Virus record (IMG/VR): IMGVR_UViG_2910649936_000002
Location: 2,713 to 66,712 of that record
Source of the DNA: a virus
Taxonomy: Duplodnaviria > Heunggongvirae > Uroviricota > Caudoviricetes
Reading direction: 5' to 3' (one strand)
Length of the DNA stretch: 64,000 bases
The notes below the pieces were generated by a model. The model did no database searches and was not told the DNA's origin. It worked only from the letters and a program-made list of their open reading frames with translations. The position numbers and the translations under genes are program-made. Of this stretch, positions 1 through 64,000 are shown one piece after another. Within the stretch, counting starts at the first letter, position 1, and every line of letters begins with the position of its first letter.

Positions 1-168
1 TTCGTTGCTCTCAATGGAATACTAATGTGTTCATACATTTCTTTTACACAACTCATATCCGTTATTGTGTTCTCACAGAATTCATTTGTATATGCTTTTA
101 CATACTGTTTATATGACACTTTTTTAAATTTCGCTATTCTATCCAAATCCAAAATCTCCTATTCTTAT

Positions 169-777
169 TTATTGTATATATACATCTGCATATTGTCTTC
201 CAAAATTAATACACTCATCGTAAGTATTCATATAAATATCAATAACCCCTGATGTTGGGCATACGTCTGCAATAGTATATGTGCCAATACCGTTAATATT
301 TATAACTGTACCGATTGGAAAATCGCATGAGGCCGCACAGCCAACATAAGGGTATTCTCCATTTGCCATTGCATTGCCTGTCCATGTATAAGCTGTAATT
401 TGATATGTTCCTGCGTAATTGTTTGTACTTTGCGTATATTCATTTTCGGAATATGTATCTTCTACAGGAGCATAGTATTCTTCAGCCATAACTTCGGGAA
501 CTGATTCTTCTATTGTAATAACTTCTTCCGTACTTTGCGCTTCTTCTACGATTTCAGCTACTTCTTCTGCTTCAGTTTCTTCCGTATTCTCTTTTTCATT
601 TTTGTTTATAGCATCAGCTTCATTAGTTTCATTTTCTTTTATAGTCGTAGCAGTTTTGGTATTCTCTACTTTTTCTTTCCTATCATTAGCATCAGACTTT
701 ATATTATAATAGATGAATCCACTTAATATTACGATAATGCACGTACACAATGCACCAATTCTCATCTTCTTTTTCAT
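169..777 (-). CDS. Secreted or membrane-anchored 3D/DPBB-domain cell-wall hydrolase-like protein with an E-rich linker
   Basis: N-terminal hydrophobic anchor (IGALCTCIIVILSGFIYY) and an acidic low-complexity linker. The C-terminus (YQITAYTWTGNAMANGEYPYVGCAASCDFPIGTVININGIGTYTIADV...IDIYM...FGRQYADVYI) resembles the 3D domain of MltA/YocH-type lytic transglycosylases. Confidence 0.5.
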   Translation of the reverse strand: MKKKMRIGALCTCIIVILSGFIYYNIKSDANDRKEKVENTKTATTIKENETNEADAINKNEKENTEETEAEEVAEIVEEAQSTEEVITIEESVPEVMAEEYYAPVEDTYSENEYTQSTNNYAGTYQITAYTWTGNAMANGEYPYVGCAASCDFPIGTVININGIGTYTIADVCPTSGVIDIYMNTYDECINFGRQYADVYIQ

Positions 778-1124
778 ACGTTATCCTTTCTATCATATTG
801 AATAATTTTATTTCGGTTCATGTCACAAAGAATTTTATTAACTCCTGAAATAACTTTTTTAAGTACGATATTTTTATTTTTGTTAGAATACTCGGAATCA
901 TAATATGGAAAATAAAGCAACTCAGAATTATTATCAATTACATCATAACCAATATAATTATCAGGAAATGACACAAGAAATGATATAGAAATTGTAGGTA
1001 TATCTTTATATTTATACAATGGAAATATTAATTTATAACTTGTCCCATATTTTTTAAAGCCATAATCAATCAGTTTTTCATGGGTGCATGCTTTATTTAG
1101 CTTTAATATCTTTATGCGAATCAC
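774..1124 (-). CDS. Hypothetical protein
   Basis: 116-aa ORF whose start overlaps the end of the upstream gene. No motif recognised. Confidence 0.3.
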   Translation of the reverse strand: MIRIKILKLNKACTHEKLIDYGFKKYGTSYKLIFPLYKYKDIPTISISFLVSFPDNYIGYDVIDNNSELLYFPYYDSEYSNKNKNIVLKKVISGVNKILCDMNRNKIIQYDRKDNV

Positions 1125-1154
1125 ACTCCTTTGCGATAAATATTATGGGACTCA

Positions 1155-1691
1155 TCATTTAGAATCCCATAATACTATTTTTCCCTTTGATAACGATTTT
1201 TGTACATCTATGACACGTTGATTTGTACTTCCAGCCCAGGGGTAATTCAAATCAAACTTGTCTTTCTCATACATACCGTCCACTAAAACATCTGCTCTTT
1301 TCATAATAGACTGTCTTAATGCACTAGTTTCCGTTAAACGATCAACTGAACAATTGGAGAATAATTGTTCAAAAGTGAAGCCTGTGTATATCCATATTGT
1401 TTTTTCAGGAAAATATTTTTTGATTTTATCACATAGCGAAAAGATTGTTGTTAGATTTGATTCATGAAGTGGATCTCCGCCAGTAAATGTAATACCTGAA
1501 ATATAATCTTTGGAAAGCTCCTTAAATAATTCTTCTTCCGCTTCCTTATCAAATTCAATTCCACTTTTAATATCCCATGTTTGTGGATTTTGACATTCAT
1601 CGCAATGATGTTCACATCCAGAGCACCATAAACATACTCTGAGTCCAGAACCATTTAACATATCATCTGTAGTTATATTATGATAATTCAC
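1155..1691 (-). CDS. nrdG: Anaerobic ribonucleotide reductase activating protein (radical SAM)
   Basis: GLRVCLWCSGCEHHCDECQN matches the NrdG CxxxCxxC radical-SAM cluster motif. It sits immediately downstream of nrdD. Confidence 0.85.
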   Translation of the reverse strand: MNYHNITTDDMLNGSGLRVCLWCSGCEHHCDECQNPQTWDIKSGIEFDKEAEEELFKELSKDYISGITFTGGDPLHESNLTTIFSLCDKIKKYFPEKTIWIYTGFTFEQLFSNCSVDRLTETSALRQSIMKRADVLVDGMYEKDKFDLNYPWAGSTNQRVIDVQKSLSKGKIVLWDSK

Positions 1692-1705
1692 TGTCAGGCT
1701 ACCTC

Positions 1706-4700
1706 CTACATAGATTTTCTATCTCTAATTTCCGCATTTTTAGCTTCATTATATCTAGTATCTCCATGTACTCTTGTAAACCCTAAGTATCCATTCATCC
1801 TATCGATTTTAGTAATATCTTTACTTCCACAAACGGGACATTCGCTCATATTTAATTCTTCATGTCCGCAATGCTCACAATATGCAAGTGAAAGATTTAC
1901 ACCCTCATAAAAACCTTTTTTCATAGCTCTACGAATCAATGTTACTACAGCTTCTTTATTATAATTTACAGGATAACGACAATATTGAATTTTCCCACCA
2001 TTAAAGTAATTCCAGAATCTTTCTTCATAGTCTTGTTTTTCTATTGGAGTAATATCTTCCGATACATGGCAATGAAATGAATTTGATACGTATTCTCTAT
2101 CAGATACATTTTCAATAATTCCATATTGTTTTCTGAATTGTTGTACTTGCAATCCGCATAAGCTCTCAGCAGGCGTTCCGTAAATTGCATATAACAATTT
2201 ATCTTCTTCTTTGAACTGATTGATTTTCTTATTTATATATTTCATTACTTCAAGAGCAAATTCACCATCTTCAATAATGGATTTCCCGTTATATAGTTCT
2301 TGAAGTTCATTTAACGCGGTAATACCAAAGGATAATGTCATTGGTTTGAGGATGGATTTAATTTTATCTGTTGGTTTTAATGTTCCTCCATATAATCCAC
2401 CTTCACAAAACGCAACCGGATTTACAGAAGCTTTTATTTCTCCAATATAATCATATGTTCTTTTATGAAGATTACGGATCATTTCAAGATAATAATCCAG
2501 AACTTCCCAAAAATCTTTAGACTCATTTCTTGATTTTGCAAGAATCATCGGCAAATGTAGGCTAACAACGCCTAAGTTAAATCTACCTTCAAATACCGCT
2601 TTATCATTTTCATCCGCCGACTCCATTCCGCCCCTTTCATACCACGGAGAAAGAAATGCTCTGCAATTGTGAGAATAAACACCACTAACTTCAAAATGGC
2701 TACTATCTGTTTCGACATCATAGCTATAGTCATTTTTTTGAACTTTATTCACACTTACTACTGTTGAAATCTGATGATTTCTTTCTGAAAAGCTTTCAGT
2801 ATAATTATTACGTTTTTTCTCACAAGCAATGTATTCAATAAGTTTATTATCTGGATAAAATTCTATTCTATATCTAATAAGAGTTGGGTTATTTGAATTA
2901 TAATGGTTATAATATACTTTTGCAGGCATTCCCAGAGATTGCGCAAGAGCCATTTGTTGTAATGCAAGTTCTTTATTTGTAGATCTAATTTGTACAACAG
3001 ACCCACCGTGTGAATTCGGGTTAATATATCCATCTGCATCAATCATACCAGCAAGAAATGCATATTTACTTTCATTATTCCAGGAAAACACTTCATTAGG
3101 AATATGCCTATTCTTTTTATTTATTCCTCCGAACATACTAGTAAAATAATTAATGGCATACTGAAGATTTGATTTGTCATCTGCAATAGTACATATATCT
3201 TTATAATTCCCTTTACTTCCTCTATTTTGATTTACTATTTTTGAGTCTAATGAAAAATATTTTTTCATCGTAGATATATATTTTTCTGCAATTTCGTTTT
3301 CACCATTTTCTGCAATTGATATAAAAACATGATTATTTTGATAGCATCCATCACAAAGCACTACGCCTAACAACCAAGCTTTATCGGTATTGAATATAAT
3401 GTTTTCTTGATTATATTGTTCTGAATTTATATATATATTATCGTTGCAATTTAATTCGCAAACTTCTTTTGTAATTCCAGAACATGTGGTTATTTTATGA
3501 TCTGATGTGCAAAGTAGTCTTCGCCCGTTTGATAATTGAACATCTACCCATTCATCTGATAAATTACGAATAATCTTTTTTGTATTTACAAATCCATTTT
3601 TCGTGTCATATATCAAAACATCTTTTAATTCCATGTACAAATGTGGTTGACCTACTATTTGCTGTTTTACTTCAAAATGGTCAGTAAGCCTATTCCACAT
3701 ACGTTCGAAAGATTCCACATATAGTTTATCATTAAATTGATATGTTATTACTTCTTTGCCATCAACGCATCCCATTGGACTAACTACCTCGCCATATTTC
3801 TTGTACATACTCGGCACGTATCCTTCACCCGTAAGGGAAAGCCAGTCTGGGTACATAGTTTTCATGCTACACTCAACCCCGGCATTAAACACATCTTCGT
3901 TAATGCAACCTTTACCGTGCAAATTTTCATCATATAAAAACACTAACTTTGGAAATAAAACTGGTTTTTTAAAGCCCTTTTTTCCCTGTCCTTCTTTATG
4001 CACATTTAAAAATGTAATTGAAGCCATCTTTCCAAACTTACTTGTATCAAGACCAAATGTCATTGTAACGAAGGGATAGTCCCCTCTGGAACTGCCAACC
4101 GTGTTTAACTTATATTCAATTCCTTGCCACCCCTGTTCAAAATCTCTTTGGACTTTATTCGTAGCATACTCATTAGCAAGTTTTTCTATCGATACATCAT
4201 CGCATTTATTTTTTCTTGTTATTTCTAAATATTCCTTTTTATAACTCTCAAAGCTCTTTTTGGCATACGGTACTAAAATCGTATCAACTCTTGGAACTGT
4301 AAATCCTCCGTATTGTTGTGCGGCGGTTGAAAGAATAATATCACCCATAACATCAAATGCAGTGTCAAGTGAATTCGGCTCATTATACCATACGTTACCC
4401 ATTTCAAAGCCATCTTTCATCACTTCCCCAACTCGGAACAGACAGCAATTAAACGTGTCTCTTCTAGCAGCCATATCATGCACATATATATATCCGTCAT
4501 TGCATGCTTGCTTTTCATCCGTTGTCATAAAGAATTTCTGATACAATGCTTTATTTAAAACATTAAATACAAGACTTCGTTTTGTAGCTACTAAAGCAGA
4601 ATCAGTATTGGCATTGTCTTTATCACCTATATACATAATAGATTGACTTTTTTCATATACATCATCCATCATTTTTACAAAATCCAATTTATAATTTCTG

Positions 4701-4960
4701 TATTCTTGATATGATTTTCCTACCTCTGGATACATATTAAGCAATGTTTGCTCTACTACATTATGTACAAAACCAATCGGAACTTCCTCATCATCAAAAT
4801 TTTCAGCTTCTATTTCTTCATAAACTCTATTACATATAATTGCATAATCATGATCTGTCAAGGTTATCAATGCTCTTTTTGCAGCTTTTGTCACGGCATT
4901 AATTATCTTTTGCTCATCATAATCTTGCAGCGTATTATCCTTCTTAATAACTTTTAGCAA
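1706..4960 (-). CDS. nrdD: Anaerobic ribonucleoside-triphosphate reductase NrdD, interrupted by a LAGLIDADG intein
   Basis: N-terminal ATP cone (VIKKDNTLQDYDEQKIINAV). C-terminal Zn ribbon CEHCGHEELNMSECPVCGS and glycyl-radical region MNGYLGFTRVHG. Likely TTG start preceded by AGGAGG. An approximately 368-aa insertion lies between SPMG|C and VYSHN|C. Confidence 0.9.
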   Translation of the reverse strand: MLKVIKKDNTLQDYDEQKIINAVTKAAKRALITLTDHDYAIICNRVYEEIEAENFDDEEVPIGFVHNVVEQTLLNMYPEVGKSYQEYRNYKLDFVKMMDDVYEKSQSIMYIGDKDNANTDSALVATKRSLVFNVLNKALYQKFFMTTDEKQACNDGYIYVHDMAARRDTFNCCLFRVGEVMKDGFEMGNVWYNEPNSLDTAFDVMGDIILSTAAQQYGGFTVPRVDTILVPYAKKSFESYKKEYLEITRKNKCDDVSIEKLANEYATNKVQRDFEQGWQGIEYKLNTVGSSRGDYPFVTMTFGLDTSKFGKMASITFLNVHKEGQGKKGFKKPVLFPKLVFLYDENLHGKGCINEDVFNAGVECSMKTMYPDWLSLTGEGYVPSMYKKYGEVVSPMGCVDGKEVITYQFNDKLYVESFERMWNRLTDHFEVKQQIVGQPHLYMELKDVLIYDTKNGFVNTKKIIRNLSDEWVDVQLSNGRRLLCTSDHKITTCSGITKEVCELNCNDNIYINSEQYNQENIIFNTDKAWLLGVVLCDGCYQNNHVFISIAENGENEIAEKYISTMKKYFSLDSKIVNQNRGSKGNYKDICTIADDKSNLQYAINYFTSMFGGINKKNRHIPNEVFSWNNESKYAFLAGMIDADGYINPNSHGGSVVQIRSTNKELALQQMALAQSLGMPAKVYYNHYNSNNPTLIRYRIEFYPDNKLIEYIACEKKRNNYTESFSERNHQISTVVSVNKVQKNDYSYDVETDSSHFEVSGVYSHNCRAFLSPWYERGGMESADENDKAVFEGRFNLGVVSLHLPMILAKSRNESKDFWEVLDYYLEMIRNLHKRTYDYIGEIKASVNPVAFCEGGLYGGTLKPTDKIKSILKPMTLSFGITALNELQELYNGKSIIEDGEFALEVMKYINKKINQFKEEDKLLYAIYGTPAESLCGLQVQQFRKQYGIIENVSDREYVSNSFHCHVSEDITPIEKQDYEERFWNYFNGGKIQYCRYPVNYNKEAVVTLIRRAMKKGFYEGVNLSLAYCEHCGHEELNMSECPVCGSKDITKIDRMNGYLGFTRVHGDTRYNEAKNAEIRDRKSM
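2666..3769 (-). mobile_element. Intein with LAGLIDADG homing-endonuclease domain inside nrdD
   Basis: Begins CVDGKEVITY and ends VYSHN followed by +1 Cys. Two LAGLIDADG-type motifs (LLGVVLCDGC, LAGMIDADGYI). The host sequence flanking it is contiguous NrdD. Confidence 0.75.
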
Positions 4961-4998
4961 TAAATTGACCTCCTATTAATCTACTTTGCTTCATCTTA

Positions 4999-5697
4999 TT
5001 ATTCTTTCTGATATACCATTGAATTCAAGTAAATGAGTTCCTTGTACAAATCAATCCATGATATGCAACGTATATATCCATATTCTTTATTCCATGGATA
5101 TTCTTCTCCAAAAACAAATTTATAAGTCGCATTACTTGTTTTCAAATTATTCGCACAATCATCTATAAAAATACCGTCTGTCATGTCTACACATGATTTA
5201 TCTTTATGTTTATCTAAATCAACACCAATAAATTTAATATCCTTACTAATATGGTTATAAATCCATTCACTCTTTAAATTTAAATTAGGGGTATGACCGT
5301 GAGATACTACATAGACATCAAAATCATACATAAGTAACCACAATAATGATTCTGCATTTTCCATGAATTTGAGATGATTGAAAAAACGCGGTGTGTTGAA
5401 ATAAAAATCGAATATTTCTGACGAGGCACATTTACATTCTTCAAATGACCAGGAATTTATTTCAGATGGTAGAACTTTTTTGAACCCAGAATATTTTAGA
5501 AAATCTTCATTATATAAATCTACAATAGCAGTAATAGTATCAACAATAACACCATCAAAATCTAAGAACAATTTTGGTTTTACGATGATATCACTCCTTT
5601 CCCAGTTCATTCTTGACCCATTCACATACTTTATCCACAGACTCATCAAAAGGTCTATCATTTCGTAGATGATAGTGAAAAGTATGTCTATTTTCAT
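4999..5697 (-). CDS. HAD-superfamily 5'(3')-deoxyribonucleotidase-like hydrolase
   Basis: HAD motif I FLDFDGVIVD. The size and pattern fit the NT5C-like nucleotidase family. The real start is probably the internal MNWERS. Confidence 0.5.
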   Translation of the reverse strand: MKIDILFTIIYEMIDLLMSLWIKYVNGSRMNWERSDIIVKPKLFLDFDGVIVDTITAIVDLYNEDFLKYSGFKKVLPSEINSWSFEECKCASSEIFDFYFNTPRFFNHLKFMENAESLLWLLMYDFDVYVVSHGHTPNLNLKSEWIYNHISKDIKFIGVDLDKHKDKSCVDMTDGIFIDDCANNLKTSNATYKFVFGEEYPWNKEYGYIRCISWIDLYKELIYLNSMVYQKE

Positions 5698-6157
5698 ATT
5701 CTGTAAATTGTAAATTTTCGTCTACATATCGCCTTTTAAAATCTTTAATATCATCTCCACGTTTTTTTGCTCTTTCTTCAGTCAATTTAATTGGTGTGCG
5801 AATATAAATTTCAATAAATTTATATCGGTCGCCACACTTAACTTTCAAATTATCCAAACCCATAGGATCTATTACATACACATCAGACTTATCCAACATA
5901 TTAAATGTTGTAAAATATTTATATCCGTTGATTTCCGTATAAGCAACAATATCATTTTTGTATTGTTTTACTTCTTTTTCAGTAATAAAAATGTGATCTG
6001 CTCCACTTTTTTCCGATTTACGTTGTGGTCGTGTTGTATATGACATAACTGATATTAGGTTTAACCTTTTACAAACTTCTTTTGCAATACTAGACTTCCC
6101 AGATGCGGTACGCCCAAGAACCAAAAATTTAATTGGTTTGCTCACTGAATTCACCAT
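5591..6157 (-). CDS. Guanylate kinase-like P-loop nucleoside monophosphate kinase
   Basis: Walker A LGRTASGKSS. SYTTRPQRKSEKSGADHIFI matches the guanylate kinase signature S-x-TTR-x-x-R-x-x-E-x-x-G-x-D/H-Y/I-F-F/I. YTEINGYKYFTT resembles the Gmk AEVFGNYYGTS block. Confidence 0.6.
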   Translation of the reverse strand: MVNSVSKPIKFLVLGRTASGKSSIAKEVCKRLNLISVMSYTTRPQRKSEKSGADHIFITEKEVKQYKNDIVAYTEINGYKYFTTFNMLDKSDVYVIDPMGLDNLKVKCGDRYKFIEIYIRTPIKLTEERAKKRGDDIKDFKRRYVDENLQFTEYENRHTFHYHLRNDRPFDESVDKVCEWVKNELGKE

Positions 6158-6410
6158 TTTCCTTTTTTAATTTTTCTTTATTTACTTTTGTATGCATTGG
6201 GCATACACCTTTTTTCCATTTCTTCAAAATATGTTTCCTACAGTATCCTTGAGTTTTCCCAAGACATATAGTTAAATTTTTGCAACATGGATATGGACAA
6301 TTATCAAAATTAACTTTAGAAATATCACAAGATTCGATCAAATATTTTACAAAATTATCATTGCTTATTAAATCATCATTATTTAATCTATTCATATTAA
6401 GAGATATCAC
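6129..6410 (-). CDS. Hypothetical Cys-rich small protein
   Basis: CPYPCCKNLTICLGKTQGYCRKH...CPMH cysteine cluster. Confidence 0.3.
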   Translation of the reverse strand: MISLNMNRLNNDDLISNDNFVKYLIESCDISKVNFDNCPYPCCKNLTICLGKTQGYCRKHILKKWKKGVCPMHTKVNKEKLKKENGEFSEQTN

Positions 6411-6449
6411 CTTTATTTATAAAATTTAAACCTTCTCTTTTTAAATTTT

Positions 6450-6683
6450 TTACTTCTCAATTTTCCATTTCCTTATAAAATTGTAAAAATTTTCTTCCAC
6501 ATCAGTTCTGTCACTATGTATAATCACTTCAATCGGTTCAACTAAATTAAGGCTGTGCAGTCCCAAAAAACTTCTACCATTAATAACATGTCTACCTTGT
6601 GTAACTACAATATCACCTTCATAATATGCAATACCTTTTACAAAACAATTAATGTCAGTGATATTATTTAAATTAATTTTCAT
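6450..6683 (-). CDS. Hypothetical protein
   Basis: 77-aa ORF within the minus-strand operon. Confidence 0.3.
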   Translation of the reverse strand: MKINLNNITDINCFVKGIAYYEGDIVVTQGRHVINGRSFLGLHSLNLVEPIEVIIHSDRTDVEENFYNFIRKWKIEK

Positions 6684-6687
6684 TTCA

Positions 6688-6981
6688 TTAGTCTCCTTCT
6701 ATTTTCCAAAGCTTCATATCATTTATAAATCTAGCTATCACTTTTTTATCACATGTATGAATTATTGCTGTACATATATGATCTGGTGAAATACTCATGA
6801 CGCCTAGTGTAGATTTTGCGTCCACTGTATATCGTCCACAAATTAAATCAATATCACAATTATAATCTTGACATGTCGCAATAAATAATGCTGCATTCTT
6901 TGCTGTCTTAAATTGTAGTTTTACTGATACCATTGTCATACCTCCTAACTTATCATCGTTTAATATATCCTTCTCCTCCAT
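6688..6981 (-). CDS. Hypothetical protein
   Basis: 97-aa ORF within the operon. Confidence 0.3.
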   Translation of the reverse strand: MEEKDILNDDKLGGMTMVSVKLQFKTAKNAALFIATCQDYNCDIDLICGRYTVDAKSTLGVMSISPDHICTAIIHTCDKKVIARFINDMKLWKIEGD

Positions 6982-7138
6982 TGCGTAATCTTAATACTAT
7001 GTGTGAAGCGCAGTCAGAATCAGCTAATGAATGACCAATGCAATCAATCACATATTCTTTTCCCTCTAGTTCTGCAAGGATAAAATCATCTTTAATTAGA
7101 GATAATTCTTTAATCATCTGTCTACTTGTTACTATCAC
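6953..7138 (-). CDS. Hypothetical protein
   Basis: 61-aa ORF overlapping the neighbouring gene. Confidence 0.25.
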   Translation of the reverse strand: MIVTSRQMIKELSLIKDDFILAELEGKEYVIDCIGHSLADSDCASHIVLRLRNGGEGYIKR

Positions 7139-7158
7139 GTAATGTTACTTCCCTCCCC

Positions 7159-7482
7159 TTACTTCCTTATCATTGCTATCACTTCATCCTCTGTGATAAT
7201 GGGAATATTTAATTGTTTTGCTTTTTTATTTTTGGAACTATTTGAATTGATGTCATTATTAATTAGATATGATGTCTTTGCACTGACAGAACTAGACACT
7301 TTTGCCCCAAGAAATTCTAGTTTCGATTTTAGGTCGTCTCTATTCGAGAAATGTTCTAAAGAGCCTGTAATAACAAATGTTTGACCAGACAAGTTTTTGT
7401 TTTTGGATTCAGAGCTTTCATTTGTAACAAAGTGTATATTGCGAATAATCTGATATACCCTATCTTCACCATACATTGTCAT
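7159..7482 (-). pseudogene. ligA: LigA C-terminal BRCT-domain segment, in a different frame from the ligA body (frameshift)
   Basis: BRCT-like GQTFVITGSLEHFSNRDDLKSKLEFLGAKV....IPIITEDE. This frame stays open upstream to about 7564 and there encodes GFGEILSQNIHNWF, which matches the LigA HhH region. That places the shift near 7535-7565. Confidence 0.7.
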
Positions 7483-9167
7483 AAACCAATTATGGATATT
7501 CTGACTAAGTATTTCTCCGAAACCATTAATACTTGAAAAGTCAAAATTATTAAATCCTGCATATTCAAATTATCCCATGTTTTAAATACTTTAGTTAGCT
7601 CTTTAGATTGAGATGATCCAATACCAGGAATGCTTAATGCGCAAATAAATTTTGATAATGCAACATTTTTACTCTTTTCTATTGCTTTGGATAATTTAGC
7701 TACAGACTTTGTACCAAATCCCTCCATGCTAATAAGTTCTTGAAAATGACAGGTAAGCTCATAGATATCTGATAGATTCTTAACCCAACCAAGTTCAATA
7801 AATTTTGAAAGAGTTTCATCTGATAAGCCATCAATATCCATTCCTTTCCGGGATACAAAATGAGATACCCTTCCAAGTAGTTTTCCTTTGCAATATGGAT
7901 TAGTACATTTCAAAGCTTCACTATCTTTTTCTTTTATAACCTCTGTTTTACTACCACAGATAGGACATGAAACTGGAATTTCATAGGAATTACTTTTAGT
8001 AATATTGTCTCGAATCTGGGGAATAATTTCATTACTTTTATATACTGTAACCCTATCCCCTACTCCAATCTGAAGATTTTTCAAAATACTTACATTATGT
8101 AGTGAAGCTCTTGATACTTTTGTCCCGCAAAATTCAACTGAATCAAAGATAGCAGTCGGCGTAAGCGTACCTGTTTTACCCATTGTCCAATCAAACCCTC
8201 TGATAATAGTTTCCTCTTCTTCCTCATAAAATTTAAATGCAAGTGAATGTTTAGGGTGATGTCCTGTAGAACCAAGTGACAATCCATATTCGATATCATC
8301 GTATGTGATTACAAGTCCATCTATAGGTGTATGAGTTATCTGCGCCATGCGTTTTAAAATCTCAATTCGTTTTTCTATACTATCTTTTGTTGACATCTTC
8401 AACTGTAACGCACTTACAGTATCAAAGCCTAATATACTCGTTGTGTTTAAACGTGCCATAAAATGATTTCTATAATAAGTAACAAGGTCATTGGCACCAC
8501 AAAGGGAAACTAATTCTGCTTCATTTTCGATATACGGAACCTTCCATGCTACAAATTTAATATGCCTTTTCGCTGCAATATTACTATCTAACTGCCTTAC
8601 GGAACCACTCACTAAGTTCCTTGGATTCTTATATTTTTCATTTTCAGTTAATTCTGAATTAATTTTTTCAAAATCATCGTATGTGATAATTGCTTCTCCC
8701 TCAATTTCAAGGCGATGTTTATATGGAATCTGGAGTGGGATGTTTGTAAACACTCTGGCGTTATGTGTAATAATTTCTCCAGTCTCACCGTCACCTCGCG
8801 TTTCAGCTTGAATCAATTCACCCTTATCATATGTCAAAAGCACTGTTAATCCATCAAGTTTATGCATTAGAACACAGTCATTTTCTCCCATAAAAGCAAG
8901 CAAGTCATCTATATTTTTTGTTTTATTAAGAGATAACATTGGATGAGAATGCTTTACTTTTTCAAGCTTTGATACCGCTTCATACCCCACTGTCTTTGTA
9001 GGCGAATTTACATATGATATTCCAAGTTTATTTTCTAATGCAAGCAATTCATCATATAAATCATCGTATTCTTTATCTGATATCACAGAATTTGAGTTAT
9101 TATAATATTCATAACGATAATAATTTAATTTATTGGTAATTTCTTGTAGTTTATCTCTTGCGTTCAA
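7479..9167 (-). CDS. ligA: NAD-dependent DNA ligase LigA (adenylation, OB, Zn-finger and HhH domains); its C-terminal part is out of frame
   Basis: KxDG adenylation motif MHKLDGLTV. Zn finger CPICGSK...CTNPYCKGK. HhH IPGIGSSQSKEL. The N-terminal NAD-binding region is present. The last 25 or so residues of this frame do not look like LigA. Confidence 0.85.
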   Translation of the reverse strand: MNARDKLQEITNKLNYYRYEYYNNSNSVISDKEYDDLYDELLALENKLGISYVNSPTKTVGYEAVSKLEKVKHSHPMLSLNKTKNIDDLLAFMGENDCVLMHKLDGLTVLLTYDKGELIQAETRGDGETGEIITHNARVFTNIPLQIPYKHRLEIEGEAIITYDDFEKINSELTENEKYKNPRNLVSGSVRQLDSNIAAKRHIKFVAWKVPYIENEAELVSLCGANDLVTYYRNHFMARLNTTSILGFDTVSALQLKMSTKDSIEKRIEILKRMAQITHTPIDGLVITYDDIEYGLSLGSTGHHPKHSLAFKFYEEEEETIIRGFDWTMGKTGTLTPTAIFDSVEFCGTKVSRASLHNVSILKNLQIGVGDRVTVYKSNEIIPQIRDNITKSNSYEIPVSCPICGSKTEVIKEKDSEALKCTNPYCKGKLLGRVSHFVSRKGMDIDGLSDETLSKFIELGWVKNLSDIYELTCHFQELISMEGFGTKSVAKLSKAIEKSKNVALSKFICALSIPGIGSSQSKELTKVFKTWDNLNMQDLIILTFQVLMVSEKYLVRISIIGL

Positions 9168-9364
9168 GTAGTCTCCTCCTCTCTGAATACCACTCCATAT
9201 TCCTTCATAATCTCAATAATTTCTTTTGATGTTCTTTTTTCAATATTCCATTTCAGCATTTCATCTGATTTACATAGTGATAATTCATTAATATCGTTAA
9301 TATCATGCCCTTTCAGAGCCATGTAAGCAGGAATTGACATATTTATCGTTTCTATTTTTGGCAT
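9164..9364 (-). CDS. Hypothetical protein
   Basis: 66 aa. Its stop overlaps the ligA start (ATGA). Confidence 0.3.
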   Translation of the reverse strand: MPKIETINMSIPAYMALKGHDINDINELSLCKSDEMLKWNIEKRTSKEIIEIMKEYGVVFREEETT

Positions 9365-9537
9365 ATTAAAAACTCCCTATCAAACTGGAATCATACATCT
9401 GAAACTATATAACATAGCCACAACAAATCCGAAGGTAATAATCGCATATGGAATATCGCTCAATTCTACACGCCAACCTGTTACTACAAATAAAATCACC
9501 GTAACAATCAATGCTGCAATAATCATCATTATACAAC

Positions 9538-12500
9538 TCATACTTGATTCTCCTTAATTGAATCTGGCAAAGACATCCACGTTTGTCTTGAAGTATTATG
9601 ATTTGTACGAATACATCTCATGAACGCTTGTGGCTCAGCTAGTAAAAGACATCTTGTCTTTGCCCGTGTTAATAATGTATATAACATACAGTTGTCTAAA
9701 AGCGTATAATGTTGTTTATCAATAATACCTATTACTGTTCTAAAGCCCGATCCTTGGCAATTCCATGCGCTAAATCCATTTTGTACAAATTGATGTGTTT
9801 TTGGCATTTCAATACAATATGTTTGTGCTATTGTAGTGTGTATATCTTTAACCTTTTGGATACTTGTATTATGATATAAATAGTCTAAATATTTTACATC
9901 GTTATTGTAAATATTATTTTCATTACAGAATTGCAAGAATAATTTTAAAGATGCGTAACTAATATTTCTTCTGTCTTTTCGCATTATTTTATATGAGATT
10001 TTATTTCTTGGAATGTTATAATCTTTAACAATTTTTTCTATTATATTTTTGATGTATGGGATAGCATAATTACTAGAAGTCTTTCCAGTTTGTTCGTAAT
10101 ATTTATAGGATTTTTTCTCTTTCTCGTTGCTAATAAATCCAATTGTTTTTATAAATTTATCGCAATCAGTACCATATAAAAAGAGGTTATAACTTATTGC
10201 ATTTGTTCCATTTGGACAACAAGTGCTACGTTTCAATTTGGTTGATATAATTCCCATATTTAATAACAACATTTGTATTTGATTAACCAATTTCTCACAT
10301 GCAGACGTAAACGATATATGTTCGAATTTATTATTTTTCACACACACACTTCCGTCTTCAAACACTCCACGCAAAAATTCAATTTGAATCTCTTTTGGTG
10401 CTGACATTATTACATGTGGTACAAATTTATTGTTTGGTTGTATCCCGTCAATGTTTTCGCAAAAAGCCTTAATGTGTTTTGATGAAATTTCACTTAGATA
10501 CATTCCTCCCATTGTACCACCAGGAAGTACATTGCGTGGTTCCTTCGCTTTATACCCAAATATTTGATATATTACATTATTAAAATCCAGAACTACGTTT
10601 TTATGGTTTTTTCCGTATTTAATTCCGTGGTTTGACACTACTCCATCTGCAACCATATAACCTAAAAACCTAGCAAATTCTTTTGTTAAATACGTTGGGA
10701 TTTCATAAATTGAAGTTCTAATATCAAGCGTACTTAAATCAACCTTCCAATTATCTGGTAATGATATCTTATCTCCGTATATATTAGAATTTTTTATAAT
10801 CACAACATAATCATCATTAGTGATATCTTTAGCATATTTAGGAATAATATATCCGTCCTTACCTAAGACATTTATTTTATGGTCTGGAGTCGCCGTTAGT
10901 GAATACCCACGTTGAGAAGAAATAATAAGACACTCTGATATACCGGCATTATAAAATGCTTTTGGTTTTTCTAACTCATATCCATTATAAACATATGGAA
11001 CATCATCATTTAATATTTTTGATTCATATTTACCTGCATTATTATTCAGTTCATTTAATTCTATGATACCATTTGTGCTAAATAACATTGTGTCTTCTGT
11101 AACGCACTTATGGCATGTCATAGCATATGCTAGTTCAATTTCAGAAAGTTCATTCATCTTATATTCGACTATCTTCTTTCTGTCAAATGATACGGCTAAA
11201 TCATTATACTCAACTTCACAATACTTCACTTTTTTCTTTTCTTCATTTTTTTCTCCAATATACGTTATATAACCTATTTCTCCATTAAAAATATTTTTTT
11301 CATAGTTGTTAGTTATCTGCATAACTTTTGCTCCAAGTTTAAAAACTGTTTCTCCATATGAGATAAATTTAGACTCACTGCCTAATAATTTTTCTTGAAT
11401 AATTTTATTTAATTCTATGGAACTATTTATACAATTCTGTTTTCTTGGAGTAATAATGACGACCTCTCCTATATCTTCTGTTTCAATAGATTTTAAAAAA
11501 GTTTGAATTGCAATATTCTGTAATGCTTCTCTATTGTCTCGGAACATATAGTACATATCTTTTAATTTTCCACGTATAATTTTTAATGAAGGTTCACTCA
11601 AAGGACTGATACCGTCTCTTATGAGATTTGCATCAGATAAAATACCTGATAATTCTGCCTGTCGCATTGGTTTGGTAAGTTGATAAGAATTGAATTCAGA
11701 TCTGTGTATAATGTCAGAAAATACATTGCCATATCCAATTGGTGGTAGTTGCATATGATCTCCACATATAATTATTCTGGTTGTATCATTAACAGCCTCC
11801 AATAAAGAAAGAAACAATCCTGCGTTAATCATACTTCCTTCGTCAATAAGCAGAACATCTGTAGGCAATGGATTTTGGAAATTATATGTGAATTCATTTA
11901 GCCCCTGTGAACCAAGTAAGCGATGAATCGTGGATGAAGCAAATCCTGTTGCTTCTGTAATTCTCTGCGCTGCCTTTGCTGATAAGGCACAAGTAGAAAT
12001 TCTATAATTAAACCCTTGATAGACTTTGAGGATGCCTCTTGATATTGAACTTTTCCCTGTCCCAGCTTTTCCTGAAATTATAATGAGGTTGGATTGTATT
12101 GACTGTGTAATAACATTTTTTTGTTCTTCGGTATATTGAAACCCCTGTTCTTTCTCAGCTTCTTTGATATATTCATCAACTTTATTATCATCTTCTATCA
12201 CAACTATATGATTATCCAAGTTTTGCTTTGATACTAGGATATTAAATATTTTTTCTTCAATATGTCTATATTCTTTTGATCCAACTTTATCTTCTTCTAT
12301 ATATAAGAAAGTATTATGTTCTAACAAATCATCTAATAAATTGTAACACTCTGGAATTGTATCACTAATAGCATTTTTTAAATTATTTATATACACCCAT
12401 GTATGTCCACCGCTCTCTCCGCACTCTTTTAAGTAAAACATAATAAAGGCAGTCAACCGATGGTTCGACACCCGTAAATCTGGTTTGATTTTTAATGCCA

Positions 12501-13164
12501 TATCATCAATTCTTTTAAATCCAAGACCTTTGATTGCTTTAACCATGATATAAGGATTTTCTTTTAACTTTTGTTTAAGCAATGATGGATTTGGTTCTGC
12601 GTCAAGAAGTCTTTTAATCATATTGAAGGTCACACCCATTGGTTGCAATAGAGTAATAATGTCCGAAATGATATAATTTTTTATAATAGACTCTCTGATT
12701 TTATCCCAAGTTTTTTTCCCAACCCCACGAATTTTATCATACTCTAAATCTATCAGCCCACCATTCATAACATCTTCAATCACATTGGGATATTCGTATA
12801 AGATATTATCAGCGATGGATTCAGAAGATACTAATGATTTTAAAAATAGTTTCTGTTCTTCTTGAGATTGCGGTATTATCGCGATAATGGATATGGGTAC
12901 ATATTGATATTGATGGAATTTTTCATTATACTCACATCTCGCTTTTACGAGATATTCCGAACCTACATATAACTGTTGCATTTTACCAGCTATTGTACTC
13001 ATTTTTTGCGTAACCGCTTTATCGTCAAGTGGATCTTTATATTCTAAGTATTCTGGGATCTTATCTTTTGTAGTAAAATTAAATACACCCCAAGAAGTGT
13101 CTTCGTTGTAATATCGCTCACTCACAGGAACCATTTTAAATTCTAATATTTCCATATTATCCAT
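9538..13164 (-). CDS. RecD/Dda-like SF1 DNA helicase, interrupted by a LAGLIDADG intein
   Basis: HhH (GVGKKTWDKI). Walker A GKAGTGKSS. Motif II LLIDEGSM. Motif III CGDHMQLPPIG. Motif VI (AMTCHK|...|CQGSGF) is split by a 449-aa insertion. Confidence 0.8.
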   Translation of the reverse strand: MDNMEILEFKMVPVSERYYNEDTSWGVFNFTTKDKIPEYLEYKDPLDDKAVTQKMSTIAGKMQQLYVGSEYLVKARCEYNEKFHQYQYVPISIIAIIPQSQEEQKLFLKSLVSSESIADNILYEYPNVIEDVMNGGLIDLEYDKIRGVGKKTWDKIRESIIKNYIISDIITLLQPMGVTFNMIKRLLDAEPNPSLLKQKLKENPYIMVKAIKGLGFKRIDDMALKIKPDLRVSNHRLTAFIMFYLKECGESGGHTWVYINNLKNAISDTIPECYNLLDDLLEHNTFLYIEEDKVGSKEYRHIEEKIFNILVSKQNLDNHIVVIEDDNKVDEYIKEAEKEQGFQYTEEQKNVITQSIQSNLIIISGKAGTGKSSISRGILKVYQGFNYRISTCALSAKAAQRITEATGFASSTIHRLLGSQGLNEFTYNFQNPLPTDVLLIDEGSMINAGLFLSLLEAVNDTTRIIICGDHMQLPPIGYGNVFSDIIHRSEFNSYQLTKPMRQAELSGILSDANLIRDGISPLSEPSLKIIRGKLKDMYYMFRDNREALQNIAIQTFLKSIETEDIGEVVIITPRKQNCINSSIELNKIIQEKLLGSESKFISYGETVFKLGAKVMQITNNYEKNIFNGEIGYITYIGEKNEEKKKVKYCEVEYNDLAVSFDRKKIVEYKMNELSEIELAYAMTCHKCVTEDTMLFSTNGIIELNELNNNAGKYESKILNDDVPYVYNGYELEKPKAFYNAGISECLIISSQRGYSLTATPDHKINVLGKDGYIIPKYAKDITNDDYVVIIKNSNIYGDKISLPDNWKVDLSTLDIRTSIYEIPTYLTKEFARFLGYMVADGVVSNHGIKYGKNHKNVVLDFNNVIYQIFGYKAKEPRNVLPGGTMGGMYLSEISSKHIKAFCENIDGIQPNNKFVPHVIMSAPKEIQIEFLRGVFEDGSVCVKNNKFEHISFTSACEKLVNQIQMLLLNMGIISTKLKRSTCCPNGTNAISYNLFLYGTDCDKFIKTIGFISNEKEKKSYKYYEQTGKTSSNYAIPYIKNIIEKIVKDYNIPRNKISYKIMRKDRRNISYASLKLFLQFCNENNIYNNDVKYLDYLYHNTSIQKVKDIHTTIAQTYCIEMPKTHQFVQNGFSAWNCQGSGFRTVIGIIDKQHYTLLDNCMLYTLLTRAKTRCLLLAEPQAFMRCIRTNHNTSRQTWMSLPDSIKENQV
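9760..11106 (-). mobile_element. Intein with LAGLIDADG endonuclease inside helicase motif VI
   Basis: Starts CVTEDTMLFSTNG and ends FSAWN with +1 Cys. LAGLIDADG motifs FLGYMVADGVV and FLRGVFEDGSV. Removing it restores the helicase HK(S/C)QGS motif. Confidence 0.7.
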
Positions 13165-16100
13165 GTATCACTTTCACCGCCTTTCTTTTTTTAATTTCAT
13201 TTAACCATGTGTAGTATGATTTCATCTCTTTGACGATTACTTTATCGTCTGAATCTTTCTGGCAATATATTGCTACTTGATTTCCTTTTGCAATCAAATC
13301 TTCGTATTCCTTTAATTTACTGTGCCATACGATTCCTTCTGTTAATCCAAATGACGAATAAATATTAATGTATGCAAATGTCTTTCCATGACGGTCTTTT
13401 TTCTTTTGTACTTTTGCAATGATTCCTACAATTGTGCATAACTCTCCTTCTTCCACATCCTCAAATGCTCTAGAAAGATACCGATATGCGTCACAGAATG
13501 GATTGTCATTGATAAAAATTTGCAGTGCTTCAAATTCCCAAAATTCTTCATTTTCAAGATATTTATTATTTTCTCGGATATATTTTTGAAATCGCTCTGA
13601 TTGCTGTTTATCAAAGGCTTCTTGTCTCTTTCGATTGTATACTTCTAAGATTTTTTCTTTATCGTAATCATATTTTTTTAGACCAATTCGATATTTTTCT
13701 GGATCAATATCCCACTCCGCAATCAATGTCGCATATGAAGGTGCTTTTGCTACGGATTTAAATTTCAGTGGTTTATATAGGCTTTTCAAATATCGGATTA
13801 AACATATTTTTTTATCCTTTGTGGGTATTGCTCCAGCTTTAATCAAAGAAATAACTTGTGCTTTTGTAACACCTGTACGTTCGATAAAATCTTGTAATCC
13901 CATATATGCGCCATTTATATTTCGTTCGCTAATAATTGCATTTGCAACATTTTCTCCAATGCCACTGATAGCAGATAATCCAAACAATATTTTATTATTG
14001 CTAATCGAAAAATTCATTTCTGACTTATTAATATTAGGTGGTGTCACATTAATACCAAAGTCCTTCGCATCAATAATATATTTATTAATCATACCTGCCT
14101 TATCTTTGTTCAGGTTAAATAATGCTTTAAAAAAATAGATTGTATAATAAGTTTTTAGATATGCCGTTTGGAAACAAACTACAGCGTAAGAATAGCTATG
14201 GGATTTATTAAAACAATACCCACCCTTAGCAGACATTTCATCACTAATTATTTTTGCTAATTCTGCACTATATCCTGTATCTATGATCTCTTGATATAAC
14301 TTTTCCGATTCCTTCTTGACTAATTCAATATTCTTTTTCCCGATCGCCTTACGATAAAGATCCGCACCGCCATACGTTCTACCACCAAATTTGCGTACAA
14401 TATCTAATATTTCTTCCTGATATATCAACTGACCGTATGTATCTTTTAATATACTTTCCATATCTGGATGAATATAATGCACTTTCTCTGGGTTATGTTT
14501 GCATTCAATATATTCATCTAATGCTCCCATTGAATCTGGTCTATATAAAGCTAATACTGCGGATAAATCTTCCATATTCGACGCCTGAAGTCTTATTAAC
14601 AAATCTTTCATTCCAGCACTTTCTACTTGGAAGACTCCATTAGTCAATCCTTTGTTCAAAATAATATATGGCTTAGTATCATTGTAAAAACGAGGATTAT
14701 TGATATTAATCTCATATGGATCTATTCCAGTATCATTTATGATTTCCTGTATCATTGTTAGTGTTTGAACACCCAATAAATCAAATTTAATAATCCCTAT
14801 TTCTTCCACAATGCGCTTGTCAACTTGAATAACATGTTCACCCTTCTCTCCTAATTTCATCGGCATATAATCGTTAATATCTGTATCCACAATACCAACA
14901 CCTCCAGCGTGACATGATACGGTTTTAACTCGTCCACTCAAATGTAATGCTATATCAAATAATTCTTGGTATTGTGGGTTATTATTGACAAGCTCTTTAT
15001 TATTATCAAGACATTCTTCAAATGTATCATAGGTAAATTTTTTACTCAGTTTGTCCATTTCTTTATATTGGAATCCAAGTATTTTACCTACATCTTTGAT
15101 TGCGACAACAGGGGTAATAAAAGAGAAATTAATAATTTGGCATACATTACTTTCACCATATTTACGGGTTAAATAATCTATGACAAGCCCTCTGTCAGAG
15201 AAATCCACATCAATATCCGGCATTGATACTCTTTCAGGATTTAAGAATCGCTCGAAAATTAATCCATACTTGATTGGATCAAGCTCAGAAATTTTTAGAG
15301 TATAACATACCATACTGCCTGCTGCCGAACCACGACCAGGTCCCACAGCAATTCCATTATCCTTTGCATAATTTATGAAATCCCATACAATAAGAAAGTA
15401 TCCGTCAAATCCCATTTGATGAATTATGCCTAACTCATACTCTATACGTTGTTTATATTTTTCCTGTACTTCTTTATTAAGCTTATCTAATCCACGATAT
15501 TTCCACCCTTCCGCTACCAAATATTTTAAGTAGTCATAATTATTGTCAAAGCCTTTTGGAAGAGGGAACGTAGGTAGTTGCGGAGACTGAAATGGCATTT
15601 TTACGTCGGCAATTAAGTCAGCAATTTCATCCGTCCTTAACAACCCAACATTAACTGCTTCTTGTCCAATTTGGCCATCCATTATTTCATGAATTTCTTC
15701 ATCGCTTTGGATACAACATCCTTCGTATACTTCACTTGCAGTTTCGCTATCATGAGCAATCTGCACATACCGGCTCTGATATTTTAGATCTTCTTTGGTA
15801 GCGGCATGACTATCACATGTGATAATATATGGGGTATTTGTTATCTGTGAAAGCTTTAATATTTTTTGATTATATTCTGCTTGTTCTGGGTGATTATGCG
15901 ACTGCATTTCAAGATAGAAATAAGGGAAAATAGATTTGTATTCGTTGATATACTGAATGCATTTGTCAATATCTGGTTCTTTTGCTAACTTTGACGCTAA
16001 ACATGCTGAAGAAACAACTAAGTCTTTTCCATATGGTTTCATTGCCTCCAAGTCAATTCGTGGTTTATAGTAGAAACCTTCAAAATTACTTTTTGTAATC

Positions 16101-16402
16101 AGTTTATTAATGGCTTTTCTGCCATTCTCATTTCTTGCTAATACAATGAGGTGAAAATATTTACTATCTTTGTCTTGGACATGCATATCAAAACATTCAT
16201 AAAATTCTACCCCATAAATAATTTTAACATCAGGATATTTTTGCTTTAATTTATCATAATAACAGGCGCTATAAAGATTTCCATGCTCCGTAACAGCTAA
16301 TGCTTTTAATCCCAATTCACTTGCACGTTTTAAATTTTCTTCGGGTGTAGCATATCCATCTAAAAGACTATACATACTATGTGTGTGTAATGCACTGCTC
16401 AA
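13157..16402 (-). CDS. DNA polymerase III alpha subunit (DnaE-type) with N-terminal PHP domain
   Basis: PHP motif LHTHSMYSLLDG. Length 1081 aa. Polymerase core blocks (GPGRGSAAGS, HH hairpins). Its stop overlaps the helicase start (CATGGATAA). Confidence 0.85.
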   Translation of the reverse strand: MSSALHTHSMYSLLDGYATPEENLKRASELGLKALAVTEHGNLYSACYYDKLKQKYPDVKIIYGVEFYECFDMHVQDKDSKYFHLIVLARNENGRKAINKLITKSNFEGFYYKPRIDLEAMKPYGKDLVVSSACLASKLAKEPDIDKCIQYINEYKSIFPYFYLEMQSHNHPEQAEYNQKILKLSQITNTPYIITCDSHAATKEDLKYQSRYVQIAHDSETASEVYEGCCIQSDEEIHEIMDGQIGQEAVNVGLLRTDEIADLIADVKMPFQSPQLPTFPLPKGFDNNYDYLKYLVAEGWKYRGLDKLNKEVQEKYKQRIEYELGIIHQMGFDGYFLIVWDFINYAKDNGIAVGPGRGSAAGSMVCYTLKISELDPIKYGLIFERFLNPERVSMPDIDVDFSDRGLVIDYLTRKYGESNVCQIINFSFITPVVAIKDVGKILGFQYKEMDKLSKKFTYDTFEECLDNNKELVNNNPQYQELFDIALHLSGRVKTVSCHAGGVGIVDTDINDYMPMKLGEKGEHVIQVDKRIVEEIGIIKFDLLGVQTLTMIQEIINDTGIDPYEININNPRFYNDTKPYIILNKGLTNGVFQVESAGMKDLLIRLQASNMEDLSAVLALYRPDSMGALDEYIECKHNPEKVHYIHPDMESILKDTYGQLIYQEEILDIVRKFGGRTYGGADLYRKAIGKKNIELVKKESEKLYQEIIDTGYSAELAKIISDEMSAKGGYCFNKSHSYSYAVVCFQTAYLKTYYTIYFFKALFNLNKDKAGMINKYIIDAKDFGINVTPPNINKSEMNFSISNNKILFGLSAISGIGENVANAIISERNINGAYMGLQDFIERTGVTKAQVISLIKAGAIPTKDKKICLIRYLKSLYKPLKFKSVAKAPSYATLIAEWDIDPEKYRIGLKKYDYDKEKILEVYNRKRQEAFDKQQSERFQKYIRENNKYLENEEFWEFEALQIFINDNPFCDAYRYLSRAFEDVEEGELCTIVGIIAKVQKKKDRHGKTFAYINIYSSFGLTEGIVWHSKLKEYEDLIAKGNQVAIYCQKDSDDKVIVKEMKSYYTWLNEIKKRKAVKVIHG

Positions 16403-16427
16403 ATATCAATCATCCCCCTTCACTGTT

Positions 16428-18137
16428 CTACCATGCCATCTCTTCATTATCCGAATTAATTGTACTATTCCATATATCATCAGAATCATTCATACAATGT
16501 GTAGTGTTAATAATATTCGTAGATTCGATAATCACTTGCATAGTGCGTATTCCATTAAATATATTTATACCCGGTTTACCTACTAACTCAATTTCAATTT
16601 TTTCCTCATCATTCCAACAATCTTTTATCCAACTGAGAACTGGATCTTCGTCTTTACACTTGAATTTGACATATTCAATATCATTATACGTAAATTTATA
16701 TGTATCACTATTTTTTCCTAACAATTGAAAATCATCTTTGCAAAGTGTAACGTTAGATACTGCTATAATGGGATTCTCAATTCCTTGACCAATGAAATCC
16801 TGAAAACCAGCAAGTATTGAAATGAATTCTGGATTTATATTCTCAATATCATCTATAATATAATCGCATGTATATGTAGCATCATATTCAACATCTTGGA
16901 GTAATTCATTAAGTTTTTTAATAAACTCGTCTTTTTGTTCAAATTGTAAATCTACTAATCCGGCTGCATTATCATGCCCCTGTAATGTAGCAATTCCGGT
17001 TTGATTCACTACATCTTTTAAACTTTCTATAGGGCTATGATTAATATTTCTTGCACTACCACCATAAATAACTTTATTGTTATCATCAACGTGTTTTTGC
17101 AGAAGGATGCATGGACGATTCATAATATCTGCCACTTTCATTGCAACAACACCTGTTAGTGATGTATCCACAATATTAGAGGCATCGCACACTACAATTT
17201 TATTATCTTTGTCGTATGTTCTAAGACATTCCATAATCTCTGATGTACTCTTTTCTCTTGCTTTATCCTGTCTGGATTTTGCATTTTTGCATAATCTGGC
17301 AGCCCTGTCATAAATGCTCTCTTGAATTACTTCGGCAGGCTTGTCCTTTGTTGCTCGTTTTTTATATTCGAAACTCTCATCCGTTTCTATAAATGCACGA
17401 AATAATAACTCCTTTTCTTCGCTTGAGCCAAATCGTATACACCCATTAATAACACTGGTAATGTACCATTGAATATTATGAATATTAATATGATTGTTCA
17501 TGCTATAACTCTGAGCGTCAATTAATGCTTGAAAACATTTATTTTTAATATGATGTAATCCTTGTATGGCTATATATCGTGTTTCAAATGATCGCATATC
17601 CATCACATCACTAATATTTGCTAGTGCACACAAATCAATATAATCTTCAGCATAGTCATTCCAATAATAATCATCTAACGCCTGGAGAAATTTATAAACC
17701 ACTCCTGCTCCACATAAGTTTTTATTACTATAATCATCACTTATTTGATTATTCACTAAAACAGCATACTCATGTTTTTCTTTTGTATCTTCTTGCTGAT
17801 GATGATCAAGAATAATAATGTCCGTATTATATTTTTCATGAAGTTCGTTGCATTGTTTACAATCATTTGTGGAAGCATCCGGAATAATTAAAAGTTTAAT
17901 ATCTTCTGGAATTACTACATCACTAGATAATCCATGTGCTTTTGCTCTATCGTGCATAATATATTTTACAGGATAATCTTCTTTCATGTCTTGAATATAG
18001 GAATACATCATTGCCGCCGATGTAAAACCGTCCACATCCTCATCAATTAAAATCCCGATTTTATTCCGATTTTCAAAATGCTTTGCAAACATTTGTACTG
18101 CTTTTTCTATATTTTTTAGTTTCTTATATGGTATCAA
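16428..18137 (-). CDS. RecJ-like DHH-family single-strand exonuclease
   Basis: DHH motifs DVDGFTSAAMM, IILDHHQ, GGGH-type (GHDNAAG). Confidence 0.7.
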   Translation of the reverse strand: MIPYKKLKNIEKAVQMFAKHFENRNKIGILIDEDVDGFTSAAMMYSYIQDMKEDYPVKYIMHDRAKAHGLSSDVVIPEDIKLLIIPDASTNDCKQCNELHEKYNTDIIILDHHQQEDTKEKHEYAVLVNNQISDDYSNKNLCGAGVVYKFLQALDDYYWNDYAEDYIDLCALANISDVMDMRSFETRYIAIQGLHHIKNKCFQALIDAQSYSMNNHINIHNIQWYITSVINGCIRFGSSEEKELLFRAFIETDESFEYKKRATKDKPAEVIQESIYDRAARLCKNAKSRQDKAREKSTSEIMECLRTYDKDNKIVVCDASNIVDTSLTGVVAMKVADIMNRPCILLQKHVDDNNKVIYGGSARNINHSPIESLKDVVNQTGIATLQGHDNAAGLVDLQFEQKDEFIKKLNELLQDVEYDATYTCDYIIDDIENINPEFISILAGFQDFIGQGIENPIIAVSNVTLCKDDFQLLGKNSDTYKFTYNDIEYVKFKCKDEDPVLSWIKDCWNDEEKIEIELVGKPGINIFNGIRTMQVIIESTNIINTTHCMNDSDDIWNSTINSDNEEMAW

Positions 18138-18274
18138 ACATGTTTCATCAAGATTTTTGTATGTGATATAATCATCAATTCCTCTATTTTTAAAAAAATT
18201 TTTTTCAATGTTACCATGAATATTATTATCGCTGCTTTTTATTAATCTATATTTAATACTTCATCACTTCCTGT

Positions 18275-19303
18275 CTATTTGATTCTGTATATATTATTCT
18301 TTTTTAAATACTCCCATTTCTGCGGACTATCTGTTGGAGATTCTTTCTCATTTAAAATATTGTCAGTGTCATATACTGCATAGATCGGAATACCATCCGC
18401 AAATTTATTCGCAAGAGACGACAACTCATCTTTTGATACGTCTTTGTCTTGCACGAATACTATTTCTACGCTTAATCTGGTTAATAGTTCTATTTGTTGA
18501 ACGGATAGTTCTTTTCCACCCGTGGCACCAGCATTTTTATCTCCATAAGTCCACAATTGCATAACTCCCTTTTCTGCCTCAGTAACATAAATTCTCCCTA
18601 CACGTTTTACATAAGGCATGGATTTATTTAATCCGTAAATTACCCTGTTACGCGGGCAAGGCTCTAGGTATAAATACTTTAAATCATAATTGTTTAATTC
18701 TTTTTTAAATAATCTTCCTTTAACCCCTACTAAATCTCCAACCTCCGAAAAAATTGGGATAGTGATTCGATTTGATTCTGCGTCATATCCTATTTGAAAA
18801 TCTTGTTGAGTCTCATAGGAGATATTATCGTTATAGAAAAGGTCATTAACCCTGTTATGATAATAAGTAAGAATTTTCTCGGAGATTGGTTTTAATGATA
18901 TATCAAGTGAATTGTTATTGTCGTTTCTCTTCATTTTCAATATTAAATCTGTTATCTGTAGACTCTCTGGAATATCATCATTAAAATCATGATAATAATC
19001 TAACCCCAAAAGTTCACACAAATATTTCAATCCTTCTGGAAACGTAAATCTATTATTATAACAAACTAAATCAATTAAGTCTGTTTTTCTATCTACTTCT
19101 ACGATTTGTCTTGTATAATTTATACAAGGAAGATACTCATTATTCCGAATTACAATTGCTTGCTTGTTGTCACCATCTTTGTTTGCACATGTCCAATAGC
19201 CAGATGAATGGTAATAGATGTGATGACAGCCAATGGAAGATAATATTTCTTCCACGTGATTTTCATCATAAATATATGTCTTAAGCTGCCCCACATCCAT
19301 CAT
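18275..19303 (-). CDS. DNA primase (Toprim domain)
   Basis: Toprim signature IYVTEAEKGVM ... VFVQDKD (catalytic E and DxD). Cys/His cluster near the N-terminus. Positioned between the helicase and RecJ. Confidence 0.55.
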   Translation of the reverse strand: MMDVGQLKTYIYDENHVEEILSSIGCHHIYYHSSGYWTCANKDGDNKQAIVIRNNEYLPCINYTRQIVEVDRKTDLIDLVCYNNRFTFPEGLKYLCELLGLDYYHDFNDDIPESLQITDLILKMKRNDNNNSLDISLKPISEKILTYYHNRVNDLFYNDNISYETQQDFQIGYDAESNRITIPIFSEVGDLVGVKGRLFKKELNNYDLKYLYLEPCPRNRVIYGLNKSMPYVKRVGRIYVTEAEKGVMQLWTYGDKNAGATGGKELSVQQIELLTRLSVEIVFVQDKDVSKDELSSLANKFADGIPIYAVYDTDNILNEKESPTDSPQKWEYLKKNNIYRIK

Positions 19304-20856
19304 TAGTCACCATCCTTCGCTTTATTTCTTTTAATTAAATACCCAACTTCTTTCCAAACATTTAAGTCCAAGTCAATTTCAAACAATGGCATTCTTGCTT
19401 TATTACCACCTCTATTTTTGTCTACTTTAATTGCAAAGTATTGTCGTGCGAAATCCAAATCATGCGGCGTAGCTACTCCCCAATCTGTTTCTGCCATATA
19501 TTGATACTTATGATATTCTTCTTTGTCTATTCGCTTTCCAAGCATTAGGATATCAGCGACATGTTTAATCTGTTTCGCATTAGCAATATTGTTACTGGAT
19601 AACTGAAATACATCTGTAAATACTGTATCATCAGTTAATTGGAATACAGCAAAACAGAACATATGCATTTCTTTCATTAGCTCCTTAATCTTCGTTGCTG
19701 TTTGTTTTACTGTTTGCCAATCATCAATTCGATACCCTTTTAACGTATCATAACCGCAATAGTTTACACCATAGACCATCTTATGTTTTTTTAATTCAAA
19801 TTCTACAGCTTCATCAGAATAGTCCATGCCAACATCCTTAAAGAATAGCTTCCCATTTCTCTTTTCATCAACCCATGCAGCTACTTTCTGAACTTTTCTA
19901 TATTCCTCAGATTCTCTAGCCACTCTCGCAATAAAATCATCTTCAGATTCTATGTAGTGCCCATCTGCATCTTCACGTCGTTCAATAAAATTACCATTAT
20001 CATCTCGATACATTCCAAGAACTATCTCGCGTTCACATTTTTTAATTTCTACTCCATGATAAGGTTTGAAACAATCATTATTAATAACGGTAGTTATCAA
20101 GCAATTTCGTAAATCTGCCTCGTCCATCTCATTACTTAAGAGCAAAAATTTCTCATCTAAAACTAATACAATATATGCAATTAACATCATCATATTTCGA
20201 GATTTACCTTCATTTGACAGGAATCCATTAAATATAACTTTTCCAAGCCTACAGCCTCTGAACATTTCAGTTAAGATATCCCATGGTAATGGCAAACCCA
20301 TATCTGGCATAATCAAAAGCGATTCAACCTGTTTTGTCATTTTATCAGTAAGAATTACACTTTCTTCATTTGCATTGATAACTGTATTTATCTTATCTGC
20401 CTGTGAGCGAATAATTTTATATATATCCCTTGCAGTCCATTGATTAAAATTACGGTGATTTAAAATACGTTGTACCGGATATCCATTTTTTTCATACTCT
20501 CTAATCAAAGAATATTTTTTAACCAAGCCATAATAGTTTTTGACATCTTCAATATTAGCAAGATTCACCCATTCTGAAATAGTCTTCCATCCCTTATATT
20601 TTTTATAAATTTTAAGCCTGTCTATGTCTGATGACATAAAGATATTAACTTGGTTTTCTTCCATATTCTGTGAAAATGTCGTATACATTAACTCAAAATT
20701 ATCATAAAAAAATTTTGTTGCCTCATCTGAAAAATCATATTTGCTGCGCATGAAATTGCCATAGGAAACATATAAGTCTGGTTGCTTATAAAAACTACCT
20801 ACCAGCATAATTTCTGCTTGTATATTATTCACTGATTTTATTTCTAGTTCATTCAA
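19303..20856 (-). CDS. DnaB-like replicative DNA helicase
   Basis: N-terminal AEIMLVGSFYKQPDLYV resembles the DnaB N-terminal domain. P-loop GFLSNEGKS. Adjacent to the primase. Confidence 0.55.
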   Translation of the reverse strand: MNELEIKSVNNIQAEIMLVGSFYKQPDLYVSYGNFMRSKYDFSDEATKFFYDNFELMYTTFSQNMEENQVNIFMSSDIDRLKIYKKYKGWKTISEWVNLANIEDVKNYYGLVKKYSLIREYEKNGYPVQRILNHRNFNQWTARDIYKIIRSQADKINTVINANEESVILTDKMTKQVESLLIMPDMGLPLPWDILTEMFRGCRLGKVIFNGFLSNEGKSRNMMMLIAYIVLVLDEKFLLLSNEMDEADLRNCLITTVINNDCFKPYHGVEIKKCEREIVLGMYRDDNGNFIERREDADGHYIESEDDFIARVARESEEYRKVQKVAAWVDEKRNGKLFFKDVGMDYSDEAVEFELKKHKMVYGVNYCGYDTLKGYRIDDWQTVKQTATKIKELMKEMHMFCFAVFQLTDDTVFTDVFQLSSNNIANAKQIKHVADILMLGKRIDKEEYHKYQYMAETDWGVATPHDLDFARQYFAIKVDKNRGGNKARMPLFEIDLDLNVWKEVGYLIKRNKAKDGD

Positions 20857-20878
20857 ATACCGCCATCACCACCTACTC

Positions 20879-21763
20879 TCAACTAAAAATATCATCTAAC
20901 ACTTCACTTACGTCATTATTCCCTTCTGCTGATACACTCGGTTTTATATTTTTTACGTTTATCGGCGTATTTTCTATGATTGTTTTTTCATATTCTAACG
21001 CACGTTGCTTTTCTTTCCATTCCAAAAAATCTTCATATTTATTAACGAGGATGGAAAGGTCATATACAACCCTTCCAACTTCGCTAAACTCCTTTCCCTT
21101 TGCGACTTGTTTCTGATAAAGTTTGGTTAGATATGGTAATTTTGTTCTCCACATTTCTAGCAAATGAACTGGTGGGATTTTAACAGATACATATTTCTTA
21201 GATTCGCCTTTATATAGTGGCTGGAGATAACGCATGTAGAAGACGCTTACATCCTGTAAGTTGTAATTCGCTCGAATAAGATTATTGACATCATATTCTG
21301 CAAATATAGTTGCGGCATATGATGTGAGAGAATCTCTCATTGTAGAAATCAATGAAGCAGAATTTCTTTTTTTCTTTAATGCTTCGCATATATTATCTCT
21401 GGCATTTTTACGATAAATTTCTATATTATCATGTGCATTCATCCACTTTTTAGATTTCTTTACAATTCCATCATCGCATAATTTTTTAAAACATTCGGCA
21501 CAGTAAAATCCATTCTGATAGCGCAGCATATTAATTTCTTCTTCATTCTGAAACGAAAAAATTTTATTGCAGTTTTTACATTTTTTATGTATCTGCTTCA
21601 TCCTAGAAAAGCATTCAAAATGATATACTTTATTATCAAACATAACTGCTTTATTGTTACTTCGATTTATACGCACATCTTCTTTACAGTAAGGACATAC
21701 GCGATTAAAATATTCAATTCCGTTATCATCAATTTGAATTTTCATTCCTATGCCCCACTTCAA
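20879..21763 (-). CDS. Zinc-ribbon-containing hypothetical protein
   Basis: CPYCKED...CKNCNK...CAECFKKLC multiple CxxC pairs. Confidence 0.35.
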   Translation of the reverse strand: MKWGIGMKIQIDDNGIEYFNRVCPYCKEDVRINRSNNKAVMFDNKVYHFECFSRMKQIHKKCKNCNKIFSFQNEEEINMLRYQNGFYCAECFKKLCDDGIVKKSKKWMNAHDNIEIYRKNARDNICEALKKKRNSASLISTMRDSLTSYAATIFAEYDVNNLIRANYNLQDVSVFYMRYLQPLYKGESKKYVSVKIPPVHLLEMWRTKLPYLTKLYQKQVAKGKEFSEVGRVVYDLSILVNKYEDFLEWKEKQRALEYEKTIIENTPINVKNIKPSVSAEGNNDVSEVLDDIFS

Positions 21764-21766
21764 TAA

Positions 21767-22936
21767 TTATTTATTTGCATTTATTAATTCCATGACCTGC
21801 TTCAAAACCTCTATGTCTGTCACATTTTTATATGATGTCGGTAATCCCGCTTTTTCAACTGCCGCTTTAATCTGTGCTTTTTTTGGTACGGGAAGGTCTT
21901 TTAGAGTTGAGATGATTTCGCTTCTTAATGCATCGGCAGAATCACTATCAACAGTATTATTTTCAGAGTTATCATCCTCTGCTGGCTGTCCAAGTTCGCC
22001 CATAATTTCTTTCTTGTAAATATCTTTCTCAACGTCAACAGCTTTAGTTAGATCATTCTTCAGTACAAAAGACTGATTCTTCGCTGTTTTATCAATAACC
22101 GCTTGATAATCAAGTAACGTCGGATCTTCCACAATTTCATTCTCTCCATGCACACCAGTTCTATCTTTCACGATATGAGCACATACCATGCCAGTTTCTG
22201 AGTCTCTGAATGTACGGATAACTGTTTTCGCGTTATAATCAATTCCTCTGAATCCATCTGGAATTTTACGACCTGTTTCTACAGATTCCCTTTTACCATC
22301 AATTAAACGATTTTCCGTTTCTGACTTTTCTCTAGCAGTTACAATACAATGAACACCAGAAGCCATTAAATCAAGAATAAGATCTTGTCCCTTAAAGTTT
22401 ACAGTCTGATAGTCTTTCAATTCTAGGCCGGCGCCTTCAACTTTCACAAGTTTGGCATCCCCAATCAGTCCATCTTTTTCCGCTTTTACTTTATTTCTCT
22501 TTTTTGAAAATTCAATCAATCCCTGTTTTGTAGTTAAATTCAAAATGGTTGTACCATCTACAACAATTGCATCTGCTCTGAATGGCTGTCCATCGGCGTC
22601 ACGTACAACCTCTTCTGTTTCATCTCCATCATCATCCAAAACATAAAAATCTTCATTATTTTTTACTTTTGCAATATATTGCCTTACTTCTCCCAATGAC
22701 TGTGTATATACAATATAAAGATTCTCCGGATCAACTCCATTCGCTTCCATGTCCGCTACATAATCATCAATTGAGCCGGATTCTGGATCAAGGTACAAAA
22801 CTCTAAATGGTTTCCCATCCGGTCTTTTAAAGTACACAAGCTGCGAAGCCAATGTACTTTTTCCGGTAAAGGGTTCTCCATAAAGAACCATCATTAATTT
22901 ACTCTGAATCGCTTTACCTTTTCTTGCTTTTGCCAT
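21767..22936 (-). CDS. AAA_24/RecA-like ATPase (Sak4-type recombination ATPase)
   Basis: Walker A YGEPFTGKST. Walker B region YVLDDDGD. Typical phage AAA_24 architecture next to an SSB-like gene. Confidence 0.6.
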   Translation of the reverse strand: MAKARKGKAIQSKLMMVLYGEPFTGKSTLASQLVYFKRPDGKPFRVLYLDPESGSIDDYVADMEANGVDPENLYIVYTQSLGEVRQYIAKVKNNEDFYVLDDDGDETEEVVRDADGQPFRADAIVVDGTTILNLTTKQGLIEFSKKRNKVKAEKDGLIGDAKLVKVEGAGLELKDYQTVNFKGQDLILDLMASGVHCIVTAREKSETENRLIDGKRESVETGRKIPDGFRGIDYNAKTVIRTFRDSETGMVCAHIVKDRTGVHGENEIVEDPTLLDYQAVIDKTAKNQSFVLKNDLTKAVDVEKDIYKKEIMGELGQPAEDDNSENNTVDSDSADALRSEIISTLKDLPVPKKAQIKAAVEKAGLPTSYKNVTDIEVLKQVMELINANK

Positions 22937-23005
22937 ATATTAATTTGTCTCCTTTTTGTTTTGTATTTTTAATTATTTAGTCCAAATCTGGTGAACCACC
23001 AAGGT

Positions 23006-24082
23006 TTACCAGGGAATATCTTCATCAATACCTTCATCACCATTTGGTACACTTCCCCAAGCACTAGAAGCTGAACTCTCATTTGTAGATGAACCAAAGT
23101 CATCCTTCGCAGCCTGTGCTTTCTGTACCTTTAGCTTCGCTTCTGCAATACTAATTTCAGAGTATGTATCTTTGTCAATAGAACTAGGGTCAGCACCAGT
23201 AATGATAAATTCACGTTTTACTGGAGTTCCTTGTCTCTCCATTTTATTTGATTCACCCCAAACATTATCTGTCTGCACTTCTTCGACCTGTTCTGTCATC
23301 ACAATATTTCCCCACACTTTGATTGCAAAATACGGTGATAAATTCTTTTTCATTATCTTTGCTAGATTAGAATCTGTTACAATAAACTCTGCATCTTCAA
23401 TACTTGCATAGTTAATAATGTTCGCATTTACAACAAATCTGCCAGTTGGCTTGTCATCTTCTTTCTCTTGTTCTATGGAATCAAATACAATAACCTGACT
23501 AAATTCATGTCTGGGTTCAAAATCTTCTTTGGAAAAATCTAATGCTGATTTGCATAGAGAAACCTGATTCGGTACGAGTTTTACACTATTTCTTCTTTCA
23601 CCTTCATCATTAGTGAAACTACTATATTCAATGTTACCTTTAATAAATACGCTATCATCATCTTTTAGATTATCTGTTATAGCCTTGATAGAATCGAAAT
23701 CTGTAAGTCTCTGCCTTACATTCTCCATATCTCCTTTACTGTTGACTGCCTTTGTAACTCCAATATTATTACCAATAAGTTGAAAACCATCTTCTTTAAA
23801 ATTAAATCTTTCAGCCCAAGGAACCTTCTTTATTTCCGCTTTTTCTCCCTTAGTAGCACCAGGTTTACTGAAGTAAACATTATCCTGTGTCATCCCCTGC
23901 ATACTTACATACATTGTTTTTTTGTCTTCATACGTGACTCCAAATGATGTACGTCTCATTAACTTTCCTGTTTTTGTCGTGGATTCTTTATAAAAATTAT
24001 CCTTATCATGACCAGTAATCTTACCTCTAAGTTGAAAAGTTCCTTTTGTTTCCGGCAGATTAAAAATTCTTTCTTTTGCCAT
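23006..24082 (-). CDS. Single-strand DNA-binding protein-like (long form) with acidic C-terminal tail
   Basis: The C-terminus ...GDEGIDEDIPW mimics the SSB DDDIPF protein-interaction tail. Located in the replication/recombination module. Confidence 0.5.
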   Translation of the reverse strand: MAKERIFNLPETKGTFQLRGKITGHDKDNFYKESTTKTGKLMRRTSFGVTYEDKKTMYVSMQGMTQDNVYFSKPGATKGEKAEIKKVPWAERFNFKEDGFQLIGNNIGVTKAVNSKGDMENVRQRLTDFDSIKAITDNLKDDDSVFIKGNIEYSSFTNDEGERRNSVKLVPNQVSLCKSALDFSKEDFEPRHEFSQVIVFDSIEQEKEDDKPTGRFVVNANIINYASIEDAEFIVTDSNLAKIMKKNLSPYFAIKVWGNIVMTEQVEEVQTDNVWGESNKMERQGTPVKREFIITGADPSSIDKDTYSEISIAEAKLKVQKAQAAKDDFGSSTNESSASSAWGSVPNGDEGIDEDIPW

Positions 24083-24365
24083 ATAATATCCTCCAAATGG
24101 TATTTTTTTCTATATAAACGCCCATACAGACGGAACATAGAAGAACTCTATACGATCAACTATGTCAACAGCTTTTAGGGTACAAAAATCCAAGGTAGCT
24201 GATTTCACCTACAAAAAAGTAAAATTATTCAATTGATTAAATTGGGAAATAAATTATTGAAAATAGATTATTAAGACGGTGACATACTCCCACTGCCTAT
24301 GCTGTGCATAGAGGTGGGTTCTTGCCTAAAAAGGTTAAAGACGTTTTAAATTATTTTTTGAACTC

Positions 24366-24737
24366 TTATTTGTTATCTAAATCTTTTCTATATCTTACAC
24401 TTAATATGTTACATATATTTTGTACTTCGCTTTTATTATTCTCTAAATACTCCATGATTTTTTGAATCAGCTCAATTTCTTCTTTGTCAATTCCAATTGC
24501 TGTGTCATTTGACATACTTTCTATATATTCATCATGGGGTATATGACAACATTCATACAGGGTATCGTACTTGACTGGTATCACATACTTTTCTTCATAT
24601 GTTTCATCTGGGTCATCATCCAAATATACAGTCACACCCGATGTATCTATAGTAATTTTTACATTATGCCGTTTATTATTTTTGATAATGTCAATCAAAT
24701 CATTAATAATATTCAGAGTATTCACCTCCCTGTGCAT
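24366..24737 (-). CDS. Hypothetical protein
   Basis: 123-aa ORF. Confidence 0.35.
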   Translation of the reverse strand: MHREVNTLNIINDLIDIIKNNKRHNVKITIDTSGVTVYLDDDPDETYEEKYVIPVKYDTLYECCHIPHDEYIESMSNDTAIGIDKEEIELIQKIMEYLENNKSEVQNICNILSVRYRKDLDNK

Positions 24738-24754
24738 TATAATATCTGACTGGT

Positions 24755-24892
24755 TTATTTCTTAGAGTTAGAAAAACCATTCGAAAAAAGGTAAAAAAAA
24801 CAGACTTTTGTCAATATTTCCCATAAAAACCATAAATCGTTGCGCAAATTCCATTCCTCATTATTAGTTGTCTTATCCTCATCCACCGTCAC
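24755..24892 (-). CDS. Possible small ORF (45 aa, GTG start)
   Basis: GAGGAGGAG followed 6 nt later by GTG. Encodes VTVDEDKTTNNEEWNLRNDLWFLWEIL... Not in the ORF table because it is under 60 aa. Confidence 0.25.
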   Translation of the reverse strand: MTVDEDKTTNNEEWNLRNDLWFLWEILTKVCFFYLFSNGFSNSKK

Positions 24893-24951
24893 ACTATCTC
24901 CTCCTCTTGAAACAAATAATCTTGTGACTTGTGAGGAAAATTATATAATCG

Positions 24952-25197
24952 TCAGCCTTTCATTGTAGCATTCTTCCTGTAAGCTTCTCGTATGATCTCA
25001 CATGCTTCATCCAAATTTTCTAATGTCATTCGATTTTCAATCATACATTGTAAAATGATATTACTTAAAGTTGCCTTCTGTTCTTCTCTTGAAACACTGT
25101 CCAAGTCTTTTGCGTCCATTATTTTACATCCCCTATTTATTTCATCATTTAAATATAATTTTCTTTTTTCATTCAATATCTTCAAACTCCTCCACAT
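24952..25197 (-). CDS. Hypothetical protein
   Basis: 81-aa ORF. Confidence 0.3.
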   Translation of the reverse strand: MWRSLKILNEKRKLYLNDEINRGCKIMDAKDLDSVSREEQKATLSNIILQCMIENRMTLENLDEACEIIREAYRKNATMKG

Positions 25198-25366
25198 TCC
25201 ATGCCCAAAACAAATTATCCTCTTTTATTTTCACCTTTTTTCCGTAACACATAGCAATTGTAACAATCTTCCCCATCCACTCATGTGTTCTTCCTGACAT
25301 CATCCAGTGACGTGGAAGTTCATTATAGTCTTTTATTTTCACCATTTTCCCTGGATATAATTCCAT
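25169..25366 (-). CDS. Hypothetical protein
   Basis: 65-aa ORF. Confidence 0.25.
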   Translation of the reverse strand: MELYPGKMVKIKDYNELPRHWMMSGRTHEWMGKIVTIAMCYGKKVKIKEDNLFWAWNVEEFEDIE

Positions 25367-25385
25367 TCATATTCTCCTATATTAA

Positions 25386-25667
25386 TTATTCTCCAACCAA
25401 AATCCATAATTTTCTTTTCTTTGATACCTTAATACCATCAATAAAATCAAAATTATCGAAACTAACCATGAGCTCGGGTTTATTTCTTCTAATTTCACTT
25501 ATTGACGGATAAACACTAATGTTAACTAATATTCTTGGAAGAAATCGTTCTTCAGTATAATATGTTTTATCACATTCCATTCTTATCCAATCAGTAGTTC
25601 CAGTAGAAAACATTTCTTCAGGCGAAACTAATGGTTTTCCAATAACAATATTTTCTATGTATCTCAT
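25386..25667 (-). CDS. Hypothetical protein
   Basis: 93-aa ORF with an upstream AAGGAGTGG RBS. Confidence 0.35.
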   Translation of the reverse strand: MRYIENIVIGKPLVSPEEMFSTGTTDWIRMECDKTYYTEERFLPRILVNISVYPSISEIRRNKPELMVSFDNFDFIDGIKVSKKRKLWILVGE

Positions 25668-26172
25668 AATGCCACTCCTTAATCTGAATAATTTTCGATT
25701 ACTGTTATTCCGTGTTCAGTAGCACACATATGCTCAATCTTGCACCCGCGTTCTTCATTTCATCCCTGAACGAAATAAGCTATATCGGCAGTAGATAACA
25801 GTTCCAAAGACCTTCCAAAAAACCAAAGTGGTCTTGCACCCGCTGGGGCATTTTGAAAGAAAGAATCTATAACTTCTATTTCTTAATTTTTGCCAATATA
25901 CTCCCTTGCTTTTTCGATAGCGCACTCTCTTACTTTAAGAATTTCTTCATCCGTTTTATCTTTCATAGGCTGTGAAATAAATAATTTTTTCATCCAACCC
26001 TCCTTATTTACTATCCGTTTTAAAATTTCGTCCTGCTGTTTTCTTGATAATATTTTCATATATTAACCTCAAAACAATTCATCAAGTTCGCATATAATTT
26101 CATCTTTATCATTCAACAAATGTAAGTGCACATCAATCGGATATTGTGCTGACATTCTACACAAATCATTGT

Positions 26173-26391
26173 TTACTTTATTCTATCTTTCAATTTCAAT
26201 TCCTCCATACCATTTAAAAATCTTTTTTTCAATGATTCGGCATAATGCGTTGAATATTTTTTTGCTTCCCCAACAATAAATGCTTCTGTCTTATCATAAG
26301 GACTCCTCAAATCAGTCAGGCTTCTATCATATATCTCACACTTAGCCTGATAAAAACATACCATTTTTTTCATATACTGATTCCACTTCAC
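26173..26391 (-). CDS. Hypothetical protein
   Basis: 72-aa ORF. Confidence 0.3.
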   Translation of the reverse strand: MKWNQYMKKMVCFYQAKCEIYDRSLTDLRSPYDKTEAFIVGEAKKYSTHYAESLKKRFLNGMEELKLKDRIK

Positions 26392-26436
26392 CTTTCTGAT
26401 AAGGGATGCCTAAATACCTGCTCATAAATTCGCAAT

Positions 26437-26694
26437 TCATACATTCACCTCAAAAATCTCTCTGCAATTTGAACCTTTGCACTGATATGGCAATCGTGAA
26501 ATTTTAGTATATTCCTCAACAGGGAAGTTCTTCTTCCCGCAATACGGACAATGAACCCACTGTTTACCCGTCTTATAATCCATCTGTATGTACGCATGTC
26601 CGTTGTTGGGTAACGGTGCGTTCATATATTCCGAAAAGTCTTTTTCTAATCCCATGTACTTCTCCATGTCTTTAATTGCGTCTGTGATACTCAT
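26437..26694 (-). CDS. Hypothetical Zn-ribbon protein
   Basis: CPYCGKK....C...C pattern. Confidence 0.3.
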   Translation of the reverse strand: MSITDAIKDMEKYMGLEKDFSEYMNAPLPNNGHAYIQMDYKTGKQWVHCPYCGKKNFPVEEYTKISRLPYQCKGSNCREIFEVNV

Positions 26695-26888
26695 TCTATT
26701 TCTTCTTTAATTCTATCCTTTAAATTTTCTACAATTCTCTCACATTGTTGCCTGTGTACGCACCGGATAATATTAGTATATCGTAGGGGAGCACTAAGCA
26801 CCGATGTACAGTCAACTTGTTCTATTTCTGGTTTAAAACTCGGACAGTAATCGCAGTAGTCTTCAAGATATAACTTGTATCCTTTCAC
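26691..26888 (-). CDS. Hypothetical Cys-rich protein
   Basis: 65-aa ORF overlapping the upstream stop. Confidence 0.3.
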   Translation of the reverse strand: MKGYKLYLEDYCDYCPSFKPEIEQVDCTSVLSAPLRYTNIIRCVHRQQCERIVENLKDRIKEEIE

Positions 26889-26897
26889 TTTTTCTTT

Positions 26898-27125
26898 TCA
26901 CTCCTCGAAGTTATCATTTAAAAAATTCTGTATATACTCATAATCCCATCCACCAGAGTCATTAATATTCGTATCGTCCTTTAATAATTCCCACGCTTCT
27001 TCTTTGGTATCAGCTTCACCAATAAGCCAGTCATAATCTCCGCATGTTTCGCAGTGACATTCCTCAACGTCTAATTCTTGATCAGATGTAAATAATCCGC
27101 CCATATGCGATTCGTAAATATACAT
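26898..27125 (-). CDS. Hypothetical acidic protein
   Basis: 75 aa, CHCETCGD motif. Confidence 0.3.
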   Translation of the reverse strand: MYIYESHMGGLFTSDQELDVEECHCETCGDYDWLIGEADTKEEAWELLKDDTNINDSGGWDYEYIQNFLNDNFEE

Positions 27126-27151
27126 TATTTTTCTCCTATAAAATCTCAGTT

Positions 27152-27346
27152 TTAATTAAATATCCAATATGCTGCAAGCAAGCCCAACGAATAAATGCCC
27201 AGTACAATAGCCAGTACAATAGTCTGTGTTATTAAAAAATGAACAACTCCTTGATCTATAATTGTCAAAGCACAACAAACAATAAACCAGATTAATAAAA
27301 GTACCAATATAGTCCAATCAAGAACTTTTTTAATTTTCTTATTCAT
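27152..27346 (-). CDS. Small membrane protein
   Basis: Two predicted TM helices (ILVLLLIWFIVCCALTII, IVLAIVLGIYSLGLLAAYWIF). Confidence 0.35.
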   Translation of the reverse strand: MNKKIKKVLDWTILVLLLIWFIVCCALTIIDQGVVHFLITQTIVLAIVLGIYSLGLLAAYWIFN

Positions 27347-27371
27347 TTTCGACTCCTTATCGTATTGTGTT

Positions 27372-28400
27372 TTAGGTTTCTTCCTTCACTACTCTTTCAT
27401 TTACGCTCATTACAAACTCATTGATTTTATTATAATCAGGCTTATCAGGCAATGATGTATTTTCTTTATCGTATTCTAATCGCTTTTCAAGTTTGCCTAC
27501 CATTTCAAAGAACTCAGGAATCGGCTGTCGATTACTGTCCAAATACTTCCCGTTACGAATACCCATCAAAAGATCGTGTTCTTTTTCACGATAAGTAATA
27601 ATCTGTTCTTTTTCGAGAATATCAAAGCACATATAATACAAACGAACTAAGTGCATCATATGCTTTCCTAATTTATTCTTCTCTATCGCATTCTTATTTC
27701 TTTTGCCAATCTTAGAATAATCTTTTACAATATTATTCATTTCTGACCACATGGACTTGTAATCTCGTAATGGATAATGATGCAGATTCACATCCATAAA
27801 AATTTCTGTATCATATTCTTCCTGGTTAGACTTATCAATATAAAGTTTGATACTGTCTTCAGGGAACGAAGAATATCTTTCCGGAAACGTATAATAAGCA
27901 TTATTGATACTATTCAAGATATGCTGCTCTCTCTGCTCTTGATTTACCAGACGAACAACTTTATTGTCCAGACGTCGCAATTGTTGATTGGCATACCCAC
28001 CAAAAGAGCAAACAGCTTTCTTGGATAAAAACATATGTGCATTATCAAGCAATTCTTTTCCAATGCCTGATACGGATAAATAGTGATCTGGTCTTAATCC
28101 AAGCAATTCAATTGTATTTGGGTTTACATTAATAAGAAGAGAGATAAGTTTATTGAATGAATAGATAGTCGTATCTGTTGCTTCATTTACAAATTGCTCA
28201 AAATTCTCATTTGTAAGTAATTCACGCTTGCTATTTAAAGCGCATCCACGGATATCTAAATCACTACTCTCAGTGTTTGTCCCATACGCATGACTTCCGC
28301 CAAGACCTAGTAGAATAATATTATTTCCGAGATGTCTGTCTTCTCTTAGAAAATCATAATCTGATTTTGCTACAGTTTCATAAATCTGTTTAATATTCAT
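27372..28400 (-). CDS. Pol-beta-superfamily nucleotidyltransferase (KNTase/CD-NTase-like fold)
   Basis: LGLGGSHAYGTNTESSDLDIRG matches the G[GS]-x9-13-DxD nucleotidyltransferase signature. Confidence 0.5.
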   Translation of the reverse strand: MNIKQIYETVAKSDYDFLREDRHLGNNIILLGLGGSHAYGTNTESSDLDIRGCALNSKRELLTNENFEQFVNEATDTTIYSFNKLISLLINVNPNTIELLGLRPDHYLSVSGIGKELLDNAHMFLSKKAVCSFGGYANQQLRRLDNKVVRLVNQEQREQHILNSINNAYYTFPERYSSFPEDSIKLYIDKSNQEEYDTEIFMDVNLHHYPLRDYKSMWSEMNNIVKDYSKIGKRNKNAIEKNKLGKHMMHLVRLYYMCFDILEKEQIITYREKEHDLLMGIRNGKYLDSNRQPIPEFFEMVGKLEKRLEYDKENTSLPDKPDYNKINEFVMSVNERVVKEET

Positions 28401-28422
28401 AAAAACACATCTTTCTTAAAAA

Positions 28423-29052
28423 TCATTCCTTAACATAATAATCATAATCTATATTACTTATAAAATCTTTAATTCCCCCATTTTCTATAACAACAAATTC
28501 TGTTGCAAATTCTGAAAAGTCTTTCAAACTGCTCGGTTCATATTCGTCCGTTTCTTCGTTGTATGTTTCAAACCATCTTTCTACACCATCATCAACAGAC
28601 GTATTTTTGAAGATAAAATAGGGATATGCGTTTTCGTCAATGGAACGAATCGTATCAGATATTTCTGTAAATCTTTCGATAATATGCTCTCGTTCCAAAG
28701 CGCCTACATTATCTTCTTTGTCTTTGAGATACTCTTTATGCGTTTTGGCAAATTCCAAAATACTATCGGCTATACACTCTTTGTCTTTTGTAAAATACAC
28801 GCATTGATTTGACATTTCCCAACAAATTCGCTCGCATGTATTGTCTGAATGATTCATCAAATCGTTGATTTGTTCCCATACATTATTGCCATCAGATCCA
28901 ATAATAGACTGTATATATCCGAATTTTTTTGGGAGATATTTATCAGATAAAACATCCCATATGATAGGAGAAAACAACCATGAATTTTTAAATTCTGCCA
29001 GCACTTCTCCGTAAAATTTTTTATCCATTACCCACAAACTGCTATAACTCAT
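28423..29052 (-). CDS. Hypothetical protein
   Basis: 209-aa ORF between two NTase-fold genes. Confidence 0.35.
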   Translation of the reverse strand: MSYSSLWVMDKKFYGEVLAEFKNSWLFSPIIWDVLSDKYLPKKFGYIQSIIGSDGNNVWEQINDLMNHSDNTCERICWEMSNQCVYFTKDKECIADSILEFAKTHKEYLKDKEDNVGALEREHIIERFTEISDTIRSIDENAYPYFIFKNTSVDDGVERWFETYNEETDEYEPSSLKDFSEFATEFVVIENGGIKDFISNIDYDYYVKE

Positions 29053-29115
29053 ACTTCCTCCACTTTCCCATCAATCTTTTCACACCGTATCAAACTGAAC
29101 AGTGTATTCCTTCTC

Positions 29116-29820
29116 TTAATCCATTCCATCGTAAAGGCTTTCCGATAATTCAACTTGCCTATCATCAAGCTTTCTTATCGCCTTGATTATCTTCATCTTT
29201 GTTTCTCGACATGGAAAATACCCGTACTTCGCATACCTTAACATTCTTTCAAATGTACTCATTGGATATGGAATTTCATTGTCCGTGACAAGTCTCTTTA
29301 AATGTAAATGCTCAAAAAACTTGTCATCGTACATGACTCTGTATTCAATATGTGTCTCTGGCTTTTCTTCGTCGCCTACAGATTCGATTGCAAACGGTTC
29401 ATGCTCAACTTCTGCGCCAGTTTCATCTTCAACCTCTGCCTTATAGTAAGCAAATTTCGTAATAGTAAAATCAAACTGATTTAAAATTTCTTCTGCCGCC
29501 CCAAAAATCTTGCAACACAGTTCAATCCTAACTCCTGTTTTTTTATGTTTATAAGCCTTTACATTGTCATTTTCATAGCAAAAAATGTATTCCTCGTCTC
29601 CTTTATCGTCGCCCTCATAACCAGGAGTCATAGAGTCGAAATACTGAACCGCTTCGTCATAATCCGATCGACTTTTAAAGAAAATATCTAAATCCTTAAT
29701 TTTTTCCTTATTAAATATGTTCTTAAAACAGCCTCCACAAATAAATCCATGGTGTCCTATCATAAATTCATCAAGCCAATTCAGCATCCAGAAATTATCT
29801 CTTTCTTGAGTAACTAGCAT
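29116..29820 (-). CDS. Minimal nucleotidyltransferase resembling the head domain of CCA-adding enzyme/poly(A) polymerase
   Basis: ICGGCFKNIFNKEKIKDLDIFFKS aligns with the tRNA-NT head motif GGxVRDxLLGxxxxDxDxxT. Confidence 0.4.
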   Translation of the reverse strand: MLVTQERDNFWMLNWLDEFMIGHHGFICGGCFKNIFNKEKIKDLDIFFKSRSDYDEAVQYFDSMTPGYEGDDKGDEEYIFCYENDNVKAYKHKKTGVRIELCCKIFGAAEEILNQFDFTITKFAYYKAEVEDETGAEVEHEPFAIESVGDEEKPETHIEYRVMYDDKFFEHLHLKRLVTDNEIPYPMSTFERMLRYAKYGYFPCRETKMKIIKAIRKLDDRQVELSESLYDGMD

Positions 29821-29828
29821 ATCTCTCC

Positions 29829-30080
29829 TTATCCAATCACTATTTTATGTTTTCCGTCACTATTTCTATATATCTTACACCCACATTCTTTAATACTTAC
29901 AACTTGTTTGTTATACTCAATAATCTGATTTGGATTTACTACATAAATCTTCCACATTTTATCCAATGTATTTTCAAACTCTTTTTTACGTATAGCTATA
30001 TCCATCTTTCTTTGATCCTTTGCCCTATAAGATGAATCATATGCCTTAAACATATCATTTAAAAAATCGTTGTTTACCAT
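29829..30080 (-). CDS. Hypothetical protein
   Basis: 83-aa ORF. Confidence 0.3.
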   Translation of the reverse strand: MVNNDFLNDMFKAYDSSYRAKDQRKMDIAIRKKEFENTLDKMWKIYVVNPNQIIEYNKQVVSIKECGCKIYRNSDGKHKIVIG

Positions 30081-30242
30081 ATAATTTCTCCATTTAAATG
30101 AAAGTTTTACTCATCACGATAACTGTACAAAATAAAATAGAAACATACGCAATCATTCCCAAAACTGCACCTAAAGATATGCATTATATTTTTACTAAAA
30201 CGTTTCTAAATCTTTTCAATCCACCTATACGATTCTCTATAT

Positions 30243-30800
30243 TTATATTTCATTTCCCCAGCAATCCCAGCCTTCCGCCTGCTGCCGGGCGAACAATTCC
30301 AGCTTTTCCGACCCTGGAAACATTTTCTCCAACATCATCCTCGCTACAACGGGCTTACGACTATGCATAGTACTTTGTTCCCTGAATACCGTTGTCCACA
30401 CGCCACGTTGGTCTCTGGCGGGCATTAGCATATTTCCTTTTTTATAAAACCAAAGTAAATACTCATGCGAAAACCGAACTGTAAACGCAGGCGCAATCCC
30501 ATTTTCTTTGTCCCATATCATGCGTGCATGGAGCGTGTAGCCTAATTCCTGCATCATCTGTTCGGTTTCGAGAAGGTACTTGTCAATCGACCATATAAAT
30601 ACATTATGTTTCTTCTCGCATGCCAGATTAAATACCTTCTCGTGGATGTCTTTTATCTCTCCTAGCGTCATTGTGGGATAATCCAGCTTTTTCCCTTGAT
30701 TTGGTCGGCATTTTCTAAGATTTCCTTTTGATTGTTGCCACGGCGGGTCGGTGTAAATTATGTTATACTTTTTGTTCGCGTTAAAAATATCTACTTTCAT
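30243..30800 (-). CDS. MT-A70-family DNA N6-adenine methyltransferase
   Basis: Motif IV IIYTDPPWQ. SRKP and ELFAR blocks characteristic of MT-A70. The gene is conspicuously GC-richer than its surroundings. Confidence 0.8.
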   Translation of the reverse strand: MKVDIFNANKKYNIIYTDPPWQQSKGNLRKCRPNQGKKLDYPTMTLGEIKDIHEKVFNLACEKKHNVFIWSIDKYLLETEQMMQELGYTLHARMIWDKENGIAPAFTVRFSHEYLLWFYKKGNMLMPARDQRGVWTTVFREQSTMHSRKPVVARMMLEKMFPGSEKLELFARQQAEGWDCWGNEI

Positions 30801-31122
30801 TTTCTATTTTGGAGTAAACTATAGTTTTAAGCGCGCGCAAACCTCTTTTTTCCTCCAAATTTTATTCACAATTATTACTTCTCACTTATATGAATAAGAC
30901 TACTCAATTTAACATGATATGTTCATGAAACCATTAGAATTTGACATAACATCAGTATGATACTCTACCTGAATATTACTTCATTCTATTATCCTCTTCT
31001 TTATACTACAAGTTTGTATTATTATCTTCTCTTTTGTCCGACCTATTAAAACAAATAACATCTCCAGTCTGTCTGTCCGTAATAATAACAGCGTCTGCTT
31101 TATCTCTTATATAAGATATGTT

Positions 31123-31344
31123 TCATTTATTTTTGATATCTGCATTTATGTATTTATTTGATACCTTATTTAAGAAATATAATAAAAATGGAATAATCAA
31201 ATTTGAAATCCCAATTATCATATTGAAAGCACATAATACCGGCGAATAATTGGTAAGCCCATAAAGAATATTCGCCATACCGAACAAAAAATTATACCAA
31301 TAGTCTATTAAATATTTATGCGTTTTGTGTTGTCCTCTTATCAC
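31123..31344 (-). CDS. Small membrane protein
   Basis: Hydrophobic 73-aa ORF. Confidence 0.3.
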   Translation of the reverse strand: MIRGQHKTHKYLIDYWYNFLFGMANILYGLTNYSPVLCAFNMIIGISNLIIPFLLYFLNKVSNKYINADIKNK

Positions 31345-31561
31345 CTTTCTCTAATTCTATACGTAGCTTTAATACTACGTATAGAAAACCAATACTGTTT
31401 ATCTTTTATGAAACCATTTGGATGCCCAATTCTCTCTACTGGTAATTATACTAATAGCATTAAAAACAAATGCAACTATATAAAAAACTATAAAACCAAT
31501 ACAGGACAAAAATAACAGAATAACAATCAATCCCAATAATACCAGAATTAAACTTTCCATA

Positions 31562-32434
31562 TTATTCACCTTTTGTATCGGTTACAACTGCATCGCCTCC
31601 ATTTACAGTTACCCAACCATGTTCCATGCGAGCTTCCGCCTCTTTCATATCAATCAGTTCCTGAGTAATGGACTCAGAAATAAGTCTATTTGCTTCAGCT
31701 TCTGCCTGTGCATTTGTAATTGTAACGGCTGCATCTGCTTCAGCTTTAGCTTTTGCAGCATCTCCCTGTGCAATTGCCGTCTGCTTATCTAGTTCCGCTT
31801 TTTCAGCATCCTGCTTTGCCTGTTCCTTTGCCTGAACTTTCGCCTGTAGTTCTTCATCAAGCTGAACATCAATAATCAATGCCGAAGAAATTTCAATTCC
31901 ATATTCGTCGTTTAACTTAGAGTTGAGATATTCCGTAATTGCCTGACTGACTTCAGATCTTTTATCAGAATAAATATCCATAACACTAAACTGAGGCGTT
32001 ACTTCCTTGATATAAGCAATAATCGAATTCTGTACCATAGAATCAACAATCTGATCCCCGTCCATACCATTAAATTTTTCATAAAGCTTTGTCACCCGAT
32101 CAGCCATAAAGTTATAATTAACCGTCATATTTAGCTTTACCATACCACCATCTGCCGGTGCATCTACATGCCAATCAGCATGTTCGTCCTCATTGTAATC
32201 TTCTGGATTGTTACTAAGAACCAACTGCTGCTGTGCAATTGGATAATCTTTTACCTTATCAAATGGACTCACAAAGTGAAAACCTGGAGTAAGAGTTTCT
32301 TCTTTTACTCCGTTCTTCATTGAATACACAACTCCTACTTCACCTTGTCCAACATATGTACCTGCCGTAACAGCCCATGCAGCGGCACCGACAACTGCCA
32401 GTCCAATAATTACACCAACCACTTTTGCTTTCAT
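31562..32434 (-). CDS. SPFH/band-7 (prohibitin/flotillin-like) membrane protein
   Basis: N-terminal TM anchor. SPFH-domain core (GEVGVVYSMKNGVKEETLTPGFHFVSPFDKV). C-terminal Ala/Lys/Glu coiled coil. A GGAGG RBS lies 9 nt upstream. Confidence 0.75.
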   Translation of the reverse strand: MKAKVVGVIIGLAVVGAAAWAVTAGTYVGQGEVGVVYSMKNGVKEETLTPGFHFVSPFDKVKDYPIAQQQLVLSNNPEDYNEDEHADWHVDAPADGGMVKLNMTVNYNFMADRVTKLYEKFNGMDGDQIVDSMVQNSIIAYIKEVTPQFSVMDIYSDKRSEVSQAITEYLNSKLNDEYGIEISSALIIDVQLDEELQAKVQAKEQAKQDAEKAELDKQTAIAQGDAAKAKAEADAAVTITNAQAEAEANRLISESITQELIDMKEAEARMEHGWVTVNGGDAVVTDTKGE

Positions 32435-32437
32435 ACT

Positions 32438-32611
32438 TTACATTTCCTCCTTGATATCTTCTTTTATTTTTTCATGTGTCTCTTTTTCAATTTCAAATAA
32501 ACTATTTCTTCTCTGTATGGATATGTCAATTTTGCTCCACACCCAATACACTAATAATCCCGCTAGACTAAGAATTAACACTAAGCCAACAAACAATAAA
32601 AATCTTCCCAT
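32438..32611 (-). CDS. Small single-pass membrane protein translationally adjacent to the SPFH gene (possible NfeD-like partner)
   Basis: Translated by hand: MGRFLLFVGLVLILSLAGLLVYWVWSKIDISIQRRNSLFEIEKETHEKIKEDIKEEM. Its stop lies 3 nt before the SPFH ATG, and its 3' end contains the SPFH RBS. Not in the ORF table because it is under 60 aa. Confidence 0.45.
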   Translation of the reverse strand: MGRFLLFVGLVLILSLAGLLVYWVWSKIDISIQRRNSLFEIEKETHEKIKEDIKEEM

Positions 32612-32784
32612 AATTTACTCACCACTCTTTACTTTTTGAACCACCTTTAAAACAATATTCTTTTTCTCAAAATATTTATCGTGCTTTAGAAGCCACCATG
32701 ATTTTTAAGAAAATTGTGAGAGATACATTCTTTCAGTTTTATACAATATTAAAGCGAATGTAGATTTCTTCTATATTAGCTTCA

Positions 32785-33045
32785 TCACAATTCTTTCAAC
32801 TGTTTTTTCAGTTCTTTAATATGATTAGATATGGAATCAATAATCATATTTGATAATTCAGTATATTTTCTTAAATCCAATATCTTATCGTACATTTGAT
32901 TCCCAGAAAATTCATCGCGCCATTTTACATATTTAGCCTTAATTACGTTTGCACCACATTTATCATTAAAAGCTATTAAAAAACATTCCAACTCGTTTAT
33001 TTCTGTCGTTATTTCATTTCCTTGTTTTAACCGTTCTTCTGTCAT
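32785..33045 (-). CDS. Hypothetical protein
   Basis: 86-aa ORF. Confidence 0.3.
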   Translation of the reverse strand: MTEERLKQGNEITTEINELECFLIAFNDKCGANVIKAKYVKWRDEFSGNQMYDKILDLRKYTELSNMIIDSISNHIKELKKQLKEL

Positions 33046-33358
33046 AATAGTTCCTTTTCAATTTCTTTTCTCACTTGGTTTCTGATAATTTTCTTTGCAA
33101 TTTTATGCCACTTCTTCTTTGCTCCAACCGTTATGATTATTAGCCCAGCAAGCATATTTCCTGTCAAAATTAGAATAATAATCATTATGATTAACATTTT
33201 GAAAATCTCTCATAAATTACTTCTCTTTCTGTTTATCGTTATTATTACTCTTTTTCTTTTTCGCAACTAGCATTTCCGCTTTCAAATAATTATCCAATTT
33301 TTTCATATTGCTAATCATCTTCTGATAATGCGTTACTTGTTTCTTTTTACTTTTATTC

Positions 33359-34867
33359 TTACCCATTATTTTTTTCCTTCTCTTTTACTTTTAATCCCAT
33401 CTCTAAATATAGTTCATCTACTATATTCTCTTTTCGTTCCAAACATTTATAGATTTTTGTCTCGTCAATCGTATGCTTCGCTTGTAAAATAATATATGTA
33501 CATTTGTTTTCCTGTCCGATACGGTGAATTCTATCTTGGCTTTGACGATATTCTTCATAACTGAAACTTAGCGAATAATAAATGTTATAGGTGCATTTTG
33601 TAAAGGTTACTCCTTTCCCCAGCAATTTAGGATGAGCAAAAAGTAATCTGATATTACCCTCTTTAAATTCGCGAATGATCTCATCACGATTCTTTGTTTT
33701 TGATGTAAGTCCTACACCTTTAAACTTCTCCGAAAGAGATTCAATTTCATGTGTAAACTGACACCATACAATTACTTGCTTGTCCCCTATCTCTTCCAAA
33801 GTTTGTTTTAATAAATCTTCTTTATTTGTCTTAAACGTAGAAATTGTTGCGTCTTTATTAATAACAAACCCACTAAAAACTTCTCTTATTTTCATTAACT
33901 TAGCTGTAAATTCAAATTTCGACCACTGATTTATATTGTCTTTTATATCTTGCATTATATTGTCATAATACAAACTTTGTTCTTTTCCCATCTCAAATTG
34001 TTTAATTTCAAAAACCTTTGGAGGCAAATCAACGCAATCTTCTTTTTTTAAAAAAACAGCACCTTCAGATAATCGCGCAAATAATCTATCTTTATCATCC
34101 TGGGTTTGATACCATACATGTGGATTTGCCATATCCTGATGAAAATATGTAGCCTGCCATCCGTAATACGAATTACCGAATAAGTCTGGCAGCACAAACT
34201 TCATTTGTGGATATAATTCTAAATTAGAATTTGGGTTTGGAGTTCCGCTAAGAACATAGCGTCTGGGAATAACATCAATCATAGATAGAATATCTGTTGT
34301 AATCTGTGATTTCATATTTTTCATCACAGAACTTTCATCTACAATCATGCATTGAAAATCAGATTTGCGTATTTCATTTTTTAGGATTTTGTATGTATCA
34401 TAGTTCATTACGTATACATCTACTTTTGCATGAAGCGCTTCGATTCGTTTACTTTGACTATTTCCCCAACAATTTATAATCTTTATTTCTGGATAGAACT
34501 TACGACAATCATCTATCCAGGCAGTTTCAATCACAGATAATGGACATAGAACTAATGTCTTACCGATATGTTTAGCAATTTCTAAAGCCGTTATAGTCTT
34601 TCCTGTCCCCGTATCCATAAAGATACCATATCCCTCATGATTTAACGCTTCATTCACAATATCCGCTTGATACTTTCGCAGAAATTTTGAGGTTTCATAT
34701 TTACTTGTCTGTTTCTCTGGAATCTCAAATTGACTATCTATTAATCCGACTTGTTTTAGAATCTTTGCTGAAGAATCCGGGAAGAACCAATGTCCATCCC
34801 TGAACCGTCTTCCCTCTATTGTTCTTATATATGGTATCTTCTCCACTGGCACTTCAATTTCAATCAA
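33359..34867 (-). CDS. SNF2/RAD54-family helicase (DEXH ATPase)
   Basis: Motif I DTGTGKTITALE. Motif II MIVDESS. Helicase-C blocks LLFAHPKLLGKGVTF and RQSQDRIHRIGQ. Confidence 0.8.
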   Translation of the reverse strand: MIEIEVPVEKIPYIRTIEGRRFRDGHWFFPDSSAKILKQVGLIDSQFEIPEKQTSKYETSKFLRKYQADIVNEALNHEGYGIFMDTGTGKTITALEIAKHIGKTLVLCPLSVIETAWIDDCRKFYPEIKIINCWGNSQSKRIEALHAKVDVYVMNYDTYKILKNEIRKSDFQCMIVDESSVMKNMKSQITTDILSMIDVIPRRYVLSGTPNPNSNLELYPQMKFVLPDLFGNSYYGWQATYFHQDMANPHVWYQTQDDKDRLFARLSEGAVFLKKEDCVDLPPKVFEIKQFEMGKEQSLYYDNIMQDIKDNINQWSKFEFTAKLMKIREVFSGFVINKDATISTFKTNKEDLLKQTLEEIGDKQVIVWCQFTHEIESLSEKFKGVGLTSKTKNRDEIIREFKEGNIRLLFAHPKLLGKGVTFTKCTYNIYYSLSFSYEEYRQSQDRIHRIGQENKCTYIILQAKHTIDETKIYKCLERKENIVDELYLEMGLKVKEKEKNNG

Positions 34868-35891
34868 TTACATCACCTACTGAATCTTTCAGTTTTTTTA
34901 TTTCAGATTTCTTCATACCCAGCTCATTTAATTGTGCTTCAAGCAATTTGATTTCGGCACACAGTTCCTTTTTCCTATCACGCATTTCTTTCATTTCTTC
35001 TTTTTCAGCTTTTCCCTTTTCTTTGTTCAGTTCGCCAATCTGAAGTTGTTCTTTAAAACGCTCTAACATTTTTTCATATGAGTCATCGGATTCAAATACT
35101 GCCTCATCCCACTTATTGAAGATTTCCTGTGCTGCATCGTAAAATTCTTTCTTCAGCTCAATTCCAATTGCATTTCTATGGTTTTCAATAGCTGCACGGT
35201 TACAAGTTCCAGAACCAGCAAACGGATCAAGAATCGTATCGCCAGGGCAAGAGTATAACTTAATTAATCTTCGACAAAGTTCATAAGCAAACGGTGTCAT
35301 ATGATTTGCACCACCGATAGAACTATTCGGAATCTTCCACACGCCAGAAGCCCATGTCGCCCATTCTTCCAGTGTAATATCACTACCACTTTCCCTACTC
35401 ATAAGACCATCTGTTGACTTCTTATATACATATACATATCCAAAATTGGCGGCAATGATTGTATCTCTAACCTTAAGGTTTCTGTACCAAAGAGAACCGT
35501 CTGAAATCATTGCTCTTTGTGGCGTATATTTTTCCCAACAGATTTCACTCCACAAACAAAATCCATTATCTGTAAACATTTTATTAATTGCACCAGTAAT
35601 AGATTCTTTACCTCTCCGACCATCTCGACCAATCGTATAATTATAATCTTCATACTGCATACAGAACTTACCGCCTGGCTTTAGAACCCTCTGACACTCG
35701 GCAATAACTAAACCGAGCAGGTAATAATATTCCTCATACGATTCACAGTTACTTAGATCACTCGGATCATTACTATATACTCGAAGATTATGATACGGTG
35801 GACTTGTAATAATCAAATCGACGCACCCGTCATCCATCTTTTTCAGTTCTTTTAAACAGTCCCCATTAATCCATGTATTTTTTACCTTCAT
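34860..35891 (-). CDS. DNA methyltransferase, PF01555 N4/N6 type (beta class)
   Basis: GDCLKELKKMDDGCVDLIITSPPYHNL (motif IV SPPY) followed by motif I ILDPFAGSGTCNRAA. The C-terminus is coiled-coil. The gene start overlaps the SNF2 gene by 8 nt. Confidence 0.85.
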   Translation of the reverse strand: MKVKNTWINGDCLKELKKMDDGCVDLIITSPPYHNLRVYSNDPSDLSNCESYEEYYYLLGLVIAECQRVLKPGGKFCMQYEDYNYTIGRDGRRGKESITGAINKMFTDNGFCLWSEICWEKYTPQRAMISDGSLWYRNLKVRDTIIAANFGYVYVYKKSTDGLMSRESGSDITLEEWATWASGVWKIPNSSIGGANHMTPFAYELCRRLIKLYSCPGDTILDPFAGSGTCNRAAIENHRNAIGIELKKEFYDAAQEIFNKWDEAVFESDDSYEKMLERFKEQLQIGELNKEKGKAEKEEMKEMRDRKKELCAEIKLLEAQLNELGMKKSEIKKLKDSVGDVID

Positions 35892-36153
35892 GCGCCTCTC
35901 CTTTTCTGTTGATATTATTAATTAATTCCAATAAGCACTCACTTAATTTTGTGTTCCCCTTCTCCATTTCTTAATACTTTACATCCCACTTTTTTTAATT
36001 TCATCAACCTGTTTTTGAATAACTTTGTTGCTGATAATTATTAAATAAATCTCCAAAAATATTGTCAAAATTATTTGTACCTGATATATTTATCGCCTAC
36101 CCTTCTACGTGATTTTCCTTATTTACGTATCATTTATTCCTCGCTCAATAATG

Positions 36154-36579
36154 CTACTTTGGTTCCCACATAGAATATTCCTCATCATTATCTAAACTAG
36201 TACATATATCACATGTATGCGGAGGTGGATATGGAATGCCATATTTGCATGTAAGACATGTTCTCTTATTGTTATAATTCTTTGTGTCTGATATATCTGT
36301 ATCACTACAATATTCTTTGCATCTAATTGATATAATCGAGTTATGATTATCAATAATTTTTCTAATATTAGAGTCATCATAATACTTACATACTCTCTTT
36401 TTCATACAACTATTGCAATCTGAACCTGGAACATCAAATGTCATAGCTGGCTTAACATCGCTTTCTAAAATACATGTAATATCATCATCCAAAATTCCAT
36501 CTTCATTTGTATGTTTGTCGATCGCTTTTATTACGTCATCCAATAAAACAAATTTATCTACCATATTTCCTACCACCAA
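36154..36579 (-). CDS. Hypothetical Cys-rich protein
   Basis: Multiple CxxC-type clusters (CNSCMKKRVCKY, CLTCKYG, CDICTS). Confidence 0.3.
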   Translation of the reverse strand: MVVGNMVDKFVLLDDVIKAIDKHTNEDGILDDDITCILESDVKPAMTFDVPGSDCNSCMKKRVCKYYDDSNIRKIIDNHNSIISIRCKEYCSDTDISDTKNYNNKRTCLTCKYGIPYPPPHTCDICTSLDNDEEYSMWEPK

Positions 36580-36677
36580 TCACTTATCTTAATCTTTATG
36601 CTTTACCAAATTTTCTATTGTAATATTTTAATTAATAAATTAAGATTTCTTTTACTAATTTATTAAGTATATTACTT

Positions 36678-37478
36678 TTATTTTTTCTCCACACAACATT
36701 TCATTTTCCTATAACTATCTACTCTCTTTTTTCCAATTTCAAATATATCTGGATCTTTTTCAATACAAATATACTTCCTTCCTGTGTTCATACTAGCAAT
36801 AGCTAATGTCATACTACCCGCACAACTATCCAACACAATTTCTCCTGGATTTGTATACGTTTTAATCAGCCACTCAATCAAAGCAACTGGTTTTTGTGTA
36901 GAATGAATGGCACATTTTTGACTATCTTTTGGAAATTTCAATACACTTCTAGGATACCTTTCAGTCGAATCATAAGTAGTCAATCCATGAGTTCCGTAAT
37001 CGGTTGTCTCTTTGCAACCAACCTTATGTTCAGCTTTACTAATTTTTCTTACATGACCTGTTGTCTTTTGTGGATTATATGTTGGGGGGGTTTTATAGAA
37101 AATACAGATATCTTCATGAGCCCGAAGGGGCATTCGCTTTGCATTTAGAAAACCAGTTGGTTGGGATTTCTCCCAAATCAGATTATATCTCCATAATTTA
37201 CGGTTACTTTGCATCAAGTCTGACGTGAACATTCCATTTGCAAATAAAACTATTACACCATTACTTTTTATTATTCGTTTATACTCAGTCCAAAGACCTG
37301 CTTTTTTATTTTTATAAAACCAATCTAGCACATATTCTAATGTATATTCTCCTGCTTGATTGAAACATTTCAACAACGAAATAATATCTTTTTCATAATA
37401 TATTTTATTGCCAAGTATCACATAATCATTAAACGGGATCACTGTATCCCATTTGTTTCTCTTTGTCTGGCTAACCAT
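36678..37478 (-). CDS. DNA methyltransferase, PF01555-like (beta class) with a G7/C7 homopolymer inside motif IV
   Basis: HSTQKPVALIEWLIKTYTNPGEIVLDSCAGSMTLAIAS matches the HPTQKP...DPFAGSGT block. Motif IV is the variant FYKTPPTYNP and is encoded across a 7-nt C run (plus-strand G7 at 37084-37090). Confidence 0.65.
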   Translation of the reverse strand: MVSQTKRNKWDTVIPFNDYVILGNKIYYEKDIISLLKCFNQAGEYTLEYVLDWFYKNKKAGLWTEYKRIIKSNGVIVLFANGMFTSDLMQSNRKLWRYNLIWEKSQPTGFLNAKRMPLRAHEDICIFYKTPPTYNPQKTTGHVRKISKAEHKVGCKETTDYGTHGLTTYDSTERYPRSVLKFPKDSQKCAIHSTQKPVALIEWLIKTYTNPGEIVLDSCAGSMTLAIASMNTGRKYICIEKDPDIFEIGKKRVDSYRKMKCCVEKK

Positions 37479-37587
37479 ACGGAAGGTCTGTAATTATCGC
37501 ATCTATTGATTTGTCAGAAATGTATTTCATTATCTCTAAACAGTCACCATTGTATAAATTATTCGCTTTAACTTCCGTAATATTTAA

Positions 37588-37863
37588 TCACCACTCTTTC
37601 GTCAAATAACTATTTCTAATGTGCTCCCATTCGTCAGGCATGAAATTAAACTTATCTCTATTTACACACCAAGGGATAATCCTTAAATTGCTAATTTCCC
37701 AACTTCCACCTTTAGATATTGGAATTGCGTGTTCTAATGATGGCTTTGCATTATTTACTTTATTTTCCGCAATCCAATTATTAAATGTTTTATTAAATCC
37801 TTCATCGTAATAAAAATATTCAATAAATTTTTGATATTCTAGATCCGTATAATTTATCTTCAC
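37588..37863 (-). CDS. HNH endonuclease
   Basis: EHAIPISKGGSWEISNLRIIPWCVNRDK matches the HNH core (His...Asn...His/Asn). Confidence 0.55.
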   Translation of the reverse strand: MKINYTDLEYQKFIEYFYYDEGFNKTFNNWIAENKVNNAKPSLEHAIPISKGGSWEISNLRIIPWCVNRDKFNFMPDEWEHIRNSYLTKEW

Positions 37864-38048
37864 TCTGTTTTAATTCTTGTCTGGAATAATTTTTCTGAGA
37901 ACTGCTGTTGTAATCGAGTATAATTGCGACATGCAATTTTATGAGTTGTTAAAAAGTTTCTCGGATATTTGTCATATTTTGGACTGATTGTATTCATCAT
38001 TCGTGCATAATCTAATAACTCACTCACAATATATGTTACATCATCCAT
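37860..38048 (-). CDS. Hypothetical protein
   Basis: 62-aa ORF. Confidence 0.25.
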   Translation of the reverse strand: MDDVTYIVSELLDYARMMNTISPKYDKYPRNFLTTHKIACRNYTRLQQQFSEKLFQTRIKTE

Positions 38049-38057
38049 TAAAATATT

Positions 38058-38291
38058 TTATAATACAATCAATAAACTTTTCATCAGTACAGCCACTCCT
38101 ATAATGACCATAATTACATAAAATACAAAAGAACTCAAAATATATATTTTCTTCTGTTTTTCATCAAGGTGTAAAAGAATATAATTATCCGCTTTTTCAT
38201 ACAATTTCTGCATTAAAGGATTGAATATTACGAATATTATACCTGCAATACAACCACAAATAGCTGCAACAATAATATTTTCTATTTCCAT
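38058..38291 (-). CDS. Small membrane protein
   Basis: Two TM helices. Confidence 0.3.
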   Translation of the reverse strand: MEIENIIVAAICGCIAGIIFVIFNPLMQKLYEKADNYILLHLDEKQKKIYILSSFVFYVIMVIIGVAVLMKSLLIVL

Positions 38292-38321
38292 ATCATCACA
38301 TCTCCTAAAATCAAAATATAC

Positions 38322-39488
38322 TTAACTATTATGTCTAAGCAGATATTCCCTGCTTACGTTTTTAAAACTCTGTTGTCCATATAAATCACGATATACAAAT
38401 CCTTCTCTCCTTACTTTGGGATTGATCTTGCTAAATCCATCTGCTTCCAACTTTATCTCTTCCATTGTTTTAGGAAGATAATAATTGGTATCAATAATTG
38501 GAACTGTCTTAAATTCATATAATTTACAAATGTACTCCATTAATGCGTTATCAATACGAACTCCATCAATAACAATATTGAAGACATATAAGTCATTTTC
38601 TTTTAACTTATATGGATTTCCTTGTACATTGCCAACACCTTCCCCCTGTATTACAACACGATTATAATTATTTTTAATTGCAATCTCTTTTAATTTGTTT
38701 TCAATATCATACTTGTCAGAAAGCTCCCAATAAATATTTGATTCATGATAGCATTCCTGATTGCGATCTGCTTGGCGCACATTCCGAGAACACACGATAT
38801 ATTCAAACTTATCCTTCCCTTTCTTTAGTCTATTCACGGCAAATGTACAACTTGTGCCATCTAATTTTTCTGTCTTTACCCACGGTTCTTCAGACTGTAA
38901 ATAAAATGGACAATTTTCAATTCGATTTTCATCTGTCTTTTTTATCCATTCTGGGAACTTTTTAGGATTATCTTTTTTACGACTACCAAAGAAAAGAAAT
39001 AGAATTTTTCTTCCAGATTTATACTTCATCATTTTTTTAATCACTGGATTCTTAAACAGTTCCTTATGTCTTACTGCCATAGACTTGTATTTTGCTTCAG
39101 GATCAACTTTATTGGATTTCCTTCTGACATCTTCTAAGGAAGAATATATAATTTTCAAATCTGTTGTTACATCTGTTCCTATTGGTTTATCTAATAATTC
39201 TGGAAATGATGTAATAGGAAGTGCCAATCCCTGACTGATAACCTTAAATTTGCCAAGTTTCATGGTCTTTACTTTGTAATGCTTCGATTTCAAAAAACTG
39301 AATCTTTCATCACTTTCAGGACACTTGCTATCAATTTCAATATAAACAGCCTTATCATCCGGCTTAAATTCGCCTTTCTTTGCGATACATACCCAACCTA
39401 ATACACCAATTAATTCAATGTTATCTGCACCTTCAATCGGTTTTACCCATTCAATTTTTTCAATATGTGCTAATGCTCTTTCAGCCAT
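38322..39488 (-). CDS. ATP-dependent RNA ligase-like nucleotidyltransferase (Rnl family)
   Basis: Motif I TEKLDGTSC (KxDG). Motif IV VIQGEGVG. Motif V-like ENDLYVFNIV. An N-terminal OB-like extension. Confidence 0.5.
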   Translation of the reverse strand: MAERALAHIEKIEWVKPIEGADNIELIGVLGWVCIAKKGEFKPDDKAVYIEIDSKCPESDERFSFLKSKHYKVKTMKLGKFKVISQGLALPITSFPELLDKPIGTDVTTDLKIIYSSLEDVRRKSNKVDPEAKYKSMAVRHKELFKNPVIKKMMKYKSGRKILFLFFGSRKKDNPKKFPEWIKKTDENRIENCPFYLQSEEPWVKTEKLDGTSCTFAVNRLKKGKDKFEYIVCSRNVRQADRNQECYHESNIYWELSDKYDIENKLKEIAIKNNYNRVVIQGEGVGNVQGNPYKLKENDLYVFNIVIDGVRIDNALMEYICKLYEFKTVPIIDTNYYLPKTMEEIKLEADGFSKINPKVRREGFVYRDLYGQQSFKNVSREYLLRHNS

Positions 39489-39527
39489 TAAGTTACTCCT
39501 TTCTTTAGATACAATGAAAGATTCATT

Positions 39528-42086
39528 TTATATATTCTCTGTAGGCACACTCATTTTTTTACCAATTATTTCTACTACCGGAACCGTCACACCATTCCCT
39601 GCCTGTTTATACAATTGACTGTCACTATTCACAAACGCTGCGCGTTCAAAATAATCATCTGTCCATCCTTGCAGGCGGAAACATTCGCGAGGCGTTAAGC
39701 GGCGGATTGCTATATAGCACTGGTATTTTTCGTACCAAACGGCGTAACAGATATCTCCATTCGGAAGCTGAATATAGATTCCATCACCGTAGTCACCATG
39801 TGTATCACATTTCAATGCAAATAGATTGTCCTTTTGCACCGAATCAATCGTGTTTGAACATCCATCTGCTCTTACTTCGTGTTCAAGAAATGTATGCCTA
39901 CTGACTTTTAATTTCCCTGATTCATAATCTTTTCTTATTTTCTTCCCATACTCATTTCTTGTAGTCCTCAGACACCCCAAAGGTGATATAGCTACGCCAT
40001 GCCTATCCTGTGCCGTCAGCGTAAACATCGGTTCTCCATTTTCTTTAAATCTACGTCCATTCTGGCGTTTTTCTGCTCTATCTGGTGTGAGGACCGGGAT
40101 CGCAACCTTCGGCTCATTCCCTGAATGTCCGCAACCAATAATAGTTCTTGAAATGCTACCATTCCCATGAACAACTTTGTGTTGATTATAATTGTTGCCT
40201 GGCAATTCAAAGTCTTCGCTTATTTTTATCCCCACACTCGGCTCTCTGCCACCGCCCTGCATAGTTCCTAATGCAGGACTTATTCCGTCTTTGTCGTAAA
40301 CTCTGTAAGCATTTGGATTTTTCCTTTTACTTTCCATCATTCCTATCTGGCGAATACTATTTTCTCCATCCGCTCCCGTGACAGGAAGTATTTTTGCTCT
40401 ACCGAATCTTCTAAGATGTCCGACAGTGTATATCCGCTCCCGGTGCTGCGGGACGTACCACTCGCTATGTATATTTTGCCATTCGATATCATACCCAAGT
40501 CTGTCCAATTCAGAGAGGATTGACAGATAGTCGAGTCCTCTGTTGCTAGAAAGCATTCCTTTAACATTTTCATAGATAAGCCATTCAGGTCTGTTTTCTT
40601 CTTTTTGTTCTTCCAGCAGTCTAAAAATTTCTCGTATAAGGCTTGATCTGTCACCTTCAAGCCCTGCTCGTTTTCCGGCGATGGAGAAGTCCTGACAGTT
40701 GTGGACTCCCATATTGTTGGCTGTGTAGCTGTTGTCATTTTCTACCTCCATGTTGTACACAATTTCTTTTCTTTTTGGATTATATTCAATATTTTTTACT
40801 GGTTGCCATAAACACCCATCAATAAAATAAGATAGGCTTTTTATGCTATTCGGTCTGAAAATAATCCGCCATGTATCTTTCTGATTTACAATGCGATTTT
40901 CTATAATATGCTGTTTTAGCTTCTCTGTGTAATAAATGCTATATCCAACATGATGCACTTTAGAAACGCATTCGCCCAATTGATATGCAAGTTTTTTACT
41001 TATAGTCGTCGCTTTCCATACGCCGCATGAGTAACTTCCATCTCCGCTTAAATATCCATTAAGGAAATACTTTAAATGATCGGTGTCCAAATCCATAATA
41101 AACTGTGGAATTGTTTTATTCTCTGCGCCACGTCCGCATTTCAAACACAAAGAAAATAACCTATTGTCTTTTATAATATATTTTGTAACTGATTTTCCAA
41201 TAGATATATGCATCTTGAACGATTTACTACGAGATTTAAACTCATCTTCCTTTCCGTCCCCTATGCAGAAAATAACTCTTCTATCACTCGATGGTCTGTC
41301 ATTCCTTTTACTGTCTCTTAAATATCCATCAGCAACATACCTACCAAGAATCCAACACTCATCTTCTGTTAAATCATAAATATTCTTATTGTTGTTATTG
41401 ACAGTAAACTGAATAAGTTCATTTCCATCAAATTTTTGTACTTCTTTCCAATACGGATCGGAAATTTTTATTTCATATTTTCGTAGTTCATTATTCCATG
41501 TTTTTATTTTGTCTCTTACATAAAACCTATGATTCCCAGTCACTTCTGTTATCGGACTTCCTTGCACTTTTAGAGTATATATTCCCCTTTTGACATTAAC
41601 CATTGGTTTTATAACACGCTGCCATCTATTCTTATGAGTGAGAACCATATCGCCGCTTTGGATTTCTTCTATCGGTATTTTTCCCCTATGAGTGGTGATT
41701 AATGTCCCTTTTACAAAACAAGGCGCTCCGAAGCACCAGCAGTCTACTGCCGGAAGATCTTTGACTCGTACTGCTCTAATGTCATTTGCGTACCATTCTC
41801 CATTACGGTATTCCTCCTTTAAAATTTCTTTTTGTCTTTTCTTTAATGGTAATGTCTTTAAATATTCTCTCTGTTCATCGGTTATCAAGTGCATAGATGT
41901 GTAACTTGCCGTTGCGAACTTATCCCACTCGCAAAATCCAACGCATTCATGTCCTGCCAGTTCCATTCCACGCCGGAAACCGCCGATTCCGGCAAAAAAG
42001 TCTATAAATTTTAATTTCTTTTTGTTACTGTTGGAATAATATATGTTATCTCCTCCTCCATTCCTCATCAAATTCTGATTATTCAT
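39528..42086 (-). CDS. DNA (cytosine-5)-methyltransferase interrupted by a LAGLIDADG intein at the catalytic PC motif
   Basis: Motif I IDFFAGIGGF. Motif IV split as FGAP | intein | CQDFSIAGK. ENVKGM (VI), QHRERIY (VIII), GNGVTVPV (X). Confidence 0.85.
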   Translation of the reverse strand: MNNQNLMRNGGGDNIYYSNSNKKKLKFIDFFAGIGGFRRGMELAGHECVGFCEWDKFATASYTSMHLITDEQREYLKTLPLKKRQKEILKEEYRNGEWYANDIRAVRVKDLPAVDCWCFGAPCFVKGTLITTHRGKIPIEEIQSGDMVLTHKNRWQRVIKPMVNVKRGIYTLKVQGSPITEVTGNHRFYVRDKIKTWNNELRKYEIKISDPYWKEVQKFDGNELIQFTVNNNNKNIYDLTEDECWILGRYVADGYLRDSKRNDRPSSDRRVIFCIGDGKEDEFKSRSKSFKMHISIGKSVTKYIIKDNRLFSLCLKCGRGAENKTIPQFIMDLDTDHLKYFLNGYLSGDGSYSCGVWKATTISKKLAYQLGECVSKVHHVGYSIYYTEKLKQHIIENRIVNQKDTWRIIFRPNSIKSLSYFIDGCLWQPVKNIEYNPKRKEIVYNMEVENDNSYTANNMGVHNCQDFSIAGKRAGLEGDRSSLIREIFRLLEEQKEENRPEWLIYENVKGMLSSNRGLDYLSILSELDRLGYDIEWQNIHSEWYVPQHRERIYTVGHLRRFGRAKILPVTGADGENSIRQIGMMESKRKNPNAYRVYDKDGISPALGTMQGGGREPSVGIKISEDFELPGNNYNQHKVVHGNGSISRTIIGCGHSGNEPKVAIPVLTPDRAEKRQNGRRFKENGEPMFTLTAQDRHGVAISPLGCLRTTRNEYGKKIRKDYESGKLKVSRHTFLEHEVRADGCSNTIDSVQKDNLFALKCDTHGDYGDGIYIQLPNGDICYAVWYEKYQCYIAIRRLTPRECFRLQGWTDDYFERAAFVNSDSQLYKQAGNGVTVPVVEIIGKKMSVPTENI
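40698..41720 (-). mobile_element. Intein with LAGLIDADG endonuclease inserted immediately before the catalytic Cys of the C5-MTase
   Basis: Starts CFVKGTLITTHRGK and ends GVHN with +1 Cys, which is the PCQ catalytic cysteine. LAGLIDADG motifs ILGRYVADGYL and FLNGYLSGDGSY. Confidence 0.75.
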
Positions 42087-42255
42087 CTATTTTTTATATA
42101 AGTACACTGATACAAATAGCTGGTTACTTATAATCCTTTCATTTTATTATTTAATATACATATCTTTAAATTTTGAATTATATGGATTTTTAGACTAGAT
42201 TTTAGTCTTTGACAACTGAGAATCTATATTTGTTTAGAAGTTTAAAAAGTTTATT

Positions 42256-42810
42256 CTATGTTATTTTAAAATCATACAATGAACGTTCATAAACATTTAA
42301 CTTTTCAATTATTAAATCTTTGGGTAATAAATTCCTACAGAAGTAGGCTGAAGCAAATGGACTTCCCTTTGCAGGTGTACCCATATTTTTGCTATTATGA
42401 TATGATATTCTTTTGTCAAAACTAAGTAGTTGTATACCTTGTTTAAAATATTTATACCTTGAAATACCTTGTAACGAATTTAGTGGCAGTAATATTGCAA
42501 AAGGTTTTTTAAAAAAATATAATCTCTTTAATATTTTATCTTTATTAGAAAATGGTGGATTACTTACAATAATATCCCATTTATCAGGTGCATAATTTAA
42601 AAAGTCTTTTCCTTCTAACAAAGAACTCCTAATCACACTATAGCCTTTTTCTTTTAATCGATTATAATAAGCACTCCATTCCTCATCAAACGGACACCAT
42701 ATTATTTTATCTTTTGGAATATATTTAATAATGGCATCGACAGCATAATATGGCGTATAAAGCTCATTATCACTTCTATCAGAAGAAAGATATCCTATAT
42801 TAAGTCCCAT
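42256..42810 (-). CDS. Small putative N6-adenine methyltransferase (gamma-class motif order)
   Basis: ELYTPYYAV (motif X-like), IIWCPFDEEWSAYY (motif I-like), DIIVSNPPFS (motif IV NPPF). Only 184 aa, so it may need a partner or be truncated. Confidence 0.45.
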   Translation of the reverse strand: MGLNIGYLSSDRSDNELYTPYYAVDAIIKYIPKDKIIWCPFDEEWSAYYNRLKEKGYSVIRSSLLEGKDFLNYAPDKWDIIVSNPPFSNKDKILKRLYFFKKPFAILLPLNSLQGISRYKYFKQGIQLLSFDKRISYHNSKNMGTPAKGSPFASAYFCRNLLPKDLIIEKLNVYERSLYDFKIT

Positions 42811-42871
42811 ACCAATTACTCCAATATAAAGTTGTAATATTTAATTTCATATACGGTTTTATTTGCCTCCA

Positions 42872-43186
42872 TTACTCAATACTGTTGATATATTCTTTAA
42901 ATATATCAAAATCTTCTTTTGTCATACATACTTCAGAATAGTAAAAATCTTTATTTCTAATAATAGCCCAAATCTTTTTTAATTTTTTCCAGATAATACT
43001 ATGAACCTTTTCATCTTGGTCTCTATACCAATTAGCTCCAATGCAAGTAACATATGCGTATGTATCTGTATCATCAGGAAGTCCTTCATAACAATCTTTT
43101 TCTATTCTAATATGTACACCATCATCACATCCACAATCGCATGATACAATTAATTCTTTTCCATTATTCGATTTCAAAATTGACAT
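42872..43186 (-). CDS. Hypothetical Cys-containing protein
   Basis: 104-aa ORF, CDCGCDD motif. Confidence 0.3.
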   Translation of the reverse strand: MSILKSNNGKELIVSCDCGCDDGVHIRIEKDCYEGLPDDTDTYAYVTCIGANWYRDQDEKVHSIIWKKLKKIWAIIRNKDFYYSEVCMTKEDFDIFKEYINSIE

Positions 43187-43247
43187 TGTTTAATACTTTC
43201 CTTTCTGCTAATAGATTTTTTACTATTATTTTATTTATAATTTAACA

Positions 43248-43577
43248 TTAACTTTTCATTGTATTTTCTTCAATGAATTTATATCTCATTACAATATATC
43301 TACATGTCTTGTTAATATTGTTTTTCATATTAAGAACCTTGGTTTTCTTTTCAGCGTATTCATATTCCTTATAAAATCCGCCTCTGCTATTCATAATAAT
43401 ATCACCTGTTGCAAGATCCTTCACTGCATATAGATATCTTACATTTTTGTCTGCATATGTGTTACTTTCACACACCTGTTTGCACAGTAATTGATTCTCG
43501 TTTTCGAGCAATGCAATTCTTTCAAGTAAATATTCTTCCACAGAACTATAGTGTTGTGTCTTAATAAGGTCTTCCAT
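43248..43577 (-). CDS. Hypothetical protein
   Basis: 109-aa ORF. Confidence 0.3.
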   Translation of the reverse strand: MEDLIKTQHYSSVEEYLLERIALLENENQLLCKQVCESNTYADKNVRYLYAVKDLATGDIIMNSRGGFYKEYEYAEKKTKVLNMKNNINKTCRYIVMRYKFIEENTMKS

Positions 43578-43702
43578 ATTTTCTTCTCCATTTTTGTATC
43601 ATATTTTCTCGTAACGCAAAACCACCATGTAGTTTACAGTAATTACTAGATATCCTACATTCCAAAAGAGCCAGTTTCATTCTAGTAGAAATGTTTGTGT
43701 TT

Positions 43703-44368
43703 TCACCCATCATGTCTCCAATCATTTTGTACACTTTTAATAGATATCCCAGATTCTTCTATCTTAATCCATTCATCTAAAGTTAAAGGAATATAATTTG
43801 AATACATACAAAAACAATTAATCATATTAATCGGTGCCGGGGACGGATTATCAGAACTTCTACTTATTCTCGGAAAACCTCTTACAAACTCCTTATAATG
43901 TTCTACGCCAACTACATCTGGAGTCTTGTGGATATGGCCATGAAGCATATATGTTTTTGGATTTCCATTTTTATCTCGTCGAAATTGTCCATTATAGCAC
44001 ATCACTGGGTAATGGCAGCATATAACCTTTCTTCCATTATCATTCAACTCCATATAATAGTCGATCCGTTCAAACCTATCTTTATTAAATTCTCTTTTTA
44101 GCACAGCTTTATCATGATTTCCAATACACAACCATAAGCGACCGTTCAACTTATCTATCAACCTATTCGTTTCTTCTACATTACCAATTGATAGATCTCC
44201 CAAAATAATGACTTCTTCTTTTTTCCTTACTCTTGAATTCCATTGTTGAAGCATGAATTCATTCATTTCTTCCATGCTTTTAAACCCTCGCTTATCCATT
44301 CTAGTATTCATGTTAGTATGAAAGAAATGATTGTCTGCAATATAATATCTCATAAATAACAACCTCAT
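43703..44368 (-). CDS. Calcineurin-like metallophosphoesterase
   Basis: Metallophosphoesterase motifs DNHFFH (DxH), ILGDLSIGN (GD), GNHD, HGHIH. Confidence 0.7.
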   Translation of the reverse strand: MRLLFMRYYIADNHFFHTNMNTRMDKRGFKSMEEMNEFMLQQWNSRVRKKEEVIILGDLSIGNVEETNRLIDKLNGRLWLCIGNHDKAVLKREFNKDRFERIDYYMELNDNGRKVICCHYPVMCYNGQFRRDKNGNPKTYMLHGHIHKTPDVVGVEHYKEFVRGFPRISRSSDNPSPAPINMINCFCMYSNYIPLTLDEWIKIEESGISIKSVQNDWRHDG

Positions 44369-45111
44369 AAGATTCTAATAATCTGTTCATATAAACAAAT
44401 TGATTTTTCAGAATCAAAATTTTGATTTACATGCATATGTCCAAAGAACCATTTTCTATAATCAATAGCTTCTTTAATCTTTTGTAGATAGTCTGTTAAT
44501 CTATCTGTCTGATATATTGTCGGATTACTATCCATCATTCTTAAAAGTGATGTACATGGAGAATGTGTCACAATAAAATCAACTTTATTATTTGATTTCT
44601 CCAGATTATCCCATCCATTTTGCATTTCCTCTTCGCTTGGCAGTTCTCTTTCCCACCATGACACATGATTAATTCTAAACTGCTTACTATAGTCATATCG
44701 CCATTTTTTAATACGTGGATCGCCTATTTCTAAAACGCCATCTCGAATATCATGGCTACTTGCACCACCAAAAGTGAAAAATGTTTTCCCGGATATGTCA
44801 TAAATCTTACCTCTCATCAAATGGATTACTGACGGTCTGAGAAAATGTACCTTCCCGTTATGCCATTCGGATACAGGGAGATTATCAAGTATGTCGTAAT
44901 TTTCGTGATTTCCGTCCACAAATAATGTAGTAAATAGTTTATCTTCTAGCCAATCCAGATTATATTTCTCTCTCTTAGAATCATCCCAGATACCGAAGTC
45001 ACCGCAGATAATCACGTAATCGTCTTTTGTCATTTCATCTTGTTCTGGGAATGCTCTCTTATTTAGCCTCCCCATCCAGTCTCCATGTGTGTCACCCGTT
45101 ATATAAACCAT
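44365..45111 (-). CDS. PPP-family (lambda-phosphatase/ApaH-like) metallophosphoesterase
   Basis: GDTHGD (GDxHG), CGDFGIWDD (GDxxDRG-like), DGNHENY (GNHE), FGHMHV. Its stop overlaps the next gene's start. Confidence 0.7.
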   Translation of the reverse strand: MVYITGDTHGDWMGRLNKRAFPEQDEMTKDDYVIICGDFGIWDDSKREKYNLDWLEDKLFTTLFVDGNHENYDILDNLPVSEWHNGKVHFLRPSVIHLMRGKIYDISGKTFFTFGGASSHDIRDGVLEIGDPRIKKWRYDYSKQFRINHVSWWERELPSEEEMQNGWDNLEKSNNKVDFIVTHSPCTSLLRMMDSNPTIYQTDRLTDYLQKIKEAIDYRKWFFGHMHVNQNFDSEKSICLYEQIIRIL

Positions 45112-45119
45112 GTCTTTAT

Positions 45120-45329
45120 CTAAGCCTCTCTGTCCTCTTTAATTTTCTTCGTTGCAAGAATATATTCTCTGTATTCATCATAGCCTTTAAACTTAATATA
45201 TTTACATTCATTTACATCAAAACAATTTTCACCCACATACATGCAAATTACTTTAAAGTGTATCACTACAAAATATTTCTTTATCCTTCGCAAAGATAAT
45301 CGGATGCCCATAATATCCATTATGGGCAT
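45120..45329 (-). CDS. Hypothetical protein
   Basis: 69-aa ORF. Confidence 0.25.
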   Translation of the reverse strand: MPIMDIMGIRLSLRRIKKYFVVIHFKVICMYVGENCFDVNECKYIKFKGYDEYREYILATKKIKEDREA

Positions 45330-45723
45330 TATATACGGCTATCTGAAGAATCCCTTTTGTAGTCACAAAATCAACAAATTGTATGCCACCACAATCATCA
45401 TAGTAGCCGCTTTTATTAACAACTTCTTTATTTAGTTCCTTATCAGTTAAATTTACCTCTAACAGATCCGCGCCAACAAAATCTTGCTCATTATCATTAG
45501 AATAGAAATATCCCCAATGTTCACAACAATTCTGTCCATTCGAAATAAGGATATTGAATTCATGCTTATCAGTGGTAATTCTATATCCATCGTATTCTTC
45601 GTATGTACATAAGGCACTAGGCATTTCCATGATACCTAATCGTCCACCAGAACCATTTAATGTCCCGGTATTAGTAAGACAAACATTTGTGACTTCTTCA
45701 ATTTTTAATATTTTACCTAACAT
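45253..45723 (-). CDS. Hypothetical protein
   Basis: 156-aa ORF. Confidence 0.3.
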   Translation of the reverse strand: MLGKILKIEEVTNVCLTNTGTLNGSGGRLGIMEMPSALCTYEEYDGYRITTDKHEFNILISNGQNCCEHWGYFYSNDNEQDFVGADLLEVNLTDKELNKEVVNKSGYYDDCGGIQFVDFVTTKGILQIAVYNAHNGYYGHPIIFAKDKEIFCSDTL

Positions 45724-45846
45724 ATTTACTCCTTTTCAAATGAAATCAACTCCATAGATATTTAAATCTATACGAACAGTCCTAACTCACACCATTTCTT
45801 GATTACTTTTGAATTTCAGATTTTATAACTGGTATCTCCAAGACAA

Positions 45847-47040
45847 TCAATACTTCATTTTTTCTCTCTCCCGTACTTTCTCACGTGTTTCCCCATAACT
45901 AAAATACGTCTTATCAAAATCATAATTCATACCCCATACATCATCATTCAAGTATTCATTCATGTGTGTTATAGCAAGTGAACAGTTTGTATAAGGATAT
46001 GGCTGTTCTGCTATTAATTGAAAATCTTCTAATACTCTTTGTATTAATCTTTCAATATCAATGAATCCATATCTCAATGTTCCTTGATGTGGATTTGGGA
46101 CATTTGTATAATCAACCATATCTCTATTAATATCTGCTTTTTCACACTCATCCTCCAGACGTCCAACTCCATGACGTGTTATATATGTTCTTGTGACATA
46201 GCATGTTTCTATATTAATCTTCTCTTTTGGAAAAGTATTTCCAATAATTTCTAACGGATTTTTGACACCTGTGTTACTTGGCGTAAGATGGGGATAATAT
46301 GTTCCATTATTCTGGTCAAGAAGCAATCCCTGTCCATTTTCAAAGATAATATTGGCATAATGGCATAATATTTCATCTCCGCACTTATTTATACAGTCCT
46401 TCATGAAATAAATATCATCTATATATCTGTCAATTAATCCTATACTATAAACAATTTCATCCCATTCCGATTTGTTGATATCTATATTTTCTTCTTTTAG
46501 CTTTTCTAAAAAGTATTCATCTCTAATTCTATATAATAGATTTCGTATATCATCGCTACCTAATACGAATAACTGTGATAGACAAAGATTATATTTTGGA
46601 TAATGACATCGTTTTAAAGTTTCATAAATCCCAACACCACAACTACCGTGTCTATCTTCAGACCGCTTCTCTTCAATCATTTGATTTAAAATCATATCAA
46701 ATGGTGTGGAAATCTTACATAAAGGATGCACATATACTTTTGGAATGAATCCGATTTCATTAAGCTCTTTCCACTCTTGGCAAAATATCATAGGATTTAA
46801 AATAAAATATTTAGAAAGATATGTATGAGCATTATTAAATATTCCAGAGCCAAAATGATGGAAAACATGCCTTATATTATCAGGAGTTGTTACTGTATGA
46901 CCTCTTTGCGCTTCTCCATTGCTACACACAACAATGCAATTTTCATTTTGCATAGCTGCCTGGTTAGAAAAATAATCTGTCATAAATCCCTTTCCCTCGT
47001 CGCCAAAATTAGCACCAATAACAATTTTTATATTCGTCAT
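45847..47040 (-). CDS. Adenylosuccinate synthetase homolog (PurA/PurZ family)
   Basis: P-loop GDEGKGF (PurA GDEGKGK). NGEAQRGHT (PurA GG-x-NAGHT). GSCGVGIYET (PurA GTTGRGIGPAYEDK). YVTRTYITRHGVG (PurA TTGRRRRTGW region). 397 aa, which is shorter than bacterial PurA. Confidence 0.75.
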   Translation of the reverse strand: MTNIKIVIGANFGDEGKGFMTDYFSNQAAMQNENCIVVCSNGEAQRGHTVTTPDNIRHVFHHFGSGIFNNAHTYLSKYFILNPMIFCQEWKELNEIGFIPKVYVHPLCKISTPFDMILNQMIEEKRSEDRHGSCGVGIYETLKRCHYPKYNLCLSQLFVLGSDDIRNLLYRIRDEYFLEKLKEENIDINKSEWDEIVYSIGLIDRYIDDIYFMKDCINKCGDEILCHYANIIFENGQGLLLDQNNGTYYPHLTPSNTGVKNPLEIIGNTFPKEKINIETCYVTRTYITRHGVGRLEDECEKADINRDMVDYTNVPNPHQGTLRYGFIDIERLIQRVLEDFQLIAEQPYPYTNCSLAITHMNEYLNDDVWGMNYDFDKTYFSYGETREKVREREKMKY

Positions 47041-47059
47041 ACAACAACACCCCTTCTAT

Positions 47060-47938
47060 TTACCATGCGATACAATTTTCTTCCTTAATATCTAAAACAG
47101 TATTTGAATCGGATGTATCAGAAGCAGAGATAATAATATCAATAATCTCATCAGCTATATTATTTAGATTAACTCTACGAAAATGCTTATCATCCAAATA
47201 CTCCTTGAATGACGCTTCGATTCCCTCACTGTCCCAACCAGACCGATGATTAACATCCAAATGATAGATATCAAATTTTTGAATCGTCTCTTCATATAGA
47301 TCTTTTGTTTCAACATCTGATTGTAGTTTATCACCTGTTGAGGCTTCAAGTCCTGAACGGGTTCCTCTTATCGGAAGGTATGGATTCAATCTCTCATCCC
47401 CCATAGTGATAATAATTCCACGTTTTCCTCTGTTCCAGCAATCAAGTTTTGTATGTCTTGCTCCAAAATACCACGCAGCAGTGTATGATTCGTAATTATT
47501 ACCACCACCACCAAATTCAAAATATAACTTGTCTAACTGTTCAGCAATGCGAATATCTGATTCAAATTGCGACGCCTGTATTGGTGAAGCGTCATAAGCC
47601 AAATCACCAATTCCCATAATCATAAATTCAACATCTGTTACTTTCTTGTATAATTCTGTCATTATAGTATTTAATTTTTTTGCAACTTCTACCGCTGTCT
47701 GTCCCATACTGCCCGTAACATCCAGTGCCAAAATCACAGGGAGAGTATTAGGATGCTCGTCTGAATCACAGCACTCCCTAATCACATTGCATGGATCTAA
47801 AGCAACGTCTAAATGTCTTGATTTAAACATTTCTTGATTAGAATAAGATCCGGTTATTTCTCCAAGCGAATCAACTGACATTCCCTTCGTTACCGAATAT
47901 GTAGCATATGCTTCCCTTGTCCATGTTCCACTTCCCAT
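47060..47938 (-). CDS. von Willebrand factor A (vWA) domain protein
   Basis: MIDAS-type ILALDVTGSMG (DxSGS-like) with downstream T and D residues. Confidence 0.65.
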   Translation of the reverse strand: MGSGTWTREAYATYSVTKGMSVDSLGEITGSYSNQEMFKSRHLDVALDPCNVIRECCDSDEHPNTLPVILALDVTGSMGQTAVEVAKKLNTIMTELYKKVTDVEFMIMGIGDLAYDASPIQASQFESDIRIAEQLDKLYFEFGGGGNNYESYTAAWYFGARHTKLDCWNRGKRGIIITMGDERLNPYLPIRGTRSGLEASTGDKLQSDVETKDLYEETIQKFDIYHLDVNHRSGWDSEGIEASFKEYLDDKHFRRVNLNNIADEIIDIIISASDTSDSNTVLDIKEENCIAW

Positions 47939-47941
47939 AAA

Positions 47942-48538
47942 TTATTTATCCTCACTTTCTCCGATTAATTCTTCATCATCGTCATCATCGTCCATATCGA
48001 AAATACCATCAAAAAGTCCACCCATGTTACCACCCATCATCATAAATGGTAACACTGTATTTAAGCTTCCCGATGTATTAGAACCAGTATTGTCTTTCAT
48101 CATTTCAGAAAGCATCATATACTGCATAATTTTATTCGTGCCTTTTTTACCTTTAACAATGTCGTTTCCAAACATTGATACAATCTTTCCATAAAAATAT
48201 GTATTACCCATAAATACATGACGTTCTGGAAGAATTGTTTCAACCGTCGAATCTTCATAATTGATCACTGTCAATTTATTTTTTTCAGACTCAATCACAC
48301 ATTTCGGTTTGCCACTAACGAGAATAATGTCTCCTGGTTCTGCTTTGTTCGTAGGAATTACAAAGAAAAACTCTTCTCCAATATCAAAAGCAAAATTGTC
48401 ACAGTTAGTGAGTCTTCCCGTTTTCATGTTATAACTTTTGTATCCACCACTTGTCTTTACCGCAATACCTCCATTCATAGATATTTTGCACATTCCCGGC
48501 TGTACTTTTCCGAACATTTTGTTAAGCATTGTATTCAT
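47942..48538 (-). CDS. Hypothetical protein with Met/Gly-rich segment and poly-Asp C-terminus
   Basis: The C-terminus FMMMGGNMGGLFDGIFDMDDDDDDEELIGESEDK. A 3-nt gap separates it from the vWA gene, so the two are probably co-transcribed. Confidence 0.35.
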   Translation of the reverse strand: MNTMLNKMFGKVQPGMCKISMNGGIAVKTSGGYKSYNMKTGRLTNCDNFAFDIGEEFFFVIPTNKAEPGDIILVSGKPKCVIESEKNKLTVINYEDSTVETILPERHVFMGNTYFYGKIVSMFGNDIVKGKKGTNKIMQYMMLSEMMKDNTGSNTSGSLNTVLPFMMMGGNMGGLFDGIFDMDDDDDDEELIGESEDK

Positions 48539-48595
48539 GTTTTCTCTCCTTTTTATTTCTTATATTTATATATTCTCCGATGAAAGTAAAGTTTC

Positions 48596-48764
48596 ATTGC
48601 GCTTTATACTTCTTCGAAACTCCACATTTTTTACAGCGATATACTTTTGTATAATTGTTAGGATACCTTTTGTCTTTCGATGAATCCCACACAGTGTTCT
48701 CAAATATTAGTTCCCACTTATGTTTACAAAAGCAACTCCGTATGTAGCTAATTAGCCATCTCAT
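48596..48764 (-). CDS. Possible small Zn-ribbon ORF (about 56 aa)
   Basis: Hand translation MRWLISYIRSCFCKHKWELIFENTVWDSSKDKRYPNNYTKVYRCKKCGVSKKYKAQ after a GGAAGGAACAGG RBS. Coordinates are approximate. Not in the ORF table. Confidence 0.2.
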
Positions 48765-48780
48765 AAGTCCTGTTCCTTCC

Positions 48781-48969
48781 TTATTTATATTTTACAAACT
48801 TCGCCACATCATTAAGGTGGCATCTAAAGGCAAGTGTACCGTCTTCATCATATAAAGTTAGATAATTTGCTGTATCTTCGATTTCAACATTCTTAAAATA
48901 AAATTCTGGCGAATCTAATTCTTTACAAAATGATTTATGCAATGCCACATATATGTTCCACTTATTCAT
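48781..48969 (-). CDS. Hypothetical protein
   Basis: 62-aa ORF. Its ATG overlaps the stop of the upstream small ORF (ATGA). Confidence 0.35.
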   Translation of the reverse strand: MNKWNIYVALHKSFCKELDSPEFYFKNVEIEDTANYLTLYDEDGTLAFRCHLNDVAKFVKYK

Positions 48970-49094
48970 ATTTTATTGCCCTCCACCTTAACACCTTTCC
49001 GTTTCAGCCACTTCTCCGCGTTTTCCCGTTGCATTTGCTCTCCCTGCGCACGGATTAGCTTTATCGCCGCGGGCTTATTCTTTCGCTTCTTCAT
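48966..49094 (-). CDS. Possible small basic protein (42 aa) in a GC-rich stretch
   Basis: Hand translation MKKRKNKPAAIKLIRAQGEQMQRENAEKWLKRKGVKVEGNKI. ATGA overlap with the downstream gene. Its 3' end carries AAGGTGGAGG, the RBS for that gene. Local GC is about 50%. Confidence 0.35.
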   Translation of the reverse strand: MKKRKNKPAAIKLIRAQGEQMQRENAEKWLKRKGVKVEGNKI

Positions 49095-49278
49095 TAGTAT
49101 ATTTCCTGTTTATTTGTATAATCCAATCGCTATAAAATAAAGCATTATAATAATTGCAATCGCCGGATATAAAATATGTGTTATCTTATATACCTTATTT
49201 GCTTTTTTTGTGAACGCTGTATCAATTCCCTCTATAAAAAATAAAAAATTAACACATAGAACAATTATTGCTAATGTT

Positions 49279-49536
49279 TCATTCATCTGTGTATCTCCTG
49301 TTCCATGCTTTTGCCGCTTCTTCTTCCGTCAGATAGTATCCCGATGAAGCACCACATCCACCTCTTTGAACGCTACAAACAACGCTTTTATATATGCAAT
49401 GCCCCGGATGTTCATATTTGTTACAAAGGCATAAATCTGTATCAAAATTTCCACACTCTTCTAAACTATGTACGTCTGTAAATTCCAAATTTTTATTTTT
49501 ACAATGCGGACACGGTTTTAATTTAATCTCGCTCAT
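49279..49536 (-). CDS. Lar-family (restriction alleviation) like small Zn-ribbon protein
   Basis: MSEIKLKPCPHCKNKN....C..C...EEEAAKAWNRR matches the Lar consensus (M-x-ELKPCPFCG ... EAI-x-AWNRR). Confidence 0.5.
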   Translation of the reverse strand: MSEIKLKPCPHCKNKNLEFTDVHSLEECGNFDTDLCLCNKYEHPGHCIYKSVVCSVQRGGCGASSGYYLTEEEAAKAWNRRYTDE

Positions 49537-49708
49537 TCTGCACCTCCTGCACTATCTCTTTGACACAATTCGAACAATAGCACCCCTCATATCCTTCTAC
49601 CTTATATAAAAAGCGCATCCAGTTCCTATTCCATATACCGTTGTCTGTACACCTCTTGCAACTTCCTTGTCCCTCTCCTTTGCATTGTGTGATTTTAAGA
49701 TTGCTCAT
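49523..49708 (-). CDS. Hypothetical Cys-rich protein
   Basis: CKGEGQGSCKRCTDNG...CYCSNC. Confidence 0.3.
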   Translation of the reverse strand: MSNLKITQCKGEGQGSCKRCTDNGIWNRNWMRFLYKVEGYEGCYCSNCVKEIVQEVQNERD

Positions 49709-49875
49709 TTCCTGCTTATCTCCTTTATCACATTCATTCTCATTATCGACTCTAACACTACTTTGCTACTATATACCTGTTTGCACCCACAATTTTTACA
49801 TGATCGCTTTTCCCATCTTTATGCGTCTGGAAAGAGTATCTAAATCCGCAATTCGGGCAAATGTATTTCCGCATG

Positions 49876-50385
49876 TTACTCTGCACCTCCTGATAATTCT
49901 GTATTGTCGAAAATGTTGCCGACACATTCCAATCCATACAAATTTATGTTATCCTCACAAAGCAATTCATCCTCACATCTGATTTTCTTTCTTGTCTTTT
50001 TAGCATATCTGAGCGGGACAAAAACAAATGCACCGTCCACAAACACAACTTTCCATAATTTCCAATCCCTCTCATCCTCAGAGGCTTTACTCATTACAAT
50101 GCCATTCTCCCAAATCCGCTTACCGTTCTTGTCAGTCAGCCCCGTGTACTGGCAGAGGGTTTCGGGGTCAATTTCATATCTTGACATTCCACCATCAGAC
50201 ATCCAAGTAATAATACAATCAACTTCTTTTTCTTCTATTATGCACAATGGTCTCCTTATTTGTTGCCATTTGCAATAATATCCCTCTACCCACCATTCCT
50301 CTTTCGGCAACTCCCGCCAATTCTTACGCTTTGTTTTGAATAAGATTTCTCTGCTCAAATTCTTCATCTCCTTGCTCCTCGTCAA
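49876..50385 (-). CDS. Hypothetical protein
   Basis: 169-aa ORF in the GC-richer island. Confidence 0.35.
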   Translation of the reverse strand: MTRSKEMKNLSREILFKTKRKNWRELPKEEWWVEGYYCKWQQIRRPLCIIEEKEVDCIITWMSDGGMSRYEIDPETLCQYTGLTDKNGKRIWENGIVMSKASEDERDWKLWKVVFVDGAFVFVPLRYAKKTRKKIRCEDELLCEDNINLYGLECVGNIFDNTELSGGAE

Positions 50386-50539
50386 ACATACTTTTTACTC
50401 TGTCCATAGTTTTATAACACTCTTGCGTACCCTCAAAATTCGCAAAGCTATGCAGAATAGGCAATTCTATATGTTTTTTATTTCTTTCACACATAAGATA
50501 CTCACAATTTCTACAGCAATATGTTTTATCTTCACTCAA
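50324..50539 (-). CDS. Hypothetical Cys-rich protein
   Basis: CCRNCEYLMCERN. Confidence 0.25.
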   Translation of the reverse strand: MSEDKTYCCRNCEYLMCERNKKHIELPILHSFANFEGTQECYKTMDRVKSMFDEEQGDEEFEQRNLIQNKA

Positions 50540-50783
50540 ATTTCATTCCCTCCAATTTCTCGATCTGCTTTTTCAGACTGGCAATTTTATTTCGGCACAT
50601 TTCTTCGGCTTTCTTGATTGCGGATTGCTTGTCAAAAAATACTTCCTCTTTTTTTGGATAAAAAATACCAAATTCATCATTATTCCAAAAGGCAAATATT
50701 TTTTCTTTATCTTGCGTTTGAGTATCGGATTCAGCTTCAATAATCCCATCTGTCAGCGCATATTTAGTTATCCAAACTTTCAT
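50532..50783 (-). CDS. Hypothetical protein
   Basis: 83-aa ORF. Confidence 0.3.
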   Translation of the reverse strand: MKVWITKYALTDGIIEAESDTQTQDKEKIFAFWNNDEFGIFYPKKEEVFFDKQSAIKKAEEMCRNKIASLKKQIEKLEGMKFE

Positions 50784-51323
50784 TTATTTTTTCTCCATTT
50801 CTTTCAACTTCGCTTCGGCTTCTTCGTGGGTAAGGAATACGGTTTTGCCGATACAATCTTCGTTAAATATTTCTCCTGTATCATTGATTCCTTCGATAAG
50901 ACTCGTATGAAAAAATATACAATTACACGTTGATACCTCTATGAAAACAACTCTATATTCTGAAATAAAATTTCGTGTTGGTTTGTAGAGAATATCTCCT
51001 ACACAGCATAAAAACTCCAACAGTCTCCCCTCTTTATCCGCTTCCTTCCACCGTTCCCACTTGTCTACATCTTCGTCGGTCAGAAGTCTCGCCTTTTGCG
51101 GATTGCCAATCTCCACCTCTGGATGCTCTATGAGATGTTTTGCGACAGTTTCAAGAAGTCCGTCACATTCGCCGTACACTTTTTTAAGCTGTTCTTCCAA
51201 ATCTTCATAATGTGCCAGTTTGTTTATAGCCTCCCAATCTTGTGTATAATTCGTATAATCCTTTTTGGATTTTGTTTTTATCCAACAGGAAGTTTTTCTT
51301 TCTGTTAATCTATCCATCCTCAT
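50784..51323 (-). CDS. Hypothetical protein
   Basis: 179-aa ORF. Confidence 0.35.
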   Translation of the reverse strand: MRMDRLTERKTSCWIKTKSKKDYTNYTQDWEAINKLAHYEDLEEQLKKVYGECDGLLETVAKHLIEHPEVEIGNPQKARLLTDEDVDKWERWKEADKEGRLLEFLCCVGDILYKPTRNFISEYRVVFIEVSTCNCIFFHTSLIEGINDTGEIFNEDCIGKTVFLTHEEAEAKLKEMEKK

Positions 51324-51538
51324 TCCTCCGGCATTTCATAATATTCACTCTCGCAACATACCGCTTCTGCCATCACTTTACAGGCGCGTTCTAAGTCCTT
51401 ATATTTTCCAAGTATATGTTTCTTCCTTCTGTCTTTTACATTTTGACATTTAAGTACACACATATTCATTTCAATGTTATATGCCTCATATACATTTCCG
51501 TCTTGAGCTTTAATTTTCATTTTTATCTCCTTCTTCAA
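51320..51538 (-). CDS. Hypothetical protein
   Basis: 72-aa ORF. Confidence 0.3.
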   Translation of the reverse strand: MKKEIKMKIKAQDGNVYEAYNIEMNMCVLKCQNVKDRRKKHILGKYKDLERACKVMAEAVCCESEYYEMPEE

Positions 51539-51743
51539 TTTTAGGAATGAGTATATGCTTCATAAAAACCGGAACTGTCAAAGCTATTATTGACAATAAC
51601 CCCATTGCCACGCTTGCGTTTTTGATAGCCACAGCGCCTATAAAAGTTATTAGTGGAGTATATATACTCATAGAAATTTTAAGTACAACAACTGTTTTCT
51701 TTACAGCACGCTTTCCGCTGTCTGAATAAAAAATCATTTTCAC
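51510..51743 (-). CDS. Small membrane protein
   Basis: Two TM helices. Confidence 0.3.
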   Translation of the reverse strand: MKMIFYSDSGKRAVKKTVVVLKISMSIYTPLITFIGAVAIKNASVAMGLLSIIALTVPVFMKHILIPKIEEGDKNEN

Positions 51744-51775
51744 TCCTTCTCCAGAATTTCATCAACGCAGGCGTT

Positions 51776-52024
51776 TCAACCAATTTTCCCTGCTTTATCA
51801 ATAGCTTGTCTTGCTCTCGTACTCATAAACATTCCGTCTAGCGCCTCCGGCCCTCTGTAATCCTTTCTTTGCGGTATTGGCTTTATCGGACACCAATCTG
51901 GCTTTGCATTATAAATCGTTCTCTGTTTCTCCTCACAAAACAAGTTATCTCCTTTGATTGACGCCCTCCTGCACTCAGCGCATATTACAGGTATATCATC
52001 TACCACAACAGTTCCTTTTGCCAT
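51776..52024 (-). CDS. Hypothetical Cys-rich protein
   Basis: CAECRRAS...C...C. Confidence 0.3.
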   Translation of the reverse strand: MAKGTVVVDDIPVICAECRRASIKGDNLFCEEKQRTIYNAKPDWCPIKPIPQRKDYRGPEALDGMFMSTRARQAIDKAGKIG

Positions 52025-52263
52025 TAGTCCGCCTCCTCGCTTTCATACACTTCACTTGCAATCCCCTTATTATTCATCGCAAAAATGTACGCCGATAATT
52101 TTGCTTCTATTTGGCATAACTCAACAAACTTGTGCGGGTCTTTGTTCTCAAAATCGTTCCTCATTTCGCCAAGTCTTTCACATGCAATCATATTTAAAAT
52201 ATTTAATTCATTTTTTGAAAACGGAAAACTCCCGCTTTCGCTGTCATAAGACATCATATTCAT
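52024..52263 (-). CDS. Hypothetical protein
   Basis: 79-aa ORF. Confidence 0.3.
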   Translation of the reverse strand: MNMMSYDSESGSFPFSKNELNILNMIACERLGEMRNDFENKDPHKFVELCQIEAKLSAYIFAMNNKGIASEVYESEEAD

Positions 52264-52586
52264 TTCTCACTTTCTGCCGGGCTTTTCAGGTATTTCAAAA
52301 ATCTCTCTTTACCAAATCCGTAAGTGCATATACCAGCTATATATTCCGCCAGTTCCTCATCCGTCATGCTCCTGATTCTGTCGGCGTTGGTCTGATTTTT
52401 CTTTTTATTTAACATTCTGTTTATCCTCCCCACTACTTCCTGTGTTGAACACTTCCATATCTTACTCAACCGCTTAGTCGAATCGGTATATGTAGTCAAT
52501 GCCATGCAAGCGTGTTCATGCGGTTCTGCGTTTGTCCAAGTTCTGCACATTCCGTCTTTTCTAAGCCATATTATCATCAATTTCAT
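52260..52586 (-). CDS. Hypothetical protein
   Basis: 108-aa ORF. Confidence 0.3.
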   Translation of the reverse strand: MKLMIIWLRKDGMCRTWTNAEPHEHACMALTTYTDSTKRLSKIWKCSTQEVVGRINRMLNKKKNQTNADRIRSMTDEELAEYIAGICTYGFGKERFLKYLKSPAESEK

Positions 52587-52589
52587 TAT

Positions 52590-53306
52590 CTATTCCTCCG
52601 GTTTCTCGCACTGCTCAAACTCTATTACCCATACCCACGGATTTGCGTTCCAACCATAGAGCTGCAAGTCTTTCTTTTTGATGGTGGAGTCCCATATATC
52701 TTGAAGAGCAATAATGTGAGCAAGTCTAATGTATTCTTCTGTTTCATAAGGCATTTGCCGTATATAGCTATCAATACACTTCTTTTCAACGCCCTCTTTT
52801 TCAACATCTTTGTTCGTTATATCCTGCAACTGTTCCACTCTCACATCCGTAACTTTCAGCCAGATACGGGCGGCTTCTTTTGGCATGTAGATTGATGGAC
52901 GCCAGACCATTCCAATATCCGAACCGGGTGCATCTTCGTCTGCCTTGTAAAAATAATGGCTTAACGCTTCAATATAACTTCCATGTCCATCACTTTTGTA
53001 AACAGGTTCAAACCAAACCTCGCTACTGTCTGAAATATCCGAACACTCAATATATCCGTAATTCCACGTTTCACGCACATACAAAATATCTCCCGGCTTG
53101 TATGGACACGCACATACAAAATTGTGTGCTGCCCCTTTAACTGTTGAAGGCAAGTCCGTTCCATAAGCAAAACCTTTCCAACTAAATCCGTCTTGTACGC
53201 TGTATATAGGCTGAGGTTTAATCACTCGCCTTATAACCGACTTTCTCCCGTCCAAACTCGCCCGAACCATGTCGGTGTTAAATAATATCGACTTTATTCT
53301 GTTCAT
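52590..53306 (-). CDS. Hypothetical protein with possible ASCH/PUA-like N-terminus
   Basis: N-terminal FNTDMVRASLDGRKSVIRRVIKP resembles the ASCH beta-barrel start (f...mv.ail.GkKt.TrR). This is a weak call. Confidence 0.3.
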   Translation of the reverse strand: MNRIKSILFNTDMVRASLDGRKSVIRRVIKPQPIYSVQDGFSWKGFAYGTDLPSTVKGAAHNFVCACPYKPGDILYVRETWNYGYIECSDISDSSEVWFEPVYKSDGHGSYIEALSHYFYKADEDAPGSDIGMVWRPSIYMPKEAARIWLKVTDVRVEQLQDITNKDVEKEGVEKKCIDSYIRQMPYETEEYIRLAHIIALQDIWDSTIKKKDLQLYGWNANPWVWVIEFEQCEKPEE

Positions 53307-53309
53307 GTT

Positions 53310-53543
53310 TTATTCCTCCGCTGCGCATATCTGCACTATAGTTTCGCTCTTTATATGCTCAAATATTGCGAATGTAGCAGTTGGGTTCATTTTCCTGTAT
53401 TGAGCGTAACACTCCTCTGCCTTTTCAATTTCTTCATATGTTCCTCGTGGAAACCATATCCCCCTCACCTTGTTCCAATATGCAACCACATATTCTATGT
53501 TTGTATTCCCTGAATTGTCTTTGAAGCCGTCAAGTAGATTCAT
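53310..53543 (-). CDS. Hypothetical protein
   Basis: 77-aa ORF. Confidence 0.3.
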   Translation of the reverse strand: MNLLDGFKDNSGNTNIEYVVAYWNKVRGIWFPRGTYEEIEKAEECYAQYRKMNPTATFAIFEHIKSETIVQICAAEE

Positions 53544-53546
53544 CTT

Positions 53547-53948
53547 TTACCCCTCCTTAAAGAACTCTTCCCGTTCCCTCAGACGTTTTCCGTCCGGGCT
53601 TTCCTGTGATTTCATCTCATCTTCCTCACTCCAATCTATCTCCTGTCCGCATTTCGGACAATGTTCATAATCGTCATAATCTACTTCGTATCTTTCACTA
53701 CAGCACGGACAAATCCATGTGTCATATACTAATTCGCCTTTATTATCGTAACCGTCTCCTTCATAGTCAGGCTTCTTCGCTTTCTGCTTCTCCACCGCCT
53801 CCCTGCACTCTTCCGCCGTTCCAATTCCCCTGTACTGCTGGATTTCCTTTAAAGCTTTGATTGCCATGCCAAATGCAACTATGTCTTGCGCTTGTATATA
53901 ATACTTTGTACGATTCTCTAATATTTCAATCGCTTCTTTCTCTGTCAT
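53547..53948 (-). CDS. Hypothetical Zn-ribbon protein (start moved to the internal Met)
   Basis: WICPCCSERYEVDYDDYEHCPKCG. Its start MTEKE forms an ATGA overlap with the stop of the Lar-like gene and has a GGAGAGGA RBS. The longer MESTGRRGRCRG extension in the ORF table is probably an artifact. Confidence 0.4.
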   Translation of the reverse strand: MTEKEAIEILENRTKYYIQAQDIVAFGMAIKALKEIQQYRGIGTAEECREAVEKQKAKKPDYEGDGYDNKGELVYDTWICPCCSERYEVDYDDYEHCPKCGQEIDWSEEDEMKSQESPDGKRLREREEFFKEG

Positions 53949-54196
53949 TCCTCTGCACCGTCCTCTCCTGCCCGTTGATTCCAATCGTCCACTGCAAATT
54001 TAATTTCTTTTAAAACAATGTCAAACGCTTCATTGTCTAATTCCACCCTGTGATGTTTTACCAACCCGCAATTAGAGTTATTACATTTAATTCGCAAGTC
54101 ATATATTGCAGTCGTACAATTACTTCCAATATGCTTAAATTCGGAGTATACATCTGTTCCGCATATCGGACACGGCTTTAATTTAATTTCTCCCAT
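53945..54196 (-). CDS. Lar-family-like small Zn-ribbon protein (paralog 2)
   Basis: MGEIKLKPCPICGTD....CNNSNCG....AVDDWNQRAGEDGAEE. Confidence 0.5.
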   Translation of the reverse strand: MGEIKLKPCPICGTDVYSEFKHIGSNCTTAIYDLRIKCNNSNCGLVKHHRVELDNEAFDIVLKEIKFAVDDWNQRAGEDGAEE

Positions 54197-54226
54197 GCTT
54201 AAACACCGCCTTTCTCGTTATATATA

Positions 54227-54430
54227 TCATGCTCCCAACTCTTTAAATGATGTAGGGTCATATAATGTAGTTCCATCGTTCGATTCGTTCCACCAATGAC
54301 CGCCGCCCGAAATTGTATAATCGTCCGTTCCAACCATTCCGTATTTGTTTTTTACTACATAATTTCCACTTTTTTCTGGCTTTCCAGATATAAAATTCTT
54401 GTATGTCATTCTTCTTTCTTTATCAGTCAT
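54227..54430 (-). CDS. Hypothetical protein (start moved to the internal Met MTDKE)
   Basis: Has the same ATGA-coupled junction as 53948. Confidence 0.35.
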   Translation of the reverse strand: MTDKERRMTYKNFISGKPEKSGNYVVKNKYGMVGTDDYTISGGGHWWNESNDGTTLYDPTSFKELGA

Positions 54431-54699
54431 TCCTCTGCACCGTCCTCTCCTGCTCGTTTGTTCCACGCTTCTTTACAAGCCTTTTGGCATTCAGCGCATT
54501 TTTTATACGATTTATCTAACCACACGTTAAACAGCGCACATTTCGGTACGTTCCGTTCCATTTGTGCTTTTCTGCCATGTGTCCTATTTCTATGCGTATG
54601 ATATTGGCACACATCCTTCCCCCAGAAATCTCCTCCATATGTGCAAGTGTCAATTTCAGGAGATACTAAATGCTCAACTTTTATTTTGATTTCTCCCAT
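54427..54699 (-). CDS. Lar-family-like small protein (paralog 3)
   Basis: MGEIKIK... CAECQKACKEAWNKRAGEDGAEE. Its C-terminus is identical to paralog 2. Confidence 0.45.
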   Translation of the reverse strand: MGEIKIKVEHLVSPEIDTCTYGGDFWGKDVCQYHTHRNRTHGRKAQMERNVPKCALFNVWLDKSYKKCAECQKACKEAWNKRAGEDGAEE

Positions 54700-54701
54700 G
54701 C

Positions 54702-54953
54702 TTAAATCCCTCCCTTCTCGACAATTTCTATTGCATATTCTATAGCTTCTACCCCACAGGTATCATCACATTCATTACATGCTTGACCTGCTTCTTCCAA
54801 TTCCTCAATCACCTTTTCCTTGTCAAAAGCGACTGACTTGGCAATATCCTCCAACGCCTTATAAATTCTGTCAGCCTGTTGTCCTTCGACACACGCTTCA
54901 TCATGCAGAATATTCCATAATCTTTCATCATCAATATTAATCAGCTTGTCCAT
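54702..54953 (-). CDS. Hypothetical acidic Cys-containing protein
   Basis: 83-aa ORF. Confidence 0.3.
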   Translation of the reverse strand: MDKLINIDDERLWNILHDEACVEGQQADRIYKALEDIAKSVAFDKEKVIEELEEAGQACNECDDTCGVEAIEYAIEIVEKGGI

Positions 54954-55028
54954 CTTCGCTCCTTTCAGTCGCTTGTTCCAGCTTTCGGCAAGGGACTTAC
55001 GCCCCTCGCCTGGTTTACTGACTATGAT

Positions 55029-55817
55029 TTACTTTGCATCAGGAAATACAAAAATTGAAGATGGAAGGATAAAAAACGGACGCACGCCCCCGCCGTCATA
55101 CCCACAACCGTTGCAGCTCACGCGGCCACCGTAGTCGACATACTGGACAAAAGAAGAATCATAGACTGCCGGCGTTGAATTTGGTGTTACAAGCCACCAC
55201 CAAGAATTACCAACAAAAATATTTTCTCTGCATTCCCTATATAAATTAATGTCTGGAATTCCTAAAATATCTTCGTTTAAAATGCCGTAATCTTTTAACC
55301 CATCAAGAGATGTTAAATCAATTGATACAGGAACCAGATTTTCTCCATATTTTTCTTCAAGTGCTTTAGCAAAATCGCTATTAACAACCCTTTCCCTAAT
55401 ACTTGATTCAGCATAATTAGTTGTGCAACCAAACTCGGAATAAAACAATGGATAGCATGTATGAAGATATGTATTACCATTCTCTGTTTTAAGTTTCGTA
55501 CATGGTTGTCCACATATCTCAACAATATTTTGTTTTACCCATCTTTTTGCAGTGTTACGAAAATCTGATTCATATTTCTCTTTTTTCTCTTCATACCATT
55601 CCGGAATAATATCTTGGTCAACTATGTATTTCCATTTTGTAATATCAGAAAGAAGATTATTTTCATGTGGAATCAACTCTACCTTTACCCAATTTGCCTT
55701 TACAATAAAGCTGTCTCTCACATTTAATTTTCTTAGTAACGCTGAATGACTCTGATTATACATCGGCGCAAGATACACTTCGTTTTTAAAGATAATACCT
55801 GATAAAAAATTACACAT
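55029..55817 (-). CDS. Hypothetical protein, paralog A, with a conserved C-terminal WWWL...GCGYDGGGVRPFFIL module (DUF1566/Lcl-C-like?)
   Basis: The C-terminal 60 aa are nearly identical to 62444..63121. The last 89 nt are identical at the DNA level. Confidence 0.5.
   Translation of the reverse strand: MCNFLSGIIFKNEVYLAPMYNQSHSALLRKLNVRDSFIVKANWVKVELIPHENNLLSDITKWKYIVDQDIIPEWYEEKKEKYESDFRNTAKRWVKQNIVEICGQPCTKLKTENGNTYLHTCYPLFYSEFGCTTNYAESSIRERVVNSDFAKALEEKYGENLVPVSIDLTSLDGLKDYGILNEDILGIPDINLYRECRENIFVGNSWWWLVTPNSTPAVYDSSFVQYVDYGGRVSCNGCGYDGGGVRPFFILPSSIFVFPDAK
55035..55123. repeat. Direct repeat copy 1 (89 bp, 100% identical to 62450..62538)
   Basis: tgcatcaggaaatacaaaaattgaagatggaaggataaaaaacggacgcacgcccccgccgtcatacccacaaccgttgcagctcacgc. 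GC-rich. Covers the last 27 codons plus about 10 nt of the 3' UTR of paralog A. Confidence 0.9.
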
Positions 55818-55964
55818 AATTATTATTCTCCTTTTCTTAAATCCAAAATTTTTTAATTACAAGTTCATTTTTTAGCCACTAAATACCAATTGCTTCTGTT
55901 AGATTTACATATAGCATAATATTTCTCATACTTTACCCGCCTTTATCCCTCAACAAAATCATTT

Positions 55965-56861
55965 TCATACAGCTATCTTCTCCTTTTGTCGCATATAGTT
56001 TTCTACATCTTGTTTCATAATTCTAAAATTTTGTCTCTGGTCATTCATGTAGATATGATTTCTCTTAAAGTAGTCTACAATCCAATCATCTAAATCCATA
56101 TCATTTTCTGTAGCATATGTAACTATTGCTAATAATGATTTTCTATTTTTTTCATCCATTAATTTAGAATTATTGTCTACGTTAATCGTTAGGTCATCCA
56201 ATAGTTCTTCGCAAAATTCAATCTGGTCATCTCGTAAATCATAATCTAATACTTCCCGTACGAAATCATAATCAGATATTAATTCTTCTTCAGGTTCATC
56301 ATCTTTATGAAAGAACTCTTTCATTAATGTTTTTAATATGGATATTTTTGTTGTAACAACGATTTTATCTTTTGTACCACGACGTTTTTCATTTTCTGCA
56401 TTTAATTCTGTGTCCTCAAATTTCAATCCATCTACAGGCTTATTAATTAACTCTTCTTTAAATGCATCCAGAAACTCTAAGAACCTCGCATCGTCTAAGT
56501 TAAAAGTAGTAAAATAATCAAAAGTAGCGATCCATGCATATATATTTTTGCTTATAAAAATATCTTGGTATTTATTTGCGCATACCGTTTCAATACGATT
56601 CATATATTCTGATATCTTCTTAAATTCATCTTCGTACTGTTTATTGTTCAAATATTTATACATATTCCTTGCAGTGCTTGTCCAATTGTCTAAATGGAAT
56701 GTTGCCATTACTGATTCACATACAATTCTTTCATACGTTCCGTTTTTTGGTTCAGATGATGATGGGTGTATAGTATCAAGGAAAAATTTTGAATTGGCAA
56801 TATTTTTAACTTCTCTTGCATGTATGTCAAGATATGTCAAGGCTTTCTGATTTGTATTCAT
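55965..56861 (-). CDS. Hypothetical protein
   Basis: 298-aa ORF downstream of the DUF262-like gene. Confidence 0.35.
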   Translation of the reverse strand: MNTNQKALTYLDIHAREVKNIANSKFFLDTIHPSSSEPKNGTYERIVCESVMATFHLDNWTSTARNMYKYLNNKQYEDEFKKISEYMNRIETVCANKYQDIFISKNIYAWIATFDYFTTFNLDDARFLEFLDAFKEELINKPVDGLKFEDTELNAENEKRRGTKDKIVVTTKISILKTLMKEFFHKDDEPEEELISDYDFVREVLDYDLRDDQIEFCEELLDDLTINVDNNSKLMDEKNRKSLLAIVTYATENDMDLDDWIVDYFKRNHIYMNDQRQNFRIMKQDVENYMRQKEKIAV

Positions 56862-56879
56862 ACCTTTATGATTGTTATA

Positions 56880-57395
56880 TCATCTAACTAATTTGCTAAT
56901 CTCCTTCATTGCACAATTAGGATGAATGACAATACGTACTTGAAACATATCGAATCGCTTTTTTAATTCATTTGGAAGCTCGTCAAAAGTTTTTCCACTT
57001 AGCTTGAAGATCTTCCTTTCCCATTCGATACTTCCATCTTCCTGTTTCATAACCTTTCCATGTTCATCACGCTTCTTTTCTTGATATTCAATTTCTGCAT
57101 CTTCCATCGTTCTCGAAAATTTATGATTTCCGTAACGAATAATACGCATAGCCGCTGTTCGTTGCATGCCATCCACAATATATTGCTGTACAATACCATC
57201 TGTATATGGGATTTCTCCAAGAACAATTGGAGGAAGATACCCACCATTTAGTAACGTTACGGCAATTCCATCTACAAATGAATTATCTGCACAAAATTTA
57301 CGTTGTACATCCTGATTCTCACTAATGTCTCCACCTTTAACATCAGCTAAATATGCACTCACAGGTACATTAATCTCTTTTACCTTTATATCCAT
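56880..57395 (-). CDS. DUF262/ParB-like nuclease-domain protein
   Basis: LPPIVLGEIPYTDGIVQQYIVDGMQRTAAM matches the DUF262 core (iP.i.l....y.viDGqQR) of the GmrSD/DndB/ParB superfamily. Confidence 0.5.
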   Translation of the reverse strand: MDIKVKEINVPVSAYLADVKGGDISENQDVQRKFCADNSFVDGIAVTLLNGGYLPPIVLGEIPYTDGIVQQYIVDGMQRTAAMRIIRYGNHKFSRTMEDAEIEYQEKKRDEHGKVMKQEDGSIEWERKIFKLSGKTFDELPNELKKRFDMFQVRIVIHPNCAMKEISKLVR

Positions 57396-57418
57396 TGTTT
57401 TCTTCCTCCTACTATTTC

Positions 57419-57982
57419 TTACATTAATATTCGTATATTTTCATACGATTTGATGACTTGCAAACAATTCACATATTCTTTTCTTGTTATTTTAAGTTGA
57501 TTTAATATCTCATTAGGTTTATATTGATATACCAGCAATCTTAATACTGCCTGTTGTGTAGTAGACAATTTTTCCATATAAGCTGCGATATTGTCACTAT
57601 ACATTTGCTCAAATATATCGTTTTCTAATGTTTTATTATCTTGTATCATCTCTACTAAACTAATATCTTTACCTTCCGTCACACAAATTGTTTGATCAAT
57701 TGAGCATGCAATTCTATCCGCTTTTCTTTTCTGCCTATTTCTTCTTGTTATTTCTGTCATAATCTTTTTATATAGACATGAATATAAAAAAGCTTCGAAT
57801 TTTTGTTCTCTATCATATCTTTTTAGTACATCAACAAATACTTCATTGGCCAATGAATAAAAATCATCCATATCTTTTTGACTAATCCCACCGAATTTCT
57901 TTAATATTTGATCTACTAACTTATGTAATTTTTTCGCATTGTTTTTGTAATAAATCTCTGTATAATCCATATTATCCTCCAC
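57419..57982 (-). CDS. Sigma-70-family-like transcription factor
   Basis: A region-2-like segment (FYSLANEVFVDVLKRYDREQKFEAFLYSCL) and a C-terminal HTH (QQAVLRLLVYQYKPNEILNQLKITRKEY). Confidence 0.45.
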   Translation of the reverse strand: MEDNMDYTEIYYKNNAKKLHKLVDQILKKFGGISQKDMDDFYSLANEVFVDVLKRYDREQKFEAFLYSCLYKKIMTEITRRNRQKRKADRIACSIDQTICVTEGKDISLVEMIQDNKTLENDIFEQMYSDNIAAYMEKLSTTQQAVLRLLVYQYKPNEILNQLKITRKEYVNCLQVIKSYENIRILM

Positions 57983-57988
57983 ATTGAC

Positions 57989-58594
57989 CTAAAGTAAAAT
58001 CTCATCCACATCCCGAATATTAAATGTTCTTTCCTCTAAACGTTGTACTGTTTTCTGCAATTTATTTTCAGCGATACCAGCCAAGTTTAAATCTAACAAT
58101 GATTGCACTACACTTAATTCATCTTTAATACTTCTTCTCCTTTTCATAATCTCTCTGACTGTTTTATACGACATATAACCAGCACATGCATTTTTATTTT
58201 TATCTAGTTCAATATCATGTAAACAATTACTGAGTTGTTTATCTACATTAGATAAATTCGCAAGCAATTGATTTTTCCGCTTGTTTGCGTCAATTGCTAA
58301 CATATTTAATCCTTCTACTTTTTTCATCCATTCTGTAACAGATTGGGGAACCTGATAGTCTTTACAAACAATTATTTTATTTTCGTTCTTTGCTTTTCTT
58401 TCTGCCGAAGAAATTTCAGGTATCGGAATAACCGTGAAATGAAATCGTTTTAACGTTTTTGGCAAATTATCAACTAAGTTTTTTGCTTTTGAATATTCAA
58501 ATCTTTGCATTTGATTTTTTGGACATGTCTCCACTTTCCCATCTTTGAGTTTGATATACACATCTTTTTGTTGATTACATATAGCATAATCCAT
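57989..58594 (-). CDS. Hypothetical protein
   Basis: 201-aa ORF. Confidence 0.35.
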   Translation of the reverse strand: MDYAICNQQKDVYIKLKDGKVETCPKNQMQRFEYSKAKNLVDNLPKTLKRFHFTVIPIPEISSAERKAKNENKIIVCKDYQVPQSVTEWMKKVEGLNMLAIDANKRKNQLLANLSNVDKQLSNCLHDIELDKNKNACAGYMSYKTVREIMKRRRSIKDELSVVQSLLDLNLAGIAENKLQKTVQRLEERTFNIRDVDEILL

Positions 58595-58637
58595 AAAATA
58601 TCCCTTCTTTCATACATAATTTCGTAAAAATGGTCGC

Positions 58638-58709
58638 AAAATCCCAATTGAGCTAATCGGATTCGAACCGATAAATACATGAATCAAAGTCATGTGCCTT
58701 ACCTTTTGG
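58638..58709 (-). tRNA. tRNA-Gln (anticodon UUG)
   Basis: Minus-strand sequence TGAGCTA TT GCC..GGC A CATGA CTTTGAT TCATG TATTT ATCGG TTCGAAT CCGAT TAGCTCA A. It has a 7-bp acceptor stem, a 5-bp anticodon stem with a 7-nt loop (anticodon TTG), and a T-arm GGTTCGAATCC. CCA is not encoded. Confidence 0.7.
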
Positions 58710-58772
58710 CAATAGCTCATTACATATTTCTATATTTAATTGTTAAAAAATTTGAAAATTTTGCAGAAACGC

Positions 58773-58801
58773 TTGAACAATATCTCGAAAATGTGTAATA
58801 T
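58773..58801 (+). promoter_or_regulatory. Strong sigma-A-like promoter on the plus strand (TTGAAC -17 nt- TAATAT), pointing antisense into the MazF-like gene
   Basis: TTGAAC at 58773-58778, a 17-nt spacer, TAATAT at 58796-58801. No plus-strand coding gene with an RBS follows it. Confidence 0.4.
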
Positions 58802-58963
58802 ATAATATGCATAGTTGTTTCTGCAATTATGTTGTGTTTGAGAAGACATATTTTTAGGTGCGGCAACACCAGTGACAAAATACGTCTTCTCTTTTTTTAT
58901 GTTTACATGTTATCACAAACAAATGTTCTAGTCAATCCAATTCAAAACGTATGTTCTATTTTA

Positions 58964-59323
58964 TTATCTAATCTGAAAATTTGCATCATATACTTTCTTG
59001 ATATTTTTTTGGTTAGAATAATCTGATATATATCCTATATGCTTTAGTATTCTCTTTTTAGAAATCTGTCGTAAACATTCACCAAGAACTATTGAGTCCC
59101 TATCCAATTTGTTATCATTATCTTTTCTAATTAGAGTATGCGTAGGTTGATTCGGATTCTTATTTTTTGTACTTAATGGCATAACTAACGTTGTTGGACT
59201 ATATAAATTTCCAATATTATTTTGTATAATAACCGCTGGGCGTTTACCACCCTGTTCAGAATCGATTACATCTTTCCCAAAATCTACGATTACAACATCA
59301 TATTGCTTTAAGGTTTGTTTCAC
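58964..59323 (-). CDS. mazF: MazF/PemK/EndoA-family endoribonuclease toxin
   Basis: VIVDFGKDVIDSEQGGKRPAVIIQNNIGNLYSPTTLVMPLST...PTHTLI...RDSIVLGECLRQISKKRL is highly similar in pattern to B. subtilis EndoA/NdoA ([32 protein letters not shown]...PTHVEI...RDSVILLEQIRTIDKQRL). Probable GTG start after AAAGGAGG. Confidence 0.8.
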   Translation of the reverse strand: MKQTLKQYDVVIVDFGKDVIDSEQGGKRPAVIIQNNIGNLYSPTTLVMPLSTKNKNPNQPTHTLIRKDNDNKLDRDSIVLGECLRQISKKRILKHIGYISDYSNQKNIKKVYDANFQIR

Positions 59324-59353
59324 TAATCGAATCCTCCTTTCATCTATTTCTAT

Positions 59354-59410
59354 ACAAAAAAAGAATGATGAGGGGACAATGCTCCAGCATCATTCTTACA
59401 TTATTTTTTA
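59354..59410 (-). terminator. Rho-independent terminator hairpin (probably bidirectional)
   Basis: Stem AAGAATGATG / CATCATTCTT (59361-59370 / 59388-59397) with a 17-nt loop. It is followed by U7 on the minus transcript (plus A7 at 59354-59360) and by a T6 run on the plus strand (about 59404-59409). Confidence 0.6.
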
Positions 59411-59677
59411 AATATCTCGTTTTGGCGCACGATTTGTTCTTTTACCATTGAATACATCAATATAACCATAATCATTCGAAACATGAACCGGCTCTCTTTT
59501 TTGACTATCCCATGCTTCTTGTTCTGTTTTAAATAGTCTGGATTCCGGCAATCTAATTGCTCCACACGATCCTACCAATTGTATCACATAGAATTTTCCT
59601 TGTCTTGCGGAAACACGTGCCTTTCTTACATTCATGTTGTTTTCAAGAATATAGCATATATCATCTTTCTTAAACAT
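59408..59677 (-). CDS. Hypothetical protein
   Basis: 89-aa ORF upstream of the terminator. It does not look like an RHH or AbrB antitoxin. Confidence 0.35.
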   Translation of the reverse strand: MFKKDDICYILENNMNVRKARVSARQGKFYVIQLVGSCGAIRLPESRLFKTEQEAWDSQKREPVHVSNDYGYIDVFNGKRTNRAPKRDI

Positions 59678-59688
59678 TATATCATCTC

Positions 59689-59919
59689 CTATTCATCAAA
59701 TTCCAATGTTATATAGTTAAACTTCTTGTCTTTCCATTTCCGAACAACCTTACCGAATTTAGATTTAAGTCTTTCAGCATTTTTATAATTGCCACTTGCT
59801 CCATATGAATTTTCTAAAAGATACCAATAGCTTGCCGGCAATTTATATTCAGTAACCTCCATAATATCTCCTATTTCACAGCAATCTATATTTTCAGTAG
59901 TAAAATCCATTTCGCGCAT
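59689..59919 (-). CDS. Hypothetical protein
   Basis: 76-aa ORF. Confidence 0.3.
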   Translation of the reverse strand: MREMDFTTENIDCCEIGDIMEVTEYKLPASYWYLLENSYGASGNYKNAERLKSKFGKVVRKWKDKKFNYITLEFDE

Positions 59920-59972
59920 TAATTTAGTCTCTCCTTCTATATATTATAGAAGATATTATACCATATACTGTA

Positions 59973-60959
59973 TTAGATTTCACTCAAATCTATCCCATAG
60001 CTTCCTTGAATATACCACTTTTTCGTTGTATCTACACTAGATTGTCCCATCTGTTGCTGTGCAAAGACTGCACCAAAATTTTTTGACATTGTAGAAGCAT
60101 ACCAGTGTCGCAACATATGTGGCGTAATCCCATTGCCATATGTTTTAAATATATCCTTGATAGTTCCTTCCGTTACACGTCCACCACGCCTGGTAATATA
60201 TAATGCATTTTTCGACTCTTCATTGATATATGGAATCTTATTCCTTATTTCTAGCCAACGCTCAATTGCTTTAACGGACTTTCCAGTTAGTAACACACGT
60301 CTTTTTTCACACTCACGATTCTTCCCCTTACCTAATATCAGAATGAATGCACGTTTCTCATTATCATCACCATTTAAAAAAACATCATCTAAGTCAAGAT
60401 TAGCAAGTTCAGTTTCCCTAATTCCAGTTCCCTTTAATAAATTAAAGATAGATAAATTTCGCTCTCTTACCATTTCATCTTTTTTCTTAGACATTTTTTC
60501 TTCAATTAAATTTAATTCTGCAACATCAGGCACAACCGCAATATTAATATTTCCAGAAATCCCTTTGTATCCAGATTTTGATACAACATTTGTTATAACT
60601 GGACATTTATTTGTATCTACTAAATATCCCCAAAAACTTTGCAAACGATTCTTATATACTTCCACTGATGTAGGACTGTATCCTCTTTTCTCTTCTAAAT
60701 CCGTAAGATATTGTTTAATATCTTCAGCTTCTACTTCCATCATGTCTCCTGGTTCAATATCTGAAATGTTCAATTTTTTAATAATTTTACGAGCAATACA
60801 ATCATTTAAAAAATCCCTAATCGTAGTATAATAATCACGTTTTGATTTAGTGCTATTTAATCGAATAAAAAAGCGTGTAATAAATTCCGGTATCTTAGCT
60901 TCTTCAAATTTCCTGTTTAACTGCTCATTTTCTTTTTTTCTAACTTCATCTTTATACAT
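59973..60959 (-). CDS. Tyrosine site-specific recombinase/integrase (XerD-like)
   Basis: Catalytic residues in context: GTGIRETEL (Arg), GKGKNRE (Lys), HMLRHWYAS (His-x-x-Arg), KKWYIQGSY (Tyr). Confidence 0.8.
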   Translation of the reverse strand: MYKDEVRKKENEQLNRKFEEAKIPEFITRFFIRLNSTKSKRDYYTTIRDFLNDCIARKIIKKLNISDIEPGDMMEVEAEDIKQYLTDLEEKRGYSPTSVEVYKNRLQSFWGYLVDTNKCPVITNVVSKSGYKGISGNINIAVVPDVAELNLIEEKMSKKKDEMVRERNLSIFNLLKGTGIRETELANLDLDDVFLNGDDNEKRAFILILGKGKNRECEKRRVLLTGKSVKAIERWLEIRNKIPYINEESKNALYITRRGGRVTEGTIKDIFKTYGNGITPHMLRHWYASTMSKNFGAVFAQQQMGQSSVDTTKKWYIQGSYGIDLSEI

Positions 60960-61085
60960 ATTGCCACCTCCTGTTTATCCCTTTCTCTATTTTGCATATT
61001 GCGCAAAGAAAAAAGCACTGGCTTTCCAATGCTTTTCAAATCATAATTTTAGATATGTAATAATAAGATACTTTGTTTATTTGTT

Positions 61086-61307
61086 TTACAAATAATGTCC
61101 TTCAATATGATAATCTCCAGCGCTTAAAGACAACGACGTATTATCTTTTACCCATTCATTTAATTCTTCGGGAGTTGGAAAAGATATCGCCACATTCAAG
61201 TCAACACAAATCGGCAATCCATCTTCTGGCACTTCAGCATCTTCAACCAAACTTCCTAATCGTTCTTTATCATTTAAAACAATAAAATAATGCCATGATC
61301 TCTCCAT
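61086..61307 (-). CDS. Hypothetical protein
   Basis: 73-aa ORF. Confidence 0.3.
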   Translation of the reverse strand: MERSWHYFIVLNDKERLGSLVEDAEVPEDGLPICVDLNVAISFPTPEELNEWVKDNTSLSLSAGDYHIEGHYL

Positions 61308-61329
61308 AATGTCACCTCATTACATAAAA

Positions 61330-61524
61330 CTATTCTTTTAACTGTAAATAATATTCTATCTGTGCAATCTCTGTTTTAATCTTCTTCATTTCCAATAGAG
61401 AATTAATCGCATTATCTTCATAATTCATAGAATCCATATCTTTCAGATCGACTTTAAAATACTCTTGTAGCTTTTTAAGTCGCTCCCGCTTTATTTCCAA
61501 TTCGTATTCCATTATTTCACGCAT
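61330..61524 (-). CDS. Hypothetical coiled-coil protein
   Basis: 64-aa ORF, charged helical. Confidence 0.3.
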   Translation of the reverse strand: MREIMEYELEIKRERLKKLQEYFKVDLKDMDSMNYEDNAINSLLEMKKIKTEIAQIEYYLQLKE

Positions 61525-61558
61525 TTATATTCTCACCTCTCTACATGAAAGTTAAATT

Positions 61559-62239
61559 TCATCTTATTCTTCTTATACAAAATTCACTCATAAATTCAAT
61601 AATTGCACCATCTTCTCCACTCTCATAAAAAGAAATAAGCAATCCCTTAAATTCTTCTAACTTGTCAATTGGTATTTGAAAAATGCCAATATTATTTTCA
61701 ATCAATACTTTGTTCGCCATAAGTTGTGCTACGCGCTTATTTCCATCAATAAACATTTGTGTTCTGGCAATATAACAAAAGTATTTCAGTGCCTTTAATT
61801 CAATATCTTCTATCTGTTCTATTTTATTTACACACTCTATGATAACTCCTGTTTGTGGTATTTCAGGTTCCCATGATGTTCCACCTATCTGTACGGGTAT
61901 AGTTCTTATTTCTCCAGCATAGCTAAAAAGCAATTCACCAACAATTTTATCATACTCTCTTAATAGTGCGATACAATTCTTATACTCAATATTATCTAAT
62001 AAAAATTGCCATGCTCGTTTCATATTAATAACAAATAAAACTTCTTCTGTTTTTGTTGTTGTCGGTGCGTTAGCTATAATTGCCTCTGTTTTTGGAAATG
62101 TCGTGCCTAATCCCTCTAAATTAGCGCTTTTCCAAATGCTATCTATTAATAGCCTTTTTGCCATTTCAATTGCTGTATCACGCATATTAACATCTCCTTT
62201 AATGATTTTCGTATATATTATACTACGCAAATAGTACAT
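61559..62239 (-). CDS. Fic/Doc-family protein with a non-canonical motif (His replaced by Gln)
   Basis: YIARTQMFIDGNKRVAQLMANKV fits HxFx(D/E)GN(G/K)R except for Q at the catalytic His position. Confidence 0.55.
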   Translation of the reverse strand: MYYLRSIIYTKIIKGDVNMRDTAIEMAKRLLIDSIWKSANLEGLGTTFPKTEAIIANAPTTTKTEEVLFVINMKRAWQFLLDNIEYKNCIALLREYDKIVGELLFSYAGEIRTIPVQIGGTSWEPEIPQTGVIIECVNKIEQIEDIELKALKYFCYIARTQMFIDGNKRVAQLMANKVLIENNIGIFQIPIDKLEEFKGLLISFYESGEDGAIIEFMSEFCIRRIR

Positions 62240-62289
62240 GTGCCAATTTCATTTTTTCTTTATAAGATTAATTTTATTCATATTTTTTC

Positions 62290-62379
62290 TTACTTTAAAT
62301 TCTGCTGATCGATCCAATCCTTAATGATTTGCAATAAATACCATCCAACAACTGATACAATAATTCCTGGTAATAACAT
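62290..62379 (-). CDS. Possible 29-aa hydrophobic peptide upstream of the fic-like gene
   Basis: GGAGGAAATATCT ATG. Hand translation MLLPGIIVSVVGWYLLQIIKDWIDQQNLK. Confidence 0.25.
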   Translation of the reverse strand: MLLPGIIVSVVGWYLLQIIKDWIDQQNLK

Positions 62380-62443
62380 AGATATTTCCTCCTTCATATT
62401 ATAATCTATTTCCACATTCCATGTTTATTGAATTGCCTACGCT

Positions 62444-63121
62444 CTACTCTGCATCAGGAAATACAAAAATTGAAGATGGAAGGATAAAAAACGGACGCAC
62501 GCCCCCGCCGTCATACCCACAACCGTTGCAGCTCACGCCGCCATCGGAACAAACAAACCGGACGTAAGAAGAATCATTTCTTGAAGGTGTTTGATTGGGT
62601 GTTGCAAGCCACCACCAAGAATCTACTTTTCCGATAATCTTACTATATTTGCGGTACTGATCGAACGTCATCAGGCTTACTTTGTCAACACATGTTCCAT
62701 AATCATCATATCCATCCATAGATAAAAGGTCTACCTCATGTCCAATAATACTTTCTGTTCCAAATTTATTTTCAAGTTCTTTAAAATATTCTCCATTAAA
62801 ATATGCACGGATATAGCTATTTCCCCAATTATTTGTTAAGCCGAATTCCCATTTCTTCTCTAATAACTTTTTTGTTACTACTGCCGTTGTATCATTTATA
62901 AAATGCTCACATACTATATACTCAACTCCATCACTATCTCTAAACACATTACCAGGTTTTAACGTAAATAGTCTAACTAATTTTCCACCTTCATCAATTC
63001 TGATCTGCATACTTCCATTTATTTTATTAACGATTACTATAATATCTTTCCCTGTATTATTAATTACACTTACATTATTTTTCATAATTTGAATCTCCTC
63101 TTTTATATTTTTATTATTCAC
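62444..63121 (-). CDS. Hypothetical protein, paralog B of 55029..55817, sharing the C-terminal GCGYDGGGVRPFFIL module
   Basis: C-terminus KVDSWWWLATPNQTPSRNDSSYVRFVCSDGGVSCNGCGYDGGGVRPFFILPSSIFVFPDAE. Confidence 0.5.
   Translation of the reverse strand: MNNKNIKEEIQIMKNNVSVINNTGKDIIVIVNKINGSMQIRIDEGGKLVRLFTLKPGNVFRDSDGVEYIVCEHFINDTTAVVTKKLLEKKWEFGLTNNWGNSYIRAYFNGEYFKELENKFGTESIIGHEVDLLSMDGYDDYGTCVDKVSLMTFDQYRKYSKIIGKVDSWWWLATPNQTPSRNDSSYVRFVCSDGGVSCNGCGYDGGGVRPFFILPSSIFVFPDAE
62450..62538. repeat. Direct repeat copy 2 (89 bp)
   Basis: Identical to copy 1. The flanking sequence diverges immediately on the coding side. Confidence 0.9.
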
Positions 63122-63427
63122 TTATAAGCTCATACAATGTTTCATTAAGTTCGGAAAAATCACAATGTACAGTATTTCCATTTGTATTATCAGTAATTTC
63201 GTAATGTCCTTGTCCATTCTCAATAATAGTTTCAATAGTGAATCTCTGCATCCGCCCGTCTCCCTTCAAAAATATAATAAAAAAGCATCTGAATATTTAT
63301 TCTCCAAATGCTTCTTAAAATTCCATAATTCTTTTTTTTGAACTTAAAAGGATGTTAAATAACTTAACACGAAAGCTTTACATCATATTCTCATCTTCTA
63401 CATTAGATTCTCTCTAAAATGTGAATT

Positions 63428-63661
63428 CTATTTCTCATTGATATGCTGATAGTAGCTTACATCTTCATCATCTGAAATTTCACCATCGAAATATGGAGAC
63501 GGTTCTATATCTCGATCATCATAATCATCATAATCAAGATTTATTCTTCCAGCTTCTACTGCCTTTCCAACCTCATTCAATGCCTCATCTATAGATTCCA
63601 CATTATCCACAATCACTGTACGTGAAAATATTTCCCTTACTCTAATAGCATATTTACTCAT
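63428..63661 (-). CDS. Hypothetical acidic protein
   Basis: 77 aa, with a GGGTAGGAGG RBS upstream. Confidence 0.35.
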   Translation of the reverse strand: MSKYAIRVREIFSRTVIVDNVESIDEALNEVGKAVEAGRINLDYDDYDDRDIEPSPYFDGEISDDEDVSYYQHINEK

Positions 63662-64000
63662 TCTTTTGTCCTCCTACCCTTTGCTATTTGCTTCTACTTC
63701 ATATTCTCTGGAATAACATTCATAATATGCAACTAAATATTTTGCCATATCTATATTCCTCTTATCATCCTTTTCTACATATAATTTTCAATTTCTCTAA
63801 TTGCATCTTTTCTGGGTTTATAACATCCAGTGCATTTTGTTTCTCGCCACATATTATCTTTTGTTAATAGATAATCTACACTTTCATAATGACTGAATAC
63901 ACCATTCATTGTGCATCTACATGGTTTTAGTGCATGTAAATAACCTTTTTAATTTTTAATAAACCAGAAATTGCCTTCAATAGATTTAATATTTATTAAC

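Follow-up and report, generated by a model that had tools for sequence, protein, structure and literature searches.

A probable mobile class-1 intein splitting catalytic motif IV of a prophage C5 DNA methyltransferase

Inteins are known in the N6/N4 methylases of mycobacteriophages (PMC5050341), and C-5 methylases appear as intein hosts of actinobacteriophages in the available part of a preprint (bioRxiv 10.1101/2025.01.02.630785). In the mycobacteriophage DNMT-1/2 inteins (Kelley et al. 2016, PMC5050341), for example that of Pacc40 gp60, a LAGLIDADG intein has entered a phage DNA methyltransferase close to conserved residues, as is also the case for the gene described here. The Pacc40 intein is recognisably related to ours (27% identity, E 6e-35); however, its host is an N6_N4 (PF01555) methylase rather than a C5 (PF00145) enzyme, and its junction reads ...QMHV/C...VVKN/CPLQF (slashes mark junctions throughout) with a penultimate Lys where our intein has His. 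The actinobacteriophage C-5 methylase inteins share the host family (IPR001525), a match that is one of family listing in the part of the preprint available, and their hosts are Actinobacteria whereas our gene belongs to a prophage of a Lachnospiraceae gut bacterium. Among the full texts accessible to us, none described a C5 methyltransferase with an intein at its PC motif, and the sole mention was that one-line actinophage listing. Phage CB7, Thermus phages and a Porphyromonas CRISPR paper were also checked and were irrelevant.

A second group for comparison is formed by class-1 inteins of solved structure, namely TliVMA (7qsu/7qss), PI-SceI (1vde/1lws), PhoVMA (7qst), PI-PfuI (1dq3) and PI-PkoII (2cw7). 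Like our intein, these have a Hint fold in which a two-motif LAGLIDADG endonuclease is nested, with Cys1, TxxH, HN and a +1 Cys common to all. They match our structural model with Foldseek E values of 2e-19 to 2e-10 and TM scores of 0.54-0.68 at an identity of only 11-17%. The differences are that their hosts are V-ATPase or DNA polymerase rather than a DNA methyltransferase, and that our intein is more compact at 341 aa and is preceded by Pro at position -1.

The window, which is the whole 64,000-nucleotide stretch of viral DNA that we analysed (positions 2,713 to 66,712 of IMG/VR record IMGVR_UViG_2910649936_000002), carries this gene on the minus strand with the following features:

39528..42086, minus strand: precursor ORF, 852 aa, a C5 DNA methyltransferase split by an intein
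41721..42086, minus strand: N-extein, aa 1-122, -1 residue Pro
41976-41999, minus strand: N-extein motif I, FFAGIGGF
41721-41735, minus strand: end of the N-extein, CFGAP, the N-terminal half of motif IV
40698..41720, minus strand: intein, precursor aa 123-463, 341 aa, class 1, from Cys1 to His340-Asn341
41691..41720, minus strand: intein block A, CFVKGTLITT, with the Cys1 codon at nt 41718-41720
41523..41540, minus strand: intein block B, TGNHRF (TxxH: Thr61, His64)
40851..41405, minus strand: LAGLIDADG homing-endonuclease domain, approximately intein aa 106-290, with I-DmoI and PI-PkoII matches
41319..41354, minus strand: LAGLIDADG motif 1, WILGRYVADGYL, intein aa 123-134, VADG, Asp131
41031..41072, minus strand: LAGLIDADG motif 2, KYFLNGYLSGDGSY, intein aa 217-230, SGDG, Asp227
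40698..40760, minus strand: intein blocks F and G, VYNMEVENDNSY and TANNMGVHN, with penultimate His340 and terminal Asn341
40695..40697, minus strand: +1 Cys codon (precursor Cys464, spliced Cys123), predicted splicing nucleophile and motif IV (PCQ) catalytic Cys
39528..40697, minus strand: C-extein, aa 464-852 plus stop codon, including a long variable target-recognition region
start of the C-extein, minus strand: CQDFSIAGK, the C-terminal half of motif IV
40557-40580, minus strand: C-extein motif VI, ENV
40428-40451, minus strand: C-extein motif VIII, PQHRER
39663-39704, minus strand: C-extein motif IX, RRLTPRECFRLQGW
39576-39611, minus strand: C-extein motif X, GNGVTVPV

The precursor reads ...AVDCWCFGAP / CFVKGTLITT...TANNMGVHN / CQDFSIAGK..., with all 852 codons open and methyltransferase motifs kept on both sides of the intein. 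An NCBI protein (P0001), recorded as 'DNA (cytosine-5-)-methyltransferase [Mediterraneibacter sp. NSJ-55]', is 100% identical to it, starting at Met7 and running for 846 aa. In the precursor the Pfam C-5 DNA methylase domain (PF00145) is broken into two stretches that flank the intein domains, whereas the extein spliced in silico gives a single continuous PF00145 match (E 1.8e-55); the precursor also matches TIGR00675 (E 1.9e-53). Alignment with M.HhaI spans motifs I, IV-VIII and IX-X in the canonical C5 methyltransferase order, and Cys123 in spliced numbering, which is the intein +1 residue, aligns with Cys81 of M.HhaI in GFPCQAFS. Note that Cys81 is the catalytic residue of M.HhaI. An earlier note on this DNA had placed the insertion exactly at the catalytic cysteine of the PCQ motif, and this alignment bears it out. 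The computed masses of 98.3 kDa for the precursor and 58.4 kDa for the spliced product, with 39.9 kDa for the intein, agree with the approximately 98 and 58 kDa given in that note. Three further DNA methyltransferase genes are present in the same phage.

The insertion point is defined by alleles that lack the intein. Specifically, GAPCQDFS is uninterrupted in the intein-less homologs P0052, P0093, P0101, P0113 and P0120, and four of these (P0052, P0093, P0113 and P0120) read CFGAPCQDFSIAGKRAGL with no gap. The idea that the 341-aa segment is a normal domain of this methyltransferase family, which would have undone the earlier proposal, thus fails because these homologs lack it, and the segment is an insertion. 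At the DNA level, the window gene differs from the empty sites of two alleles, L001 and L003, by an exact in-frame insert of 1023 nt, with the joined window exteins matching at 71/90 nt (L001) and 66/90 nt (L003). The empty site of the window gene, with exteins joined, would be GGAGCGCCT / TGTCAGGAC. The boundaries previously given, 40698-41720 for 341 aa, are exact.

The identity of the inserted segment as an intein was also borne out. A search with intein HMMs gave a mixed outcome, as the Pfam Hint_2 model matches above its cut-off (E about 2e-9 to 3e-9) and the Intein_splicing model (E 1e-6, 29-33 bits) falls under its 35.8-bit gathering cut-off. Since the latter match is sub-threshold, the intein call draws jointly on the Hint_2 match, the fold, the invariant residues and the alleles with an empty site. 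In a 25-sequence alignment of the family the invariant positions are C1, G5, T6, T10, T61, H64, D131, G132, H340 and N341, which are standard splicing and endonuclease residues only. The class-1 features are present as Cys1, TxxH and a ...GVHN/C C-terminus with a +1 Cys. The AF2 model of the intein (pLDDT 93.8, pTM 0.89) has as its top PDB matches in Foldseek the endonuclease-containing inteins TliVMA (7qsu, E 2e-19), PI-SceI, PhoVMA, PI-PfuI and PI-PkoII, and its middle domain matches I-DmoI (E 3e-6). Both LAGLIDADG motifs that had been noticed earlier, WILGRYVADGYL and KYFLNGYLSGDGSY, stand, and both align with the PI-PkoII endonuclease region (E 7e-5). By sequence, the domain has the features of a monomeric two-motif LAGLIDADG endonuclease with a catalytic acidic residue, Asp131 or Asp227, closing each helix.

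Comparison of alleles points to a mobile family under selection. The inteins of two metagenomic alleles, L004 and L005, differ by one mismatch in 1023 nt, and this near-identity extends just from -64 to +11 nt around the intein; outside this stretch extein identity is only about 82% and the N-extein dS is 1.6. This near-identical intein in diverged exteins, with its short co-converted flanks, marks a recent horizontal transfer and points indirectly to homing. The closest relative of the window copy has intein DNA that is only 88% identical, and recent mobility is thus seen for the family and not for the window copy. Alleles whose intein is 319 aa long share about 80% identity with the window gene across the N-extein and motifs IX-X; identity falls to about 47% over motifs IV-VIII and to about 36% within the intein. 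Between the window copy and L004, the dN/dS ratios of the two Hint halves are 0.074 (Hint-N) and 0.043 (Hint-C), and that of the endonuclease domain, 0.089, indicates purifying selection. The C-extein has a dN/dS of 0.15-0.33, and the N-extein has a dS that is saturated and gives no ratio against the window. A segment of the last 70 residues, out of register between alleles with different C-termini, was left aside. All stages of the homing cycle are present, as there are full inteins, a decayed endonuclease (relative P0024, in which the second LAGLIDADG motif has become SANPYN), mini-inteins of 164-166 aa that lack the endonuclease domain, and empty alleles.

Inteins in DNA methyltransferases had earlier been called rare, a claim that does not survive since an intein occupies the identical site in 113 of the 120 nearest homologs. 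With the intein as query, 541 cluster representatives (50% identity) were recovered at E<=1e-30, a match that by sequence is far beyond chance, and mostly with P/C(Q or T) junctions; among the best 150 representatives of clusters formed at 50% identity, at least 128 show such junctions, and Pro is at -1 in 135 of 144 N-junctions. Junctions in the protein set were counted from HMM envelopes, and those in IMG/VR by regular expression, which gives a lower bound. The PC-site intein is found in several bacterial phyla, in IMG/VR phage contigs and in cultured phages, among them Lactobacillus phage Nyseid (AUV59832.1), Escherichia phage A4 (USL83787.1, Asteriusvirus) and Mannheimia phage vB_MhS_587AP2. 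These three have the same junction, GFP/C...VHN/CQ(D, A or S), in a C5 methyltransferase and their inteins are 30.5-31.5% identical to ours; however, their records are labelled just 'DNA-cytosine methyltransferase' with the intein unannotated, and the 587AP2 gene is annotated as two CDS with its C-extein frame apparently broken. Because phage genomes commonly carry this insertion without annotation, we regard the window copy as a typical selfish element rather than a rarity. A megablast of the gene against GenBank phages gave a single 243-nt partial match, and thus there is no close cultured relative among them; an exact 47-mer spanning the N-junction had 0 matches in species-representative genomes. 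Within the window itself, scanning with an HMM built from the intein family gave no second copy. Two more inteins are present there, in NrdD and in a RecD-like helicase, and both are unrelated to the methyltransferase intein.

Taken together, we consider it very probable that the locus is a selfish mobile class-1 intein with its own LAGLIDADG homing endonuclease, inserted in frame between the Pro and Cys of motif IV in a prophage C5 methyltransferase. It is an element of an already known kind, and nothing here alters the understanding of inteins. That the window copy splices and cleaves DNA is something that we only infer. The splicing chemistry of class-1 inteins is established and is the basis of the steps that we propose. 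The 98-kDa precursor would be unable to methylate because its 40-kDa domain would split the catalytic loop. An N-S acyl shift at Cys1 would create a thioester that the +1 Cys thiol would attack, cyclisation of Asn341 would free the intein, and an S-N shift would remake a normal Pro-Cys peptide bond, liberating a thiol that would then be the methyltransferase nucleophile attacking cytosine C6. The peptide predicted across the ligated exteins of the window gene is ...CFGAPCQDFSIAGK. As the catalytic Cys is itself the +1 residue of the intein, methyltransferase activity must, going by this chemistry, depend on splicing. Either the excised intein or the precursor would act as a site-specific endonuclease on intein-less alleles, and repair off the intein-bearing copy would insert the intein together with short flanking extein. 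Motif IV may be favoured as a target because it is the most conserved and least mutable stretch of the gene.

The one unusual point of the window intein is its native Pro at -1, a residue reported to block or slow many inteins (PMC6486613), and for this reason efficient splicing is not to be assumed from analogy. It could be taken to favour a dead insertion, in which the intein does not splice, the methyltransferase is inactivated and nothing beyond the endonuclease or a cleavage product matters. Splicing of the window copy is indeed a prediction, and the three other methyltransferase genes of the phage could make this one dispensable. However, the splicing residues are all intact and do not vary within the family, the open frame and the conserved motifs persist on both sides, dN/dS is low (0.04-0.07 for the Hint halves in addition to the C-extein range), and the Pro/Cys junction recurs in more than 130 independent clusters, which would be unexpected if it blocked splicing. 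We therefore hold a dead insertion to be very improbable; that hundreds of clusters have kept the junction speaks, at the sequence level, for working splicing. Close to negligible is the reading that the segment is a native accessory domain, or an in-frame fusion of a bacterial intein-like (BIL) domain or of a free endonuclease domain. A weak match of the first 70 residues to a BIL domain (2lwy, E 0.006) speaks for it, yet close homologs lack exactly this segment and have a continuous PCQ motif, the termini are the canonical Cys1, TxxH and HN/Cys, the model agrees over its full length with complete inteins that bear an endonuclease, and what is interrupted is the most conserved catalytic motif and no variable region. 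Both the native-domain and BIL versions were rejected on the intein-less alleles, the termini and the end-to-end fold match.

The same dependence of activity on splicing would also suit a regulatory switch, as the earlier note had proposed, in which a co-opted intein delays or gates activation in response to a cue such as redox, temperature, DNA or SAM. Cysteines occupy both junction residues, and reversible oxidation of Cys1 and Cys+1 would offer a route, while the slowing of splicing usual with Pro at -1 (PMC6486613) could add delay. Some inteins are stress-responsive, for example the mycobacterial DnaB intein, described as a sensor of oxidative stress (PMC6195587). This element, M. smegmatis DnaB intein 1, is, like ours, an active-site-region intein that makes host activity splicing-dependent; however, its conditionality was demonstrated by experiment, whereas the window intein carries no comparable indication. 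Against a switch, the family alignment reveals no regulation-specific feature, many alleles of this methyltransferase in similar phage settings lack the intein and do without a switch, and the family moves between alleles like a parasite, with decayed and mini forms. In addition, two other essential genes of the phage bear unrelated inteins, with which a general intein load agrees better than a tailored switch does. We thus judge a switch to be improbable; the horizontal transfer, the decayed and mini variants and the two other inteins fit an ordinary selfish homing element. A related version, in which the family is partly domesticated and adapted to Pro(-1)/Cys(+1) so that slow or redox-gated splicing times or gates the methyltransferase in phage development, is likewise unlikely. 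Provided that the PC-site family splices, it is nearly certain that the family tolerates Pro at -1, the 164-166-aa mini forms included.

For annotation, these results mean that hundreds of phage and prophage C5 methyltransferases of approximately 650-950 aa are enzymes of approximately 400-550 aa plus an intein. Public records are silent on PC-site inteins in C5 methyltransferases, and enzyme classes based on size or domains, as well as predictions of phage methylation, should allow for them. To our knowledge, most characterised inteins do not tolerate Pro at -1, and a native Pro there is a junction that most engineered inteins cannot process; if tolerance of it is true, the PC-site family could therefore serve protein engineering. 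As the +1 residue is the catalytic nucleophile of the host, the family would also provide a direct functional read-out of splicing. Finally, because it combines clear recent transfer with a large and diverse series of full, decayed, mini and empty alleles at one site, the PC-site family lends itself well, as a natural system, to studies of homing in gut phages.

The methyltransferase precursor is encoded by a single open frame that is interrupted, in frame, by the intein (^ marks a splice or insertion junction throughout):

39528-42086, minus strand, precursor open reading frame, single open frame of 852 codons
40698-41720, minus strand, intein, precursor residues 123-463, 341 aa

The junctions in translation are ...PAVDCWCFGAP ^ CFVKGTLITTHRG on the N-side and ...SYTANNMGVHN ^ CQDFSIAGKRAGLEG on the C-side. 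By calculation the precursor weighs 98.3 kDa, its ligated exteins 58.4 kDa and the intein 39.9 kDa. Pfam matched the C-5 DNA methylase family as two separate stretches of the precursor, between which lie matches to Hint_2 (E 2e-9, above cut-off) and Intein_splicing (E 1e-6, slightly under cut-off), and in-silico removal of the 341 residues gave a continuous and better methylase match at E 1.8e-55. This agrees with NCBIfam, where the dcm superfamily was matched at E 1.9e-53 and the middle of the insert matches an archaeal DNA polymerase II model in the part of it that bears an intein. Among PDB sequences, the endonuclease region of PI-PkoII aligns with this middle part at E 7e-5 with both LAGLIDADG motifs in register. 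The matches from all three sources agree with the earlier note that an intein interrupts a C5 methyltransferase, and the coordinates 40698-41720 are exact.

The spliced sequence aligns with M.HhaI across motifs I, IV-VIII and IX-X. In this alignment the +1 Cys (spliced residue 123) occupies the position of HhaI Cys81 (GAPCQDFS versus GFPCQAFS), the nucleophile that attacks cytosine C6. Comparison with intein-less C5 homologs, as proposed in the earlier note, confirmed the insertion point, as the five homologs P0052, P0093, P0101, P0113 and P0120 lack the segment and read gaplessly ...CFGAPCQDFSIAGKRAGL...; these five are up to 69% identical to the query over aligned extein regions. At the DNA level, the empty alleles at loci L001 and L003 read GGAGC(G/A)CC(A/T)^TGCCAGGA(C/T), and relative to them the insert is an exact in-frame block of 1023 nt. 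The joined extein ends of the window match these empty sites at 71/90 nt (L001) and 66/90 nt (L003), with mismatches largely at third-codon (synonymous) positions. Thus, with the +1 Cys on HhaI Cys81 and the empty alleles continuous through PCQ, the proposed insertion at the catalytic cysteine holds. That the 341-aa segment is a normal domain of this methyltransferase family is ruled out by the close homologs without it.

We aligned 25 non-redundant inteins from this Pro-Cys (PC) site that are 32-76% identical to the window intein. Invariant residues are Cys1, Gly5 and Thr6, Thr61 and His64 of the block B TxxH, Asp131-Gly132 of the first LAGLIDADG motif and His340-Asn341, and the acidic residue is intact in both LAGLIDADG motifs (Asp131, Asp227). 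An AlphaFold model built from this alignment is confident (mean pLDDT 93.8, pTM 0.89). In a Foldseek search against the PDB its top 16 matches are endonuclease-containing inteins, including TliVMA (7qsu; E 2e-19, TM 0.68), PI-SceI, PhoVMA, PI-PfuI and PI-PkoII, followed by monomeric LAGLIDADG enzymes such as I-DmoI that match the central domain. By every sequence-level defining feature this is a class-1 intein with a homing endonuclease, for which splicing and DNA cleavage are predicted.

The earlier note considered methyltransferase inteins to be rare, a view contradicted by database searches. Of the 120 best matches to the precursor, 113 have an intein inserted precisely at the same Pro^Cys junction, while 5 lack one; the inteins form size classes of 335-345 aa (the window type), 319 aa (divergent, ~36% identical to the window intein) and 164-166 aa (mini-inteins without endonuclease). 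Searching 1.84 billion cluster representatives with the intein alone gave 5606 matches at E<=1e-3, of which 2051 reach E<=1e-10 and 541 reach E<=1e-30. The 150 best matches each represent a different 50%-identity cluster; in them Pro is at -1 in 135 of 144 N-junctions and CQ or CT directly follows 128 C-junctions, corresponding to motif IV in a very wide range of C5 methyltransferases; remoter relatives occur in other host proteins, e.g. SufB. Genome-resolved cases include Lachnospiraceae, other Clostridia, a Bacillota (Pseudogracilibacillus) MAG, Campylobacterota and Flavobacteriales, and complete PC-site junctions are present in at least 28 of the best 80 IMG/VR phage loci. The junction recurs in cultured phages, where the gene is in every case annotated just as cytosine methyltransferase: it reads GFP^C...VHN^CQDIS in Lactobacillus phage Nyseid and GFP^C...VHN^CQAWS in Escherichia phage A4 and related jumbo phages, and it is also present in Mannheimia phage vB_MhS_587AP2.

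At the Mannheimia phage locus (KP137435.1 26087-30106) the annotation divides the intein-containing gene into two CDS, 'hypothetical protein' and 'cytosine-specific DNA methyltransferase', and is adjoined by an HNH homing endonuclease gene. Its frame past the intein reaches a stop (directly after CQSDKGG...FEWRE), so that either the gene has decayed or its sequencing or annotation is at fault. Two homologs, P0122 and P0140, have a related intein at a second C5 methyltransferase site immediately 3' of motif VI (VWENV^C...VHN^CGAFSSN), and P0122 apparently has inteins at both sites.

Evidence from transfer, mosaicism, selection, homing-cycle stages, phage backbones and neighboring inteins points to the window intein being an ordinary homing element. 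Specifically, the inteins of two metagenomic loci, L004 and L005, differ at 1/1023 nt, and this identity reaches just 64 nt upstream and 11 nt downstream of the intein; further out the exteins are ~82% identical, with an N-extein synonymous divergence of 1.6. Such a near-identical intein in diverged exteins indicates recent transfer by homing, with co-conversion limited to short tracts. Alleles with the 319-aa intein are ~80% identical to the window protein in the N-extein and motifs IX-X and only ~47% in motifs IV-VIII beside the intein and ~36% in the intein; judged from this uneven identity, the methyltransferase gene is a mosaic. The dN/dS between the window and L004 is 0.074 (Hint-N) and 0.043 (Hint-C) for the splicing halves and 0.089 for the endonuclease domain, values from which both are estimated to be under purifying selection; the low dN/dS therefore argues that the endonuclease is functional now or was recently. 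All homing-cycle stages were found (empty alleles, full inteins, a decayed copy and mini-inteins), the second LAGLIDADG motif of homolog P0024 being decayed to SANPYN, and unrelated phage backbones carry the intein-bearing gene. The window also contains two more inteins, both unrelated to that of the methyltransferase:

2666-3769, minus strand, NrdD intein, 368 aa, LAGLIDADG type, inside ORF 1706-4960 (aa 398-765)
9760-11106, minus strand, helicase intein, 449 aa, LAGLIDADG type, inside ORF 9538-13164 (aa 687-1135)

The former interrupts an NrdD-like anaerobic ribonucleotide reductase (GEVVSPMG^CVDGKEV...GVYSHN^CRAFLSPW), matches Intein_splicing (9e-8), LAGLIDADG_3 (4e-12) and Hom_end (5e-7) in Pfam, and exhibits no relationship to the methyltransferase intein by HMM. 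Its +1 Cys is within the MGCR stretch and would correspond to the cysteine in the catalytic loop of class III reductases. The latter interrupts a RecD/exonuclease V-like SF1 helicase (AYAMTCHK^CVTEDTM...NGFSAWN^CQGSGFRT) and is non-canonical in having Trp rather than the usual His as penultimate residue. All three inteins match the known phage pattern of insertion into conserved motifs of DNA-metabolism enzymes (PMC5050341). The suggestion that the intein is instead a regulatory switch, with splicing gating methyltransferase activity, we consider quite improbable. The enzyme would be inactive before splicing, but as a consequence of insertion position alone, and the 25-intein alignment contains no conserved extra cysteine or other regulated-splicing feature, while intein-less alleles are common in comparable contexts.

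The G+C content is 0.40 and 0.43 in the exteins, 0.34 in the intein and 0.33 in the whole window, which suggests that the host gene and intein have histories different from the phage backbone. The target-recognition region of the P0002-P0120 methyltransferases (C-extein, motifs VIII to IX) is long and modular; the motif IPVLTPDRxxKRQNGRRFKExGEPxFTLTxQDRHGV has one copy in the window enzyme and two in P0024, and other blocks are present or absent depending on the homolog, suggesting that specificity modules may be shuffled among these enzymes.

An NCBI entry identical to the window protein, 'DNA (cytosine-5-)-methyltransferase [Mediterraneibacter sp. NSJ-55]', lies on a contig of 1.96 Mb, which makes a prophage of this gut Lachnospiraceae isolate the most likely identity of the window. 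Relevant neighboring genes are:

34860-35891, minus strand, DNA methyltransferase
36678-37478, minus strand, DNA methyltransferase
42256-42810, minus strand, DNA methyltransferase
45847-47040, minus strand, adenylosuccinate-synthetase homolog (PurZ-type PHROG '2-aminooxy adenylosuccinate synthetase', E 1.7e-61)
58648-58719, minus strand, tRNA-Gln
59973-60959, minus strand, integrase (phrog_1)

The integrase and tRNA-Gln genes near the right window end fit a prophage. A large module of replication genes (DNA polymerase, DnaB-like helicase, RecJ, NAD ligase, RNA ligase, NrdD) makes up the remainder of the window. The three further methyltransferases, two N6_N4 (PF01555) and one small NPPF-motif gene (phrog_799), lie at most 8 kb from the C5 enzyme, and this four-gene methylation cluster is presumably for anti-restriction. 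Two phosphoesterase genes (43703-44368, 44365-45111) adjoin the adenylosuccinate-synthetase homolog, and the phage may have a 2-aminoadenine (Z-base) DNA pathway.

Two mycobacteriophage DNA methylase families, each of N6_N4 type, are described as intein-bearing (Kelley et al. 2016, PMC5050341); that of one such methylase, Pacc40 gp60, is 27% identical to the window intein but has a different junction. A 2023 analysis of an actinophage methylase that contains an intein plus two further insertions found horizontal transfer and within-gene recombination (PMC9957025). In a 2025 preprint, 'DNA methylase ... C-5 (IPR001525)' is named, with no details, as one of the intein hosts in actinophages (bioRxiv 10.1101/2025.01.02.630785). 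Thus the kind of element is already known and the C5 host family is already recorded as intein-bearing. Our literature search found no description of an intein at the PC motif of a C5 methyltransferase, and this insertion appears undescribed in print, though abundant in databases. The finding would be unsurprising to an intein or restriction-modification specialist; it can help annotation and offers a natural system in which to study homing.

The -1 residue of the window intein is Pro, as in practically every family member, because motif IV dictates it. According to work on engineered DnaX inteins that cites several earlier studies, natural as well as engineered inteins have as a rule not worked when Pro is at -1 or +2 (PMC6486613). 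Conservation implies that the PC-site family would splice, and if so its members are adapted by nature to a junction that defeats most characterised inteins. This family also includes compact mini-inteins, and these features give it modest practical interest.

Follow-up and report, generated by a model that had tools for sequence, protein, structure and literature searches.

Adenylosuccinate synthetase (PurA) works by a two-step phosphoryl-transfer and amination chemistry, and its aspartate site is known to take hadacidin, a glycine derivative. In PurA, the 2'-OH of IMP is contacted by the V273 backbone and R303, and the nucleotide is also contacted by N38, T129, T239 and the trans-subunit R143* (PMC11571797), while aspartate is contacted by R303 and the loop tip (PMC8342488). 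In the phage relatives PurZ and PurZ0, Ser occupies E. coli position 13 in 100% of 147 sequences (PMC12884076), and N297/Q308 of PurZ, at the D333 position, account for ATP use (PMC8342488). These enzymes are partnered by DatZ/MazZ/DpoZ or DutZ/DmtZ.

Proteins with a vWA domain occur in TerY-P systems, which are vWA-kinase-phosphatase triads, and in MoxR-vWA chaperone pairs. Phage J-domain co-chaperones are also known, for example Rki of phage RB43 (PMC3486835). Phages also carry the NAD+ reconstitution pathways NARP1, NARP1-AP and NARP2 (Adps, Namat, Adpp; Nampt, Nmnat), small metabolic operons through which an exhausted adenine-containing metabolite is restored. The first two have been validated as anti-defense operons, and their discoverers leave the rebuilding of ATP or dNTPs as a possibility.

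The window analyzed here is a 64-kb (64,000 nt) stretch of prophage DNA with a DnaE-type replicative polymerase, at least five DNA methyltransferase genes (adenine-type MT-A70 among them) and the conflict genes PemK, Fic and GmrSD_N. The features discussed below are:

1155..1691, NrdG
1706..4960, NrdD
4999..5697, NT5C nucleotidase, HAD-type
5591..6157, guanylate-kinase-like (Gmk-like) gene, Guanylate_kin 42 bits
43703..44368, minus strand, metallophosphoesterase 2 (MPE2), 221 aa, Pfam Metallophos_2 29.6 bits, phrog_547
44365..45111, minus strand, metallophosphoesterase 1 (MPE1), 248 aa, Pfam Metallophos 41 bits, phrog_1649
45253..45723, minus strand, DUF7448 protein, Pfam DUF7448 74 bits
45847..47040, minus strand, PurA-like enzyme, 397 aa, Pfam PF00709, PHROG 1211; last gene of the cassette
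47060..47938, minus strand, vWA/MIDAS-domain protein, 292 aa, phrog_2971; directly upstream of the PurA-like gene, 19-nt gap
47942..48538, minus strand, 198-aa protein, fold unknown; opens the cassette, 3 nt before the vWA gene

All open reading frames described in the initial annotation were recovered in place on the minus strand, and the Gmk-like, nucleotidase and NrdDG genes that it names were found as well. Its assignment of 45847..47040 to the PurA superfamily was borne out by matches far past chance to Pfam Adenylsucc_synt (PF00709; E 2.2e-32, 112.8 bits) and PHROG 1211 (E 1.7e-61), and by the GANFGDEGKGF, RGHT and TRTYITRHG motifs. The placement of this protein outside bacterial PurA also stood (91 bits on the NCBIfam PurA equivalog model against a cutoff of 402), but the PurZ affiliation did not (32.7 bits against 300 on the PurZ model). 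In a distance (NJ) tree the PurA-like family forms its own clade with 100% bootstrap, as PurZ and PurZ0 together likewise do (100%). The family profile retrieved PurA (3e-20) and archaeal PurA (3.5e-7) from the PDB, with the PurZ/PurZ0 structures at E 0.04-0.17 (PurZ0 0.037, PurZ 0.098). The AF2 model (pLDDT 86.6) has a full-length PurA fold (Foldseek 1e-17); superfamily and fold are shared with PurZ/PurZ0 (PDB 6FM1, 7ODX, 7VF6; Foldseek E 1e-14 to 1e-12), while the best match in both sequence and structure is PurA (E. coli 1ADE, B. anthracis 4M9D), to which the protein is nevertheless only ~23% identical and under all equivalog cutoffs. Relatives were found in at least 486 viral contigs and at least 533 species genomes from many phyla, GC-rich mycobacteriophages included. 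This open reading frame belongs to a third adenylosuccinate-synthetase lineage, phage- and prophage-borne and distinct from both PurA and PurZ/PurZ0.

The active site combines retained and replaced elements. Asp13, Lys16, His41, Gln224 and Thr239 (E. coli numbering) are kept, and the two-step chemistry of PurA is therefore probably kept as well. Across many phyla, D14, K17, Q45, H48, C134, Q237, T253, H290, Q319 and R323 are each present in at least 151 of 157 relatives. The positions that contact ribose, 5'-phosphate and aspartate in PurA are, in contrast, replaced family-wide (V273H, T301Q, T129C, N38Q), and neither R303 nor R143 is conserved, whereas every PurA, PurZ and PurZ0 compared has N38, T129, V273 and T301 plus R or K at 143. 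The loop tip reads NPHQ in place of TTVT. HMMER local alignments to PurA end near residue 300, and the positions beyond it (300-305 and 331-333) were therefore assigned with MAFFT. In the window's protein the (N/T)KxD guanine motif of PurA has become T-H-x-N, and the guanine-specifying Asp333 position is Asn, as in ATP-using PurZ, which suggests that its NTP is probably ATP. Trp11 of PurA is replaced by Phe, as in phiVC8 PurZ. Like PurZ and archaeal PurA, the protein does without the long insertion that bacterial PurA carries in its C-terminal part; it keeps a central helical subdomain that PurZ lacks.

Tightly packed upstream of the PurA-like gene are two genes that went unmentioned in the initial annotation. 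The vWA gene, whose product has an intact MIDAS site, adjoins the PurA-like gene in 141 of 156 loci and in 85 of 87 related viral loci, and does so also in Rhizobium, Vibrio and Mycobacterium phages. The 198-aa protein is rich in beta structure on its N-terminal side, followed by a segment rich in Met and Gly and a tail that is acidic; it gave no match in Pfam, PHROG, PADLOC or the PDB. It is encoded directly upstream of the vWA gene in 83 of 156 loci, has 651 representatives at E<=1e-3 and keeps 70-83% identity in almost every gut-phage relative, above the 48-60% of the PurA-like protein. In a further 48 of the 156 loci its position is filled by a protein with a J-domain and a kinase-like domain. 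The J-domain carries the HPD motif in these 48 loci, as in Rki of RB43, which implies recruitment of host DnaK; in those sequences that were inspected by eye, the kinase-like domain is without the canonical HRD aspartate. Unlike in Rki, this J-domain shares a polypeptide with a kinase-like domain and is associated with the vWA and PurA-like genes, and the window's own cassette bears the unrelated 198-aa protein instead.

The cassette is thus a compact, widely conserved set of three genes: the 198-aa or J-domain-kinase gene, then vWA, then PurA-like. It behaves as a self-contained unit of three to four genes in varied genomic contexts with no further shared neighbors, and its core proteins received no functional label from PADLOC or other curated families. 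Sharing an operon with a vWA gene sets the enzyme apart from canonical PurA, and these partners likewise differ from those of PurZ/PurZ0. The resemblance to TerY-P and MoxR-vWA systems is architectural only: a MIDAS vWA gene adjoins a kinase-like gene (in the J-domain-kinase variant), the vWA protein is paired with an NTP-using P-loop protein, and calcineurin-type phosphoesterases lie nearby in the window. However, the cassette is without a PP2C phosphatase or a MoxR AAA+ ATPase, and the role of NTP-using partner falls to a PurA-type enzyme instead of a chaperone ATPase.

The two metallophosphoesterases, described at first as flanking the PurA homolog, both lie downstream of it, separated by gaps of 123 and 141 nt and the DUF7448 gene. 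Their 4-nt overlap is compatible with the proposed translational coupling, but the lambda-phosphatase/ApaH-like label given to the 248-aa protein is unsupported by sequence, as no relative of MPE1 was detected by sequence in the PDB. The nearest solved relative of MPE2 is Aquifex aq_1665 (1xm7, E 6e-8), itself uncharacterized. Their suggested part as functional partners fails on conservation: among 87 related loci, homologs of MPE1 are found within 6 kb in 21 (always 2.2-3.6 kb away) and those of MPE2 in five, in both cases across the cassette from where they lie in the window, and those of DUF7448 in none. Streptomyces phages often carry MPE1 homologs, as do mycobacteriophages not belonging to cluster C, which are absent among the PurA-like matches. 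MPE1 is therefore a loosely and clade-specifically linked neighbor outside the core module, and MPE2 and the DUF7448 gene are neighbors only. The Gmk-like gene lies 40 kb from the PurA-like gene in an ordinary NrdDG/NT5C nucleotide cluster.

The surroundings of the cassette in relatives point to NAD+ metabolism. In 26 of 87 viral loci it is embedded in NARP1-type NAD+ reconstitution operons, bordered or surrounded by PncA, Adps-like, Namat-like, Macro and NadE genes, and NARP2-like genes adjoin it in Rhizobium phage RHph_Y65. These NARP-linked loci, with the cassette inside or beside the operons, represent about four lineages, and the counts are not independent; the remaining 61 of the 87 have no NAD+ salvage genes within 6 kb. 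An NrtR gene (NUDIX + NrtR_WHD), often divergently transcribed, is beside the cassette in 42 of 80 species-genome loci, and one fusion of the 198-aa domain to Nudix is consistent with the same link. The 64-kb window itself has neither NAD+ salvage genes, those of NARP included, nor NrtR. The cassette has no homology to NARP enzymes, and NARP operons are without a vWA or J-domain component; a putative anti-defense role of the cassette is suggested by association.

Several explanations can be weighed against these data. The initial annotation raised the candidate of a Z-DNA phage, with an enzyme of PurZ type forming 2-aminoadenylosuccinate out of dGMP and the metallophosphoesterases clearing dATP/dGTP, a reading consistent with the protein's shortness relative to bacterial PurA, the missing C-terminal insertion, the Phe and Asn at the Trp11 and Asp333 positions, the loss of the 2'-OH contact R303 and the grouping of the family with PurZ in PHROG 1211. 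It is, however, largely refuted by sequence, and we regard it as hardly credible: Asp13 is kept where all 147 phage PurZ/PurZ0 sequences and the six of six aligned here have Ser, the PurZ scores and loop tip disagree, the phosphoesterases are not conserved partners, none of DatZ, MazZ, DUF550, Dut, DmtZ, DpoZ or PrimPol is encoded within the window, and the methyltransferases, MT-A70 included, fit it poorly. The cassette is thus excluded from the 2-aminoadenine pathway, and the metallophosphoesterases from the cassette; a looser role for the enzyme in purine-nucleotide metabolism is possible. A divergent PurA of canonical function (IMP, Asp and GTP/ATP), serving as an auxiliary metabolic gene that boosts AMP for an AT-rich phage and unrelated to its neighbors, is unlikely. 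The catalytic residues and fold are kept, the family is nearer PurA than PurZ and the phage is rich in nucleotide-metabolism genes, but scores fall well under the equivalog cutoffs, R303 (2'-OH, aspartate), T301 (aspartate loop) and R143 are replaced family-wide, a near-obligate same-strand vWA neighbor across phyla is unexpected for a stand-alone metabolic enzyme, and the family also occurs in GC-rich mycobacteriophages.

Quite unlikely, too, is a defense or abortive-infection module in which a sensing or scaffold part, made of the vWA protein with a J-domain-pseudokinase or the 198-aa protein, would govern a PurA-like effector, and that effector would either drain IMP, NTP or an amino acid or produce a toxic nucleotide. 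The self-contained cassette in variable contexts, its frequency in bacterial genomes with its own regulator, the conflict genes of the prophage and the existence of kinase-containing defense systems argue for it; carriage by myoviruses of virulent type with large genomes, 150-207 kb (Bxz1-like, Va1, RHph_Y65), location within anti-defense NARP1 operons rather than defense islands and the lack of PADLOC matches for the core proteins argue against it. It is improbable that the enzyme supplies phage DNA with a (deoxy)adenine nucleotide bearing an N6 substituent different from that of adenylosuccinate, although the amine pocket is remodeled while activation chemistry is kept, the loss of R303 is compatible with deoxynucleotides, and a 2026 preprint notes that predicted operons for modified bases include genes for adenylosuccinate synthetase. 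The cassette is not accompanied by a dedicated polymerase, an enzyme that clears dNTPs or a glycosyl/amino-acid transferase, and NrtR and NAD+ salvage neighbors do not suit a DNA-modification pathway. Nor is any DNA modification known from cluster C mycobacteriophages, many of which have been sequenced. More improbable again is a protein-directed ligase, in which the alpha-amino group of the vWA N-terminal glycine would attack the 6-phosphoryl-purine to give a protein-nucleotide conjugate. Adjacency and co-inheritance of the two genes, the near-invariant Gly2 (in 142 of 145 vWA partners) within a conserved N-terminal MGxGxW, the acceptance of hadacidin by PurA and the loss of the arginine that binds the aspartate carboxylate, expected for a nucleophile without a free alpha-carboxylate, are consistent with it. 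But this idea is purely inferential and without precedent, some few partners begin 'MS..', the vWA N-terminus is modeled with low confidence, and the NAD+/NrtR association is left unexplained.

The best explanation, which we advance tentatively, is a re-tooled purine C6-amination enzyme of a third lineage that acts within a three-gene cassette in nucleotide-pool rescue. Given the retained catalytic set, the enzyme would use an NTP to phosphorylate a hypoxanthine-type purine nucleotide at its 6-oxo group, and an amine would then displace that group. Since the ribose, 5'-phosphate and aspartate contacts are replaced family-wide, the nucleotide, the amine or both would differ from IMP and L-aspartate, or would be held differently; the vWA partner may stand in for the second PurA protomer (R143*) or for the aspartate loop. 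Use of L-Asp would need host PurB and leaves the remodeled aspartate loop unaccounted for, and adenylate rescue leaves the need for a vWA protein plus a J-domain-kinase or 198-aa protein unaccounted for.

Under nucleotide-pool rescue, the cassette would rebuild adenine nucleotides, or an adenine-containing metabolite derived from NAD+ or ADP-ribose, from a deaminated (inosine) form, and may work beside NAD+ reconstitution as a counter-defense or metabolic-takeover function. Such a role during infection is our best guess from genomic association only. Overall, these data reveal a third adenylosuccinate-synthetase branch that is large, hitherto uncharacterized and spread among phages and prophages of many bacterial phyla.

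The open reading frame at 45847-47040 (397 aa, minus strand), read in the initial annotation as an adenylosuccinate synthetase (PurA) homologue, is a genuine member of that superfamily, scoring 112.8 bits (E 2.2e-32) against Pfam PF00709, whose gathering threshold is 27 bits, and matching PHROG 1211 at E 1.7e-61. Its AF2 model (pLDDT 86.6) matches PurA (4m9d) in Foldseek at 1e-17, with a TM-score of ~0.63-0.66 over ~400 columns, and the overall PurA fold is predicted to be kept. Together with its relatives (the family), which share on average 23% identity with PurA, 18% with PurZ and 19.5% with PurZ0, it forms a group of its own. A PurA/PurZ phylogeny, proposed earlier as a check, places the ORF outside bacterial PurA in a separate third clade: in a 21-sequence neighbour-joining distance tree with 300 bootstraps, the family is recovered as a clade at 100% whether p-distance or capped Kimura distance is used, and so are PurZ and PurZ0 together, while the monophyly of PurA, represented by few canonical sequences, is unstable (31-100%). 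Searching the PDB with the 397-aa sequence alone matched only PurA, and a 52-sequence family profile matched PurA best (3e-20), followed by archaeal short PurA (3.5e-7), PurZ0 (7vf6, 0.037) and PurZ (6fm1, 0.098). Taken as one claim, we are highly confident that this is a third lineage, that it is not PurZ, and that it belongs to a cassette with a von Willebrand factor A (vWA) protein.

The presence of the family in databases is already known, often under the mistaken label PurZ. A published census counted 481 phage PurA homologues, with 147 PurZ/PurZ0 and only ~5 in the PurA clade (PMC12884076), and the present family corresponds to the remainder which that study groups, without a name, as 'other PurA homologs'. 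In the searchable literature, paywalled articles excluded, we found no description of the active-site signature, of the gene cassette or of the association with NrtR and the NAD+ reconstitution pathways (NARP) set out below; the PurA-like enzyme sits in an undescribed module.

The active site is distinctive. Residues were mapped onto E. coli numbering from two alignments, and for positions 300-305 and 331-333 the mapping depends on MAFFT, because the HMMER alignments to PurA stop near residue 300. The family keeps D13, K16, H41, Q224, T239 and the P-loop, and replaces N38 with Q, T129 with C, V273 with H and T301 with Q throughout; R303 is not conserved (Thr/Ser or variable), and the position aligned with R143 holds no conserved basic residue (P, G, M, L, E, D or a gap). 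By comparison, N38, T129, V273, T301 and R/K at 143 are common to all PurA (5/5), PurZ (4/4) and PurZ0 (2/2) sequences compared. In family numbering, D14, K17, Q45, H48, C134, Q237, T253, H290, Q319 and R323 each occur in at least 151 of 157 members from many phyla, a pattern of strong constraint on an enzyme that has its own kind of pocket. The IMP contacts of H. pylori PurA are D12, N37, G119, T121, T230, V264 (backbone to O2'/O3'), R294 (to O2') and R135* of the other subunit (PMC11571797), and these coincide with the E. coli positions compared; R303 additionally touches aspartate, which in PurZ is touched by a loop tip (PMC8342488). The initial annotation had proposed inspecting the residues that contact the 2'-OH of IMP/dGMP: in the family V273 is changed to His and R303 is lost, and V273 is retained in PurA, PurZ and PurZ0. 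Judged by these residues, the base-activating half of the PurA site appears to be kept and the half that holds the ribose, 5'-phosphate and amine appears rebuilt. The cassette enzyme is clearly predicted to be active, its pocket having been remodelled.

The defining feature of PurZ and PurZ0 is a Ser where E. coli PurA has its catalytic Asp13, found in 100% of 147 phage sequences (PMC12884076). The window protein reads GDEGKG at this site, and Asp is present in 152/152 ungapped family sequences, against Ser in 6/6 aligned PurZ/PurZ0. It scores 32.7 bits against NCBIfam NF038379 (succino-amino-deoxyadenylate synthase; cutoff 300), over residues 4-97 only, and in place of the PurZ aspartate loop it has the segment N-P-H-Q (MAFFT alignment only), with Gln at position 301 (family Gln319) in 155/157 members. 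One trait is PurZ-like: the guanine-specifying Asp333 position is Asn361 in the window, and ATP-using PurZ carries N297/Q308 there (PMC8342488); Asn is not family-defining, since the position is N in 100 members, D in 51 and K in 5. Among the 51 ORFs scanned against Pfam, nearly all those of at least 140 aa in the window, the usual company of PurZ/PurZ0 was absent (DatZ, an HD dATPase; MazZ/DUF550; DUF5664; DutZ; DmtZ; DpoZ; PrimPol), the polymerase is a DnaE-type Pol III alpha, and tblastn over 50,697 phage records reached PurZ-bearing phages at E ~0.1 only. The suggestion of a 2-aminoadenine (Z) module is therefore not upheld, and PurZ-like Z synthesis is highly improbable. PHROG 1211, RefSeq and other resources nevertheless label the whole family '2-aminooxy adenylosuccinate synthetase', that is PurZ, which wrongly credits hundreds of phages with Z-DNA, >200 cluster C mycobacteriophages among them; the family and PurZ are simply separated by the Asp13/His273/Gln301 signature.

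The PurA-like gene is the last of three in the window:

47942-48538, minus strand: 198-aa protein, first cassette gene in the window, 3-nt gap to the vWA gene
47060-47938, minus strand: vWA/MIDAS protein, 292 aa, phrog_2971, 19-nt gap to the PurA-like gene
45847-47040, minus strand: PurA-like enzyme, 397 aa

The vWA protein has a Rossmann-like vWA fold and the MIDAS motif D-x-S/T-x-S ... T ... D, and is homologous to the gene directly upstream of the PurA-like gene in the phages RHph_Y65 (E 2e-42), Va1 (7e-58) and Bxz1 (gp248, 2e-41). A vWA gene adjoins the PurA-like gene in 85/87 viral loci, and unbiased clustering of all neighbouring ORFs returned it as by far the top neighbour family (141/156 loci, always on the same strand, median gap -18 nt); the 15 loci apparently lacking it are mostly contig ends or ORF-calling misses. 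These loci are the 80 best from each scan and, being related by descent, are not independent of one another.

The first position is held by either of two proteins. The 198-aa protein occupies it in 83 loci; nearly all gut-phage relatives share 70-83% identity with it, an exhaustive search gave 651 representatives, and no known family matches it. Upstream proteins of 263 aa in the Rhizobium phage and 237 aa in the Vibrio phage resemble it in layout, with a non-significant BLAST match to the window (E ~1), and jackhmmer recovered no diverged homologue among the ORFs of the divergent loci. Long proteins carrying this domain have Cys-rich N-terminal extensions, possibly through gene-calling read-through, and their one Pfam domain is in P0338 (495 aa, metagenomic), in which a NUDIX hydrolase domain (132-249) is fused to the cassette domain (291-486); this is the only informative fusion, and it could also be a read-through. 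The alternative first gene, in 48 loci mostly from diverse bacterial genomes and in Bxz1 (gp247), encodes ~335-376 aa with a J-domain bearing the HPD motif and a protein-kinase-like domain (DnaJ 34 bits, Pkinase 35.6 bits, both above cutoffs); where sequences were inspected by eye, Gly or Ala replaces the catalytic-loop Asp of the kinase. Unlike the TerY-P triad of vWA, active Ser/Thr kinase and PP2C, the window cassette has no kinase gene and no PP2C was seen; the phosphoesterases near it are calcineurin-type and not conserved. Sequence searches of the PDB returned no match for the vWA and 198-aa proteins, and Foldseek against viral structures gave only weak, generic vWA matches for the vWA model. 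In RHph_Y65, a small HIRAN-domain protein (Pfam E 2.7e-7; locus L001, 4655-4972) is encoded within the cassette, separating its 263-aa first gene from the vWA gene.

Of the 237 GenBank phage records with the family, 202 are Bxz1-like mycobacteriophages; the others include Rhizobium RHph phages, Vibrio Va1-like phages and a gut phage of 176 kb (51% identity). The family is also present in at least 486 IMG/VR contigs, mostly of 100-215 kb, and in at least 533 GTDB species genomes. These species come from Bacillota, Bacteroidota, Alpha-, Beta- and Gammaproteobacteria, Acidobacteriota, Cyanobacteria/Melainabacteria, Chlorobiota, Planctomycetota, Bdellovibrionota and Patescibacteria.

A connection of the cassette with NAD+/ADP-ribose metabolism emerges from three independent observations. 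NAD+ salvage genes enclose it in 26/87 viral loci (the L048-L075 clade, L006/7 and L089), with a nicotinamidase-like gene upstream and PRPP-synthetase-like (Adps-like), NAMPT-like (Namat-like), Macro and NadE genes downstream, the same composition as the validated anti-defence operons NARP1 and NARP1-AP; RHph_Y65 has NARP2-like genes (phosphoribosyltransferase and NMNAT/Nudix) ~4 kb upstream. An NrtR-family gene adjoins the cassette in 42/80 species-level genome loci from many phyla, often divergently and just upstream, and all four members tested have the NUDIX and NrtR winged-helix domains. NrtR proteins are ADP-ribose-responsive regulators of NAD metabolism. The third observation is the fusion of a Nudix domain to the 198-aa domain. 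The link is recurrent and not obligatory, as neither the NARP1/NARP1-AP genes (Adps and Namat, with or without the Macro phosphatase) nor NrtR were found in the window and the NARP-linked loci represent only ~4 lineages. In locus L052 (10563-11102) and in 15 loci related to it, the NARP1-like cluster includes a gene for a Tpt1/KptA RNA 2'-phosphotransferase (Pfam E 3e-47) beside the Macro-domain gene; because Tpt1 yields ADP-ribose 1''-2'' cyclic phosphate, extended NAD+ reconstitution operons could have it as another component, so far unrecognised. Homologues of the window's SPFH/Band 7 protein lie ~4.5 kb upstream of the cassette in 22 gut-phage loci (e.g. L070:847-1809), all belonging to the NARP1-linked clade.

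The window is phage-type DNA of ~32% GC with all genes on the minus strand. It is most likely part of a large prophage, of which 64 kb is visible, of a gut Lachnospiraceae bacterium, as its vWA protein is 100% identical to an annotated protein on a 1.96-Mb contig of Mediterraneibacter sp. NSJ-55; the prophage origin rests on this source label and on the integrase in the window. Besides the polymerase, the window encodes RecD2-like and DnaB-like helicases, RecJ, an NAD-dependent ligase, an SNF2 helicase and an RNA ligase. Other features are as follows, all on the minus strand:

1706-4960: NrdD with an intein (Intein_splicing or Hint and LAGLIDADG homing-endonuclease domains)
4999-5697: NT5C nucleotidase, Pfam match beginning at residue 43
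5591-6157: guanylate-kinase (Gmk)-like kinase
9538-13164: RecD2-like helicase with an intein (Intein_splicing or Hint and LAGLIDADG homing-endonuclease domains)
27372-28400: RlaP-type RNA-repair nucleotidyltransferase
30243-30800, 34860-35891, 36678-37478, 39528-42086 and 42256-42810: at least five DNA methyltransferase genes; the one at 39528-42086 is a C5 cytosine methyltransferase with an intein (Intein_splicing or Hint domain)
31562-32434: SPFH/Band 7 protein
38322-39488: RNA ligase (PHA02142 OB and RNA_ligase)
56880-57395: GmrSD_N-domain protein
58964-59323: PemK/MazF toxin
59973-60959: tyrosine integrase
61559-62239: Fic/DOC protein

The Gmk-like kinase, the NT5C nucleotidase and NrdDG, named in the initial annotation, are thus present. 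The longest-ORF calls of NT5C and the Gmk-like kinase overlap by 107 nt; because the NT5C Pfam match begins only at residue 43, its true start is probably further downstream and the two genes probably abut. Inteins occur in three separate genes, and one in a DNA methyltransferase is unusual. The methyltransferases include an MT-A70, two N6_N4_Mtase, the C5 enzyme and a weak EcoRI-methylase-like match, a dense set that suggests heavy self-methylation as anti-restriction and argues mildly for normal adenine in the phage DNA. Between 43400 and 49000 no terminators were found and promoter-like sites were at or below chance, so operon boundaries cannot be drawn.

Two metallophosphoesterases, MPE1 (44365-45111) and MPE2 (43703-44368), are real and overlap by 4 nt. 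They do not flank the PurA-like gene, as had been stated; both lie on one side, beyond a DUF7448 gene with gaps of 123 and 141 nt, and DUF7448 recurs in the neighbourhood of 0/87 related loci. Nor does a nucleotide-clearing role like that of DatZ/MazZ fit their distribution: MPE1 homologues occur in 21/87 related loci, all of one clade and on the opposite side of the cassette, and MPE2 homologues in 5/87. Streptomyces phages and mycobacteriophages not belonging to cluster C also carry MPE1 homologues, and none of these phages is among the PurA-like matches. A sequence search of the PDB gave no match for MPE1, PADLOC returned a partial PDC-S10 match, and the only solved relative of MPE2 is an uncharacterised Aquifex protein. 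At 43703-45111, ~4 kb from the RNA ligase, they could equally well heal RNA ends in a tRNA-repair pathway and not be nucleotide-pool enzymes.

From its residues, we infer that the PurA-like enzyme would use an NTP, which here is probably ATP, to activate a hypoxanthine-type nucleotide at its 6-oxo group, followed by amine transfer, and that the ribose/phosphate end of the nucleotide and the amine donor would differ from those of PurA. The vWA partner may stand in for the second protomer or feed the active site. By association, we tentatively place the cassette in nucleotide-pool rescue alongside NAD+ reconstitution, in which adenine nucleotides, or an adenine-containing NAD+/ADPR derivative, would be rebuilt from the inosine form.

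Other readings have to be set beside this one. A plain auxiliary PurA would account for the near-invariant Asp13, Lys16, His41, Gln224 and P-loop, and is unlikely given that the equivalogs TIGR00184 and NF002223 score 74.8 and 91.2 bits against cutoffs of 395-402, with alignments ending near residue 300, that R303 (2'-OH of IMP and aspartate) and T301 (aspartate loop) are both replaced, and that Arg143 of the second subunit, which completes the IMP site in the obligate homodimer, has no conserved counterpart. A defence or toxin module borne by the prophage is decidedly unlikely. The stretch with the GmrSD_N, PemK/MazF, integrase and Fic/DOC genes looks like the lysogeny/conflict-gene end of the prophage, and on the 170-kb gut-phage contig L006 an RVT_1 reverse transcriptase and a GmrSD_N protein (3211-4242 and 296-1708) just upstream of the cassette add to the impression of an accessory/conflict-gene region; a PADLOC scan of all cassette proteins left the PurA-like, vWA and 198-aa proteins unmatched, with generic kinase matches for Bxz1 gp247 only. 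N6-adenine modification of DNA or of a nucleotide, which would likewise draw on the apparently retained base-activating half of the site, is improbable. It is quite improbable that the activated purine C6 is joined to the near-invariant N-terminal glycine of the vWA partner, and not to free aspartate, giving an N6-linked adenylate protein conjugate, with the J-domain-kinase or 198-aa protein as adaptor and wiring to ADP-ribose sensing through NrtR; if true, this would be a previously unknown post-translational modification in phages of many phyla.

Nucleotide-pool rescue beside NAD+ reconstitution bears on a question left open by the discoverers of NARP, namely whether phages also rebuild ATP or other nucleotides destroyed or deaminated by defence. 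The cassette, found repeatedly inside validated NAD+-reconstitution operons and linked to NrtR, is a concrete candidate for this role. It constitutes a widespread uncharacterised module, in at least 486 viral contigs and in the genomes of at least 533 species that range from Bacillota to Acidobacteriota, Cyanobacteria and Patescibacteria, and its culturable carriers Bxz1, Va1 and RHph_Y65 make the nucleotide-rebuilding question directly testable.

What the first reader, a model, noticed from the sequence alone, without database searches (positions are those of the whole stretch)
55035..62538. Two 89-bp perfectly identical direct repeats (3' ends of paralogous genes) bracket a 7.3-kb accessory segment carrying integrase, tRNA-Gln, an orphan MazF toxin, a Fic/Doc-like protein, a sigma-like factor and a DUF262 protein
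Paralogs A (55029..55817) and B (62444..63121) diverge strongly except for their C-terminal module. The last 89 nt, including about 10 nt past the stop, are 100% identical and GC-rich. Divergence is immediate on the coding side. The interval between them holds classic mobile or moron cargo: a tyrosine integrase, a tRNA, a toxin, Fic, a sigma factor and a DUF262 nuclease-superfamily protein. Such repeats can arise from gene conversion or as att-like junctions of an inserted element. They are also substrates for RecA-mediated deletion of the whole segment. The left repeat coincides with the edge of the GC-rich island.
Basis: partly seen in the sequence, partly recalled or inferred. Interest (0 to 1): 0.65.

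Follow-up and report, generated by a model that had tools for sequence, protein, structure and literature searches.

The report
Frozen DGR variable regions, homogenised by recombination
The two identical 89-base repeats are the ends of two sister receptor-type genes that a hypermutation system (a diversity-generating retroelement) used to rewrite; in this prophage the core of that system is missing where relatives have it, and one gene end has been copied onto the other, so this is not the boundary of a mobile element.

Summary
Positions 55035-55123 and 62450-62538 are 100% identical and occur only twice in the window.

The att-junction/mobile-cargo reading is not supported. Genes A and B are DUF6273 proteins with a C-type-lectin-like fold. 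In related 40-220-kb phages these are the proximal and remote targets of a diversity-generating retroelement (DGR). Five relatives carry A-type (or, in L002, B-like) target -> Avd -> TR -> RT, with VR/TR mismatches almost only at TR adenines. In one relative a single TR fits both paralogs (15/15 and 19/19 mismatches at adenines).

Much of the interval is conserved backbone in these relatives: an integrase slot, MazF, a tRNA slot, a sigma-like gene and GmrSD.

The window has no RT, Avd or TR. A 6.4-kb island sits where they should be.

The 89-nt tract is the 3' 49 nt of the variable region plus a 40-nt tail that a DGR never writes. Identity at normally hypervariable positions and in the tail therefore points to a recent gene-conversion event, probably A to B, with no retrohoming since. 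Relatives show A/B perfect runs of only 11-23 nt.

This is ordinary biology with a modest twist.

The parts
55035..55123 (-). Perfect repeat, copy 1, inside gene A. It comprises the 3' 49 nt of the variable region (55075-55123) plus a 40-nt post-VR tail (55035-55074) encoding FFILPSSIFVFPDA.
62450..62538 (-). Perfect repeat, copy 2, inside gene B. It comprises the 3' 49 nt of the variable region (62490-62538) plus a 40-nt post-VR tail (62450-62489).
55029..55817 (-). Gene A: an A-type DUF6273 protein of 262 aa (identical to NCBI H8S37_04250). It is the positional orthologue of the proximal DGR target in L003, L005, L088 and L089.
62444..63121 (-). Gene B: a B-type DUF6273 protein. The longest ORF is 225 aa; NCBI H8S37_04315 is 213 aa, which places the start at about 63085. 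It is the counterpart of the remote DGR target in L004, L006 and L089.
   Evidence: AlphaFold2 model pLDDT 90.9; C-type-lectin/TvpA-like fold
55075..55163 (-). VR_A: DGR-type variable region of 89 nt, delimited by analogy with the TR/VR homology of relatives. It runs from the Tyr codon of the Y-D-S-S stretch to CCGTT. Coding-strand composition is A 12% and GC 57%.
62490..62578 (-). VR_B: DGR-type variable region of 89 nt. Its 5' 40 nt differ from VR_A at 12 positions, including 3 C/T wobble differences that adenine mutagenesis of one TR cannot produce.
55019..55207 (-). Extended A/B similarity (189 nt, 86%) around copy 1. The partner stretch is 62434-62622.
48547..54957 (-). Higher-GC island of about 6.4 kb. 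It occupies the slot that holds Avd-TR-RT plus a few small genes in L003 and L089. It encodes small phage ORFs and two Lar-like proteins, with no RT, Avd or TR.
55965..57395 (-). GmrSD-like gene split into two ORFs (N part 56880-57395, C part 55965-56861). It is collinear with the fused 468-486-aa genes of relatives.
57419..58594 (-). Sigma-like protein (57419-57982) and the conserved 201-aa protein (57989-58594). Both are backbone genes shared with L002, L003, L005 and L087-L089.
58648..58719 (-). tRNA-Gln(ttg). A tRNA occupies this same slot in all six relatives examined (Gln or Met).
58964..59323 (-). MazF/PemK toxin, collinear with the PemK genes of relatives. The divergent HTH gene found next to it in L002, L003 and L005 is absent here.
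59973..60959 (-). Tyrosine integrase. An integrase occupies the corresponding region in L003, L005, L088 and L089, but of varying type (36% identity to L088's; no hit to L003's at 1e-5).
61559..62239 (-). Fic-domain protein in the variable part of the interval. No counterpart was seen in the relatives examined.

Best explanation
Genes A and B are two paralogous DUF6273 (C-type-lectin-like) ligand-binding proteins. In this phage lineage they are the proximal and remote targets of one diversity-generating retroelement (DGR). Each carries an 89-nt variable region (VR) ending in the GC-rich motif GGCGTGCGTCCGTT, followed by a short constant tail.

In this prophage the DGR core (Avd, template repeat, reverse transcriptase), which normally lies directly downstream of A, is absent. 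A 6.4-kb island occupies its place. The two VRs are therefore most likely frozen.

The perfect 89-nt repeat is a short non-reciprocal recombination (gene-conversion) tract. It copied the 3' half of one VR plus the adjacent tail onto the other gene, probably from A to B. The pre-existing VR homology would have nucleated the exchange, and host RecA or the phage's own Sak4-like recombinase could have carried it out.

Shown here:
- the anatomy of the tract;
- DGR-target identity, through relatives and the predicted fold;
- absence of the DGR core from the window;
- conservation of much of the interval as backbone.

Inferred:
- the conversion mechanism and its direction;
- loss of DGR activity in the whole genome.
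For: 1. Family hypervariability. In both subfamilies, near-identical homologs differ only in about 25 aa before GVRPFF, with residues typical of NNC codons.

2. Verified DGRs next to the orthologous gene in five relatives. VR/TR mismatches at TR adenines: L002 14/15; L003 all; L005 15/15; L089 12/12 and L088 15/18. RVT_1 genes and Avd-like genes are adjacent.

3. One TR serves both paralogs in ERR10101745_120: VR_A 15/15 and VR_B 19/19 mismatches at adenines, with B about 12.6 kb upstream of A.

5. Synteny. MazF, the tRNA slot, p201, the sigma-like gene, GmrSD and A are collinear with L002, L003, L005 and L087-L089. An integrase region and a B-type gene lie upstream in L003/L004, L005/L006 and L089.

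6. DGR core missing. There is no RT or Avd by tblastn or by profile HMM on the six-frame translation. There is no third VR-like copy, and neither the VR-end motif nor the TR-spacer motif occurs elsewhere. Homology with relatives breaks at about 54958-55015 and resumes at 48546.

7. The tract is not a retrohoming product. TR/VR homology ends at CCGTT in all relatives, so the 40-nt tail is never TR-templated. TRs carry 11-13 adenines in the last 49 nt, and the two active VRs of L005/L006 differ at 9 of 49 positions there.

8. The tract is lineage-specific. The longest perfect A/B run is 11-23 nt in three relatives, and their tails are 22-29/40 identical.

9. Donor direction. The ILPS tail occurs in 11 of 120 A-type homologs (counting window gene A itself) but in no B-type homolog other than window B. 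The A-type tails of L005 and L089 match the window tail over about 26 nt.
Against: - Only 0.9 kb upstream of B is visible, and the rest of the 1.96-Mb source contig could not be fetched. An RT/TR elsewhere in the genome is therefore not excluded.
- The RT search listed only the best 120 of 3,350 hits, so its negative result is weak.
- The donor direction rests on a 4-residue motif. The IFV part of the tail looks more B-like, so the tail may itself be mosaic.
- No read data were available to exclude consensus homogenisation by the assembler.
- Gene conversion is inferred from the pattern, not observed.
Confidence: 0.8

Rival explanations
1. The repeats are attL/attR-like junctions of a 7.4-kb integrative element. 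The integrase in the interval would have inserted it into a DUF6273 gene and could excise it.
For: A tyrosine integrase lies between two perfect direct repeats. The cargo looks accessory: MazF, Fic and GmrSD_N.
Against: - The interval's gene order (integrase region, MazF, tRNA slot, p201, sigma-like, GmrSD), with B upstream and A downstream, recurs in related phages. Spacing there is 10.9-13.3 kb and there are no long A/B repeats.
- Both repeats are embedded in full-length paralogs whose similarity extends beyond the tract. This is unlike an att core next to a gene fragment.
- The integrase is about 1.5 kb from one repeat and about 4.9 kb from the other.
- The integrase type varies among relatives while the architecture persists.
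Confidence: 0.04
2. An active two-target DGR, with its TR and RT outside the window, wrote both VRs. The identity would then simply reflect shared templating by one TR.
For: Two-target DGRs with a remote B-type target exist in this lineage. The window's VR end GGCGTGCGTCCGTT equals the TR/VR end of L088. The genome beyond the window was not seen.
Against: - Independent retrohoming randomises 11-13 adenine-templated positions in the identical 49 nt. Actively diversified A and B differ at 9 of 49 positions there in L005/L006.
- The 40-nt tail is outside TR homology in all five relatives.
- The 5' halves of the VRs differ at C/T wobble sites that cannot derive from one TR.
- The canonical Avd-TR-RT slot downstream of A is occupied by other genes.
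- No RT from the source genome is among the 120 closest RTs.
Confidence: 0.07
3. The tract is conserved because it acts as a nucleic-acid signal, for example the terminator-like GC hairpin plus T-run or a DGR target-recognition element. Selection would then maintain identity in both genes, with no recent recombination.
For: A terminator-like pattern (GGCGGGGGCGTGCGTCCGTT followed by TTTTATCC) occurs at the same place in both copies. DGR targets need an IMH-type element at the VR 3' end (established knowledge of the BPP-1 DGR).
Against: - Only about 14-20 nt around the VR end is conserved across relatives.
- The preceding VR positions are hypervariable, and the tails differ between A and B in three relatives (22-29/40 identical).
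- Identity at all 29 third codon positions is not what selection on a short motif gives.
Confidence: 0.05
4. Assembly or polishing artefact: reads from two similar VR regions were cross-recruited and the consensus was homogenised.
For: VR regions are notoriously heterogeneous in DGR-active populations. The two loci share 189 nt of similarity.
Against: - The source is an isolate genome with a 1.96-Mb contig.
- The tract (89 nt) is shorter than typical reads (general knowledge; the read length of this assembly is unknown), and it has distinct flanks.
- Both ORFs are intact and the boundaries fall cleanly.
Confidence: 0.04

Closest known systems
Phage DGRs with DUF6273 / C-type-lectin-fold target proteins, including two-target cassettes (Tentaclin-encoding gut phages, PMC10743442; Faecalibacterium prophages Lelie, CP11, Roos and Pioen, PMC11792537)
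   Same: - DUF6273 domain with the VR at its C-terminal end.
- C-type-lectin-like fold.
- Two paralogous targets per phage.
- Relatives of this window have Avd-TR-RT with adenine-specific VR/TR mismatches.
   Different: - In the window itself no RT, Avd or TR is present.
- The two targets lie 7.4 kb apart (10.9-13.3 kb in relatives) and flank a region holding an integrase, a toxin, a tRNA and GmrSD, rather than sitting in one compact cassette.
- The two VRs share an identical 3' half plus tail.
Bordetella phage BPP-1 DGR (mtd VR, IMH, TR, avd, brt)
   Same: - VR at the 3' end of a C-type-lectin-fold receptor-binding gene.
- GC-rich element at the VR 3' end marking the limit of TR homology.
- Avd and RT downstream (seen in the relatives).
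   Different: - A different protein family (DUF6273, not Mtd).
- A remote second target.
- The core is lost in this prophage.
- No function was tested here.
Treponema denticola TvpA and other multi-target bacterial DGRs with remote or orphan VRs
   Same: - Several paralogous C-type-lectin-fold targets that share VR and IMH sequence.
   Different: - Phage rather than bacterial chromosomal context.
- Here the paralogs were partly homogenised by DNA recombination rather than diversified.
Gene conversion / concerted evolution between paralogous phage tail-fibre or surface-protein genes
   Same: A short tract of perfect identity, including synonymous sites, inside otherwise diverged paralogs in one genome and absent from orthologous pairs in relatives.
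   Different: The tract covers a region that normally diverges fastest (a DGR VR). Its identity therefore also indicates that retrohoming has stopped.

Membership tests
DGR variable (target) protein | Ligand-binding scaffold of C-type-lectin type (here Pfam DUF6273) with the VR at the C-terminal end | tested here: met
DGR variable (target) protein | Hypervariability among close homologs confined to the VR, with NNC-codon-type residues | tested here: met
   Both the B-type and the A-type homolog sets show constant flanks and a hypervariable stretch of about 25 aa before GVRPFF.
DGR variable (target) protein | A cognate TR in the same genome that differs from the VR only at TR adenines | tested here: not met
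   There is no third copy and no VR-end or TR-spacer motif elsewhere in the 64-kb window. The feature is met in relatives L002, L003, L005, L088 and L089. The rest of the source genome could not be examined.
Complete DGR system | DGR-clade reverse transcriptase | tested here: not met
   tblastn with the RTs of L001 and L002, and an HMM built from the three DGR RTs of L002, L003 and L005 searched against the six-frame translation (best E 0.13), found nothing. No RT from the source genome is among the 120 closest RTs (weak evidence).
Complete DGR system | Accessory protein Avd next to TR and RT | tested here: not met
   The Avd HMM gave a best E of 0.4. The slot downstream of A holds unrelated small ORFs.
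Complete DGR system | GC-rich IMH-type element at the VR 3' end marking the end of TR homology | tested here: met
   GGCGTGCGTCCGTT is present in both copies and is identical to the TR/VR end of L088. TR homology stops at CCGTT in all relatives.
Integrative mobile element bounded by att direct repeats | Presence/absence of the bounded segment as a unit among related genomes | tested here: not met
   The genes of the segment are collinear backbone in L002, L003, L005 and L087-L089, with A and B on either side where visible.
Integrative mobile element bounded by att direct repeats | The repeat is a discrete duplicated core, with one copy next to a truncated target fragment and the integrase adjacent to an att site | tested here: not met
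   Both copies lie in full-length paralogs with 189 nt of 86% similarity and 42% protein identity. The integrase is 1.5 kb and 4.9 kb from the repeats.
Gene-conversion tract between paralogs | A block of identity that includes synonymous sites, flanked by diverged sequence | tested here: met
   There are 0 differences in 89 nt and at 0 of 29 third positions, against 27 of 84 nt and 7 of 28 third positions in the adjacent flank.
Gene-conversion tract between paralogs | Absent from the orthologous paralog pairs of related genomes; the converted segment groups with the donor lineage | tested here: met
   The longest perfect A/B run is 11-23 nt in three relatives. The ILPS tail is A-type-specific: 11 of 120 A-type homologs, against window B alone among 120 B-type homologs. 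The donor direction is only moderately supported.

The most novel reading that the evidence does not exclude
VR-to-VR copying may not be an accident. It could be a recurrent way in which these phages transfer a successful binding specificity from one DGR target to its paralog, or rescue a decaying remote target. The nearest A-type and B-type homologs (P0122 and P0002) also share near-identical long tails, which hints at recurrence. Alternatively, the 89-nt direct repeats could be used to delete the 7.4-kb integrase/toxin/defence block as a unit.
Probability: 0.07. Interest if true: 0.5.

Novelty: new member of a known kind. Interest (0 to 1): 0.3.

Why it matters
The result replaces a "mobile element with att sites" annotation with the correct one: two DGR target genes in a prophage of Mediterraneibacter sp. 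NSJ-55 that has lost the DGR core, at least at its canonical locus.

Three practical lessons follow.
1. A short GC-rich, adenine-poor patch at the 3' end of a DUF6273 gene in an AT-rich phage is a recognisable DGR footprint, even when no reverse transcriptase is nearby.
2. Identity between two VRs indicates that retrohoming has not occurred since the copying event.
3. The slot downstream of the proximal target is a cassette-exchange hotspot in a large clade of 100-220-kb gut phages.

None of this changes the current understanding of DGRs.

Tried and rejected
- **The two copies as a TR/VR pair.** Rejected: the mismatches are not adenine-specific and include synonymous C/T sites.
- **Megablast of 52-64 kb against GenBank phages.** No match.
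- **Exact-protein look-ups for A, B, P0001, the integrase and MazF.** None is on record.
- **The search for related loci with A and B in IMG/VR, and with P0001 in GTDB genomes.** No confirmed relatives.
- **Exact DNA search for the GC-rich core in IMG/VR and GTDB genomes.** No match. The source genome beyond the window could therefore not be retrieved.
- **L001.** A B-type gene is followed by an RT, but no TR was detectable. That RT carries YSDD and, on inspection, lacks the SQ-type motif seen in the L002 RT, so it does not look like a DGR RT. It was not used as evidence.
- **Search for an NSJ-55 RT among homologs of the L089 RT.** None in the best 120 of 3,350 hits, so the result is inconclusive.
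- **Rfam scan of 48-64 kb.** Only the tRNA was found.
- **Promoter scan.** At chance level.
- **RT-less DUF6273 genes in L073 and L074.** These look like ordinary, non-VR DUF6273 proteins: the VR-end motif is not found in those genes.

Full report
**1. The observation**

A perfect 89-nt direct repeat exists at 55035-55123 and 62450-62538, 7,415 bp apart. A 44-nt core probe finds only these two sites in the window even with 3 mismatches, and none in 100 shuffles. A sensitive blastn finds no third copy.

Similarity extends to 189 nt at 86% (55019-55207 and 62434-62622). Both copies lie at the 3' ends of minus-strand genes: A (55029-55817, 262 aa) and B (62444-63121). The two proteins are 42% identical.

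A codon-by-codon map corrects three details of the finding:
- The perfect tract ends one sense codon before the stops (AAG-TAA versus GAG-TAG), so it does not run past them.
- Divergence on the coding side is gradual, not immediate.
- Only the first 49 nt of the tract are GC-rich (67%). The last 40 nt are 30% GC.

The annotation of the interval is largely right:
- tyrosine integrase at 59973-60959;
- tRNA-Gln(ttg) at 58648-58719;
- MazF at 58964-59323;
- Fic at 61559-62239;
- a weak sigma70_r2 match at 57419-57982;
- GmrSD_N at 56880-57395.

**2. What the two genes are**

Both genes are Pfam DUF6273 and phrog_9958. The exact proteins are H8S37_04250 and H8S37_04315 of Mediterraneibacter sp. 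NSJ-55, on a 1.96-Mb contig. The window is therefore most likely part of a large AT-rich prophage. Its replication module includes a DnaE-like polymerase, NrdD, a ligase, RecJ and a PurZ-like enzyme.

Hundreds of homologs fall into a B-type subfamily (about 211 aa) and an A-type subfamily (252-262 aa). In both, near-identical proteins differ only in about 25 residues just before GVRPFF. The residues at those positions (G, D, C, Y, S, N, R, F) are the ones expected from mutagenised AAC codons. This is the signature of a diversity-generating retroelement (DGR) variable region (VR), and the 89-nt repeat covers exactly this stretch.

**3. Test in relatives**

Contigs encoding homologs show the canonical cassette directly downstream of the DUF6273 gene: an Avd-like gene, a template repeat (TR) and an RVT_1 reverse transcriptase. 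VR/TR mismatches fall almost exclusively at TR adenines:

| Locus | Mismatches at TR adenines |
|---|---|
| L002 | 14 of 15 |
| L003 | all |
| L005 | 15 of 15 |
| L089 | 12 of 12 |
| L088 | 15 of 18 |

In phage contig ERR10101745_120 a single TR fits both paralogs. The proximal A-type VR has 15 of 15 mismatches at adenines. The B-type VR, about 12.6 kb upstream, has 19 of 19. A-type and B-type genes are therefore the proximal and remote targets of one DGR.

In two other phages (L003/L004 and L089) the remote B-type VR no longer fits the resident TR. Remote targets evidently drift or change partners.

An AlphaFold2 model of B (pLDDT 90.9) matches:
- many C-type lectins.

Published work already places DGR VRs at the C-terminus of DUF6273 and describes two-target phage DGRs (PMC10743442, PMC11792537).

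**4. The interval is largely backbone, not a mobile insertion**

The order MazF, tRNA, p201, sigma-like, GmrSD, A in the window (59.3 to 55.0 kb, minus strand) is collinear with L002, L003, L005, L087, L088 and L089.
- A tRNA occupies the same slot in all six relatives: Gln in three and Met in three.
- An integrase lies upstream in L003, L005, L088 and L089.
- A B-type gene lies 10.9-13.3 kb upstream of A in the three genomes where the region is visible.
- Only the 59.7-62.4 kb part (integrase type, Fic, small ORFs) varies.

This contradicts the reading of the repeats as att junctions of an inserted element.

**5. What is missing in the window**

Homology with relatives runs through gene A to about 54958-55015 and resumes at 48546. 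The stretch between them is the higher-GC island. It replaces the Avd-TR-RT block and encodes small phage ORFs and two Lar-like proteins.

No RT or Avd is detectable anywhere in the 64 kb by tblastn or by profile HMMs on the six-frame translation. The VR-end motif occurs only at the two VRs. The TR-spacer motif shared by five DGR-bearing loci (L002, L003, L005, L007 and L089; L007 and L089 come from one contig, and L088 carries a variant of the motif) is absent from the window.

In IMG/VR, 73 of 80 loci anchored on the conserved 292-aa gene lack both DUF6273 and an RT upstream. That slot is therefore a variable hotspot.

The source genome outside the window could not be retrieved. The closest 120 of 3,350 RT homologs include none from it, which is only weak evidence of absence.

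**6. Why the tract is identical**

By analogy with the relatives, the VRs are 55075-55163 and 62490-62578. The perfect tract equals the 3' 49 nt of the VR plus the 40-nt tail.

Retrohoming cannot explain it, for two reasons:
- TR homology stops at CCGTT in every relative, so the tail is never templated.
- TRs carry 11-13 adenines in the last 49 nt. Where A and B are both actively diversified, they differ at 9 of those 49 positions.

The 5' VR halves of A and B differ at 12 of 40 positions, including three C/T wobble differences that one TR cannot generate. In three relatives the longest perfect A/B run is 11-23 nt and the tails are 22-29/40 identical.

The tract is therefore a recent, lineage-specific homogenisation. 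The most likely cause is a short gene-conversion event seeded by the shared VR/IMH homology. The window does encode a Sak4-like recombinase, but its involvement is an inference.

The ILPS tail motif is found in 11 of 120 A-type homologs and in no B-type homolog except window B. The A-type tails of L005 and L089 match the window tail. The transfer was therefore probably from A to B, with moderate confidence.

Any later retrohoming would have rewritten the VR 3' end first. The preserved identity thus implies that no DGR activity has occurred since, which fits the loss of the core.

**7. Rivals**

- **att sites of an integrative element:** contradicted by synteny and by the extended paralogy.
- **Active DGR with a remote TR:** cannot explain the tail or the identity at hypervariable sites.
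- **A selected nucleic-acid signal:** only about 14-20 nt is conserved across relatives. A terminator-like pattern at the VR end was noted.
- **Assembly artefact:** unlikely for an isolate genome, but not testable here.

**8. Verdict**

The finding is real but ordinary: two DGR target genes of a known kind, in a prophage that lacks the DGR core at its canonical locus, with a short conversion tract between their variable regions. The repeats could still mediate deletion of the 7.4-kb block, but nothing suggests a dedicated mechanism.

Noticed in passing
window 45847-47040 (with 47060-48538 and 43703-45111): An adenylosuccinate-synthetase homolog annotated by PHROGs as PurZ-like (phrog_1211, 1.7e-61) sits next to two metallophosphatases. 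The 198-aa + 292-aa + PurZ-like block is conserved in at least 80 IMG/VR contigs, many of them 100-220 kb. This may be a clade of phages with 2-aminoadenine genomes that also uses a DnaE-type polymerase (13157-16402).
   Followed up: partly
window 1706-4960: The NrdD-like ORF of 1084 aa matches NrdD profiles in two separate blocks (aa 2-398 and 761-1083). This suggests an insertion of about 360 aa, possibly an intein.
   Followed up: no
window 39528-42086: A DNA methyltransferase ORF of 852 aa carries an internal segment (aa about 120-470) that matches NrdD/primase-like phage families. Local GC rises to about 41%. This could be an intein or a homing-endonuclease insertion.
   Followed up: no
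window 55965-57395: The GmrSD-like gene is split into two ORFs (171 aa and 298 aa, separated by 18 nt). The counterparts in L002, L003 and L005 are single genes of 468-486 aa. It may be a pseudogene or a two-part variant.
   Followed up: partly
window 58648-58719; L002, L003, L005, L087-L089: A tRNA gene occupies the same slot between the MazF/PemK gene and the 201-aa gene in all six relatives. Its identity alternates between Gln(ttg) and Met(cat).
   Followed up: partly
window 58964-59407: The MazF gene lacks the divergently transcribed HTH gene that lies next to PemK in L002, L003 and L005. Only 84 nt separate it from the upstream 89-aa ORF. The slot of the small downstream gene in relatives is taken by a 52-aa ORF and the tRNA.
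   Followed up: partly
window 55075-55094 and 62490-62509: A terminator-like pattern (GC-rich imperfect hairpin GGCGGGGGCGTGCGTCCGTT followed by TTTTATCC) lies inside both ORFs at the VR 3' end. It coincides with the IMH-type motif.
   Followed up: no
window 54177-54217 and 54680-54720: A 41-nt direct repeat (85% identical) covers the start regions of two small island genes, suggesting a repeated promoter/RBS/start module.
   Followed up: no
proteins P0122 (A-type, 73% to A) and P0002 (B-type, 67% to B): The nearest homologs of A and of B carry almost the same long tail (SSISASSDVE and SSISVSSNVE), which differs from the window's tail. If they come from one phage, A/B tail homogenisation is recurrent in this sub-lineage.
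   Followed up: no
L004 10480-10600 with L003 TR 11269-11352; L089 2343-2422 with TR 14004-14089: In two related phages the remote B-type VR has many non-adenine mismatches to the resident TR, and in L089 its 3' motif is altered. Remote targets seem to become orphaned or to derive from a different TR flavour.
   Followed up: partly
L001 6573-8797: A B-type DUF6273 gene is followed by a 418-aa RT that does not look like a DGR RT (YSDD motif), with no detectable TR. It sits near DndB and MrpR-like genes on a 153-kb contig.
   Followed up: no
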